DNA of 63,497 nt, counting the filler, from Reclinomonas americana ATCC 50394 (lineage: Eukaryota), in the NCBI GenBank assembly GCA_048213135.1. It is 11 parts of 11 records of this genome, joined end to end, with 100 filler letters (N's around TTAATTAATTAA, not from the genome) between each part and the next. Parts side by side here need not be neighbours in the genome. Positions count along the whole stretch, not along the records: positions 22,420 to 25,841 come from AFZH01022021.1; positions 25,942 to 32,970 come from AFZH01022022.1; 9 more parts are not named here. One strand, given 5' to 3'. Under the pieces are notes generated by a model that was given only the letters and a program-made list of their open reading frames with translations, had not been told where the DNA came from and did no database searches. How positions within the stretch are numbered: position 1 is the stretch's first letter; every line of letters begins with the position of its first letter. The position numbers were made by a program, and so were the translations under genes. Below, in pieces: positions 1 through 63,497 of the stretch.

Positions 1-706
1 CGGGCTGGAGCAGCACTCTTGCTCCCTTCTCCCGTCCTATGGAAAACCGGACAGCAAGAAAGTCGCTGCGGCAGAGATCGCGGACCATGTCCTCGACCTG
101 CTTGATGCTGTCGGGTCGGACGCTCTCCCAGCCCATTCCTCGCAGCATGATGCCGCGCAGAAACCTAAAGCTGATGATCGCAGTCACGATCGCGTTGATC
201 CGTAACCTGAGCGCTTCGTCGCCGGGATCTCTTCCCGTGAAATCGCTTGCAGCCTGCACGAGATGTTTCAGCAGGGGAGCGATGGCTCGCTCGTGGATCA
301 GCGCGAAGGCCTCGTCATTGTCATAGGCGCAGCGTGCGACGAAGGACGTCCACGAATGGGGCTCGGCATCCTCCATGATGATATGCATGAGCTCGGTGAG
401 CGCCTGCTCGAAGTGGGCAGCCCTCTCGGACGGCTTCGCCGCGTCGAGAAGCGCGATCGCCTCTTCGAAGCGGCCGGCCGCGTAGTCGGAGATCATGCCT
501 GCCGCAGCCAGGTAGAGCTCCTTCTTGCCCCCGAAATGATAGGGAATTGCGGACAGCGTCGTTTTCGCAGCCGTGGCCAGCGCGCGAGTGCTGGCCCCCT
601 CGTAGCCGACAGCTCCGATCACCTCGATCGCGGCTTCGATCAGCTGCGAGCGCGTCTTGGCGCTGCGCGCTTCGTGTCCGCTCGATGTCGCTTTGGACTC
701 CGTCAT
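1..706 (-). CDS. TetR/AcrR family regulator (CecR-like), 3' end runs off the window
   Basis: Translated by hand from ATG at 706: MTESKATSSGHEARSAKTRSQLIEAAIEVIGAVGYEGASTRALATAAKTTLSAIPYHFGGKKELY, a classic TetR HTH. There is no stop before base 1, so it is absent from the ORF track. Confidence 0.88.
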   Translation of the reverse strand, partial: MTESKATSSGHEARSAKTRSQLIEAAIEVIGAVGYEGASTRALATAAKTTLSAIPYHFGGKKELYLAAAGMISDYAAGRFEEAIALLDAAKPSERAAHFEQALTELMHIIMEDAEPHSWTSFVARCAYDNDEAFALIHERAIAPLLKHLVQAASDFTGRDPGDEALRLRINAIVTAIISFRFLRGIMLRGMGWESVRPDSIKQVEDMVRDLCRSDFLAVRFSIGREKGARVLLQP

Positions 707-736
707 GGGCCGACTCCTTTCGTCGAGAGGCGATAT

Positions 737-754
737 AGTTCATTCGAACGAACT
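737..754. promoter_or_regulatory. Near-perfect 18-bp palindrome, likely TetR operator
   Basis: AGTTCATTCGAACGAACT (one mismatched pair) between two divergent TetR genes; a related imperfect palindrome AACGAACGTTCAGTT lies at 796-810. Confidence 0.6.
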
Positions 755-760
755 TTTCAA

Positions 761-789
761 TTGACATGAATCAGATGCCGCCGTAGACG
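761..789 (+). promoter_or_regulatory. sigma70-type promoter for the TetR-RND operon
   Basis: TTGACA (761-766), 17-bp spacer, TAGACG (784-789), 25 bp upstream of the ATG at 815. Confidence 0.55.
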
Positions 790-814
790 GCACTTAACGA
801 ACGTTCAGTTCCAT

Positions 815-1426
815 ATGCGAGGGACCATGGAGCCCACCGACACGCGCACGGCTATATTGGAGGTCGCTGCTCGCCTCTATGCCGATCTCGGGTACAGCGC
901 AGTCTCTATGCGTGACGTGGCCAAAGAGATCGGGGTTACGCCAGCCAATCTCTATCATCACTTCAAAGGCAAGGAAGATCTCATCCGAGAGACGCTTGCC
1001 CACGTCTTCGCCCAAAAGACCGCTCCGCTGGCCGACATCTTCACACGAACGGCTGCTTCGAGCGGGCAATTGGAAGTCTTCGTCGATTTTTTCCTTCGCC
1101 TGTTGCTGGAGGACAGGGTCTTCTTTCGACTGCTCGTGCGCGAATTGCTCGACGGCGGCGGCAGCCGGCTGCGGGAGCTCGCCCATTCCGTGCTCGAACG
1201 TCCGTTCAGCTTGGTAAGCAGCCTGGCCGACCAGCAAGGGTCAGAAGATCAGCGCTTTCTGACCACTGTTTCGATGATCGGCATCATCCTCGGCCATGTG
1301 CAGCTCGCAGCGCTGCTGCCGTATCTGCCGGGCGGCCGTCCCGACTACGGGGACCCTTCGATTCTCGGACAGCATATCTCGGCGGTTCTGCGCCGGGCGT
1401 TCCACGATGCGGAAAAGGAAAAATGA
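815..1426 (+). CDS. TetR/AcrR family transcriptional regulator
   Basis: N-terminal HTH AILEVAARLYADLGYSAVSMRDVAKEIGVTPANLYHHFKGKEDL. Confidence 0.93.
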   Translation: MRGTMEPTDTRTAILEVAARLYADLGYSAVSMRDVAKEIGVTPANLYHHFKGKEDLIRETLAHVFAQKTAPLADIFTRTAASSGQLEVFVDFFLRLLLEDRVFFRLLVRELLDGGGSRLRELAHSVLERPFSLVSSLADQQGSEDQRFLTTVSMIGIILGHVQLAALLPYLPGGRPDYGDPSILGQHISAVLRRAFHDAEKEK

Positions 1427-1427
1427 G

Positions 1428-2504
1428 ATGGGAAGTACTTCCCGAGCCGCTTGCCTCATCGCGCTGAGCGTTATTCTGGCCGCACCGATCGCGGCAAGCG
1501 CTCAGCCCCCTCGTTCGGACAACCCCGCGGCCGTCCCGATCACGCAGGTTCGAGTAGCGGAGATCCCCGTCACTTATACTGTCCCCGGTTCTGTCGTCTC
1601 GGACGGGCGCATAGACGTGTCCTCTCGCGTCGTCGGCTTCATCGAACGGCTCGACGTCCGCGAGGGCCAGAAGGTCTCGCGGGGGGATCTGCTCGTCCAG
1701 ATCGATCCGACAGATATCGACGAGGCCATCCGCCAGGCTCAGGCCGGCGTCCGCACGAGCCGCGAGGAGCTGGACGACGCCGAACAGGACGTCCAGAAGT
1801 TCACCCGACTTGCCCTGTCGGGTTCGGCCGCATCCGAAACCGTGCGCAAGGCCAAGGTGAGAGTCGATATCGCGCGTGCGAGCCTCGACAGAGCGCAGTC
1901 CACGCTCTCTGCCGCCCAGGCGCAGAAGAGCTATGCCGGCATCACGAGCCCGGTGGACGGCGTCGTCGTTTCGGTCGCCAGGCGCCGGGGCGAAATGGCC
2001 ACGGCAGGATCTGCCATCCTTACCGTCGAGTCCCGCGAGGTTCTTCTGTTCAAGACCTTCGTGTCGGAGAGCAATCTGTCTGCGATCGATCAGACGACCC
2101 CGGTGCTCGTGCGGATCGACACCTTGAAGGACACTCCTTTTCAGGGCCGGATCCGGGGCATCGTCCCCTCCGGGGACGACGTCACTCGGCGATACGAGAT
2201 CAACATCGTCCTGCCGAACGATTCACGCCTCGTGCCCGGCATGTTCGGTCGTGCGGACATCGTGCTCGGCGTTCAGAAGGCGATGCTGATCCCACGTGCC
2301 TCTGTGATTCGGCGTGGCGGCCTGGACGGGGTCTTTGTGCTCGACGGCGCCGTTGCGCGGTTTCGCTGGTTGCGCCTTGGCCGAAACGTGGGCGAGTCAG
2401 TTGAGATCGTGGCGGGATTGTCGGGCGAAGAGACGATCCTGGCTGCTGCGAACGGCGCAGTGCGCGACGGTTCCGTGGTCGCGACAGTGGAGAGCCCGCG
2501 ATGA
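1428..2504 (+). CDS. RND efflux periplasmic adaptor (membrane fusion protein)
   Basis: Signal peptide, lipoyl half-motifs VSSRVVGFIERLDVREGQKVSRGDLLVQID and ITSPVDGVV, LVPGMFGR; ATG directly after the TetR stop. Confidence 0.92.
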   Translation: MGSTSRAACLIALSVILAAPIAASAQPPRSDNPAAVPITQVRVAEIPVTYTVPGSVVSDGRIDVSSRVVGFIERLDVREGQKVSRGDLLVQIDPTDIDEAIRQAQAGVRTSREELDDAEQDVQKFTRLALSGSAASETVRKAKVRVDIARASLDRAQSTLSAAQAQKSYAGITSPVDGVVVSVARRRGEMATAGSAILTVESREVLLFKTFVSESNLSAIDQTTPVLVRIDTLKDTPFQGRIRGIVPSGDDVTRRYEINIVLPNDSRLVPGMFGRADIVLGVQKAMLIPRASVIRRGGLDGVFVLDGAVARFRWLRLGRNVGESVEIVAGLSGEETILAAANGAVRDGSVVATVESPR

Positions 2505-5500
2505 ACGAACTCCGCCTCAACCTCGCAGGGCGCCTCGCCCAGACCTTCATCACGTCGAAGCTGACCATCGTCTTCATCATCGCCGTGGCCCTGATGGGCG
2601 TCGTTGCGGTGCTGCAGACGCCGCGCGAGGAGAACCCGCAGATCGTGGTGCCGGCCGCGCTGGTCAGCGTCAGCCTGCCGGGCGCCTCGGCCGCAGAGGT
2701 CGAGGAACTGATCGTCACGCCTCTGGAAGGGATCCTCGGCGAAATATCCGGGGTCGATCACATCGAGGGCACGGCGCAGAATTCGCTCGGGTTGGTGCAA
2801 GTCCAGTTCAAGGTGGGGCAGCCCAAGGAAGAGTCGCTGGTCAAGCTCTACGACCGCGTGTTGGCGAGCCGCAGCCGCCTGCCTGTCGATGCCGGAACGC
2901 CGTTCGTGCAAAGCATCGATGCCGACGATGTTCCCATCGTCACCGTCACGCTCGCGTCGGCGAACTATGACGACTACGCCTTGAGACGGGTGGCCGAGCG
3001 CATGGCTGAGCGCCTGCGCAGCACCGAGAACGTTTCCGTTGTCGGCATCAAGGGAGGCAGGGGACGGGAAATCGCCATCGAGCTCGACCCGGACCGCCTC
3101 CAGGCGTTCGGCGTCACGCTGAGCCAAGCCTATGGCGCTTTCACGGCGAGCAATCTTTCCATGCCGCTGCAGCCGACGGTGCGCGACGGCAGGGTCGAAG
3201 CCATCAAACTATCTGCCTCCTTCATGTCGGCCGACGACGTCCGCAACCAGATCGTCGGCATCCATAACGGGCGCCCCGTCTATGTGCGCGACGTAGCGAC
3301 TGTCACCGATGGGCCGCCCTCGGAAGTGACCGCGTTCAGTCGTTTCTCTTTCGGGCCCGGCGATCCTCGCTTCGGCAAGGCTGCGACGGATATGCCGGCG
3401 GTCACCATCGCCGTCGCCAAGAAGAAGGGCGCTAACGCCGTGGTCGTAGCCAATGCGGTGATCGATCGGATCGAGCGCATGCAGACCTCCTTCGTACCCA
3501 AGGACGTGCAGGCTATCGTTACCCGCAACGACGGTGAAAAGGCCGACGCGGCAGTAAACCTGCTGCTGGAGCACCTCCTCGTTGCGCTCGGGACCGTAGG
3601 ATTGGTGCTGATCTTCTTCCTCGGCTGGCGCGAGGCGATGATCGTCATGGTCACGGTGCCGCTGATCCTGTCGATCACGCTTCTCGCCGATCTGCTCGGC
3701 GGGGTGACCATAAACCGGGTAACTCTATTTGCTCTGATCTTGGCGCTGGGCCTGCTGGTGGATGCGGCGATCGTCGTGATCGAGAACATCCACCGCCACT
3801 ACGGAGCCGCGCGCTTTCACGCCAGCAAGGAGGCCGTGACCGTCCGGGCCACCAACGAGATCGGCAACGCCACCAATCTCGCGACCTTCGCGGTAATGCT
3901 CGTCTTCGCCGCGCTGTTTCTCGTCACCGGGATGGCGGGCGACTATTTCTATCCTATCGCCTTCAACGTCCCGATCGCCATGGCCGCCTCGGTCGTCGTG
4001 GCCTACATCGTCACGCCGTGGGCGGCCAATCGCTGGCTGCACCGCCACCAGGTCCACGAGGACGACGAGCACGCGCAAGAGGCCAGCCATGGCCAACCGG
4101 GAAGGATGGAGCGCCTCTACCTTCGCCTCATCGCGCCCTTGCAGCAGAACCGTCGCGCACGCCTTGCTTTCGGGGCGACGATCCTCGCTCTGATGGCGGT
4201 GTCCGTCATGCAGGGAGCCTGGCAGTTCGTCCGGCCCGCCGGGGTGGGAGGAGCGGTCTCGCCGCTTGGCGTCGCCATCGGCTTCCTGCCCAAGGACAAC
4301 AAGAACACGTTCAACATCGTGGTCGCCATGCCGGAAACCACTCCGGTGGAAGCTACCGACCGTTTCGTACGCGAGATGGCGAAGCTGCTTGCCGCGGAAA
4401 AGCACGTCCTCAACTACCAGACCTGGATCGGACAGGCCGGCGTCGAGGACTTCAACGGCCTGTTCAAGGGCACAGCCGGGCGCACGGGCAATCATGTGGC
4501 GGAAATCCGCGTAAACCTGACTGACAAGCACGACAGGAAGGAAAGCTCGATCGACATCGTGCGGGATCTGAGGCCGAAGGTCGACGCGCTCCGTCGCTCC
4601 TACCCCGGCGCGAAGGTCGCGCTTGTCGAGGACCCGCCGGGTCCGCCGCTGCGCTCGACCGTGCTCGCCGAGCTCTATGGCCCGGATTCCGAGGGGCTGC
4701 GGATCCTGTCCGCCGAGGTCCGCCAAGCGTTCGAGAAGACCTACGACGTCGTCGACCTCACGGATACGGAGCTGGCCGACGTGGCCGAGCATCGTATCGT
4801 GCCCGACAAGGAGAAGGCCGCTCTGTCCAAGGTCTCGACGGCCCAGATCGCCGAGGCGCTTTCGCTCGTCTTTGGCGGCAAGACCTTGAGCCGGGCGCAC
4901 CTGCCTGACGAGAAGAACGCGGTCGACGTCAGAGGTTTCGTGCCGCGCCGCTTCGCGGTCGATCCGACCCGGCTGGACAGGGTGTTCGTCGGCAACGCCG
5001 ACGGAAAGCCTGTCCCGCTTTCGGAACTCGTTACGATCCTTCCTGCCGCCGCGGACAGGCCGGTCCTCCACCGCGACAACGAGAAGGTGACTTTCGTCGG
5101 AGCGGAACTGTCGAACTCCGTGCCGTTCTACGCCGTACTGGATCTTCAGAAGCGGCTGAATGGCATCACCGCTCCAGACGGCCGGCCGCTGAGAACCGGA
5201 AATCTCGGTTTCAAGGAGGACGCGCCCGACACCATCGACGGCTACCAGCTGCTGTGGGGCGGCGAGATGCGAATGACGCTCGACGTTTATCGCGACATGG
5301 GCATCGCGCTCGGCGGCGCCTTGCTGGCGGTGTATTTTCTGCTCGTCGCCTATTATCGCTCCTTCCTCGTTCCGATGATCGCGATGTCGTCAGTGCCTCT
5401 CGGTGTCATCGGCATCTTCCCGGGCCACTGGCTCGTCGGGGCGGATTTCTCAGCGACCTCGATGGTCGGCATCATCGCGCTCTCCGGTGTCGTGATCCGC

Positions 5501-5803
5501 AACTCATTGCTGATCATCGACTTCATTCAGGACAACCTGAAGCACGGCATGGCGCTCGACGTCGCGACCAGGCAGGCCGGCGCCGTGCGCCTGCGCCCGA
5601 TCCTGCTGACAACGCTGGCCATTATTCTGGGCTCGGCGATCATGGTGACGGATCCCGTCTTCGGCGGCTTGGCCATCTCGCTGATCTTCGGAACGGTGGT
5701 CTCAACCGCTCTGACCGTCTTCGTCGTGCCGATCCTTTACGAGCTCGACGCGAAGAGGCGGCTCGGGCGCGTGGCGCCTCGCCCCGAAGAATCCGTCGCA
5801 TGA
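2501..5803 (+). CDS. RND efflux permease (AcrB/AcrD/AcrF family)
   Basis: 1100 aa, TPREENPQIVVP, GLLVDAAIVVIEN, RLRPILLT; ATGA overlap with the adaptor gene. Confidence 0.95.
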   Translation: MNELRLNLAGRLAQTFITSKLTIVFIIAVALMGVVAVLQTPREENPQIVVPAALVSVSLPGASAAEVEELIVTPLEGILGEISGVDHIEGTAQNSLGLVQVQFKVGQPKEESLVKLYDRVLASRSRLPVDAGTPFVQSIDADDVPIVTVTLASANYDDYALRRVAERMAERLRSTENVSVVGIKGGRGREIAIELDPDRLQAFGVTLSQAYGAFTASNLSMPLQPTVRDGRVEAIKLSASFMSADDVRNQIVGIHNGRPVYVRDVATVTDGPPSEVTAFSRFSFGPGDPRFGKAATDMPAVTIAVAKKKGANAVVVANAVIDRIERMQTSFVPKDVQAIVTRNDGEKADAAVNLLLEHLLVALGTVGLVLIFFLGWREAMIVMVTVPLILSITLLADLLGGVTINRVTLFALILALGLLVDAAIVVIENIHRHYGAARFHASKEAVTVRATNEIGNATNLATFAVMLVFAALFLVTGMAGDYFYPIAFNVPIAMAASVVVAYIVTPWAANRWLHRHQVHEDDEHAQEASHGQPGRMERLYLRLIAPLQQNRRARLAFGATILALMAVSVMQGAWQFVRPAGVGGAVSPLGVAIGFLPKDNKNTFNIVVAMPETTPVEATDRFVREMAKLLAAEKHVLNYQTWIGQAGVEDFNGLFKGTAGRTGNHVAEIRVNLTDKHDRKESSIDIVRDLRPKVDALRRSYPGAKVALVEDPPGPPLRSTVLAELYGPDSEGLRILSAEVRQAFEKTYDVVDLTDTELADVAEHRIVPDKEKAALSKVSTAQIAEALSLVFGGKTLSRAHLPDEKNAVDVRGFVPRRFAVDPTRLDRVFVGNADGKPVPLSELVTILPAAADRPVLHRDNEKVTFVGAELSNSVPFYAVLDLQKRLNGITAPDGRPLRTGNLGFKEDAPDTIDGYQLLWGGEMRMTLDVYRDMGIALGGALLAVYFLLVAYYRSFLVPMIAMSSVPLGVIGIFPGHWLVGADFSATSMVGIIALSGVVIRNSLLIIDFIQDNLKHGMALDVATRQAGAVRLRPILLTTLAIILGSAIMVTDPVFGGLAISLIFGTVVSTALTVFVVPILYELDAKRRLGRVAPRPEESVA

Positions 5804-5984
5804 TGACGATCAGCGGGCCGCTGTCGGGGAACTGAAATGGAAGCGATCTCGATTGCAGAGGCGGCGAGCCAAACGCCGCCGAGCGTCTCGAAAGTCATCC
5901 TTGATTCCAGCCTCTCAAAAAAGGCGGAACCGGTCGCTGCGATACGCAAAAGGGCTGGGCTACGGTGGCGCAGGAGAACGGCAG

Positions 5985-6392
5985 CTAGCTTTCTTTTGAT
6001 CTTGAGCGGTCCTTTTCCAGAGTGTCTTGCATCGCATGCAGTGCTGACGGCGCATCGTTTTCGGCCCCAAGTCTTGCTCCCCATGCGGCGGCCCACTGGT
6101 CGAGCGGCATGATGAGGCTGACCAACACTTTCCCTTCTGCGCTCAAGCCATAGCCGCCCGAGTGATGGACTACGATGTCAGCGGCCCGCAGTTCCTTGAG
6201 GCGCGTGTTCAGGAGGCTCGGATTTGTTTCCGCGACCGCTTGCAGTTCCCGAAACGTTAGAGGTTGTCCGGCGTGCGCAAGCTCCCACAAAACGCGCAAA
6301 CTCATGCGCCTCCCCAGCAGATCGAGAAGCGCCATAGTTGGGTGTCCGGAACGCGACCCGCGTACGGGGTGGCCAGGTTTGGGAACTGTCAT
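5985..6392 (-). CDS. HxlR-family winged-helix regulator
   Basis: LDLLGRRMSLRVLWEL...LTFRELQ...NPSLLNTRLKELRAADIV...YGLSAEG. Confidence 0.88.
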   Translation of the reverse strand: MTVPKPGHPVRGSRSGHPTMALLDLLGRRMSLRVLWELAHAGQPLTFRELQAVAETNPSLLNTRLKELRAADIVVHHSGGYGLSAEGKVLVSLIMPLDQWAAAWGARLGAENDAPSALHAMQDTLEKDRSRSKES

Positions 6393-6445
6393 GCTATATT
6401 TTTCGTAGCGCTCGGAGGTCGTTCTCTGCTAAGAAAATGATAGCA
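6392..6445. promoter_or_regulatory. Pair of TGCTA-N9-TAGC(A/G) inverted-repeat boxes, probable HxlR operator
   Basis: TGCTAtatttttcgTAGCG (6392-6410) and TGCTAagaaaatgaTAGCA (6427-6445) between the divergent HxlR and DUF2867 genes. Confidence 0.6.
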
Positions 6446-6572
6446 GAAGGGCGCGCCAAATGGCACCTCGTATCGAGCCGGGCGGGACGCCCATACTGGA
6501 AGACGGGGTGCATGGGGCAACTGGTTTGCCTTTATCGCTTGCGGCTGATGAGACTTTGGGAAGGCCGGCGAC

Positions 6573-7076
6573 ATGACCAAAGCCTATGCGGTGCCCGTGC
6601 CGTCCGACAGCGTGCTAGCGCCACTTTATGGTGGCGCGGACCTGCTGGATGCGTACGCGATTCAGTTGCCGGCGGGCTCAAACAACGATCTCGAAGTGCT
6701 GGCGCGCGCTGGGTTCGAGCGGCAGGCGTGGTGGATTCGCGCGCTGACGCGGGTGCGCGATGTGGTGATGGCGACAGTCGGCGTCAAATCGTCTCGCGCG
6801 GTCGGTGCAGCTGCGGCGGCGCGGGGCCCGGTGATTGGCTTCTTTCCGCTGCTGTCGAAGACTGCGAGGGAGTTGGTGCTGGGCGAGGACGACCGGCATC
6901 TCGACTTCCGGCTCGCGATCCTGCTGCGCCCAGGGCCGGTGGGCGGCCGGGAGCTAGTCGTGGTGACCGTGGTGCATTGCCACAACTGGTTGGGGCGGAC
7001 GTACATAGCGGTGATCGCGCCGCTCCACCGCGTGATCGCGCCGGCGAGCCTGGAACAGGCGGCAAGGGCGAAATAG
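6573..7076 (+). CDS. DUF2867-family protein
   Basis: DLLDAYAI, WWIRALTRVRD, ELVLGEDDRHLDFR, TVVHCHNWLGRTYIAVIAPLHRVI pattern. Confidence 0.82.
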   Translation: MTKAYAVPVPSDSVLAPLYGGADLLDAYAIQLPAGSNNDLEVLARAGFERQAWWIRALTRVRDVVMATVGVKSSRAVGAAAAARGPVIGFFPLLSKTARELVLGEDDRHLDFRLAILLRPGPVGGRELVVVTVVHCHNWLGRTYIAVIAPLHRVIAPASLEQAARAK

Positions 7077-7107
7077 GCTAGATCGGGCCGACAGGGATGC
7101 GGCGTAG

Positions 7108-9969
7108 CTACGACGTCTCAACCTGATCCGGATCGAGATCCCGCGGGCCGACGTCGGCACCGCCCGGCGCCAGGCGACGCATTACCACCTTTTCGATTTC
7201 GCGCAGCCACAGCACCGAGCTCGCGACAGCGATGCAGAGCAGCCAGTCGCTGATGCTCAGGAAGACGGTGGAGAACGCCTTCTGCAAAAACGGCGTGTAG
7301 ATCACCGCGGCATGCATCACCAATGACAAAGCGACCGCGAAGCAAAGCGAGCGATTTCGAAACGGCCGCCGCAAGGCACTGAGCTCGTCCGAGCGCGCAT
7401 TGAAGACATTGAAGAGCTGGAACATCACCAAGGTGGTGAACGCCATCGTCTGCCCGTACGCGATCGTGCCCGAGCCCTCGATCAGTCCGCCAGGAAGGGC
7501 TCCATCGAGCACGAGCAGCGTTCCCGTTGCCATGACGGCGCCGACGAAAACGACACCCGCCCACATCCGGCCGGTCAATACCCCTTCGTCGCGCAGCCGT
7601 GGCGGCCGGCTCATAACGTCGTCATCCGCAGGGTCGACGCCGATGGCAAGCGCAGGCGCACCATCGGTGACGAAATTGATCCAGAGAAGCTGTGTCGCCA
7701 GAAGCGGCAACGCGAGACCGCCGATGCCGGCTCCGCTGAGGCCGATCGTGCCGGCGAGGACAATGCCAAAGAACATCGTCATGACTTCGCCGATGTTCGA
7801 CGAGAGCAGATAGCGCAGAAACTTCCGAATGTTGGCGAAGATCGCTCGCCCCTCTTCGACCGCGGCGACAATGGTCGCGAAATTGTCGTCCGCCAGAACC
7901 ATGTCCGCTGCCTCCTTGGACACGTTGGTGCCGGTTATCCCCATCGCGATGCCAATGTCGGCTGCTTTCAGCGCCGGCGCATCGTTAACGCCGTCGCCGG
8001 TCATGGCGACCGTTTCTCCAGTCCGCTGAAGAGCCAGCACGATCCGCAGCTTGTGCTCGGGATTCACGCGCGCGTAGACGGAGACCTCTCTCACCGCATC
8101 GTCGAGCTCGTCGTCCGTCATGGCCTGGATTTGGGCGCCTGTGACCACCTGGTCGTCTACGGAAATGCCGAGCTCGCGGGCGATGACGCTCGCTGTCTTG
8201 GGATGGTCTCCGGTGATCATGAGGCAGCGGATGCCCGCAACCTGCGCACGCCCCACTGCTTCGCGCGCCTCGAGCCGTGGCGGATCGATCATGCCGATCA
8301 GGCCGATGAAGACGAGCTCGCGTTCGATCGCCTCCTCGAATTGGCTGGCCTCGGGAAGCTTTGCCGGCAGGAAGCGGAAGGCGACGCCGAGCGTACGCAG
8401 CGCCTCCTCGGCGAGGGCTTCATTGCTGGCCATGATCTCGACACGGCGCGCATCGGTGAGCGGCAGGGCATCCGACCCGACGAGTTCGTGGGTGCAGTGG
8501 TCAAGCAACACGTCGGGCGCCCCCTTGGTCACCAAGACGAGGCGTTCGGGCCGCTCCGCATCACTGTGGATCGTGCTCATGAGCTTGCGCTCGGACGAGA
8601 ATGGCACCTCCCCGACGCGGCCGAAGCGCGCATCGAGCGCCTCCGTCAGCAGACCGGCCTTGCGAGCGGCGACGATGAGCGCCACCTCCGTCGGGTCGCC
8701 GTGCACGACCCAGCCCTCCGCGCGCTCGCTGAGCAGCGCGTTGTTCGCACGCTCGGCGGCTGTCAGCGCGCGCACGATCTCCAATTGAAGGAGGCCGCTG
8801 GAACGTCCCGCCTCGCGGAATTCGACCTGGCCATTTGGCGCATATCCGGTTCCGGAAAGGTTGGCGCAGCCGCTCGCCGTTATGATCCGGCGCACGGTCA
8901 TCTCGTTCTTGGTCAGAGTGCCGGTCTTGTCCGAAGCAATGACGGTCGCGGAGCCCAGCGTCTCTACCGCGGAGAGGCGGCGAATGACGGCTCTGTTGCG
9001 CGCCATGCGCTGCATGCCGAGCGATAGCACGGCGGTGACGACCGCCGGCAGCCCTTCCGGCACTGCGGCCACGGCGAGCGCGACGCCGAGAAGCATCACG
9101 TCGACCGTGCGGGAAAGGCCACGGACCTCCGACAAGAGGAGGATGGTTCCGATGACGGCGGCGGCGATCAGGACGACGGTGATTGCAAGCACCTTGCCGA
9201 CGCGGCCAAGCTCCTTCTGCAGCGGTGTCGCTTCGTTCGGGGCCTTCTCCAGCATGCCGCTGATGCGACCCATCACCGTTCTCATGCCCGTCGCCGTGAC
9301 GACGGCGCGGCCGTGCCCGTAGATGGCAGTGGTGCCGCTGAAGAGCATGTTGCGCTGATCGCCGATCTCCGCCCTGCCGGAGATGGCGTCGATGTCCTTG
9401 GATACGGGCAGGCTCTCGCCGGTGAGCGCAGCTTCCATCGTCTGCAGCGCGGCGGACTGGATCAGCCGGGCGTCGGCGGGGATCGTGTCCCCCTCGGCGA
9501 CGAGGATTATGTCCCCCGGCACGAGGTCAGCGGAGGCGATGCTCGTCTGAACTCCGTCGCGGACGACGTCCGAGTGCATCGCCGACAATTGGCGCAAAGC
9601 TGCCGCGGCGCGTTCCGCCCGGGCCTCCTGAACATAGCCCAGCAGCCCATTGAGAACGACGATGGCGAAGATGGCCAGAGCTTCGTAGGGGACCTCAGTC
9701 TTCCCTTCGCGCCACCAAACGGCCGCGGAGATCGTTGCGGCGGCGAGAAGGAGGAGCACCAAGATATCGGTAAACTGCGCAAGCAGCTTCAGCCATTCCG
9801 GTCGTGGCGGCGGCGCATCGAGCTCGTTGGGACCATACTCCGTCAGACGACGCTTCGCTTCGGCCTGGTCGAGGCCGATGCTAGGATCCGCGGCCGCTGC
9901 CGAGAGCACGTCTGCGCAGCTCTGCCGATACGGTTCGTCAGACTTGGAATTTGGGGCTGTTACGAGCAT
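7108..9969 (-). CDS. Cation-translocating P-type ATPase (type IIA, Ca2+-ATPase-like)
   Basis: LTGES, VAAVPEGL, DKTGTLT phosphorylation site, MITGDH, MTGDGVNDAPALK; start placed at MLVTAP just after the AI-2E stop. Confidence 0.95.
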   Translation of the reverse strand: MLVTAPNSKSDEPYRQSCADVLSAAAADPSIGLDQAEAKRRLTEYGPNELDAPPPRPEWLKLLAQFTDILVLLLLAAATISAAVWWREGKTEVPYEALAIFAIVVLNGLLGYVQEARAERAAAALRQLSAMHSDVVRDGVQTSIASADLVPGDIILVAEGDTIPADARLIQSAALQTMEAALTGESLPVSKDIDAISGRAEIGDQRNMLFSGTTAIYGHGRAVVTATGMRTVMGRISGMLEKAPNEATPLQKELGRVGKVLAITVVLIAAAVIGTILLLSEVRGLSRTVDVMLLGVALAVAAVPEGLPAVVTAVLSLGMQRMARNRAVIRRLSAVETLGSATVIASDKTGTLTKNEMTVRRIITASGCANLSGTGYAPNGQVEFREAGRSSGLLQLEIVRALTAAERANNALLSERAEGWVVHGDPTEVALIVAARKAGLLTEALDARFGRVGEVPFSSERKLMSTIHSDAERPERLVLVTKGAPDVLLDHCTHELVGSDALPLTDARRVEIMASNEALAEEALRTLGVAFRFLPAKLPEASQFEEAIERELVFIGLIGMIDPPRLEAREAVGRAQVAGIRCLMITGDHPKTASVIARELGISVDDQVVTGAQIQAMTDDELDDAVREVSVYARVNPEHKLRIVLALQRTGETVAMTGDGVNDAPALKAADIGIAMGITGTNVSKEAADMVLADDNFATIVAAVEEGRAIFANIRKFLRYLLSSNIGEVMTMFFGIVLAGTIGLSGAGIGGLALPLLATQLLWINFVTDGAPALAIGVDPADDDVMSRPPRLRDEGVLTGRMWAGVVFVGAVMATGTLLVLDGALPGGLIEGSGTIAYGQTMAFTTLVMFQLFNVFNARSDELSALRRPFRNRSLCFAVALSLVMHAAVIYTPFLQKAFSTVFLSISDWLLCIAVASSVLWLREIEKVVMRRLAPGGADVGPRDLDPDQVETS

Positions 9970-9971
9970 GT

Positions 9972-11027
9972 TCAGGAATGCGACTGGTCGTCGATGAACA
10001 GCGACCACACCGCCAAGAACAGCGCTGCGATCAGCGGGCCGATGACGAAGCCGTTCATGCCGATCAGCGAAAGGCCGCCGACGGTCGAAACAAGAACGAC
10101 GTAGTCCGGAAGACGCGTTCCCCTGCCGACCAGAAGCGGACGCACGAGATTGTCGACAGTGCTGATCACCAACGTGCCGATCGCGAGCAGTATGGCTCCT
10201 CTCACATAGTCGCCTGAGAGCAGCAAATATCCGGTGGCTGGCAGCCAGACCAGCGCCGCGCCGATCGCCGGCAACAAAGATAGGACCGCCATTAACACGC
10301 CCCAGAGGATCGCTCCGTCGAGGCCCAGCGCCCAAAAGGCGATTCCACCGATCGCGCCCTGCATTGCTGCAATAATGACGTTGCCTTGGATCGTCGCTTT
10401 CACGACGGACGAGAATTTGCTCAGGATGTGACTTGTGTGGCGCTTATCCAGGGGACTCCCTCTATGAAGGACCTCCGTCAGGTCAGCTCCATCGCGGAAG
10501 AAAAAAAATAGAAGATACAGCATGATGCCGAGGCTGACGAAAAGCTCCGCCGTGTTCTGCCCGAAAGTCACGGCTCCTCCTGCGACCGTTTGAGTGGCTT
10601 GCAAGAGGAAGGAGGTTAGCCGCGCTTGGATCTCTGCGAGATTGCCCAAGTTCAGCGCCGTCAGCGTATCGAGGATAAACGGAGGCATTTCGCGACGGAT
10701 TCGCGCGAGCATCGCAGCGAGATCGAGTTCTTGCGAGCTGATCCGGCCATAGAATCTGGCCGCTTCCTGCGCGAGCGACGCGAGGATCAGCGTCACTGGA
10801 ACTACGACGATGCAAACGCAGACCGCTACGCTGATCGTCGCCGCCAGATTTTGGCGTCCCCCTAACCATTTCAAGAGTCTTCGGTGCAGGGGGGTGAACA
10901 GGATCGCCAAAATGACGGCCCAGAGGACGGCGCCGTAGTAGGGGAGCAATAGCCAGATGAACGCTGCCGTCACTATGACGACGACGGCCATAAAGCTGAG
11001 CGTTTCGATCGTCCTCCTGGGTATCAT
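9972..11027 (-). CDS. AI-2E (UPF0118) family transporter
   Basis: Hydrophobic, LSLLPAIGAALVWLP, DNLVRPLLVG, STVGGLSLIGMNGFVIGPLI. Confidence 0.92.
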   Translation of the reverse strand: MIPRRTIETLSFMAVVVIVTAAFIWLLLPYYGAVLWAVILAILFTPLHRRLLKWLGGRQNLAATISVAVCVCIVVVPVTLILASLAQEAARFYGRISSQELDLAAMLARIRREMPPFILDTLTALNLGNLAEIQARLTSFLLQATQTVAGGAVTFGQNTAELFVSLGIMLYLLFFFFRDGADLTEVLHRGSPLDKRHTSHILSKFSSVVKATIQGNVIIAAMQGAIGGIAFWALGLDGAILWGVLMAVLSLLPAIGAALVWLPATGYLLLSGDYVRGAILLAIGTLVISTVDNLVRPLLVGRGTRLPDYVVLVSTVGGLSLIGMNGFVIGPLIAALFLAVWSLFIDDQSHS

Positions 11028-11289
11028 CCAGTGTTCGCCTCCAGCGCCCCAAGCTCCTCTATCGCGAACCAGACGGCATGACACGCGGCAGAAACGAAAT
11101 ACCGGAGTGATACCGATGCGCATCCTCCGGCGATCTGGAGGTCGGGTCTTCCCGGCGCGCGCAAGATCGAGGGAGGCGCGACGGCGCGCCAGTCAACCTA
11201 CCACCCTCCGACGCCTCGCCGCTCTCAGCCACGATCGGCCGCTAATTAGATTGCATGCTCATTATTTTTAAGCTACCAATGTTGAAGAC

Positions 11290-11754
11290 ATGCATAGTCC
11301 GACATTCACCCTCACTTCCAATCTGCTGTTGAGCGGCCGCCAATGGCGGAAGCTCTGCGAGGCTGCGCTTGCAGCCCATGGGATTTCCCAGGCACGGGCG
11401 GCGGTGCTGGTTTGGGCGCATCGGCTTGGCGACGGCGTCAGGCAGGTAACGCTGGCCGGTCATATCGGGATCGAAGGAACGTCGCTGGTCCGGCTCCTCG
11501 ACCAGCTCAGCGCGGCGGACCTCCTTCTTCGTCGGGACGATCCCAGCGACCGGCGTGCCAATGCGATCTGGCTCACCGCGGAAGGCGCGCGCCTCGCGGG
11601 CAAGATCGAGCAAATTCTGAACGAGTTGCGGGATCGTGTTCTGCGTGACGTGAGCCCGGCCGAGATTGCAGCCGCGCTGAAGGTGATGGATGCCATCAAC
11701 CGAGCCAGCAGCACCGAGCCAGAGGAGGCTCAGCTCCCTGAGACGGTCGCGTGA
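11290..11754 (+). CDS. MarR/SlyA family regulator
   Basis: GVRQVTLAGHIGIEGTSLVRLLDQL...DPSDRRANAIWLTAEG. Confidence 0.92.
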   Translation: MHSPTFTLTSNLLLSGRQWRKLCEAALAAHGISQARAAVLVWAHRLGDGVRQVTLAGHIGIEGTSLVRLLDQLSAADLLLRRDDPSDRRANAIWLTAEGARLAGKIEQILNELRDRVLRDVSPAEIAAALKVMDAINRASSTEPEEAQLPETVA

Positions 11755-13829
11755 CCTTTCCCACATGGCGTGACTGGCTATTTTCGGCGAAAGCCTTCGC
11801 CGCGGCGATGCTGGCCCTCTACATTGCCCTCGCCTGCGACCTGCCTCGGCCGTATTGGGCGATGACGACGGTATATGTCGTCGCCAATCCTCTATCCGGC
11901 GCGACAAACTCGAAGGCGCTCTATCGCACGCTCGGAACGCTTTTGGGCGCTTCGGCCGCGGTCGTAATTGTTCCCCTTTTCGTCAATGCGCCGGAACTCC
12001 TGACTCTCGCCGTCGCACTCTGGGCCGGGTGCCTTTGTTATCTCGCGGCTCTGGATCGGACGCCGCGCGGTTATGTCTTCATGCTCTCGGCGTATACGCT
12101 GCCGCTGGTCGCGCTGCCGAGCCTTGCCACACCGGAAAACATCTTCGATCTGGCGGTGGCCCGCAGCGAAGAGATCATTCTCGGCATCGTCTGCGCCAGC
12201 GTCGTCGGCGCAATCGTGTTTCCGGTCGGCAACGGCCCAATCTTCGACGCTCGGATCGCGAAATGGCTGCGGGACGCTGCGACCTGGGCCGACGACATCC
12301 TGCATGACCGGGCAGGACCTGCGACGCCGGTAGCCCGGCAACGGCTGGCAGCGGACGTTACCGCGCTCGATATGTTTATCGGCCAAATATCGCATAGCGC
12401 GGATACTCGCGGCCGGCTCAGATGGGCAAGAGAACTTCGCGGACGCCTGCTGCTGCTTTTGCCGATGCTGTCCTCGCTGGCTGATCGTCTGCATGCGCTG
12501 AAGCTCGAGGCAAAGGAGCTTCCCCCGGGGCTGGCTTCGGCACTGGACGAGACTGCCGACTGGATAGCGGGGCGAACCGTTGCCGGGTCGACTATGCCGG
12601 ACCGGTTGCGTTCCAGCCTCACAGCACTCCAACCCTCGCGCGAGGAACTGGGACGCTGGGAGGGCCTGCTGACCACGAGCCTTCTGTCGCGCCTGAACGA
12701 CGTCGTAGATCTCTGGCAGGATTGCCTCGTTCTGCAGAGGCTGATCGCATCGGGGCAGACTGGCGAAGCCTGGCGTCCCGCCTTCTCGCGGAATCAGCTG
12801 GTTCCCGGCACGCGCTACTATGATCATGGGCTCATCCTGTTTTCATGCGGATCGGCCGTTCTGGCTACGCTCGCGGCCGGGCTGATCTGGATCCAGAGCG
12901 GCTGGCCCGGCGGTGCCTTTTTCGTCGCGATGACGACCGTCGCCTGCTGCTTCTTCGGGTTGCTCGACCGGCCTGCGGCCGCGATGAGGACGATGGTCGT
13001 TTGGCTCGCGGTCAGCACGACCGGTGCCGCGCTCTATCTCTTCGCCGTCCTGCCGCGGATCCATGATTTCGAAATGGTGGTGCTGACGCTTGCAGTGCCT
13101 TTCCTGCTGATCGGCGCCCTCATTCCGAGGCCTCAGCTCATGCTGATCACGTTGGTGCTGGCGACCAACAGCACCGGAAGCCTGGCGTTTCAAAGTCGCT
13201 ACAGCATGGACTTCGCGGCCTATGCGAACGAGGGGCTCGCGGCGCTCGGCGGTGTTCTGTTCGCCCTGACGTGGACGCTCGTCACCAAGCCGTTCGGCGC
13301 CGAGATCGCGGCCAGACGACTCCTGCGCGCCGGCTGGTCCGATCTCGCGACGCTGGCGGAGGGAAAGCGCAAGCACGACCTGTCGGCTCTGGCCGGCCGC
13401 AATCTCGACCGCTTGAGCCAACTCGTGCCGCGCTGGAGCGTCGCTTCCCCCGATCAAGAGACCTCCGTCGACATCCTTCGCGAGATTCGCATCGGCTACA
13501 ATATCGTCGCGCTGCAACGGGACCGGCGTCTCGTCGCCGGTCGGACCCGTGACAGCATCGATACCGTCTTGAGCGGCGTGGCGACTTTCGCGCGCCAAAG
13601 CCTGTCAGCGGGGAACTTTGCCGCCGATGGGCCACGTGACCTCCGCGATAGCATCGACACGACGTTCCGGACGGTGCGCGAGCATGGGGAAGGCAGCGCG
13701 GAGCTCGATACGCTTCAGTCGCTGGTCGGCCTTCGACGTGCACTTTTTCCGCATGAAGCCGGCCCGCCGCCGGAGCCCCGGCCTCTCGACCGCCAGCAGG
13801 CTCCATTCACCTTGATGGCCGCGGAGTAG
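11751..13829 (+). CDS. FUSC / AaeB-like aromatic acid exporter
   Basis: WLFSAKAFAAAMLALYIA, PRPYWAMTTVYVV, KALYRTLGTLLGA, ARSEEIILGI. Confidence 0.92.
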   Translation: MTFPTWRDWLFSAKAFAAAMLALYIALACDLPRPYWAMTTVYVVANPLSGATNSKALYRTLGTLLGASAAVVIVPLFVNAPELLTLAVALWAGCLCYLAALDRTPRGYVFMLSAYTLPLVALPSLATPENIFDLAVARSEEIILGIVCASVVGAIVFPVGNGPIFDARIAKWLRDAATWADDILHDRAGPATPVARQRLAADVTALDMFIGQISHSADTRGRLRWARELRGRLLLLLPMLSSLADRLHALKLEAKELPPGLASALDETADWIAGRTVAGSTMPDRLRSSLTALQPSREELGRWEGLLTTSLLSRLNDVVDLWQDCLVLQRLIASGQTGEAWRPAFSRNQLVPGTRYYDHGLILFSCGSAVLATLAAGLIWIQSGWPGGAFFVAMTTVACCFFGLLDRPAAAMRTMVVWLAVSTTGAALYLFAVLPRIHDFEMVVLTLAVPFLLIGALIPRPQLMLITLVLATNSTGSLAFQSRYSMDFAAYANEGLAALGGVLFALTWTLVTKPFGAEIAARRLLRAGWSDLATLAEGKRKHDLSALAGRNLDRLSQLVPRWSVASPDQETSVDILREIRIGYNIVALQRDRRLVAGRTRDSIDTVLSGVATFARQSLSAGNFAADGPRDLRDSIDTTFRTVREHGEGSAELDTLQSLVGLRRALFPHEAGPPPEPRPLDRQQAPFTLMAAE

Positions 13830-13835
13830 AAGCGC

Positions 13836-14045
13836 ATGCCTCCCGAGTTGGACGTCTACGGCGTCTTCGTTCCCAGCTTCTTCGTCATTGCGATCATCGC
13901 CTACGTCTTGACCCAGGCGCTGATCGGCGTGCTCGCACGCACCGGCTTCTACAGGCTCGTCTGGCACAGGGCGCTGCTCAACATCGCCCTCTATGTCTGC
14001 ATCGTCGGTGCACTGTTCTCCGCTTCCCAATGGCTTTCATCATGA
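13836..14045 (+). CDS. DUF1656 (AaeX-like) small membrane protein
   Basis: ELDVYGVFVP...YRLVWHRALLNIALY; position between FUSC and HlyD genes. Confidence 0.9.
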   Translation: MPPELDVYGVFVPSFFVIAIIAYVLTQALIGVLARTGFYRLVWHRALLNIALYVCIVGALFSASQWLSS

Positions 14046-14967
14046 AGACTTATCTGGTCCTGGCCGGCCGCGTGCTGATTACCCTCGCCGTCGTCGCCGC
14101 ATCGGCGACCGTCGGCCGTGGGCTCTGGAATCATTACATGAACGAGCCGTGGACACGCGATGCGCGGGTTCGCGCCGACGTGATCAGCGTCGCTCCCGAC
14201 GTTTCCGGTCTGGTCAGCGAGGTCTCCGTCCGAGACAATCAATCAGTCGGCAAAGGTGATCTGCTGTTTCGCGTCGACAGCGAGCGTTTCAGAATCGCCC
14301 TGGATCAGTCCGAGGCTGCGTTGGCCAGTCGCGTCGCTGCGCTCGAACAAGCGAGGCGCGACGTCGACCGCTACCAGCAGCTGAAAGAGGTAGTTTCGCG
14401 CAAGAGCAAGGAAGAGGCCGAGACGGCGTTGGCACAGGCAGAAGCCGACCATCGGAAGGCGCTGAGCGACCGGGCGCTCGCCAAGCTCAATCTCGACAGG
14501 TCGGAGGTCCGAGCGGCGGCAAACGGCATCGTCACCAATTTGAGCCTTCAGGCCGGAGACTATGTGGCGAGCGGCAAAGCGGTCGTTGCTTTGGTGGACA
14601 CCGATACCCTGCATGTCGAGGGCTATTTCGAGGAAACCAAGCTGCCCCGTATCCAGGTCGGTGCCCCGGTCACACAACGTTGATGGGACAGGCGGGCCGT
14701 CTACAGGGACGGGTGACAAGCATCGCGGCGGCTATCGAGGACAGGGAAAGGGTTGCGGGCAATGGCTTGCTCGCGAACATCAATCCCACTTTCACCTGGG
14801 TCCGTCTCGCTCAGCGTGTGCCTGTCCGCATCGAGGTCACCGAACCTGCAAGAGAGCACCGGCTGATCGCAGGGCTGACGGCGACCGTCGAGATCGGGCC
14901 GCGTGAGGAGGTTTCAGCGCAAGCCGCCATTTCGTCTTCCTCGACGGATCGAGCGATCGCGAGATGA
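14042..14967 (+). pseudogene. HlyD/AaeA-like adaptor split by a frameshift near 14672-14683 (pseudogene or sequencing error)
   Basis: PWTRDARVRAD...GYFEETKL in ORF 14042-14683; C-terminal LANINPTFTWVRLAQRVPVRI in a different frame (14680-14967). Confidence 0.8.
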
Positions 14968-15656
14968 CAGGCGGCGCTCACGGGATAGACCGTCAGACGC
15001 CGATCGGCAGCCAACCTCCCGCGGCGCCCCTCTGGCTGCTTGCCCTGATGACCTTCAGCGGAACGCTGGCCATGCACATCTTCGTGCCGGCTCTGCCAAT
15101 CGCCGCAGCGGGGCTGCAGGCTAAGCCCGGCACGATGCAGCTCACCGTCAGCCTCTATATCGTCGGGCTTGCCGTCGGACAGCTCTTCTACGGTCCGCTG
15201 TCAGATCGCTTCGGGCGCAGGCCAGTCCTGATTGGCGGACTCGCTCTCTACGCCGCAGCCGGTCTGGCCGCAGCATTGGCGCCCAACGCTATCATGCTGA
15301 TTGGGGCGCGGCTGCTGCAGGCGTTCGGCGGCTGCGCCGGACTGGTCCTCGGGCGCGCGATCGTCCGCGATACGGCAATGCCGCAGGAGACCGCTCGGCG
15401 CCTGGCGCTGATGAACCTGATGGTGACGGTCGGCCCCGGACTCGCACCTCTGATTGGCGCTCTGCTCGCGTCCACCCTGGGCTGGCGTTCGATCCTCTAC
15501 GCGCTCGCGGCCTTTGGAATCGCCAACTTGCTTTGCGCCTGGTTTCTGTTGCCCGAGACCGGGAGGCGCGACGGGTATCGCCCGGGCACCGTCCTGACCA
15601 GCTACCGCAAGCTCCTCGCGTCTCCCGTCTTTCTCGGCTACGCCATTGGCGGCGGC
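14964..15656 (+). CDS. Bcr/CflA-type MFS drug efflux transporter, 3' truncated by gap
   Basis: MHIFVPALP, GQLFYGPLSDRFGRRPVL (MFS motif A), GARLLQAFGG. Confidence 0.92.
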
Positions 15657-15756
15657 NNNNNNNNNNNNNNNNNNNNNNNNNNNNNNNNNNNNNNNNNNNN
15701 TTAATTAATTAANNNNNNNNNNNNNNNNNNNNNNNNNNNNNNNNNNNNNNNNNNNN
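15657..15756. other. Artificial linker/gap
   Basis: 44 N + TTAATTAATTAA (stops in all six frames) + 44 N. Confidence 0.99.
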
Positions 15757-15757
15757 C

Positions 15758-18700
15758 ATCCTCACCGCGCTAGCCGGAGCCCTCGCGCTGACGCGTATCC
15801 CCGTCGCCCAGCTTCCGGACATCGTCCCGCCCCAGGTCCGCGTGACGGCGATGTATCCCGGCGCCTCTGCCGAGGTCGTCGAGTCGACCGTCGGACAGCC
15901 CATCGAATCGAAGGTGATCGGCGTCGACAAGATGCTCTATATGAAGAGCACGAGCGGCAACGACGGTTCCTACAATCTCACCGTCAGTTTCGGCCTTGGC
16001 ACGAATGCCGACATCAACACCGTCAACGTGAACAATCGCGTCCAGACGGCCCTCTCGCAGCTTCCCGCAGAGGTGCGCGCCCTCGGGCTCACCGTCCAGA
16101 AGCAGTCTTCTTCTATCCTCCAATTCATCGCCGTCTCCAGCCCGGGGCAAAAGTTCGACACGCTGTTCATGACGAACTACGCCACGATCAACGTGCTCGA
16201 CGAGTTGTCGCGCACGGCAGGCGTCGGATCGGTGCTCTTGTTCAGCCGCATGAACTACTCCATGCGGATCTGGTTCGACGTCGACCGGCTTTCCAGCCTT
16301 GGAATGACGCCGTCAGACGTCGTCCGCGCGATCCAAAGCCAGAGCGTGCAGGCGCCGGTGGGCCGCATCGGTGCGCGCCCCGTTCCCGAGGATCAGCGCT
16401 TTCAGTTCAACGTTCAGACACAGGGACGCCTTACGACGCCCGCCGAGTTCGGCTCGATTGTTCTGCGAGCGAACGCGGACGGTTCCGTGTTGCGCGTCAG
16501 CGACGTTGCTCGCGTCGAGCTCGGAGCGCAGAACGAAGACGCCGAGAGCCGTGTCAACGGTGATCCCGCGGTCGGCGTCGCGATCTTTCTGTCGCCCGGC
16601 GCCAACGCACTGGCGACCGGCGAAGCGATCCGTCAGAAGCTCTCAGCCCTCAAGACCCGCTTTCCCGAGGGCTTGACCGCCAGAATCATCTTCGACTCGA
16701 CGGAATTCGTAAACGACACGATCGACGCGGTGATCCACACGCTGCTCGAAGCGTTCGTACTCGTCGCGATTGTCGTCTTCATCTTCCTGGGCAACCTGCG
16801 CGCGACCATCGTCCCGATCATCGCGGTTCCGGTCAGTCTGGTCGGAACCTTCGCGGCGATGCTGGCGCTCGGCTATTCCGCCAACACGGTCTCGCTTCTC
16901 GCGCTCGTCCTCGCGATCGGCATCGTCGTCGACGATGCGATCGTGGTTGTCGAGAACGTCGAGCGCGTGATGGAGGAGGAGCCGGAGCTCAGCCCAGCCG
17001 ATGCGACCAAGAAGGCGATGGCGCAGGTAACCGCCCCGATCATCGCCATCACGTTGGTGCTCCTCTCAGTCTTCGTGCCGATCGGCTTCATTCCGGGCAT
17101 ATCCGGCGAGCTCTTCCGCCAGTTCGCCGTCACCATCGCCGTGTCCATGCTGATCTCGGCCGTGAACGCCCTCACCTTGTCGCCCGCACTATGCGCCGTA
17201 TTCCTGCGGCACGGCGGTCCCAAACGAGGTGTGATGGGTTGGATCAGCCGGCGAATCGACGGCGTTCGCGACGGCTACGCCTGGATCGTGCGCAAGACGC
17301 TCAGGCTCTCGATCCTTTCCATCGTCATCGTAATCGGCTGCGGCGTGGGTATCGCCGGTCTCAGTTCGATCACGCCGACAGGCTTCCTGCCGGAGGAGGA
17401 TCAGGGCGCCTTCTTCGTCAACGTTCAATTGCCGGACGGCGCGTCGGTGGCTCGAACCGCCGAAACCGTCAAGTCGGTGGAGAAGATCCTCGCCGGCATG
17501 CCTCAGGTCCAGGACGTCGGCGCCGTCGTCGGCTATTCGTTGCTGGACAGCTTTGCGGCCAGCAACAGCGCTTTCGTCATCGCCAAGCTCAAACCATTCG
17601 CGGATCGCAAGGCCGCGACGGACAAGGCGCAAGTGCTGATCGCCCAGATGTTTGGCGCTGCACAGCAGATTCGGACCGCTTTTGTGCTGCCGTTCAATCT
17701 ACCGCCCGTGGTCGGTCTGTCGACCGGCGGCGGCTTCGAACTCATGCTCGAATCGCTTGAGGGCGCTGAGCCTGCTTCGCTCGGCAGCCTCACGAACGGC
17801 TTGGTCGCCGCGGGAAATCAGAATCCAAAGCTCAGCCGAGTTTTCACGACCTACGGGGCCAACGCGCCGTCGCTCTTCCTCGACATCGACCGCGAGAAGG
17901 CCCAGGCCCTCGGCGTCGGCATCGGCGACATTTTCGCGGCCCTGCAGACCACCCTCGGCGGCTCGTACATCAACGACTTCAATCTGTTCGGCCGGACCTG
18001 GCAGGTCAATCTTCAGGGCGACGCGTCCAACCGCCGGGATATTCCTGCCCTCTGGGACATCTATGTCCGGAACAGCGCCGGTACGATGGTTCCGCTGGAG
18101 GCCATCGCCGAGTTGCGCACCGTGACAGGCCCTGCCGTCATCACGCGCTACAACAACTACCGCGCCGTCACAATCAACGGATCGCCGGCGCCCGGCGTCT
18201 CGTCCGGTGAGGCCATGAAGGCCATGGCGGAAGTTGCGAAGAAAACCCTGCCCCCAGGATACGCGATCGAGTGGACCGGCACCGCCTATCAGGAGCAGCA
18301 AGCGGAAGGGCAGACGACGATCATCCTCGGGCTGGCCCTACTGTTCGCCTATCTCTTCCTGGTTGCGCTTTACGAAAGCTGGACGATTCCGATTCCGGTC
18401 CTCCTGTCGGTCTCGATCGGCATTCTGGGCGCTTTCGCCGGGGTGATCGTCGCCCGGCTCACGCTGGATCTCTATGCCCAGATCGGCCTGGTCGTGCTCA
18501 TCGCGCTGGCCGCCAAAAACGGCATCCTGATCGTGGAGTTCGCCAAGGAGCAGCGCGAGCACGGCCTCGGCATCCGCGAGGCCGCCGAGCTCGGCGCGAA
18601 GCTGCGCTTTCGGGCAGTGATCATGACCTCGATCGCGTTCATCCTCGGCCTGGTGCCGTTGGTCTGGGCGGACGGCGCATCGATGATGGCCCGTCGCAAC

Positions 18701-18865
18701 GTCTCCACGCCGGTCTTCGTCGGGATGACCGCGGCGAGCACTCTCGGGATTTTCCTGATCCCGATGCTTTACGTCACCTTCCAGGCCGCCCGTGAAAAAC
18801 TGAAGGCGAGGTTCGGAAAGGCCTCTTCCGGCGCGCATCAATCCGACGCTGTCGCCAAGGTGTGA
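15758..18865 (+). CDS. HAE1-type RND efflux permease (AcrB/MexB/MexF-like), 5' truncated
   Basis: Frame open from the gap: [54 protein letters not shown]. Confidence 0.95.
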
Positions 18866-19536
18866 GGGAGGCTCAAGGCATGCGCCTCGACGTCGATCGA
18901 TTCGGAAAGCAACTGCGAAAATGCGGTTTGGTCTGGAAGGCGGACATGGCTGCCTTCCTTCATCGACAGCGCCATTCGTCGAAGGACAGGTTCCATCGGC
19001 CAGGTGACGGAACTCGAATCATCTTTCTTGGCGCGCTGCTGGTAATCTTTGGCGCACTTGCCCTGCTGGATCTTGCGCGGCCCGGCGCCATACCAGACGG
19101 ATTCTCTGGAGGCTCTGCGATCTTCGGCGGGGCGGCCCTTAGCTTCTTCATCACAAAGATCGCGCGCACGAGCATCTATCCAGATTGGCTTCTGAGCGGA
19201 GCGTCCTATTCCGTAGCCGGCATGATCTTGGCTGCTGATCAGAACCTTGCGCACGTCTCGTCTCTGCTCGGCTTCCTGACCTCCATAGCGGCCGCAGGCG
19301 GATTGCGCGTCTGGATCGGTGCGACCGCGTCGCCAGAACGCGGTGCGGCATGGCTCTCGACTGCCGGCGTCTTCTGCCTGTTCAGCGCGAGCTGGGTTCT
19401 CCTCGTCTGGCTCGTCGGGCCGCCGCCTTCGAATATTGGACCTTCTGCCAACCCAGCTCTCGTACTTTCCCTGGACACGATAGCCCTGGGCGTTTCGATG
19501 GCCGGTTTTGGCAGCTCAATAAAGGAAAGAACGTGA
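18862..19536 (+). CDS. Membrane protein, HdeD/DUF308-like (start uncertain)
   Basis: Several hydrophobic helices, [22 protein letters not shown]...GAAWLSTAG pattern. Confidence 0.5.
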
Positions 19537-19545
19537 AAAGAATTA

Positions 19546-20445
19546 ATGGATGAATTGAGCGAGTTTAATCTACGAATTGAGACAATCAGGAAGCTGAAAA
19601 TGCCATTAAGGACGATATCGATCTTTTTCGATGAGAAATCGTTCTCGAAGAATTTGATTGATTACGCGTTAGGTATCGCAGTTCAGCATAAGGCGCATGT
19701 CGCGGGAATATTTGTGAAGCCATTCGATTGGCCGTACGAACCGCACGAATCCTATGTCCGCGGCCGGGAGGCGATACGGGCATTAATCGAACATTACGAG
19801 ACGCAAGAAGGGCTGGCCGCTGACGTCGCAAGCGCCCGGTTTCAAGCCGCGGCCGAGCGCCACGGCGTCGGTTTCGAGTTTAGAACCCTGCGCGGAGTCG
19901 ATGCTGGCGACGAAGCTGCTCTGCACTCGCTTCATGCTGATCTGGTGATTGTCGGTCACGCTTGGCCGGGCAAGCTTCCGGGTAGTTGGTCGGCCGTTTC
20001 AATGTTGCTGGGAAGCGGAGTGCCCTTTCTGATCGTGCCAGAAGGCTGGAGCGCAAAAACGACACCAACGAATGTGACGCTCGCATGGAATGCCAGCCGA
20101 GTTGCCCGACGGGCGATAGCCGATGCCATGCCGTTGTTGAGCGCTGCTCAGTCGGTGCGCGTGGTCGTCGTGAATCCGGAAACGAACCCCTTGTACGGCG
20201 CGGCCCCAGGAGCAGATATCGCCCTCCTGCTCGCCCGTCAGGATATTAATGTCACCGTGCAGCAGCTTCAGACCGCGCCGGGGAAATCTGTCGCGGATGC
20301 TATATCCGCCGACGCCGATGAGAACGGTTCGGATCTGATCGTGATCGGCGCCTACGGCCATTCCCGGTCACGTGAACTCTTTCTCGGTGGCGTGACGCGT
20401 TCTTTGCTAAAGAGTGCGACGGTTCCTCTGTTGATCGCGCACTGA
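19546..20445 (+). CDS. Universal stress protein (tandem USP domains)
   Basis: HADLVIVG, LAWNASRVARRAIADAMPLL, DLIVIGAYGHSRSRELFLGGVTRSLL...PLLIAH; alternative start 19600. Confidence 0.93.
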   Translation: MDELSEFNLRIETIRKLKMPLRTISIFFDEKSFSKNLIDYALGIAVQHKAHVAGIFVKPFDWPYEPHESYVRGREAIRALIEHYETQEGLAADVASARFQAAAERHGVGFEFRTLRGVDAGDEAALHSLHADLVIVGHAWPGKLPGSWSAVSMLLGSGVPFLIVPEGWSAKTTPTNVTLAWNASRVARRAIADAMPLLSAAQSVRVVVVNPETNPLYGAAPGADIALLLARQDINVTVQQLQTAPGKSVADAISADADENGSDLIVIGAYGHSRSRELFLGGVTRSLLKSATVPLLIAH

Positions 20446-21068
20446 CTAACACTCTGCATTGTCTGAACGCGATTTCCCTTCTCGCCTGATTTGATCGCCG
20501 AGGTTCTGGGTGGCTGCGACGAACGCGGACTGAACGCGTCGTGGTTGCCCTCGTCTGGGGAGGGCATCAGCATAGGGCTCTACATCAACCAGCCCTCCCG
20601 GGTTGGCGGCCCAAAACGCATTTTCATCGCGAGCGCAACGCCGCAGCTTTTCTCTTGTCGCGATCTTGATCGAGATCCTGTCACGGTCAGATATCCACCG
20701 GCGACGGATACAAAGTGCTGAATGAGCTCCGGCCGGCTCGACGGCAAGAACGGATTTTGCAATCCTATGATCGTCAAAGGACTAGCCCTCGTTTTCTATC
20801 AGCTGAGGACCGCGCAGGCGTCGTAATGTCAGCTAAGCCGGAAGCACCGTCTGCCGATCCTCGGAAGCAGATAGCTGATTCGAAAGGGGGGCGGCGTTCG
20901 ACAAGCTCGACAAAAGAGGCCGTTCGCGAAGGGGCTGGCGTCGGACTGGCCAGTTCCCAGCAGGCGACTTCGAATTCAGTCGCCGAATGGAATTTTAGCA
21001 GTGCTATTAAAATATTCCATCTCGGTCATAGTCGACCAGCCCCATTTGGTGGAACCAGCTTCCTTCCA

Positions 21069-21374
21069 ATGCCTCCAGGCAACCCGGTTCCCGGCTATGT
21101 CTGCCAGGCGGCTCGTATTCTGCTGAACGTCTCGCAAGCATGGCTTTGGGAACGTGCCAAGGTTTCTCGGAAGACGATCAATGATTTCGAGAATGGCTTC
21201 TCTTCGCCGAAGCTCTTGTTGAACCATCGAATTAGGCGGGCATTGGAAGAAGCAGGCGCGCAGTTCGTCTTTGGTGAAGACCTGGTCGGCGTCGTCGTCT
21301 ACTCCTCAAAAAGCGAAGCTGCTCAGAGAGCGCGTTCAGACAAGCTCCGTGGAAATGACAGCCCGGCGCGTTAA
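21069..21374 (+). CDS. XRE-family HTH regulator (start uncertain)
   Basis: CQAARILLNVSQAWLWERAKVSRKTINDFENG...IRRALEEAGAQF, typical small alphaproteobacterial XRE. Confidence 0.8.
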   Translation: MPPGNPVPGYVCQAARILLNVSQAWLWERAKVSRKTINDFENGFSSPKLLLNHRIRRALEEAGAQFVFGEDLVGVVVYSSKSEAAQRARSDKLRGNDSPAR

Positions 21375-21387
21375 CCATATTTCGCAG

Positions 21388-21403
21388 AAATTGTAGACAA
21401 TTT
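21388..21403. promoter_or_regulatory. AT-rich palindrome, candidate operator
   Basis: AAATTGTagACAATTT in the AT-rich stretch after the XRE gene and upstream of the protease module. Confidence 0.45.
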
Positions 21404-21979
21404 TTATATTACTGATAAATTAATTCACGTTCAGCGCGCTGCCGTGGCTTCCGCGCGTTGGCCTTCATCACTGGCGGCGTTCCGCCGAAGCCTGTGCGTG
21501 GCCCTCGGTCAATTGGCCCGGCCCTCGACAATTCAAATCAACCGGTCTGGCACACGCGCTTCTCGCTGAGCATTCCGCACCACCCCCTGGCTATTGCTTG
21601 AATCAATGGAGCCCTGCATGGCGGTCCATCGGCGCTGTAGCTTGCGCAATCGACAATCTACGACTGGAAACGCTCCTCATGGGCGGCGTCGGTTCGCCGG
21701 CTCGCTCGGGTATCGAAGGTTGGCGGCCCAACTTCGACTGGCGGTCGAGCAGCTTGGCGACGAATACCAGTTGGCTTTGCTGGACGAGGATTTCGACGAC
21801 CTCGTCTGCGAGCCTGGCCGTTTGCTGCAAATGGCGAACCAAAGCTGAGCCTCGCCCAACCCCCGACTATCGCGCGCCTGGTCTTGCAGAAGGCCGCCAC
21901 AGTCGGCGCGCGCTCTGGCACGTCCAATAGCCCGCATGGCGCTGAAGCAATCTCCATCCTGAAGACCGAAGGAGACACG

Positions 21980-22319
21980 ATGCGACGAAGCAAATCCCAG
22001 TCGACGGCCAAAAATGGCAGCGATGCCCGCACCGACCTGCTCGCGCGCGCCTATCTCGAAATCATGGCGAGGGAGGCGGGGGCAAAGATCAAGCCGATGC
22101 TTCGCGGGAAGGTCGATGAAATCGATCGCCTCATCGAGGATCTCGATGGCGACATCGGTGATGCCGGGGTCACGCCGCTCCGCGCGGATCTCGCCGCTCT
22201 GACCATTCTGATTGCCCGCGCCATTGAAGCGGAGCCAGGTCTGGCGCGCCGGCTGCGACGTGAAGCTCCTGTCGTCGCCATCAGTACGCACAGCCCCCAT
22301 TCGTCGAGATGGCGAAGGA
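21980..22319 (+). CDS. 5' part of a gene, probably the N-terminus of the FtsH-like AAA/M41 protein continued after the gap
   Basis: RBS AAGGAGA, ATG 21980, open to the gap, no transmembrane helix seen; the link to the next block is inferred. Confidence 0.55.
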
Positions 22320-22419
22320 NNNNNNNNNNNNNNNNNNNNNNNNNNNNNNNNNNNNNNNNNNNNTTAATTAATTAANNNNNNNNNNNNNNNNNNNNNNNNN
22401 NNNNNNNNNNNNNNNNNNN
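22320..22419. other. Artificial linker/gap
   Basis: 44 N + TTAATTAATTAA + 44 N. Confidence 0.99.
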
Positions 22420-23197
22420 TTTCGTTTCACTAGTTCGGCCGCGAGGTTCCTTCCCGACGAGGACCTTGTTCCGTCGCGTGGCGGCGACGGGGGCAACAGG
22501 CGCCGACGTGGAGGCATTCGTCCGCCGCGCCAAAGGAACGGCCCGGCGCGCCGGTCGAGACCTTACCCTCGATGACCTGATGGCAACCGTGGCTGAGAAC
22601 GCGCCGGTTCTTCTGCCTCAGGACCGTTGGCGCATAGCAGTTCATGAAAGTGGCCATGCATTGGTCTCCCATGCGCTCAATACCGGCACCGTCTGGGGGA
22701 TCTCGATACACACGAGAGGCGGGTGCTTCGAATTCCAGAGCGAACTCACAGGTTCGGCGACGTTTGACCGCCTCCAGCGAGAGATCTCCGTGCTTCTCGG
22801 TGGTCGCGAAGCTGAACGCCTCGTCCTGGGCGAAGTGAGCATTGGTTCAGGGATGAATCTCGACTCCGATCTGGGCCGGGCGACTGGGTTCGCCCTTCTG
22901 ATCGAAACGCAGTGTGGAATGGGTCGACTAGGCAGAGCTTACATGGCCGAGGTGACGGGACTCGGCAGCTCGCCGGACCTCCACACCGCGGTGAACGCGC
23001 AGCTCAAGGAAGCAGAGGAGCGGGCCGCAGAAATCCTGGCGCCGCAGCAGGTGGCACTTGTGGCGCTGGCGACGGCCTTGGACCGGCGGGGCTATCTGTC
23101 CCGTGCGGAAATTGAAGCCATCCTCCGCGACAGCCGGCCGGCAGAACAGTCGGCTGTTGGAGAGCGGCCGGCTCAGGAATTCGCGAGGACCGCATGA
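22420..23197 (+). CDS. C-terminal part of an FtsH-like AAA ATPase / peptidase M41 protein
   Basis: AAA-lid-like TGATGADVEAFVRRA, zinc motif AVHESGHA, LLGGREAERLVLGEVSIGS, DSDL; Walker motifs not visible (presumably in the gap). Confidence 0.85.
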
Positions 23198-23406
23198 TGC
23201 GTCTCCATGAGGACGAAAGCGAGGCGTCGAGCCCTTCTAAGAACGGAGAGGCAATCCTCCTCGAGGAGGTCCACGCATTGGCCGCGAGCCTAGGGGTTGA
23301 GCCAGAGCGCGCGATACGCGCGCTCTCGATGGTCATCCGAAGGCGCACCGCGTTCGAGCGCCTCAAGCGCTCGGCCAACGAGCCCCTACGCGGCGCTCAT
23401 CGCTGA
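23194..23406 (+). CDS. Small hypothetical protein
   Basis: ATGA overlap with the M41 gene; 70 aa, helical character. Confidence 0.45.
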   Translation: MMRLHEDESEASSPSKNGEAILLEEVHALAASLGVEPERAIRALSMVIRRRTAFERLKRSANEPLRGAHR

Positions 23407-23467
23407 CCGAACTGCCTTTCTGACACCTGAGAAGGGGTCTCTTCCCTCAAAGACGAGGAGCGGCGAA

Positions 23468-24262
23468 ATGCGCCTGCTTGTGATGTCGGATCTGCATCTG
23501 GAGTTCACTTGCTTCAGCTTTCCGGACGATCTGCCCGAGTTCGATGTCGCCGTATTTGCAGGCGACATAGGGTGCCCGTTGGCGGCGACGATAGAATGGA
23601 TCGAGCGCAAGCGTCGTGGGCCACTGCGCGGCCGTCCGGTCGTCTTCGTGCCGGGCAACCACGAGTTTTATGGCACCGAGATCAATGGCGCGTTGAGCGA
23701 TGGTCGCGCCCGGGCCGAACGGTATGGAATCCATATGCTCTCGCCAGGCGGCGTTGCGTTGGCTGGCGTGCGCTTTGTCGGATCGACGCTCTGGACCGAC
23801 TACCAACTGTTTCGAAATCCGCGGAGCGCTCGCCGGGAAGCGCAACGAGAGATGAACGATCACAGGCGGATAAAGATTGGCCAAGGCGAGCAGTGCCGGC
23901 TCTTCAGACCTGCAGACGCTGCGGAGTTTCATCAGCGCGACGTATCCGAAATGACCCGGCTACTTGCTGAACCATTCGATGGAACTACCGTCGTGGTAAC
24001 TCACCACGCGCCTCATCCGAATTCGGTTCAGTCGATCTATGACAGAGACCCTTTGGCCCCAGCATTTGCATCTGATCTATCCGAGGTGATTGAGCGCTTT
24101 CAGCCTGATCTTTGGATCCATGGCCACGACCATGGATCCCACGACTATTACGTCGGAAAAACACGCATTCTGACCAACCAGGCTGGTTATCCCAGGCGCG
24201 GCGGAATCCGTGAGAACCCGGACTTCGATCCTCGGCTAGTCGTCCAGGTCGGAACGAAATAG
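23468..24262 (+). CDS. Calcineurin-like metallophosphoesterase
   Basis: SDLHLE, AGDI, VPGNHEFY, VVTHHAP, WIHGHDH; RBS GAGGAG. Confidence 0.95.
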   Translation: MRLLVMSDLHLEFTCFSFPDDLPEFDVAVFAGDIGCPLAATIEWIERKRRGPLRGRPVVFVPGNHEFYGTEINGALSDGRARAERYGIHMLSPGGVALAGVRFVGSTLWTDYQLFRNPRSARREAQREMNDHRRIKIGQGEQCRLFRPADAAEFHQRDVSEMTRLLAEPFDGTTVVVTHHAPHPNSVQSIYDRDPLAPAFASDLSEVIERFQPDLWIHGHDHGSHDYYVGKTRILTNQAGYPRRGGIRENPDFDPRLVVQVGTK

Positions 24263-24358
24263 GCGCCGCAGCGACAAACAATTGCCTCCGCTCATCCTGT
24301 GAGCGGGTGAGAGGTCGCCTGTTGTTCGCCGGACACTCAGATCGCAAGGAGAACGGCC

Positions 24359-24706
24359 ATGCGAACGCTGGAAGAAAAGCGTGCGGCTGCAATCGAGGAT
24401 CTGCGGCGGCTCAAAGACGGCTGGCGTCCGACCGAAGCGGACCTGTTGGACGCCGTTGGCATTGAGCGATGGGAGGTAAGAGGAAGTCCAGGGACCCGCG
24501 AGCAATTCCTATGGGGATTCGCGATCAACCATCCGCGCTTGGGAAGTCGGGCGATCCGAACGAGCAGGGTGCTCTGGATTAGCGAGGACGGGACCGTCGC
24601 TCGCACATTCAGTCGTTGGTATCGATTAGGCGAGCGGGCTAGGTCGATGCCAAACAAGCCGACAGTCGACGAGCCCGAGGCGGACGTGCTGGGGCCCCCT
24701 CTTTAA
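24359..24706 (+). CDS. DUF6634-like protein
   Basis: PTEADLLDA...W...LWG...HPRLG...IRTS...ARTFSRWYRLG signature; RBS AAGGAG. Confidence 0.78.
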   Translation: MRTLEEKRAAAIEDLRRLKDGWRPTEADLLDAVGIERWEVRGSPGTREQFLWGFAINHPRLGSRAIRTSRVLWISEDGTVARTFSRWYRLGERARSMPNKPTVDEPEADVLGPPL

Positions 24707-24747
24707 GCGTGGCGATGAAGGCCACCTCCGCACTAGATTTCTGAAGC

Positions 24748-25356
24748 CTATTCGAGTCGCTGGGATAACTCGCTTTCAATCTGTCGGTCGTATCGAACGA
24801 TCGCAGCCTTCAAAAAGGCCGGGACAGACTCCTCGTGCAGGCACACGACTTTTGGGCCTTTGCGACCCTTCAACGTTACTCTCAGTTTTTGACCACTGAC
24901 GGCTACTTCCCTGCCTGCCAAGGTGAGATCGACTAGGCGCTTCATTAGTTCCGATGCCGCCGGACGCGCATATTCGGGAACGAGCTTCATTACTCGGGCT
25001 GGCGTAAAGAGAGGCGGAGCGATTTCCTTGCACAGGGCTGGGATGTCGTCGGCGTGCAGGCACCAGCGTCCCTGCCGATAGACGCGGAACACCTGAAAGC
25101 GCACGACCTCCTTGCCCATAAGCGGTTGGCGGCCAGCCTCAACGCAGGAAATGGCGTTTCGCCAACCCCTCAGTATCCGATTAAGGTCGGAGCCCGCGAG
25201 ACCTGTGCGCAAAACGTCGGGCGCAGTGAGCCATCCTTCCGGCTTCGGCTGCAATAACGCTACCGAGCCCCGCCCAACAAGACGGTCCCAGGCAGGGTGC
25301 ATGCCGCTGGTAGACCTTAAGCTGAGCAGAGATTCTGTCGTCTCAGGCGTCTTCAT
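24748..25356 (-). CDS. Hypothetical basic protein with internal duplication
   Basis: 202-aa ORF with RBS GAGGAG; repeated motif CLHADDIPAL / CLHEESVPAF. Confidence 0.65.
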   Translation of the reverse strand: MKTPETTESLLSLRSTSGMHPAWDRLVGRGSVALLQPKPEGWLTAPDVLRTGLAGSDLNRILRGWRNAISCVEAGRQPLMGKEVVRFQVFRVYRQGRWCLHADDIPALCKEIAPPLFTPARVMKLVPEYARPAASELMKRLVDLTLAGREVAVSGQKLRVTLKGRKGPKVVCLHEESVPAFLKAAIVRYDRQIESELSQRLE

Positions 25357-25569
25357 ATGATGCTCCTCTGATCAGGAGCAGGGATAATTTGATTGAATGA
25401 AAGCCACACGCGTTAATAGGAATGTCCCGATTTGGAACTGCCTCAGGTCGATGGCGTGCGCATCTTTAAAATTGCAGACTCTGAATAGGTACTTGCAGAA
25501 CCAAAATAACAACCAAGCTCAAACGACGTATATATTCATATTTACAGACCATGGCGCGACAAAGTACGT

Positions 25570-26310
25570 TCTCCGTTATGTCTAACGGTACGATCATACG
25601 CTCCCTCTCGGGATGCTTTAGCGCGGGCATTTTGCCTGCCGTCGCACCGTTCGTGTCGACGGCAGCATAGCCCGTCCACTACGGCAAATCCCCCAAGAGC
25701 GAACGAGTCGGGATCAACTTCCCGACGATCGACCGTTGTCAGTGTCCAGCCTCTGGACACTGAGCAACTGTTGCTGAAGGGCCGACGGGGTCTTCAGAAC
25801 CGGTTGCGACTATGTCGCAACATCCCTTCCCTAGCAGGCTGNNNNNNNNNNNNNNNNNNNNNNNNNNNNNNNNNNNNNNNNNNNNTTAATTAATTAANNN
25901 NNNNNNNNNNNNNNNNNNNNNNNNNNNNNNNNNNNNNNNNNCTAGGCCAGGGGAAGGACCAGTCGGAGATCCAAGTCACCAGTTCAGGCTGGCTAAATGA
26001 AACGCCGGGAAAGCGTTGGCGCGCTTCCCCGGCGTTGGAACGGGCTTGGTCGCCCTGTTCCGCGGAGCATTGTTAGACACCCGCCCCTGAAGGCGGAGCT
26101 TCGTTCAGTGAAATCAACATGCACGGAGAGCAATGATGATCATTCTGACGAAGACCTGAAGAACTCAGGCGTACACCCAAGATTTTCACGGCTATGCTTC
26201 CGCTCTCTAGAGGCCCATTTCTGGCCCTCTACGATAACAGCTCTGCATAACCGCTCAGTCGTTCGACATCAATCCCCGGAGCGAACCTCCGCGGGAATTG
26301 GAGACGGTTA
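25570..26310. ncRNA. Candidate large structured non-coding RNA or leader (spans one gap)
   Basis: More than ten stem-loops nearly end to end with no convincing ORF; see findings. Strand undetermined. Confidence 0.5.
25842..25941. other. Artificial linker/gap
   Basis: 44 N + TTAATTAATTAA + 44 N. Confidence 0.99.
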
Positions 26311-26311
26311 C

Positions 26312-26614
26312 ATGAATTCATCCCTACCAATGCCCTACCAGATGCATTCAAATTCTCAGAATGCAGGCTCGGGCGCAGCGACTTCGCTTGCTGCTGGCCG
26401 CGATCGGACCGGCAAAAAGCGCACAAAGCAGGCAAAGCCGGGCCGGATTCGGTCGGCTCTGAGCTCAGACCTCGAAGCTAGCGTGCACGAGGAGTCCTTC
26501 GAGCTCGACCTCCTGCTCCCGACGACGAGCGGGTGGCGTCGACCTTCGCTCCGCATCAGCGCGGACTGCGAATTCGGCGTCATCCGCGACGTGGCACTCT
26601 CCTTCGACAGGTGA
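26312..26614 (+). CDS. 100-aa protein whose C-terminus resembles the TnsB catalytic-domain beta-strands
   Basis: RBS GGAG at 26300; ELDLLL...RPSL...D...GVI...LSFD aligns by eye to the local TnsB; stop 4 bp before the next ATG. Confidence 0.6.
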   Translation: MNSSLPMPYQMHSNSQNAGSGAATSLAAGRDRTGKKRTKQAKPGRIRSALSSDLEASVHEESFELDLLLPTTSGWRRPSLRISADCEFGVIRDVALSFDR

Positions 26615-26618
26615 ACCG

Positions 26619-27413
26619 ATGATCGATCTCATCAAAACTCTTCCTGCGCTCGACGCGGACTCCCCCTCGTTTGCGAGCCCGCCGTGCCTGGGGCTGCAAG
26701 TTCAAACAGCTTCACCGCTGCCGTCGCCCTCTCGCATGGGCTCAATCAGCGTCATCGAGACCTTCAAGGCCAGGAATTCGATCTTGGCTTTCGACAGCCT
26801 GGAGGCCGCTGCCTTTCACGAGGCGGCAGCGGATCCGCATGTCGAACTGATCGTGCCGCGTCCTCACCGATTGCTGGCTGACGTGACGGTCGGAGGTCAG
26901 TCCCGCATCGTGGCGTTCCGTCCGCTGCTCCTGACCACGGGAGCGCGCGGGACCAGCGTGGTAGCTGTCCGCTATTCCTGGGAGCGCGCCAAGCCGGACT
27001 GTCGGGAGCTCGAAGCTGCGCTGACGCGCGTCTATCGTCGCGATCATGGTGTGGGGCTTCGCTGGCGCACCGAACTCCAGCTGTTTGCCGAACCGCGCCG
27101 CTTCAATCGACGTCGGCTGGCCTCCTGTGCGGAGCGCGCTGATCCGGAGCTGACGGCCTCGATCATCTCAATGCTTCAGCGCTCGGATGGCCGAATCACC
27201 GTCAAGCGGCTCAACCGCGAGCTTGGCGGGAAGCTCGGCTGGCAGACTTTCCTTGAGCGGCTCATCCCGATCCACGTCGACGGGTTCATCGAACTCGCGC
27301 TCGAACGAGAGCTCACCGAGCTGACGCTCGTCAAGCTCGCGGCGCCGCCGCGCAGTCCACGCGCAGTGAAGCCGGATCGCTCTCGCGCCGGCTCGGTCCT
27401 GGAGTTCGCGTGA
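26619..27413 (+). CDS. TnsA-like protein with degenerate nuclease active site
   Basis: TnsA-like pattern (FK..., DSLE, DPHV, TELQL..EPR..N, C-terminal wHTH), but FRPLL and VAVRY replace PD and (D/E)xK. Confidence 0.72.
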   Translation: MIDLIKTLPALDADSPSFASPPCLGLQVQTASPLPSPSRMGSISVIETFKARNSILAFDSLEAAAFHEAAADPHVELIVPRPHRLLADVTVGGQSRIVAFRPLLLTTGARGTSVVAVRYSWERAKPDCRELEAALTRVYRRDHGVGLRWRTELQLFAEPRRFNRRRLASCAERADPELTASIISMLQRSDGRITVKRLNRELGGKLGWQTFLERLIPIHVDGFIELALERELTELTLVKLAAPPRSPRAVKPDRSRAGSVLEFA

Positions 27414-28126
27414 TGAAACGGAAGCGACCTTCAGTTCATCCGTCGAAGTTGGGCATTCACGCGGGAGCGCAGCCGTGTGGGCCCGACTGGTCGCGGGGCT
27501 CACACCAGTCTTGGCAGGGAACATTCGCGAGCGGGAAGGTCCTCGGGCCGTCACCCTATCGATCTTTCCTTGAGCGGGACTGCCTCACCCTTCTCGAGGC
27601 CAATCCGGCAATCACCGCCTTTAGCGTAGAGCCGCATATGTTGACGTACTCGATCCCGAATGCCGCCGGCGGCTTCGAGCCGCGGACGTACGTCCCGGAT
27701 TTTGGCCTGATCACGGCAGACGGGCAGATCTTGATCGTCGACGCCAAGGCCGAGGCGTTGCGGCAGATGGCAAGCTGGACAAGGCGCGAACCGCATATCC
27801 GGCAAGCCTATGCCGTCCAGCACGGCGTGCGGTTTCTGGTGCTTACGGAAGCGGCGATCCGTAAGCAGCCACGCCTCGCAAATTGCGAGGAGATGCTGGC
27901 GCATCGCGAGCCGGGAAATGACCCCGCCGCACTCTCGGCTATGCGGGACGTCCTCGCCATGGTCGAGGGTTCCTCGACCATTGGCGCTCTGACCGCCGCA
28001 GCGGCGCTCGTTTCTCCACCAGGTCAAGATCGCGCCTTCACCGCGATCATGCGCCTCGCGCTTCGAGGTGAGATCAAGATCGACCTCTCCCATCCGTTTT
28101 CTGCGACCACGGCTGTTCGCCGCTGA
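27410..28126 (+). CDS. tnsA: TnsA endonuclease
   Basis: RSFLERD, EANPAI...EP, YVPDF, IVDAK (PD-(D/E)xK intact), LTEAAIRKQPRLAN. Confidence 0.9.
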   Translation: MMKRKRPSVHPSKLGIHAGAQPCGPDWSRGSHQSWQGTFASGKVLGPSPYRSFLERDCLTLLEANPAITAFSVEPHMLTYSIPNAAGGFEPRTYVPDFGLITADGQILIVDAKAEALRQMASWTRREPHIRQAYAVQHGVRFLVLTEAAIRKQPRLANCEEMLAHREPGNDPAALSAMRDVLAMVEGSSTIGALTAAAALVSPPGQDRAFTAIMRLALRGEIKIDLSHPFSATTAVRR

Positions 28127-28150
28127 TCGTCGTGCATTCAGGTCAACCTC

Positions 28151-30340
28151 ATGACTTTGCAGTTTTCTCACTCCACCTTTTTGTCGCCTCTTCCGGTCCC
28201 TCGTTTCGAGTTCGACCAAGGACAGCCCCTGTTCATCAACGGCTCCGAATGCCTGTTCGAACGGCGGATCGGTGAGCGGCACCAGTTTCTGGACATTGCC
28301 TCGAAGGAGCCTCACTTCCTCACGGACTCCGAGGTGGCGGCGCTCGCCGCCGATGGTCAGTTTCATCCGGGTTTCGAGGATCCTCGCAGGCACGCGGGCG
28401 GCGTCGTGCATCCGTTCGCGGTTTCCGACGAGCAGAAGGTACAGAACCTCCGCAAGCACGAGTACGTGGTCGCCTGTTTGCAGGCGCCAGCGGGTTTCGC
28501 GCGCTCACGCAAACGCCTTGAACCCGCGATCGCAGCCGTCGCCAAGCAACGCGGCGAAAAGGCCCCCCATTTCACGACGGTATTGGCGTGGATCGACGAG
28601 TCTCAAATGCTCGGCGATCAGTTTGGCACCGCTGCCCATACAGATCGTTTCGATCTGCGCGGGCCACGAGTTCCGAAGCTCGCCGCCATCCACGAACATG
28701 CCCTTGAGCGGGGTATCAAACGCTGGCTTCTGCATCCGAAGATGACCATGCTCTTGGCCTACGCCAAGGTCGTCTCGACGATGCGCGCCTACGAGCGGAA
28801 GTTGGGAAAGTCGGTCGTCGCGCGGCTCGACCAGACAATTCTGGATGAGCAGGGGCGGCTTAGGATTCCCTCGCTCTCGACCTTCCAGCGCCGGTGCAAT
28901 GCGATCGATCGCTACACGCGGGACCTACACAAGATCGGTCCTCGCCACGCCGCGCTCGCGAACAGGACGTACACAACACGCGAGAAGCCCGACATCCCTT
29001 ACGAGCATGTCGAGGTCGACCACTGCACGCTCGATCTGCTGGTCGTTCACGAGCAAGGCGCGATTCTAGGGCGTCCCGACCTCGTGACGTTCCGCGATCG
29101 CGCGACCGGCATGATCCTCGGTATCGGGCTCGGATTTGAAGTTCCCTCCTACGCGAGCTTCCTCGAGGGACTGCGTCACGCGACTTTTCCCAAGGATCTC
29201 CGACCCTATCCGAGCGTGACCAATCCCTGGCCGTGCTATGGGCGCATCCGCAACCTCTACGTCGACAACGCCCTGCATTTCATCGGCGACAGCATCAAGG
29301 CCGCCGGGAAAGAGCTCAAATTCAACCTTGTGAAGTTCCGTCCGCGCGAGCCATGGCTCAAGGGTGCGCTAGAGCGGTTTTTCGGCACAATCAATACTGG
29401 CCTCGTCCATATGCTCCCCGGTACGACGCTCCAGAACATTCTGGAGCGTAGGAAGATCGAGGAGCTCGACGAGCCGTGCCTGACCCTTCGAGAGTTCAAG
29501 GCGCTGCTGCATTTTTGGATCTGCGAGATCTATCACGCGCAGAACAATAAGGGCCTTGGACTGATCCCAGGTATCGGGCTGCCACCGCTGGCTGCTTGGG
29601 CGGATAAGGCCAAAGATCTCAGGACTCCGCCTTTGCCCTCTCCGGACCTGTTCACAGCGCTCGCGGGAGAGGTCAAGTACAAGACGATTCAGAACGACGG
29701 CATTGCTTGGGATCACATCAAATACGAAGGCGCGGGCCTTTCAAAGATCTTGACAAACCCGAAGCATCGGAACCGCGGACGGCACGGCGGAGCAACCTCC
29801 TACAAGGTGGTCAGAAACCCATCTGACCTCTCGAAGATCTTCGTCGTGAACCACCACACGGACGAGATCGAAGAGATTCCCGCCGCTGAGGCATATCGGA
29901 AGTACACGTCCGATCTGACCGCATTTCAGCATGACGTGATGCGGGCGCACGCGCGCGCGCAACGCGACGGCGCGATCAATGTCGAAAAGCTGATGGCCGT
30001 GAAAGACCGCCTTTCGGACATCGTCGCCGCATTGCTCCAAGGGAAACAGCGGCGGGTCATGTCCAGGCGATTGGGCCGATACCTGGATGCTGAAGAGCGA
30101 CGCCGCATTCCGAGCCAGATCGCGCTGCCGAACAGCGATGCGGCGGCCGCCGCTGCGCACATCGACGTTGTTGCGGAAGCTGCCGCGCCTGTCGAGCTGA
30201 AGCAGCCTTCGTCGACGGCAGCCTCCGCCGAAGCAGCTCCGGGTTCGGCCCCCACGCTGCTCGGTTTCGCTCCTCTCGAACGGGACGATGAAGACGACGC
30301 GCTCTTCGACCAGCTCAAGTCCGAAAAGAATTGGAAGTGA
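28151..30340 (+). CDS. tnsB: TnsB DDE transposase (Mu/Tn7 type)
   Basis: HVEVDHC (D), LYVDNALHF (D), KGALERFF (E), PSLSTFQR HTH, Mu-like C-terminal region, acidic tail. Confidence 0.95.
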   Translation: MTLQFSHSTFLSPLPVPRFEFDQGQPLFINGSECLFERRIGERHQFLDIASKEPHFLTDSEVAALAADGQFHPGFEDPRRHAGGVVHPFAVSDEQKVQNLRKHEYVVACLQAPAGFARSRKRLEPAIAAVAKQRGEKAPHFTTVLAWIDESQMLGDQFGTAAHTDRFDLRGPRVPKLAAIHEHALERGIKRWLLHPKMTMLLAYAKVVSTMRAYERKLGKSVVARLDQTILDEQGRLRIPSLSTFQRRCNAIDRYTRDLHKIGPRHAALANRTYTTREKPDIPYEHVEVDHCTLDLLVVHEQGAILGRPDLVTFRDRATGMILGIGLGFEVPSYASFLEGLRHATFPKDLRPYPSVTNPWPCYGRIRNLYVDNALHFIGDSIKAAGKELKFNLVKFRPREPWLKGALERFFGTINTGLVHMLPGTTLQNILERRKIEELDEPCLTLREFKALLHFWICEIYHAQNNKGLGLIPGIGLPPLAAWADKAKDLRTPPLPSPDLFTALAGEVKYKTIQNDGIAWDHIKYEGAGLSKILTNPKHRNRGRHGGATSYKVVRNPSDLSKIFVVNHHTDEIEEIPAAEAYRKYTSDLTAFQHDVMRAHARAQRDGAINVEKLMAVKDRLSDIVAALLQGKQRRVMSRRLGRYLDAEERRRIPSQIALPNSDAAAAAAHIDVVAEAAAPVELKQPSSTAASAEAAPGSAPTLLGFAPLERDDEDDALFDQLKSEKNWK

Positions 30341-56000: not shown

Positions 56001-59000
56001 CAGCTTTCGAGCCTCACCATCACCGGCTCTGCTGCATCCATGGTGCTGCAGTCGTCGTCGGTGACACTGAGTGTTACCGGCACAACTCTGGTTCAGTCGC
56101 AAGCGCAGCTGGACATTGGCGGCTCCACGCTCGATTCGGCTATCCTCACGTTGAACGGCGCCAACTCGCAATTCATCTGCGCCGCGTCGGGCACCGTGTC
56201 ACTCGCCACCTTGAACCTGCAAGCTGGTTTCCTCAACGGCAACTGCACCGTGTCTGTGTCTGATGCGTTCAGCGCGTCGCCGATTAGTGGCGGTATGTCT
56301 GGCGGCATTCTTCAGGGACTGTTGGCGCTTCGCGTCGCCGGCACCACCGTCATTTCCGCGCCGGTACTCACGGCGCAGTTGGGTGTCACCATGACTCTGA
56401 CTGGGCCGGTCAGCACTGTCGGTCCAACGGTCACACTCAGTGGCACGTCGTCGACCTTCCAGGTCACCAACACCACACTCTCCGTACCGGCTTCGTCTTC
56501 ATTTACTGTTTCGGGTTCGTTTACTGTACGCAATTCGACGCTGAGTATCGCCAACAGTGGTCAGCTCACACTGGCCGGCGGTTGCTTCCTCGGACAATTA
56601 TCGACGATCAACATGGCCACCTCTGCCGCTCTGACCATCAGCAACGGTTTCACGTGCACCATCAACTCGCAGATTACCAGCAACTCGAATACGGGCACAG
56701 TGCTGCAAGTTACTGGCGCCGGCACGTCTGTGGTGGCGTCCTCGTTTGCCCGAGTCTTTGTCGGCAGCTTGCAAGTCAGCTCTGGCGCGCAACTGTCTGT
56801 GCAGTCGGTGTTGAACGTCAGCAACGCTCTGGTGTTGTCGCAACAGAGTACTGTGGCTTGCGGTGCTGGCTGCGGTTTGGTGACCACCGATGGCGGCCTT
56901 GCGCTGTCGCAGAGTAGTTCGTTGACGGTGTCGAATGGTGGTTCGCTGACGATTGCCACCAATACGACTGTGGCCACGAATTCCACAGTCATCGTGTCGG
57001 CCAACTTGGTCAGCTTTGGAAACACAGTGGTAGCAGATGGCACAGGCTCGCAAATCGCCGTGCAATCGGGTGCCACGGTGACTTCGACTGCGTACGAATT
57101 GGCGAGCTTGAGCGTCTCGAATGGTGCCTCTGTGACGTTTGGTGGTTCGGCCAAGAATGTGGTCATTGGCGCGCTGCTGGCACTCAGTGGCGGTCAGTTT
57201 GTGGCCCCGCTTGGGCGCAATATTACTGTCACGGGCTCGGTGGCACTGCGCAATGGCTCCCTGCTGTACCAGGACACGGTCACCTTCCAGCCGACGCTGG
57301 TGTGGGAGGGCGGTCAACTCGGAGGCAGCACTGCCAACACTGCCATTTTGCAGCAAGGCATGAGTGTGACCGGAGGTGCTTCGAAGACGCTGTCGTTTGC
57401 GCAGCTGAAGAATCTGGCCACGATGACTCTGTCGTCTTCGGTGCCGGTGTCCATGGTCGGCAACTGTACAGTTATCAATCCAACCAATTCGGTTTTCAAC
57501 TGCGTGCAAGGCGGTTTCACGCAGTCCGACACGGGCACTACGAGTTCGCTGCAGAGCCCTGGCGGCCTGGTCACCAAGACCGGCACCGGCTCGTGTCGTC
57601 TCGATTTCAGTCTGTACAGCACAAGTCAAGTGACGGTGACTGGTGGCAGCCTCACCATCAGTGGTGCGCTGACGCTGGACAACGGGTCCTCGTTGAGCAT
57701 GACGAACTCCGGTTCCCAACTCACGCTTCTCGGCAGTGGTATCATTGGGCAGAGTACGGTCACCACGGCCACTGGTACGCTCTTCCAGATTGCCGCCTCC
57801 GTCAGTGGCTCTACATTCGTGTTCAATGCCGGTTCGTCGGCTGTTTTCAACGGTCCTATTGTGCTGGCTGGTGCCTCCACCACCGTTCTCGGTAACTTCC
57901 AGTCGTTCTCCGCCTTGACGGTGGCTGGTGGTCAGATCGAGTTTGGCAATTTCGGCTCCGCGAGTTCGCTCAACGTCAATGTCACTGGCACACTGCTTGT
58001 GCAGTCTGGCATTCTCCGAGTGACGACGAACTTTGCCAGCAGCGCCAACATCACCATCGGCTCCGATACAGTCATTGGTGGTGAGACCGGTATTCTGGAG
58101 ATTGCCGCGGGCTCGACGCTCACCTCTTTCGGACCCGATGTCAGTATCTTGACCAGTGGTATCCTCAACATCAACACCGCCGGTGGCAATCTCAACCTTG
58201 GCACCTTGCTGGTGCGCGGAACCATTTCCTACAATGGTGGTTCTACGCTGGCGCTGCAGCAGCTCATCCTCGACGGCGGCATTCTGACCTCCACTGCCGT
58301 GATCAACATCAATTCACTCTTCCAGTGGCTCTCCGGCACTGTACTGGGCAGCGGCAATCTGGTGTCGACCAATCAGGCGTCTCTCTCTGGCGATGGACTC
58401 AAGTTCCTCGACACTCGCTCGGTCATTTTGCAAAACACGGCCACGTGGTCGGGCACCGGGCAGGTGTACCTGCGTAACGGTGCCACGCTGCAAGTTGGCG
58501 TCGGCAGCACACTCACGGTGTCGTCTACTGGCGGCACTGGTACGCCCACCGGCACGGCTGGTGCTGGCTGTGCATTTGTGAGCATGGGTACTACAATTGT
58601 GTCGCTGCCGACGGCGTCGTCCACGATTCCGCTCTCGGCTCCGTTCAAGTTGCAAGGTTCAGCAGCGAAACTGGTTCTGCAGCGCGGCGTCATGGCTTTC
58701 AACGGTCTCGGTCAGCTGATCAACCTTGGTGGCGTGGTGCAAATGAATGGACAGACCGTTTCGACGGCCAACGGCGCAACGGTCGACATCGAGTCGGGCA
58801 CACTTGTTGGACCCGGCGTTGTGGTTGGTCAGCTGCAGATTGCCGGCAACGCGACGTTGGATCCAGTTGGCCAGCTGCAAGTGACGGGTAGCGTGTTCCT
58901 GTCGGCGGGATCGACGCTGCAGGTTGACGTCATTGACAGTACCAACTATGCCGTGCTCAACGTTATCGGCAACGCCACTCTGGCTGGCACGCTGGATGTC

Positions 59001-61643
59001 AATGTCAACTTGACGACGTTCAACTCGCAGATTCCTGGTCAGCAGCTCTCTGTGGTCCGCTACTCCCAGGCGTTTGGCGCGTTCAGCCGCGTGAAGAACT
59101 GCGGCGGCTTCCTCACTGCCGAGCAGCAAGTCAACAACTTTGTGTTTACCACCGTTGCCAACTTTACGCTGTCGACCGTGTATGTGGCGCAGACCGGAAA
59201 CGACGCCACGTGCTGTGGGCAGCAGTCGTTACGTAGCGTCACACTCACTTGCTCATTTTGTTCTCTTCCGTTTCCATTTCATTTGCTCACGACGTTCTCT
59301 TTCATTCTCGTGTACACAGGAACCCGTGCAAGACTCTGCGATTCGGTATTGAGACGACCAACGATGGGCGCACGCTGAGTGTCGGACCTGGCTTGTACAA
59401 CACGCCAGACGATTGTCAGTTGTCTGTCACTTCGGCTATCACTGTGGCCGGCGCAGGCCCTGGGCAGACGGTGGTGGACTGTCAGGGCGCTGGTCCGGCG
59501 TTTACTTTGGACGTTGGAGCCACTCGCTCCACGGTGGTGACAGGCTTCACCATTCAGAACGCCATGGCCACGCAGGGTGGCGGCATGCTTATTCGCAGCA
59601 CGGCATCACCGACGGTGCGTAACGTGCAGTTTATCAACAACTCCGCCTCCGGCAACGGTGGCGGCGCCATGGCGATTGTGGATACGGCTGCGCCGCTGGT
59701 GGACACTGTGTCGTTCTCTGGAAATCGTGCTGTGGCCGGCAACGGCGGTGCACTTCTTGTCAGCAGCACCGCCAACAACACGGTGGTCACTGGCTGCACG
59801 TTCTCCAACAACACGGCACTGACGGGCTTTGGTGGCGCAATCTACGACACTGGTGCATCGGCGACCTATGTGTCGCTGACTGTGCAGAATAACCGAGCAC
59901 AGTACGGCGGTGGTGTTGCGTTTGCGCAGTCGCGCTCCAGCGTCCAGTCGCCGACGGCGATTTCCAGCAACATTGCGTCGTTGAGCGGTGGTGGTCTCTA
60001 CTTTGTCGGCTCCACTACCTCGCTGACGGGCGTGACGCTGTTCAACAACACGGCTCAAGGCCAACTGTACTCGGACACATCGGTGCAGGGTGGTGGTGGT
60101 GCCTTCTTCAGCGGCGGCAGCGACACATTCAGCGGCTTCACGCTCAACCAGAACTCGGCTGTGTACGGTGGAGGCTTTGTGGTTTCCGACAGCGGTAACT
60201 CGCGTATCCTCGGCCTCTCCTCCTCCTCGCTGTCGCAAGTGACCAGCAACAGAGCCACGACTGGAGCCGGCGGCCTCGTGTTCCGCTCACAGCCTGTGGT
60301 GTCGCAAGTCAACTTTTCCGGCAACACAGCCTCGCTTACAGGTGGCGGTTTGCAACTCGATCTCACTAACGGCACCGTCAATGCGGTGAGTAATTCGTAT
60401 TGTGCAGAGTTCATGTTGTGTGGTGAATACTTTGCTCATGTGTTGTTGTTGTCGTCATGCAGTGCTCGTTCTCAAGCAATTCGGCCGTCGCCGGTGGTGG
60501 CGTGTACGTGCAGCGGCAGACGTCGGTGACTCCAACAATTCCCACAGTGTTGATCCAAACTTGCACGTTCAGCGGTAACCGTGCTGTCACTGGCGCGTCG
60601 TCGAATTCGGCTGGTGTGACGACGGCTGGAGGTGACATTGGTGCCGCGAGTGCACAACTCTCCGTGTCTGGATGCTCCATGCAACAGGGCGGCAGCACTG
60701 GCACCGGCGGCTCGATTTCAATCACGCGCAGCACCATTGCCACGATCACAGGATCCACTATCACTGGCTCCACGGCCACCAGCAATGGCGGCGGTGTAGA
60801 AGTGTCGGTGTCATCTACATTGACGGTGGTGGGCGGCACTATCTCCGGCAGCAAGTCGACCGGTGCTGGCGGCGGTGGTATCTACGTGTCCGCCTCCACG
60901 GTGAATCTCAGTGGTGGCCTGACGATTACCTCTTCGTCGGCCACGCAAGGTGGCGGCGTGTACCTGGTGAGTGCCACTGCGCAGCTGTTGCAGGTGACAC
61001 TCTCTAGCAACTCGGCCATCACTTCCGACGAGTCGCAAGGCGGCGGCATTTACTCGGTGTCGTCGGTGATCACGGCCTCGTCGGTGACGCTCACCGGTAA
61101 CTCGGCGCCTGTCACCGGAGGAGCCGGGCATATTATCGCCTCCAAGTTCACGCTGCAGGGCGCGTCCGTGCTGTCGACGAACAGCGCTCCCAACGGCGGC
61201 GCCTTCTTCCTCGATTCCACCACATTCACCGTGTCGAATGCTCAATTCACCTCCAACACGGCGTCTTCCGGCAATGGCGGTGCACTGTACGCTGTGTTGT
61301 CGCGGCTGTCGTTGACGTCAGTGTCTCTCGGCTCGAATACGGCTGTCAATGGCCGCGGTGGCGCCCTGTTTTGCCTCTCTGGCTCTCAAATGGACATTAG
61401 CGGCTCTGGAACACCGAGCACTTTCTCGAGCAACAAGGGCACGGTCGCCGGTGGCGCGCTCTACTTTGAGTCTTGCCCGGCGACTGTGAGTGGTGCAACG
61501 TTTACCAGCAACTCGGCACAGGCTGGTGGTGCGGTGTACGCGTTCAGCAGCACGTCACTTGCGGTCTCTGGGAGCACCTTCAACAAGAACACGGCCGTCG
61601 ACCGCGGAGGCGGCCTGGCCATCGACACACTCTCGACGGTCAC
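41166..61643 (+). CDS. Giant multi-exon S/T/G/V/A-rich secreted beta-helix surface protein (across three gaps; 3' truncated)
   Basis: Hydrophobic leader IVLLMCFVVLVTVSLATHALA, then WGGGSGDWQVGTNWVGGNAP; long beta-strand repeats; C-terminal YVAQTGND..CG..SNPCKTL and Pmp-like GGA(I/L/V)/FxxN repeats. Single-gene status across the gaps is inferred. Confidence 0.8.
44215..44298. repeat. (TG)n microsatellite in the repeated intron
   Basis: About 42 TG units; equivalent (GA)n(TG)n tracts at about 46057-46119 and 46935-47020. Confidence 0.97.
46179..46278. other. Artificial linker/gap
   Basis: 44 N + TTAATTAATTAA + 44 N. Confidence 0.99.
47646..47745. other. Artificial linker/gap
   Basis: 44 N + TTAATTAATTAA + 44 N. 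Confidence 0.99.
49053..49152. other. Artificial linker/gap
   Basis: 44 N + TTAATTAATTAA + 44 N. Confidence 0.99.
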
Positions 61644-61743
61644 NNNNNNNNNNNNNNNNNNNNNNNNNNNNNNNNNNNNNNNNNNNNTTAATTAATTAAN
61701 NNNNNNNNNNNNNNNNNNNNNNNNNNNNNNNNNNNNNNNNNNN
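61644..61743. other. Artificial linker/gap
   Basis: 44 N + TTAATTAATTAA + 44 N. Confidence 0.99.
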
Positions 61744-62019
61744 TCCAGCACCCACTCACCACTGTCGTCGTGCAGCCTCGCACAGCGCGGTGGCCACCCG
61801 TACTTTTTCGTCCGTGCCAATGCCAACAACGTGTATGATCTCGACGTGGCACGCGAGGTGCGCGCGCGCCAGTTCTTTTTTCTGTTCACAACATGCATCC
61901 AGCTCTTCCTCATGCGCTACCCCTCTACAGACGCTCTCACAAGCCTGGCAAGTATACCGCGAGCGTGCAGACAGATGGACGCGCGAGAATGCCTCACAAT
62001 GAAGCGAATAGTGAATTAA
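61744..62019 (+). CDS. Possible 3' end of an unidentified eukaryotic gene
   Basis: Open frame GGHPYFFVRANANNVYDLDVARE...LFLMRYPS...KRIVN*, possible short in-frame intron from 61858. Confidence 0.3.
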   Translation, partial: SSTHSPLSSCSLAQRGGHPYFFVRANANNVYDLDVAREVRARQFFFLFTTCIQLFLMRYPSTDALTSLASIPRACRQMDARECLTMKRIVN

Positions 62020-62282
62020 TCGCCGGGGTTTCCCCTGATTGTTGCGGGAAGAGAACGCGAGCACCATTCACACGCTACACACGCATCGTCGCCCCCCTTC
62101 GCGCCAACGCAAGGTGAGTGTGTCGAAGTGTTTTAGATTGACGTGTGCAACCGCACGCACGTGCTCGACACAGCGAGAAGCAGTCGACTGTGTGTAAATG
62201 TGCGTCAAAGTGCCCAAGTCGACATGTCCGGCCTCACGAGTTTCCCTCCCTCTCTCTCTCTCCCGTTTTTCTTGCAGTCGGA

Positions 62283-63497
62283 ATGCCGCTGCTCGACAAG
62301 AAGACTGTCGACTTGGAGGTCAGTGTCTGCAAGCACACACGTGTGCCTCTTGCATGCACGACAGAGAGCAGTCGAAGTGGATTTTACATGCGTTGTGTAC
62401 AGGCTCCGCCGGCCGATCTGCAGCCGCAGGATGAGGTGTTTGTGTTTCGGCCGACCAGAGAGGCCTTTACGGACTACGAGTTGCGACAGTGACCGCCAGA
62501 CACGCTCTCCTCTCTCGTGCATGTGGAGTTGTCTCACTCATCGCATGCACATTGGCAGAGAGTTTGCCGACAAGGTCATGCAGTACCTGCTGCCGCAGTG
62601 GGAATGCGCCGTCAGTGGCCGCAATAAGCTGTCGTTTCTCGACGCCATGCTGTCGGAGCAGCGTGAGCGTGCGAAGTTGCAGTCGTTCCCGCCCGCACCG
62701 CTCGACGAGGTCTTCGCTCGGTTCCTCTTTGCCAGTTGAGGCGACTTGGTGTTCCTGCTGCAGTCGCTCCCTCCATGTCCTTTCGCTTTACTCATGCACG
62801 TGTTTCTCTGCGTGTCTGTGTGTGACAACCCCAGACAAGCACTGCAGCATCACGAAAATCTCGAATGAGCTGACGGAGCTGTGTGGTGCCGTGTGCTTTC
62901 CGGGCGAGAAGGTGCAGCAGGCTGTCAATCGGAAAGAGTTTTGTGTCCTTGGCGCTGCATGAGCACGTGTGTGAGAGAGAGGGAAGAGCATCTGTGTGAC
63001 TCATGTGTGCACACAGAGAGTACGAGATTCTGCGGCCGCTGAAGACGGAGCGCGAGTTCGACCCCGACGACGAATCTGTTATGGCGATCCGCGACGTGTT
63101 GCAGAGTGTGGATGCCGAGCACCCACCGGCGTTCTACGCCGTGCGATCGTTGGGTGACAAGTCGCTGACTTGCGTCCGCGGTGGTGCCCACGTGGTGTTG
63201 CGTCTGCATGCGTGGTCTGTTGTGTGTGGTGAGTATTCACTGGACCGCGTCGCAGGCGACCATTCAAGCTGCCCAAGGCAGCCGTCCAGCGATGGGTACG
63301 CTCTCATGTGTACGATCCGAGTGTCACCACAAAGCCGGTGTCGGCCGACGAAGCCAGTGATCGTGCTCTGGCCCTCACACGCGACATTTGTGACAAATTT
63401 GACTTGCCATTCGTGCCGCCACCCACTGCACCGCCGCGCAAGAAGCGCACGGTTAGTGGACACTCGTTTGCGACCTACCTCGACGCGACCGCTGGAG
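62283..63497 (+). CDS. WAC-domain chromatin-remodelling subunit (ACF1/BAZ1A/Itc1-like), multi-exon, 3' end beyond window
   Basis: Spliced exons 62283-62318, 62403-62479 and 62559-62734 give MPLLDKKTVDLEAPPADLQPQDEVFVFRPTREAFTDYEEFADKVMQYLLPQWECAVSGRNKLSFLDAMLSEQRERAKLQSFP, matching the ACF1/BAZ1A N-terminal WAC pattern. Confidence 0.88.

Follow-up and report, generated by a model that had tools for sequence, protein, structure and literature searches.

The roughly 630 real nucleotides directly upstream of a Tn7-like operon (about 25573-26311) may be a composite cis-acting 5′ leader of the mRNA that carries ORF1 and the transposition genes, a reading to which we give about an even chance. They lie in the window, that is, the whole stretch of 63,497 nt analysed, which joins 11 parts of the assembly GCA_048213135.1 (Reclinomonas americana ATCC 50394). 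A long regulatory leader had been suggested in an earlier note on this DNA, and it is the reading that we favour on account of the constraint on the region, the compensatory changes, the paired ribosome-binding site of ORF1 and a core module that always stands before a co-oriented gene of the ORF1 family. We considered the following features, taking as the comparison genome for the locus G001, the nearest genome used.

24748-25356, - strand: divergent gene of 202 aa, family unassigned (ORF; 86% identical to the G001 copy)
25475-25572, no strand: A+T-rich, weakly conserved spacer (44% diverged from G001, with identity in 55 of 98 columns)
25573-25677, + strand: core module, helices P1-P3 as a three-way junction (model R1), in competition with hairpin 25636-25665
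25578-25670, + strand: 30-codon candidate upstream ORF, of doubtful status (all 5 copies retain the ATG and a TAG or TAA stop)
25583-25739, + strand: domain closed long-range by AACGGT-ACGATC with GATCG-ACCGTT (conformation B, the MFE structure of window and G001)
25739-25821, + strand: three perfect hairpins of 11, 6 and 8 bp (complementarity)
25825-25957, + strand: hairpin CCTTCCC/GGGAAGG, interrupted by linker 25842-25941 (comparison with G001, L061 and X1)
25990-26150, + strand: most conserved block, with the 15-bp-class hairpin 26001-26036, hairpin 26037-26061 and the start of a branched domain
26057-26223, no strand: stretch covered by a 167-nt metatranscriptome contig, X19 (G001 positions 6790-6958)
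26208-26231, + strand: hairpin with two compensatory double changes (G-C to A-T and C-G to T-A against G001)
26248-26310, + strand: terminal domain predicted to pair the ORF1 Shine-Dalgarno (GGAG, 26300-26303; -26.6 kcal/mol, z -2.9)
26312-26614, + strand: ORF1, 100 aa, disordered in its N-terminal half, with a small beta domain at the C-terminus (homologue and model)
26619-32970, + strand: operon of a TnsA-like paralogue (264 aa), TnsA-like (238 aa), TnsB-family (729 aa), TniB/TnsC ATPase (342 aa) and TniQ

Junction of the two blocks

The window carries 10 artificial linkers, one of which (25842-25941, N44-TTAATTAATTAA-N44) falls inside the region. The region had been described as about 700 nt of nearly continuous stem-loops; it is indeed mostly non-coding stem-loop DNA, but its real size after removal of this 100-nt linker is ~630 nt. 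That the left and right blocks adjoin, as the earlier note suspected, is borne out by three sequences: G001, in which the blocks are colinear without intervening DNA; the metagenome contig L061, which equals G001 letter for letter at the junction and is therefore not independent of it; and a bridging contig of 552 nt from run X1, in which window-type letters of the left block (25795-25824) are followed by the right block, with no indel listed there. Because the blocks directly adjoin, the pairing of CCTTCCC (25825) with GGGAAGG (25951), proposed to span the gap, amounts to a local hairpin, its loop being about 8-9 nt. At the end of the left contig, 7 letters (25835-25841) do not allow the right contig to be joined without an indel, and they appear suspect; if they were kept, the loop would be longer than in G001, and the apparently gap-free X1 contig argues against this. 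Runs X3 and X4 covered the region only partially and gave no complete third allele. As a practical warning, linkers of a pseudomolecule can fall within real features.

Stems and folding strength

All the local stems that the earlier note had listed are complementary, both in the left block (25573-25588, 25636-25665, 25707-25726, 25739-25763, 25774-25797 and 25803-25821) and in the right block (26001-26036, 26037-26061, 26208-26231 and 26248-26310). The helix said to close a multibranch domain exists, pairing GCGGAGCAT with ATGCTTCCGC at 26062-26070/26194-26203, but position 26203 is its end, and it is one alternative only: the MFE structure instead pairs 26062-26068 with a stretch near 26234-26240. 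One pair of this helix becomes A-G in G001.

The shuffle check proposed for the folding came out clearly, the region being far more stable than 100-200 dinucleotide shuffles. The left block (25560-25841) gave z -7.6 on the + strand and -7.9 on the - strand, and the right block (25942-26330) -3.8 and -5.5, respectively. We also scanned 302 N-free windows of 200 nt from position 1 up to ~31000. Their z averaged -0.45 (sd 1.42), and 25601-25800 ranked first (z -9.8), while the windows at 25501, 26001 and 26201 ranked 4, 5 and 25.

The - strand folds as well as the + strand or better, which counts against the leader reading; RNAalifold support is alike on both strands, and the asymmetry of G-U versus A-C pairs gives no decisive strand. 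Since pairing supports both strands equally, the strand assignment rests on synteny. That a + strand RNA is the active form is inferred, as are its transcription start, the switch and its trigger. Equal folding of both strands is also what DNA palindromes would give, and such palindromes could act or persist as DNA, as sites for a regulator or for transposition proteins, as cruciforms or as quasi-palindromes made by template switching, with no RNA role. We consider this unlikely, even though the divergent 202-aa gene adjoins the region: about a dozen distinct palindromes share no common motif, with no repeated 16-mer (<=3 mismatches) and no TnsB-type array among them; G-U pairs and bulges occur in the stems; three lineages keep long-range pairings that are nested and mutually exclusive; and other copies of the core lack the 202-aa gene. 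Each of the two hairpin patterns examined is single-copy in G001.

A simple sigma-70 consensus scan identified no promoter around the region, nor was a terminator found, and both results count against the leader reading.

Conservation against the related genome

Divergence from G001 is 5.7% in the core (25573-25677) and 3.1% in the block 25990-26150 (156 of 161 identical), the most conserved of the locus, while the six flanking genes have pS values of 0.20-0.49. The spacer 25475-25572 is presumably the site of divergent promoters. As judged from this alignment, the region is non-coding, conserved well under the neutral rate and provided with compensatory stem changes. It is taken as non-coding because a 205-aa frame in the right block is disrupted in G001, which has a 2-nt insertion and a TGA there, and has a homologue for its ORF1 part only.

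We compared 113 local stem pairs with G001, and 15 had changed. Four changed on both sides and are still Watson-Crick, four became G-U, and seven changes are disruptive (6 one-sided, 1 two-sided), which counts against the leader reading; two-sided change of any kind was expected for about 1.35 of the 113 pairs. Besides the two double changes in hairpin 26208-26231, the stem 25774/25797 went from C-G to T-A, and the outer helix of 26248-26310 from A-T to G-C, the latter with a further T-A to T-G change; the 11-bp stem of the group 25739-25821 has one T-A to T-C break in G001. As to the covariation called for earlier, some compensatory changes are present against G001, but a shuffle control on P1-P3, whose structure was derived from the very sequences on which it was scored, was not significant (100/500) and counts against the leader reading. 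Covariation is thin, since the region is represented in full by only two independent sequences, and the core by only three lineages. Template switching, on the DNA-level explanation, can imitate compensatory change, for example in the perfect 9-bp hairpin of G001 at 26208-26231, but a divergence of 3-6% against 20-49% at synonymous sites is not explained by neutral processes.

The core module and its relatives

Model R1 was run over 111 genomes of the genus and gave matches in 7, real in 4: G001, G762, G720 and G726, which together with the window score 107-116 bits. Each carrier genome has one match, and every copy of the core lies 129-635 nt upstream of an ORF1-like reading frame in the same orientation. 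In G762 and G720 the core precedes a KwaA/KwaB (Kiwa) defence operon; an IS adjoins the copy of G726. Homology between G762 and G726 is limited to about 202 nt and ends at the conformation-B domain.

Other searches gave little. A DNA search for homologues in 301 family genomes and all 111 genus genomes returned only G001 and two weak core matches; R1 with strict filters on a sample of 151 family genomes gave no match beyond the genus, and a plasmid search gave none. Two candidate matches were rejected: one of a viral contig to the invariant 21-mer pattern, which lies inside a coding region without an R1 score and is due to chance, and those of the exact 15-mer in 401 family genomes, whose 14 matches are no more than in the reversed-pattern control, the 13 outside G001 failing R1. 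That the earlier note could assign no known family agrees with the search of 24500-27500 against Rfam 15, in which no family reached its gathering threshold among 7 rows at E up to 10; the best row, a weak alignment of AS-pc01 (RF02875) at 25961-26058, scored 24.9 bits where 79 are required (E 0.2) and is a chance match.

Two hairpins lie within P1 (about 68 nt), and a competing hairpin downstream draws on the 3′ strands of both P1 and P3. All 110 of 110 cells of P1-P3 are paired, and in G726 one A-U pair has become U-A by a double change. J2/3 is 4-7 nt long, and the two sequence types have different L2 and L3 loops. In silico, P1-P3 (conformation A) and hairpin 25636-25665 with the long-range helix are mutually exclusive, as in an attenuator. 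The downstream (A/C)CCGTT partner is found in 5/5 core copies, and among five segments of 249 or ~200 nt the MFE switches between conformations A and B. The two are 3.8-5.2 kcal/mol apart in G762, G720 and G726; in the window and G001 B is favoured by 11-21 kcal/mol, so that a thermodynamic switch is not evident there. The leader of the G762 type shows no unusual stability (z -1.0 to -2.4), which counts against the leader reading.

The terminal inverted segments AACGGT...ACCGTT, a size of 160-200 nt, the unrelated contexts and the IS beside the G726 copy would suit a small MITE-like mobile element, present as a remnant or as one copy and folding back by nature. We regard this as improbable, because the core is single-copy in every carrier genome, where a MITE or REP repeat would have several, because its 5′ half is far better conserved than its ends or 3′ half, and because its orientation to the ORF1-like gene is fixed.

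Conservation could also reflect hidden genes for small proteins, namely the 30-codon ORF and a 62-71-codon ORF from 25997, which we judge rather unlikely. The former keeps start, stop and frame in 5/5 copies, with one in-frame 3-nt indel among them and a Shine-Dalgarno-like AGGAG or AGGGG in G762, G720 and G726 only, none being found in the window and G001; in the first 155 nt of the latter, 4 of 5 differences from G001 fall at third positions, and the 4 amino-acid changes are conservative. Against this, the 30-codon peptide is weakly conserved: 13-15 of 30 codons differ non-synonymously between types (codon-position differences 8/9/12), all three changes between window and G001 are non-synonymous, a second frame is also open, and the 15-nt stretch of codons 20-24 is invariant, without a synonymous change in any copy. 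The third-position count from 25997 is marginal (~0.05, binomial estimate), the ATG has no clear Shine-Dalgarno and the 15-bp-class hairpin directly 3′ of it, and residues 1-105 have no homologue among 1.84 billion representatives.

Evidence of transcription is the single X19 contig, which is strand-less, may stem from DNA carry-over and shows neither start nor end; its allele is of the window type, with the same two 1-nt deletions as X1. Being short (167 nt) and internal, it would be compatible with one or several independent small RNAs that regulate in trans and are merely beside the operon. The core moves among contexts as a discrete module of ~200 nt, and its invariant 15-nt stretch could serve as a seed; however, no terminator-like site was found on the + strand of 25357-26311, the 15-mer has 1 forward and 0 reverse matches in G001 and so no complement, and in every case the core is followed directly by an ORF of the same orientation whose ribosome-binding site a hairpin covers. 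We give this explanation a low probability.

ORF1 and the neighbouring genes

The earlier suggestion that 26248-26310 buries the ribosome-binding site of ORF1 holds in silico, the Shine-Dalgarno being paired in the window and in G001. The partner in G001 is a different upstream CUCC, made by changes specific to that genome (-25.2 kcal/mol), and in G762 a GGAGG is likewise predicted to be covered by a hairpin. Pairing of the Shine-Dalgarno with an upstream segment, as in leaders that sequester the ribosome-binding site, is therefore predicted to be kept in relatives.

ORF1 has a 103-aa homologue, P0121 (55% identity, E 4e-18), with the identical Met start, and likely a distant one in G762 (hhalign E 2.8e-5, probability 74%). 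P0121 comes from a Logan contig of 22,493 nt on which a TnsB, P0002 (86%), is encoded too. Its dN/dS against G001 is 0.64, and residues 61-100 are modelled with pLDDT 86-93. A fold search gave no PDB match at E <= 0.001; the TnsB beta-barrel rows (E 0.2-0.5) are too weak to count as evidence. The TniQ gene is cut off at the contig end (32970). The 202-aa gene (dN/dS 0.16 against G001) has no Pfam, NCBIfam, PADLOC or PHROGs match, and no homologue of it stands beside the core copies of G762 or G726. Elsewhere in the window, a putative lead for the transposon right end lies at ~21391.

Operons with related transposases

We gathered 59 loci through TnsB-family searches, and none shares the leader save L061, which is identical to G001. 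Upstream of 56 loci found with TnsB-family profiles (L008-L060 and L062-L064) the core is absent. The first 53 (L008-L060) were checked with blastn and nhmmer, and 16 hold close relatives at 40-49% identity; for L062-L064 (42-53%) the ORF1 and TnsA* proteins of the window served as tblastn queries, and L062 was also checked by blastn against G001 and with R1. In 401 genomes of the order the TnsA* protein was found in G001 only. The regions upstream of homologous operons, whose collection had been proposed, yielded structured windows at L019 and L018 (one each, z about -6.5), but not consistently and none with the core; in the upstream DNA of L012, L009 and G694 no window fell under z -3.7.

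These data bear on the other proposal of the earlier note, namely that a Cas-less Tn7-like element makes an RNA acting in trans together with TniQ or TnsA*. The region stands directly upstream of the tns operon and its right block (25942-26311) has so far been found only in this element, G001 included. Yet the recurrent core is carried by G762 and G726, two genomes in which this TnsB-family profile finds no match, and stands before Kiwa in G762 and G720, it is missing at the 56 loci, and nothing guide-like or repeat-like was found. The obligatory association with transposition genes that a CAST-like guide or partner RNA would have is lacking, and we consider the proposal highly improbable. In the G001 equivalent of 24545-26360 we found no multi-copy direct repeat such as a Tn7-type end would carry (3-4 similar TnsB-binding repeats of ~20 bp); a 16-mer repeat search there (<=3 mismatches) gave 3 unrelated pairs.

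Discussion

On the leader reading, ~25573-26311 would be the folded 5′ UTR of an mRNA for ORF1, two TnsA-like proteins, TnsB, TniB and TniQ, and would consist of three parts. The first would be a portable 5′ core of ~105-165 nt with mutually exclusive pairings, namely 1:2 (P1 with P2 and P3), 2:3 (hairpin 25636-25665), 3:4 (a small hairpin with the candidate upstream ORF stop in its loop) and 1:last (the long-range closing helix); it may be translated as the 30-codon upstream ORF. Lineage-specific stable hairpins, including the strongly conserved block 25990-26150, would form the second part, and the terminal domain base-pairing the ORF1 Shine-Dalgarno the third. The default fold would block ORF1 initiation and keep the transposition genes low, and refolding from the core would open the ribosome-binding site. 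Candidate triggers are translation of the upstream ORF, binding of a factor (the ORF1-family protein, for example) and co-transcriptional kinetics.

The mRNAs of the IS10 and IS50 transposases are inhibited by fold-back, with leaders that sequester the ribosome-binding site. As in these, the first gene of the transposon operon is here predicted to have its Shine-Dalgarno and start region paired to an upstream segment; the leader here is far longer (~630 nt, about a dozen hairpins) and shares its 5′ module with a defence operon. Attenuators with a leader peptide are of the trp type, and leaders with translational attenuation of the erm/cat type. The likeness to both lies in a short upstream ORF that overlaps the 1:2, 2:3 and 3:4 segments and has its stop in the 3:4 loop, whereas here there is no intrinsic terminator (a G+C hairpin with a U tract; + strand, 25357-26311) and there are no regulatory codon runs, the upstream ORF of the window and G001 is without a Shine-Dalgarno, and 550-640 nt separate it from the regulated start. 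With three-way-junction riboswitch aptamers the core has in common a P1 that encloses two hairpins and 3′ strands of P1 and P3 shared with a competing hairpin. Unlike a ligand pocket, its junction and loop nucleotides vary between types while the helix sequences are conserved; no Rfam riboswitch matched and no ligand is suggested.

A wider proposal, possible though unlikely, is that the core and the beta-domain protein of the ORF1 family form a portable sensor cassette gating mobile operons, with 25990-26150 as a second functional RNA domain. The RNA switch would then answer to a metabolite, the state of the ribosome or the small protein itself, the operons so gated would be that of the transposition genes in this element and, in sister species, the anti-phage Kiwa system, and the 630-nt version of the window would be an expanded form.

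Among the titles and abstracts searched, and in the portion of PMC8649781 consulted, we found no leader RNA for Tn7-like tns genes or Kiwa. If the leader reading is correct, a non-CRISPR Tn7-like operon would be under post-transcriptional control, and transposase synthesis would be limited if the Shine-Dalgarno pairing works as in IS10 and IS50. The leader would also contain an RNA module outside Rfam 15 that is common to a transposon and a defence system, which hints at joint control of mobile cargo.

Assembly and junction of the two blocks

In the window, a pseudomolecule, 11 contigs are strung together through N44-TTAATTAATTAA-N44 linkers, the 12-mer TTAATTAATTAA being present in 10 copies (0 expected), each with 44 N on either side. 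The linkers (15657-15756, 22320-22419, 25842-25941, 32971-33070 and six more) cut the ORFs that run into them, e.g. tniQ at 31363-33018. The 100-nt linker 25842-25941 falls inside the hairpin-rich region upstream of the tns operon: contig 22420-25841 ends with the left block (25560-25841), and contig 25942-32970 begins with the right block (25942-26330). Both contigs are colinear, at 89-91% identity, on one contig (C19) of the nearest related genome, G001:

Window 22420-25830: G001 C19 69272-72673
Window 25944-32717: G001 C19 72676-79466

Over 6816 nt that include the junction, the JGI metagenome contig L061 has the same sequence as G001 (100% identity), and on this identity we considered it as an independent assembly and not as an independent sequence. 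Logan contigs from four runs were aligned to the G001 version of the region. One contig of run X1, 552 nt long, aligns rightwards from the junction, with no indel listed there, and the final 30 letters of its 86-nt overhang are window 25795-25824; therefore the two blocks adjoin in a window-type strain too. The guess of the earlier note that they adjoin was thus borne out by G001 colinearity, L061 and the X1 contig. The pair CCTTCCC/GGGAAGG, which it had drawn across the gap, does exist, but as an ordinary hairpin, since the blocks adjoin. Letters 25835-25841, with which the left contig ends, are incompatible with joining the two contigs without an indel; they probably reflect either an artefact at the assembly end or a minor variant.

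Folding strength and constraint

Each local stem previously listed is complementary where it had been placed. In the proposed comparison with shuffled sequence both blocks folded better than the shuffles, the left at -127.6 kcal/mol (shuffles -90.3 +/- 4.9, z -7.6) and the right at -150.1 kcal/mol (shuffles -126.0 +/- 6.4, z -3.8). Among 302 N-free 200-nt windows, covering positions 1 to about 31000, 25601-25800 was the most extreme (z -9.8), while those at 25501, 26001 and 26201 ranked 4th, 5th and 25th. The window has 87 perfect hairpins (stem >=7, loop 3-14; 1.37 per kb), and their density peaks in the 300-nt windows 25551 and 25601. The hairpin-rich region is real and non-random. The suggested multibranch closure of 26062-70 with 26194-26203 is possible, but the MFE differs and G001 gives no support.

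Divergence between the window and G001
Spacer 25475-25572: 44%
Core (conserved module) 25573-25677: 5.7%
Block 25678-25830: 17.5%
Block 25944-25989: 21.7%
Block 25990-26150: 3.1%
Block 26151-26311: 15.3%

Synonymous differences in six flanking genes amount to proportions of 0.20-0.49; against these, two blocks are several-fold under neutral expectation. In 4 of 113 local stem pairs (stems 25774/97, 26208-31 twice, and 26248/26310) both sides changed and are still Watson-Crick, whereas about 1.35 pairs with both-side changes of any kind were expected at 10.9% divergence; the remaining changed pairs comprise 4 changes to G-U, 6 one-sided mismatches and 1 pair broken on both sides. As far as two sequences can tell, this pattern favours selection on pairing, and template-switch mutation in palindromes may also have produced the double changes. 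The reverse strands fold strongly as well (z -7.9 left, -5.5 right). Palindromes acting at the DNA level we regard as unlikely.

Coding potential and ORF1

A 205-aa ORF (25997-26614) shares its frame with ORF1 (26312-26614, + strand, 100 aa), and in G001 this frame carries a 2-nt insertion and a TGA. Among 1.84 billion protein representatives a homologue was found for residues 106-205 only, namely P0121 (103 aa, 55% identity, E 3.9e-18), with the same Met start. This puts the start of ORF1 at 26312 and means that none of the long frames 5' of it is coding. The longest contigs for P0121 and for P0002, an 86% TnsB relative, are equal in size (22,493 nt). The dN/dS versus G001 was 0.64 (fast) for ORF1, 0.26 for the TnsA-like paralogue and 0.08-0.13 for TnsA, TnsB and TniB. 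AlphaFold models the N-terminal 60 residues of ORF1 as disordered and residues 61-100 as a confident five-strand beta unit (pLDDT 86-93), for which Foldseek gave no significant PDB neighbour. Its weak rows include several CAST/Tn7 TnsB beta-barrel domains (E 0.2-0.5, 20-28% identity, about 43 columns; not significant), a curious resemblance in a protein heading a tns operon.

Known families, repeats and transposon ends

That no known family can be assigned held: Rfam with permissive settings returned 7 chance-level rows, the best at 24.9 versus 79 bits. Two hairpin patterns are unique in G001, without further copies. No Tn7-type-end array of similar direct repeats was found from the divergent 202-aa gene (24748-25356, - strand) to ORF1, no exact repeats of at least 14 nt link window 22420-26400 with the rest of the window, except one self-palindrome, and no left transposon end was found within the window. 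A MITE-like origin of the core seems very unlikely. Separately, an A+T-rich stretch at 21391-21660 starts with TGTAGACAATT, 17 nt after a 219-aa ORF, and continues with three GACAAT/GGTCAAT-containing repeats; on a presumed resemblance to Tn7 ends, it could be the right end of the transposon, with putative TnsB sites.

Transposase relatives and flanking modules

The TnsB-family transposase (28151-30340, 729 aa) falls in an alphaproteobacterial TnsB-like (Mu-transposase C-terminal) family (121 matches, most at 40-55% identity). It has no Pfam match at E <=0.01 and a weak NCBIfam IS481 match (E 3e-6); PF09299 (Mu transposase C-terminal) is present in about a quarter of its relatives. Complete tnsA-tnsB-tniB-tniQ operons occur among the 53 genome and 6 metagenome loci of the family. 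Regions upstream of homologous operons were compared, as had been proposed: none of the relatives' loci shares sequence of the structured region, and only some have a single strongly folded upstream window. In two distant relatives of the operon, such windows (L018 3500-4300 and L019 3200-3500; Enterovirga, Methylobacterium; z about -6.5) sit 0.1-1 kb 5' of the first tnsA-like gene and are unlike 25573-26311 in sequence.

Upstream of the operon lies a module of a 738-aa AAA ATPase (PADLOC IetA-like, E 5e-25; C-terminal part matching FtsH/peptidase M41), a metallophosphoesterase (candidate PDC-S10, E 6e-14) and a 115-aa ORF:

Window 21980-24706: ATPase/phosphoesterase module
G001 L003 1833-5561: same module
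G694 L077 5383-9137: same module

In G694, of the same genus, it adjoins a different tnsA-B-C-Q operon; module homology stops at window 24636, and the intergenic DNA beside the G694 operon is unstructured. Identity to G001 falls from 98.3% (window 20052-22319) to about 90% (22437-32717), coinciding with a contig break inside the 738-aa gene, about 1 kb of which (G001 L003 2270-3287) is missing from the window; the drop and the absence suggest recombination or different histories on either side of the break. In the 3' part of tniQ both assemblies break at nearly the same place (window 32970; G001 C19 end 79573), which suggests repeat or variable DNA just downstream. The contigs further on (33071-61643) encode mostly proteins without Pfam families, possibly cargo; at E <=1e-5 a family was missing from 19 of the 22 ORFs checked within 33433-62736. 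Matches were:

37385-38257: Ser/Thr kinase domain protein
59249-60526: beta-helix/PMP-repeat protein
62143-62736: weak WAC_Acf1 DNA-binding match

Structure of the core and of the 3' end

The three core helices P1 (core model positions 12-22 with 69-79), P2 and P3 are paired in 110/110 cells, against 26-53% in slid controls. In G726 (same genus) an A-U pair has become U-A by a double change, and five switches in these helices lead from G-U to Watson-Crick. Against shuffles the result was not significant (100/500), and the structure was derived from the same sequences. The 3' strands of P3 and P1 double as the 5' arm of hairpin 25636-65, whose 3' arm can alternatively take part in a small downstream hairpin whose loop contains the stop codon of a candidate ORF. 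The P1 5' strand has a further possible partner, a second ACCGTT that lies about 150 nt farther 3' and is found in 5/5 copies. Forced alternative folds are 3.8-5.2 kcal/mol apart in the G762 type and 11-21 kcal/mol apart in the window and G001, where the long-range form is favoured.

A possible upstream ORF of 29-30 codons lies at window 25578-25670, with ATG, stop and frame preserved in 5/5 copies; its peptide is poorly conserved, and the window and G001 are without a Shine-Dalgarno sequence. Hidden small ORFs as the explanation of the conservation seem unlikely.

At the 3' end, the claim that 26248-26310 buries the ORF1 RBS agrees with the predicted fold, in which GGAG is paired (-26.6 kcal/mol, z -2.9 in the window). 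The ORF1 GGAG of G001 is predicted to pair with a CUCC made by G001-specific substitutions (-25.2 kcal/mol), and a local hairpin is predicted to cover the GGAGG of G762.

The core in other genomes and overall reading

A DNA search of all 111 genomes of the genus gave two weak matches, both to one 80-nt stretch of the left block and both homologous elements on closer comparison. R1, a covariance model built on the core (105 positions, 22 pairs), scores 107-116 bits in the window, G001, G762, G720 and G726 and <=31 bits elsewhere in the genus (7/111 genomes with a match, 3 weak ones in coding DNA), and under strict filters has no match in a sample of 146 genomes from 52 further genera. The stretch homologous between G762 and G726 covers only about 202 nt: it begins a little 5' of the core and extends to the downstream ACCGTT. 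The core element of G762 and G720 is followed by an 81-codon ORF (frameshifted in G720), KwaA (E 8e-70) and KwaB (E 2e-121); that of G726 (L092, on C29, 9602-10320) precedes a 40-codon ORF, a truncated ORF1-like frame which an IS interrupts where the contig ends. The opposite strand there carries a C-terminal fragment of a transposase, presumably ISL3-like. By hhalign (E 2.8e-5, probability 74%; 35% identity over 34 columns) the 81-aa protein is likely a distant homologue of the C-terminal domain of ORF1.

A trans-acting RNA of the Tn7-like element, the other proposal of the earlier note, is unsupported: the core occurs in G762 and G726, which have no TnsB-family profile match, and the relatives' loci are without leader sequence. 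In G720 a partial match lies on a different contig from the core. A 167-nt contig of the metatranscriptome run X19 matches window-type 26057-26223, possibly through DNA carry-over and without strand, ends or level. Simple scans detected no promoter or + strand terminator in the region, and stand-alone sRNAs there we regard as unlikely. Titles and abstract openings of the literature gave nothing relevant on a leader or non-coding RNA with Tn7-like tnsA, or on Kiwa promoters. In PMC8649781, non-coding RNAs of Tn7-like elements are annotated by Rfam at gathering thresholds and Kiwa is among the listed cargo.

The long regulatory leader is the best-supported reading, with conserved non-coding DNA, a core that recurs before ORF1-like genes and a GGAG predicted to be paired. 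We give about an even chance to the structured region being a composite cis-acting 5' leader, whose + strand we infer from the fixed synteny with ORF1-like genes. From the core copies and the ORF1-like genes beside them, the recurrent unit appears to be a core RNA-like module plus a small ORF1-family gene, which recurs before different accessory operons.

Follow-up and report, generated by a model that had tools for sequence, protein, structure and literature searches.

A probable non-cutting TnsA paralog encoded ahead of active TnsA in a Tn7-like operon of a Methylobacterium-like bacterium

Introduction

Why would a Tn7-like element encode TnsA twice in a row, with one of the two copies lacking most of its catalytic residues? 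It is TnsA that gives Tn7 and most CAST elements their cut-and-paste mode in place of a replicative one, and engineers of CAST genome-editing tools aim to control how many simple insertions arise relative to cointegrates. Without cutting by TnsA, transposition turns replicative, according to the part available to us of a report on Streptomyces telomeric Tn7-like transposons (bioRxiv 10.1101/2024.11.13.623437). Catalytically inactivated TnsA nevertheless still supports TnsB-dependent processing in the accessible portion of a second report, which points to a role beyond catalysis (PMC13598128). Here we describe a dead/live tnsA pair encoded in the window, by which we mean the whole 63,497-nucleotide stretch of DNA that was analysed, and we ask what the dead member may do.

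Results

A tandem tnsA pair heads a Tn7-like operon

The pair lies on a 7 kb bacterial contig (bounds 25942 and 32970), where ORF1 and ORF2 stand at the head of a tnsB-tnsC-tniQ operon, with every gene on the plus strand. ORF1 (26619..27413), which we call tnsA* and its product TnsA*, starts with ATG and encodes 264 aa. ORF2 (27410..28126), the tnsA gene proper, starts with GTG and encodes 238 aa, with the active site E55 / D97 / D111-x-K113 intact. Downstream are TnsB, a DDE transposase of 729 aa (28151..30340), TnsC, a TniB-type AAA+ regulator of 342 aa (30331..31359), and a TniQ/TnsD-type target selector (31363..32970) that is partial at the contig end, with an N linker from 32971. With a DDE TnsB, an AAA+ TnsC and a TniQ/TnsD selector, the locus belongs to the Tn7-like class, and the host of the element is a Methylobacterium-like (Methylobacterium-family) bacterium.

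The core proteins were assigned by homology. TnsB is similar to PseTnsB (E = 2.7e-41; phmmer) and Tn6677 TnsB (1.2e-32; phmmer) and matches the phrog_310 transposase family (4.8e-28); its residues D290, D372 and E408 are invariant in an alignment across 8 relatives, and Pfam rve gave no match at E<=1. TnsC matches PF05621 (TniB; E = 2.1e-20; 73.4 bits, over the gathering score of 22.4) and the selector matches PF06527 (E = 1.5e-6; 29.4 bits, over the gathering score of 27). PADLOC placed ORF1 and ORF2 in no defence family. Comparison with the same-genus genome G271 returned neither an empty site nor element ends, the matches being low-identity and paralogous only.

The junction between the two tnsA genes reads gcGTGATGaaa. 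The ORF1 stop codon TGA occupies 27411-27413 and the GTG start of ORF2 lies at 27410, giving the 4 bp GTGA overlap (27410..27413) that the initial annotation had reported, a signature of translational coupling. An alternative ORF2 start, the ATG at 27413, would leave an overlap of 1 bp only.

TnsA* has the predicted two-domain fold of TnsA

Is ORF1 a TnsA at all? It matched no Pfam or NCBIfam family at E<=1, including PF08722, PF08721 and NF033179, and curated TnsA models matched none of eight TnsA* proteins (ORF1 at E<=1; seven relatives at E<=0.1). The initial annotation had read both ORFs as TnsA; by curated models this held for ORF2 only, and there below the cut-offs (PF08722, E = 5.4e-4, 20.9 bits, gathering score 26.5; NF033179, E = 5e-12, 45.7 bits, cut-off 110). 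Direct comparison of the two proteins was unconvincing when taken alone, both by BLASTP (26% identity over 81 residues, E = 0.002) and by hhalign of two 4-sequence profiles (probability 50%). PDB sequence searches with ORF1 alone or ORF2 alone returned no relevant match.

Searched against 1.84 billion representatives, an ORF1 profile found 11 proteins at E<=1e-3, and its matches include canonical E/PD/(D/E)xK TnsA-like proteins at 2.5e-9 (P0009) to 8e-4. The TnsA* profile matched the adjoining TnsA at 1.2e-26 in genome G001 and at about 1e-29 in three other genomes (1e-26 to 1e-34 overall), and a joint family profile aligns with the PseTnsAB chain (E = 1.5e-5). For structural comparison we used an AF2 model of ORF1 built from 26 sequences (pLDDT 85, pTM 0.79), half of which are canonical TnsA, so that the model leans to that fold; it superseded an unusable model from 4 sequences only (pLDDT 42.5). 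The model matches Tn7 TnsA (1f1z_A) with Z = 12.6 over 213 aligned residues covering both domains, and 9bw1_M with Z = 10.5 (VIA). In a Foldseek search of the PDB the top 4 matches were all TnsA (1t0f, 1f1z, 9bw1_M; E = 4e-7 to 2e-5), and residues 171-245 match many wHTH domains (Z 7-8). ORF1 can accordingly be divided into an N-terminal tail with a shared P..LGL motif, a PD-(D/E)xK-like core (59-157) and a winged helix (about 171-245). The profile matches and the model indicate that TnsA* is a paralog of TnsA with a complete predicted two-domain fold. This agrees with the earlier description of a full 264-aa TnsA-pattern ORF with a C-terminal wHTH, and goes against the possibility, raised at the same time, that the first ORF has no TnsA fold.

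TnsA* is predicted to lack a TnsA active site

ORF2 carries the motifs SFLE(55)RD, YVPD(97)F and IVD(111)AK(113), whereas at the aligned positions ORF1 has DSLE(62)AA, AFRPL(103)LL and VVA(116)VR(118)Y. Of these positions ORF1 retains only E62; L103 stands where the D should be, A116 where (D/E)xK has its acidic residue, and R118 where it has K. Residues 94-118 of ORF1, which span the strands expected to bear D and (D/E)xK, contain zero acidic residues. The corresponding triad of Tn7 TnsA is E63, D114 and K132. Profile alignment to the PseTnsAB chain shows that the same columns are those of the PseTnsA triad E34/D71/K87, as named in the available text of PMC13598128 (chain index offset +2). 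The alignment and the PseTnsA columns confirm the initial reading of intact motifs in ORF2 and substituted ones in ORF1.

The substitutions extend across the family. In all 17 TnsA* rows (14 distinct sequences) the (D/E) position is non-acidic and the K position has no K, and the PD aspartate is also gone in the ORF1 subclade (4/4). All 11 partner TnsAs retain D and (D/E/Q)xK. E62 is invariant across the TnsA* rows. P0016, a TnsA-like protein that falls outside the clade, shows the changes D->T and K->R. We found no replacement acidic or lysine residues conserved specifically in the TnsA* clade of the alignment, which argues against the rearranged complete active site that the initial annotation had allowed for. 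Judged from these columns, ORF1 is a TnsA paralog that is predicted to be catalytically dead through loss of D and (D/E)xK.

TnsA* recurs beside active TnsA and travels between different cores

In all nine TnsA* loci with readable context, an intact tnsA comes next on the same strand, followed by tnsB and tnsC, and in eight of the nine by tniQ too. The tnsA*/tnsA junction is a 4-bp GTGA or ATGA overlap in seven loci, a spacer of about 70 nt in one and an inserted 180-aa ORF in one. Because the arrangement recurs in every one of these loci, the dead/live pair is more than chance. The 14 distinct TnsA* sequences form one clade in a 34-row tree (support 100/99), as 13 TnsA* rows did in an earlier, smaller tree (99/99); the MAG locus L011, a near-copy of L012, was excluded from both. 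These trees indicate that TnsA* has a single origin.

TnsA* has a different history from the proteins that it accompanies. The TnsA* proteins of G431:C146 and E. aerilata C6 share 41-56% identity with those of the main group, whereas identity to the main-group proteins is only 22-29% for their TnsA, TnsB and TnsC, and in the tree their partner TnsAs fall far from the main partner clade. TnsA* relatedness tracks host genus (Enterovirga, Methylobacterium) and not the core machinery. There are also four related elements with a single TnsA and no TnsA* (G342, G114, G431:C192 and G645), one of which nests within the partner-TnsA clade (98/98), so transposition in this lineage does not require TnsA*. 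A search for a TnsA* relic upstream of these four elements did not rise above noise, its best match (E = 0.004) falling on the N-terminal motif that TnsA itself shares. The varied TnsA/B/C sets behind TnsA*, together with the four relatives that do without it, mark TnsA* as a portable accessory module. Tn7-like elements whose core proteins differ greatly have exchanged it, as an optional add-on that is not part of the core.

A metagenome scan with the ORF1 subclade found one locus, L026, which is 100% identical to G001 and hence not independent, and tblastn of PLSDB plasmids with the P0018 query gave no match. The TnsC C-tail motif (T/K)F(N/H)PFR(D/E) is present with and without TnsA*. Elements with TnsA* tend towards longer TnsC tails, in a sample too small to use.

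TnsA* is under purifying selection

Between the window and G001, dN/dS is 0.26 for ORF1 overall, 0.18 for its core and 0.23 for its wHTH, compared with 0.08 for ORF2, 0.08 for TnsB and 0.64 for ORF0', an upstream reading frame discussed below. In the folded domains of further TnsA* pairs the values are 0.27-0.36, and TnsA* is constrained 2.5- to 3-fold less tightly than TnsA. In the metagenome variant X4, both indels within ORF1 are multiples of 3. TnsA* is under purifying selection, strongest in the dead nuclease core, and with dN/dS at 0.26 overall and 0.18 in that core ORF1 is not decaying.

Discussion

A proposed function for TnsA*

On balance, we think that TnsA* is a dead TnsA paralog, kept by selection at the head of a tnsA*-tnsA-tnsB-tnsC-tniQ operon, that acts as a non-catalytic accessory subunit modulating 5' cutting by TnsA. 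In broader terms, it most likely serves the TnsA/TnsB/TnsC transposase as a non-catalytic subunit or as a regulator, and probably either helps or brakes the transposition machine without cutting DNA. We propose that TnsA* would be made from the mRNA of TnsA by translational coupling, in similar amounts, and would not itself cut DNA. Its retained nuclease-like core and winged helix may bind donor-end DNA or the TnsA docking sites (those on TnsB or those on the TnsC tail), or both. Bound in this way, TnsA* could modulate the manner or frequency of 5'-strand cutting by active TnsA, either by scaffolding assembly or by lowering or biasing 5' cleavage.

How closely might TnsA* be fitted to its partners? 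The initial annotation had suggested that a TnsA/TnsA* heteromer could tune or switch the transposition mode, or act as an adaptor. Three runs of complex prediction for ORF2 with ORF1, in which the supplied alignments were unused, scored 0.43, 0.00 and 0.00, values that speak neither for binding nor against it. The identity of 41-56% among TnsA* proteins against 22-29% among core proteins weighs against a tightly co-adapted TnsA/TnsA* heterodimer, and the lack of co-divergence with the core is unexpected for a subunit tightly fitted to TnsA, TnsB or TnsC. Because of this mismatch and the four single-TnsA elements, an adaptor or regulator fits TnsA* better than an obligate partner.

Alternative roles

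There is a modest chance that TnsA* is a dominant-negative brake, which would compete for the place of TnsA in the transpososome or sequester TnsB or TnsC, so that transposition and double-strand breaks in the donor would stay rare. Other elements are repressed in this way by truncated or inactive versions of their transposases, as with Tn5 Inh and P-element KP. A dead site within a full TnsA fold would suit such a competitor, as would a gene upstream of and coupled to tnsA, an arrangement from which an amount at least equal to that of TnsA is expected. The existence of elements that lack TnsA* fits an optional brake, and portability across cores suits a generic competitor more than a fitted subunit. 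However, a competitor would still have to recognise TnsB and TnsC proteins that are very different from one another, and the strong constraint on the nuclease-like core fits brake and scaffold alike.

We consider it doubtful that TnsA* holds a defined place in the transpososome, for example at one of the two ends or on TnsB protomers that are TnsA-free in known structures, such that the 5' cut would be made at only one end or only in a fraction of events and the choice between cut-and-paste and replicative transposition would be hard-wired. If this were true, TnsA* would be a transferable "mode switch" applicable to CAST editing tools, since the module moves between unrelated Tn7-like cores.

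It is improbable that TnsA* works outside the place of TnsA altogether, as an independent DNA-binding accessory whose basic surface and winged helix bind an end, a target structure or an operator in order to mark ends, select targets or regulate transcription. TnsA* proteins are strongly and uniformly basic, with a net charge of +7 to +14 that is more positive than that of the partner TnsA in 9/9 pairs. The wHTH is retained and constrained, and relatedness by host genus and not by core machinery would also be in keeping with such a role. A dead enzyme co-opted by Tn7-like elements offers a precedent, in the part of the source available to us (PMC10293859). On the other hand, Tn7-like target selectors are usually encoded next to tniQ or downstream, not coupled before tnsA, and no repeat or operator motif was identified.

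Could TnsA* simply be a gene on its way out, the leftover of an older duplication or second element that is kept by its operon position through polarity or coupling? Just upstream, ORF0' (26312..26614, plus strand) ends 4 nt before ORF1 and its frame is broken further upstream in G001. It is weakly similar to a TnsB segment past the first DDE aspartate (hhalign, 31%, E = 5.3e-4), and its M. komagatae counterpart matches the TnsB segment by tblastn (E = 1.6e-4). ORF0' is thus probably what remains of a second tnsB-like gene, and the region does contain decayed transposase DNA. The 2.5-3x faster evolution of TnsA* relative to TnsA and the related elements without it would also be expected of a gene being lost. 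Yet TnsA* is intact in 9/9 loci from no fewer than two genera, with lineages sharing 28-48% identity, and dN/dS is 0.18-0.36 in its folded domains, compared with 0.64-0.96 for ORF0', which is under no clear selection. Moreover, the indels in TnsA* are in frame, and it has been transferred between elements. We therefore regard this explanation as unlikely and give it very little credence.

Finally, it is most improbable that TnsA* is still a nuclease with a rearranged site, in which E62 would be joined by others such as position 122, the glutamate of SW(E/D)R. E62 never varies, and in most members the conserved W121 is followed by an acidic residue (E or D), but the two catalytic strands hold no acidic residue, the K position is unconserved (A, L, I or R), the residue of P0020 aligned with E122 is V, and the invariant K50, E62 and E152 are also common to active TnsA and therefore mark no new site in TnsA*.

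Significance

A natural, selected and portable dead TnsA made together with live TnsA would be a new layer of control over the Tn7 transposase, and TnsA* would be a ready reagent for probing the non-cutting roles of TnsA. Our literature searches returned no description of a dead/live TnsA pair, although supplementary locus tables could list such pairs. The lineage sits in a blind spot of surveys, with a TnsB without Pfam rve, a TnsA below the gathering cut-off and a TnsA* that no curated model matches. The published Tn7 censuses whose methods we consulted apply those cut-offs, and this lineage would therefore not register in them as TnsA-bearing (PMC10293859).

Comparison with known systems

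Like the TnsA of Tn7 (1F1Z, 1T0F) and of CAST elements (PseTnsA; 9BW1, TnsAB), ORF1 combines a REase-like N domain with a winged-helix C domain and occupies the first position of a tnsABC-tniQ operon. It differs from them in that only the first residue of E-D-K is kept and no curated model matches it, and it is additional to an active TnsA, not a substitute for one. Outside transposons, nucleases also act as heterodimers that pair a catalytic subunit with a dead paralog, as in XPF-ERCC1, Mus81-Eme1 and the heteromeric tRNA-splicing endonucleases. TnsA* resembles the XPF-ERCC1 type as a dead paralog with a nuclease fold that selection maintains beside an active one. However, XPF-ERCC1 and its like are obligate pairs, whereas TnsA* is optional, is exchanged between divergent partners and is at most a putative physical partner of TnsA.

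Closer to Tn7, the Streptomyces telomeric Tn7-like transposons have altered TnsA active sites, at least in the portion of that report open to us (bioRxiv 10.1101/2024.11.13.623437). In them too, TnsA has lost catalytic residues naturally while its gene was kept, implying a non-catalytic role for the protein. There, however, the sole TnsA is altered and obligate replicative, one-ended transposition has been proposed, while here a dead and a live copy share one coupled operon. A second example is TnsF of Tn6022, which, in the available part of its source, is derived from a tyrosine recombinase, has no catalytic activity and was co-opted to select targets (PMC10293859). As with TnsA*, an inactivated DNA enzyme has been kept by a Tn7-like element as an accessory transposition protein; TnsF nonetheless has another fold, another operon position and a role shown experimentally, whereas TnsA* has its origin in a transposase subunit of the element itself. 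In a last example, the PseCAST paired-end complex contains 4 TnsB and 2 TnsA, with catalytic and structural TnsB protomers, according to the accessible section of the structural report (PMC13598128). A Tn7-type transpososome thus already uses chemically idle subunit copies as scaffolds, although the idle TnsB is one gene product in two conformations and TnsA* would be an idle form encoded by a separate gene.

Results

A tns operon with two tnsA-type genes

The tns operon lies on a 7,029-bp bacterial contig (window 25942-32970) with 89% DNA identity to contig C19 of genome G001, which shares a GTDB family with Methylobacterium gregans (a family-wide search centred on M. gregans returns the same C19 coordinates). 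On the plus strand the contig carries ORF0 (25997-26614), ORF1 (TnsA*; 26619-27413, 264 aa), ORF2 (TnsA; 27410-28126, 238 aa) and TnsB (28151-30340, 729 aa), followed by TnsC (342 aa) and a TniQ that is incomplete at the contig end. The TnsB matches those of PseCAST (2.7e-41) and Tn6677 (1.2e-32) and its DDE residues are invariant (n=8 relatives); Pfam rve gives no match to it at E<=1. Only TnsC (by the TniB model) and TniQ exceed the Pfam gathering scores, and the TnsA falls under both the Pfam and NCBIfam cut-offs. Standard detection misses the Tn7-like lineage of the window.

A shared set of genes precedes the tns operon in the majority of related loci, whether or not TnsA* is present (window 22466-25356 and equivalents in fetched loci L007, L009, L010, L012, L013 and L020-L025). 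The set encodes a DUF6634 protein (24359-24706), an AAA+ ATPase that weakly matches M41 peptidases and is IetA-like in PADLOC, and one metallophosphoesterase or two (23297-24262; PADLOC PDC-S10-like). These genes either travel within the element as conserved cargo or belong to its landing site; a search for element ends at the window locus found none. The contigs of the window are separated by N44-TTAATTAATTAA-N44 linkers (15657-15756, 22320-22419, 25842-25941, 32971-33070 and six more). Those up to 32970 look bacterial (57-66% GC), and those from 33071 on have another composition and skew, with CA-type repeats; a eukaryote-type protein-kinase ORF ('HRDLKPGNILL') is found at 37385-38260. Two organisms seem to be mixed within the record.

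ORF1 has a predicted TnsA fold and lacks the catalytic residues

The initial annotation assigned both ORFs to TnsA and looked to HMM searches for confirmation, but curated Pfam and NCBIfam models give no match to ORF1 at E<=1. Aligned directly, ORF1 and ORF2 show only marginal similarity (26% over 81 residues, E 0.002; hhalign 50%). Using a four-sequence ORF1 profile, an exhaustive HMMER search of 1.84 billion representatives returned only 11 proteins at E<=1e-3. They are of two kinds: ORF1-like proteins without (D/E)xK (P0008, P0010, P0011, P0012), and TnsA-like proteins of the usual type, in which E, PD and (D/E)xK are all present (P0009 at 2.5e-9, P0013, P0014, P0015). The alignment of the ORF1 family with TnsA-like proteins is collinear over the full length, the N-terminal P..LGL motif and the C-terminal winged helix included. 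An AF2 model of ORF1 is confident (pLDDT 85, pTM 0.79) with 26 input sequences, half of them canonical TnsAs; with four sequences only, pLDDT is 42.5. The best four PDB matches of this model in Foldseek are to Tn7 TnsA (1t0f, 1f1z) and 9bw1_M, the TnsAB chain of a TnsABCD transpososome (E 4e-7 to 2e-5), and VIA-align gives Z 12.6 to 1f1z_A (213 residues) and 10.5 to 9bw1_M (214 residues). Residues 171-245 match generic winged helices at Z ~8 and below. On the modelled structure, ORF1 thus appears to be of TnsA type and to carry the C-terminal wHTH that had been annotated.

In the catalytic columns ORF2 has E55, D97 and D111-x-K113, and ORF1 has E62, L103 and A116-x-R118. A whole-family profile matches the solved PseTnsAB chain (E 1.5e-5), and the three columns land on E34/D71/K87 (chain index +2), the triad named by the authors in the available text of PMC13598128. 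Residues 94-118 of ORF1, the two strands expected to hold metal ligands, contain zero acidic residues. The annotated contrast between an intact site in ORF2 and a lost one in ORF1 is therefore borne out, as is the overlap of the two genes: the ORF1 stop (TGA) and ORF2 start (GTG) share GTGA at 27410-27413, with an ATG at 27413 as an alternative start of ORF2. Because it fails the triad test, ORF1 is not a TnsA endonuclease in the functional sense; it is a TnsA-fold paralog that very probably works with, or on, the Tn7-type transposase.

TnsA* is a family that accompanies an intact TnsA

Word-based and profile searches and fetched loci yielded 14 distinct TnsA* sequences (17 rows, 3 duplicates), mostly annotated as 'hypothetical protein', with named sources M. 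gregans, M. komagatae, a Methylobacterium MAG, Enterovirga sp. CN4-39 and E. aerilata. The first glutamate of the triad is present in 17/17 rows, the (D/E) position is A or T in all 17, and the lysine is retained in none (A, L, I or R instead). The PD aspartate position holds D in 9 rows, E in 2, Q in 2 and L in 4, the last being the ORF1 subclade. This pattern indicates that (D/E)xK was lost first and the PD aspartate afterwards in the ORF1 lineage. In a maximum-likelihood tree of 34 rows (27 in an earlier version), a branch supported at 100/99 separates the 14 TnsA* rows from all others, and a long internal branch (1.95) leads to the ORF1 subclade. TnsA*-type genes occur in 1 of 401 genomes of an order sample (G001; 3 genomes matched the profile in all) and in 6 of 401 genomes of a family sample (7 genes; 9 genomes matched in all), figures that hold for these samples and do not speak against its presence elsewhere. 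Every TnsA* is strongly basic (net charge +7 to +14, pI 9.7-11.2), more so than its partner TnsA in 9/9 pairs, which is compatible with retained nucleic-acid binding. Outside the TnsA* clade, the TnsA-like protein P0016 has T for the PD aspartate and R for K, and may represent a second, separate inactivation of TnsA.

Nine loci have readable surroundings: the window, G001, M. gregans, M. komagatae (of whose locus that of the Methylobacterium MAG is a near-copy), Enterovirga CN4-39, E. aerilata contigs C5 and C6, and genomes G605 and G431 (contig C146). All nine show one order on a single strand: tnsA*, a tnsA whose D...(D/E/Q)xK is intact, tnsB and tnsC, with a tniQ next in eight of them. The tandem arrangement is thus conserved, and the genes overlap by GTGA or ATGA in seven loci. 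Coupling is not universal, since G605 has a gap of ~70 nt (L018 about 8260-8330, minus strand) that includes an inverted repeat rich in GC (GCCGGCGGCCCCGGCACGG) and a new GGAG ribosome site. In E. aerilata C6, and only there, a 180-aa ORF without a Pfam family separates the two genes (L014 7551-8093, minus strand). In four related elements (G342, G114, G431:C192, G645) a canonical tnsA stands alone, and no relic of TnsA* could be recognised upstream of it. The single TnsA of G431:C192 nests within the partner-TnsA clade (98/98, 34-row tree); therefore TnsA* has been lost, or was gained more than once.

TnsA* is under selection

Between the window and G001, dN/dS is 0.26 for ORF1, 0.08 for ORF2 and TnsB, and 0.13 for TnsC; between M. 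gregans and M. komagatae it is 0.38 for TnsA* and 0.15 for TnsA. Within ORF1 the strongest constraint is on the dead nuclease-like core (59-157; 0.18), followed by the winged helix (0.23), the N-terminal tail (0.30) and the last 21 residues (0.76). As an internal control, the 100 codons directly upstream (ORF0', 26312-26614) give 0.64, and their Methylobacterium counterparts 0.96. In X4, a 90-95% variant from metagenome-run contigs, both indels within ORF1 are of +3 and -3 nt.

ORF0 itself stops 4 nt short of ORF1; its frame is broken in G001 and its evolution is near-neutral. A weak similarity to TnsB, in the segment that follows the first DDE aspartate, is seen in its C-terminus and in the M. 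gregans and M. komagatae counterparts (tblastn E 1.6e-4; hhalign 31%, E 5e-4), and Enterovirga DNA upstream of tnsA* is similar to the part of TnsB that surrounds the catalytic E (E 0.11). ORF0 is probably a relic of a second tnsB-like gene, and hints that TnsA* derives from a second, decayed transposase module.

tnsA* has been exchanged between elements

Main-group elements share 62-71% identity in TnsA, 56-72% in TnsB, 55-64% in TnsC and 38-48% in TnsA*. In the elements at G431:C146 and E. aerilata C6, identity to the main group drops to only 22-29% for TnsA, TnsB and TnsC but is 41-56% for TnsA*, so that these TnsA* proteins are at least as close to those of the main group as the latter are to one another. 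In the tree, C6 TnsA* and the remaining Enterovirga TnsA* are sisters (100/99), while the TnsA encoded next to C6 TnsA* clusters with the lone TnsA of G114 (99/92). Unexpectedly, then, either tnsA* has passed between Tn7-like elements whose cores differ strongly, or the cores behind it were exchanged. It follows that TnsA* is a portable accessory, which can hardly rely on an interface closely co-adapted to any single TnsA or TnsB.

Discussion

We propose, as the best-supported and moderately probable reading, that TnsA* is translated together with TnsA and enters the transposition machinery as a subunit or regulator that does not cut. Through its conserved core and winged helix it would bind end DNA and/or TnsA-type docking sites, and would thereby modulate assembly or the extent of 5' cleavage. 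That TnsA* is purely a dominant-negative brake seems rather unlikely to us. The initial annotation was right about a dead-site paralog of TnsA fold encoded in tandem with an intact TnsA, and its interpretation is supported in part; its further idea, a switch between cut-and-paste and replicative transposition, would be a sub-case that we regard as improbable. A DNA-binding accessory outside TnsA's place (a target, end or operator factor) is more doubtful again. It is very improbable that TnsA* is a decaying gene, since dN/dS lies below the upstream control and the indels preserve multiples of three. Least credible is a nuclease with a relocated site, as no acidic or lysine residues are conserved specifically in TnsA* and the E following W121 is V in one member.

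In the original work on Tn7, TnsA reportedly cuts the 5' strands, and transposition without this cut is replicative. Dead enzymes have been co-opted by Tn7-like elements, Cas12k among them. TnsF is another, according to the available text of PMC10293859. The accessible portion of bioRxiv 10.1101/2024.11.13.623437 likewise describes 5' cutting by TnsA and replicative transposition without it, and natural loss of TnsA active-site residues in Streptomyces telomeric Tn7-like elements; there, however, the altered copy is the element's only TnsA. For PseCAST, the available text of PMC13598128 reports that TnsA- and TnsB-inactive mutants alter each other's nicking, that TnsA has non-catalytic importance, and that the paired-end complex holds four TnsB and only two TnsA. 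A full-text literature search found no dead TnsA encoded beside a live one, nor does the pair appear in the available text of two large surveys that detect TnsA by Pfam models (PMC10293859, with gathering cut-offs; bioRxiv 10.1101/2021.08.16.456562). As far as those texts describe their methods, the pair would be invisible to them, because TnsA of this lineage lies under the gathering cut-off and TnsA* scores nothing. XPF-ERCC1 and the like are pairs of a catalytic and a non-catalytic nuclease paralog, and the tnsA*/tnsA arrangement resembles them by analogy, with TnsA* and TnsA as a putative physical pair.
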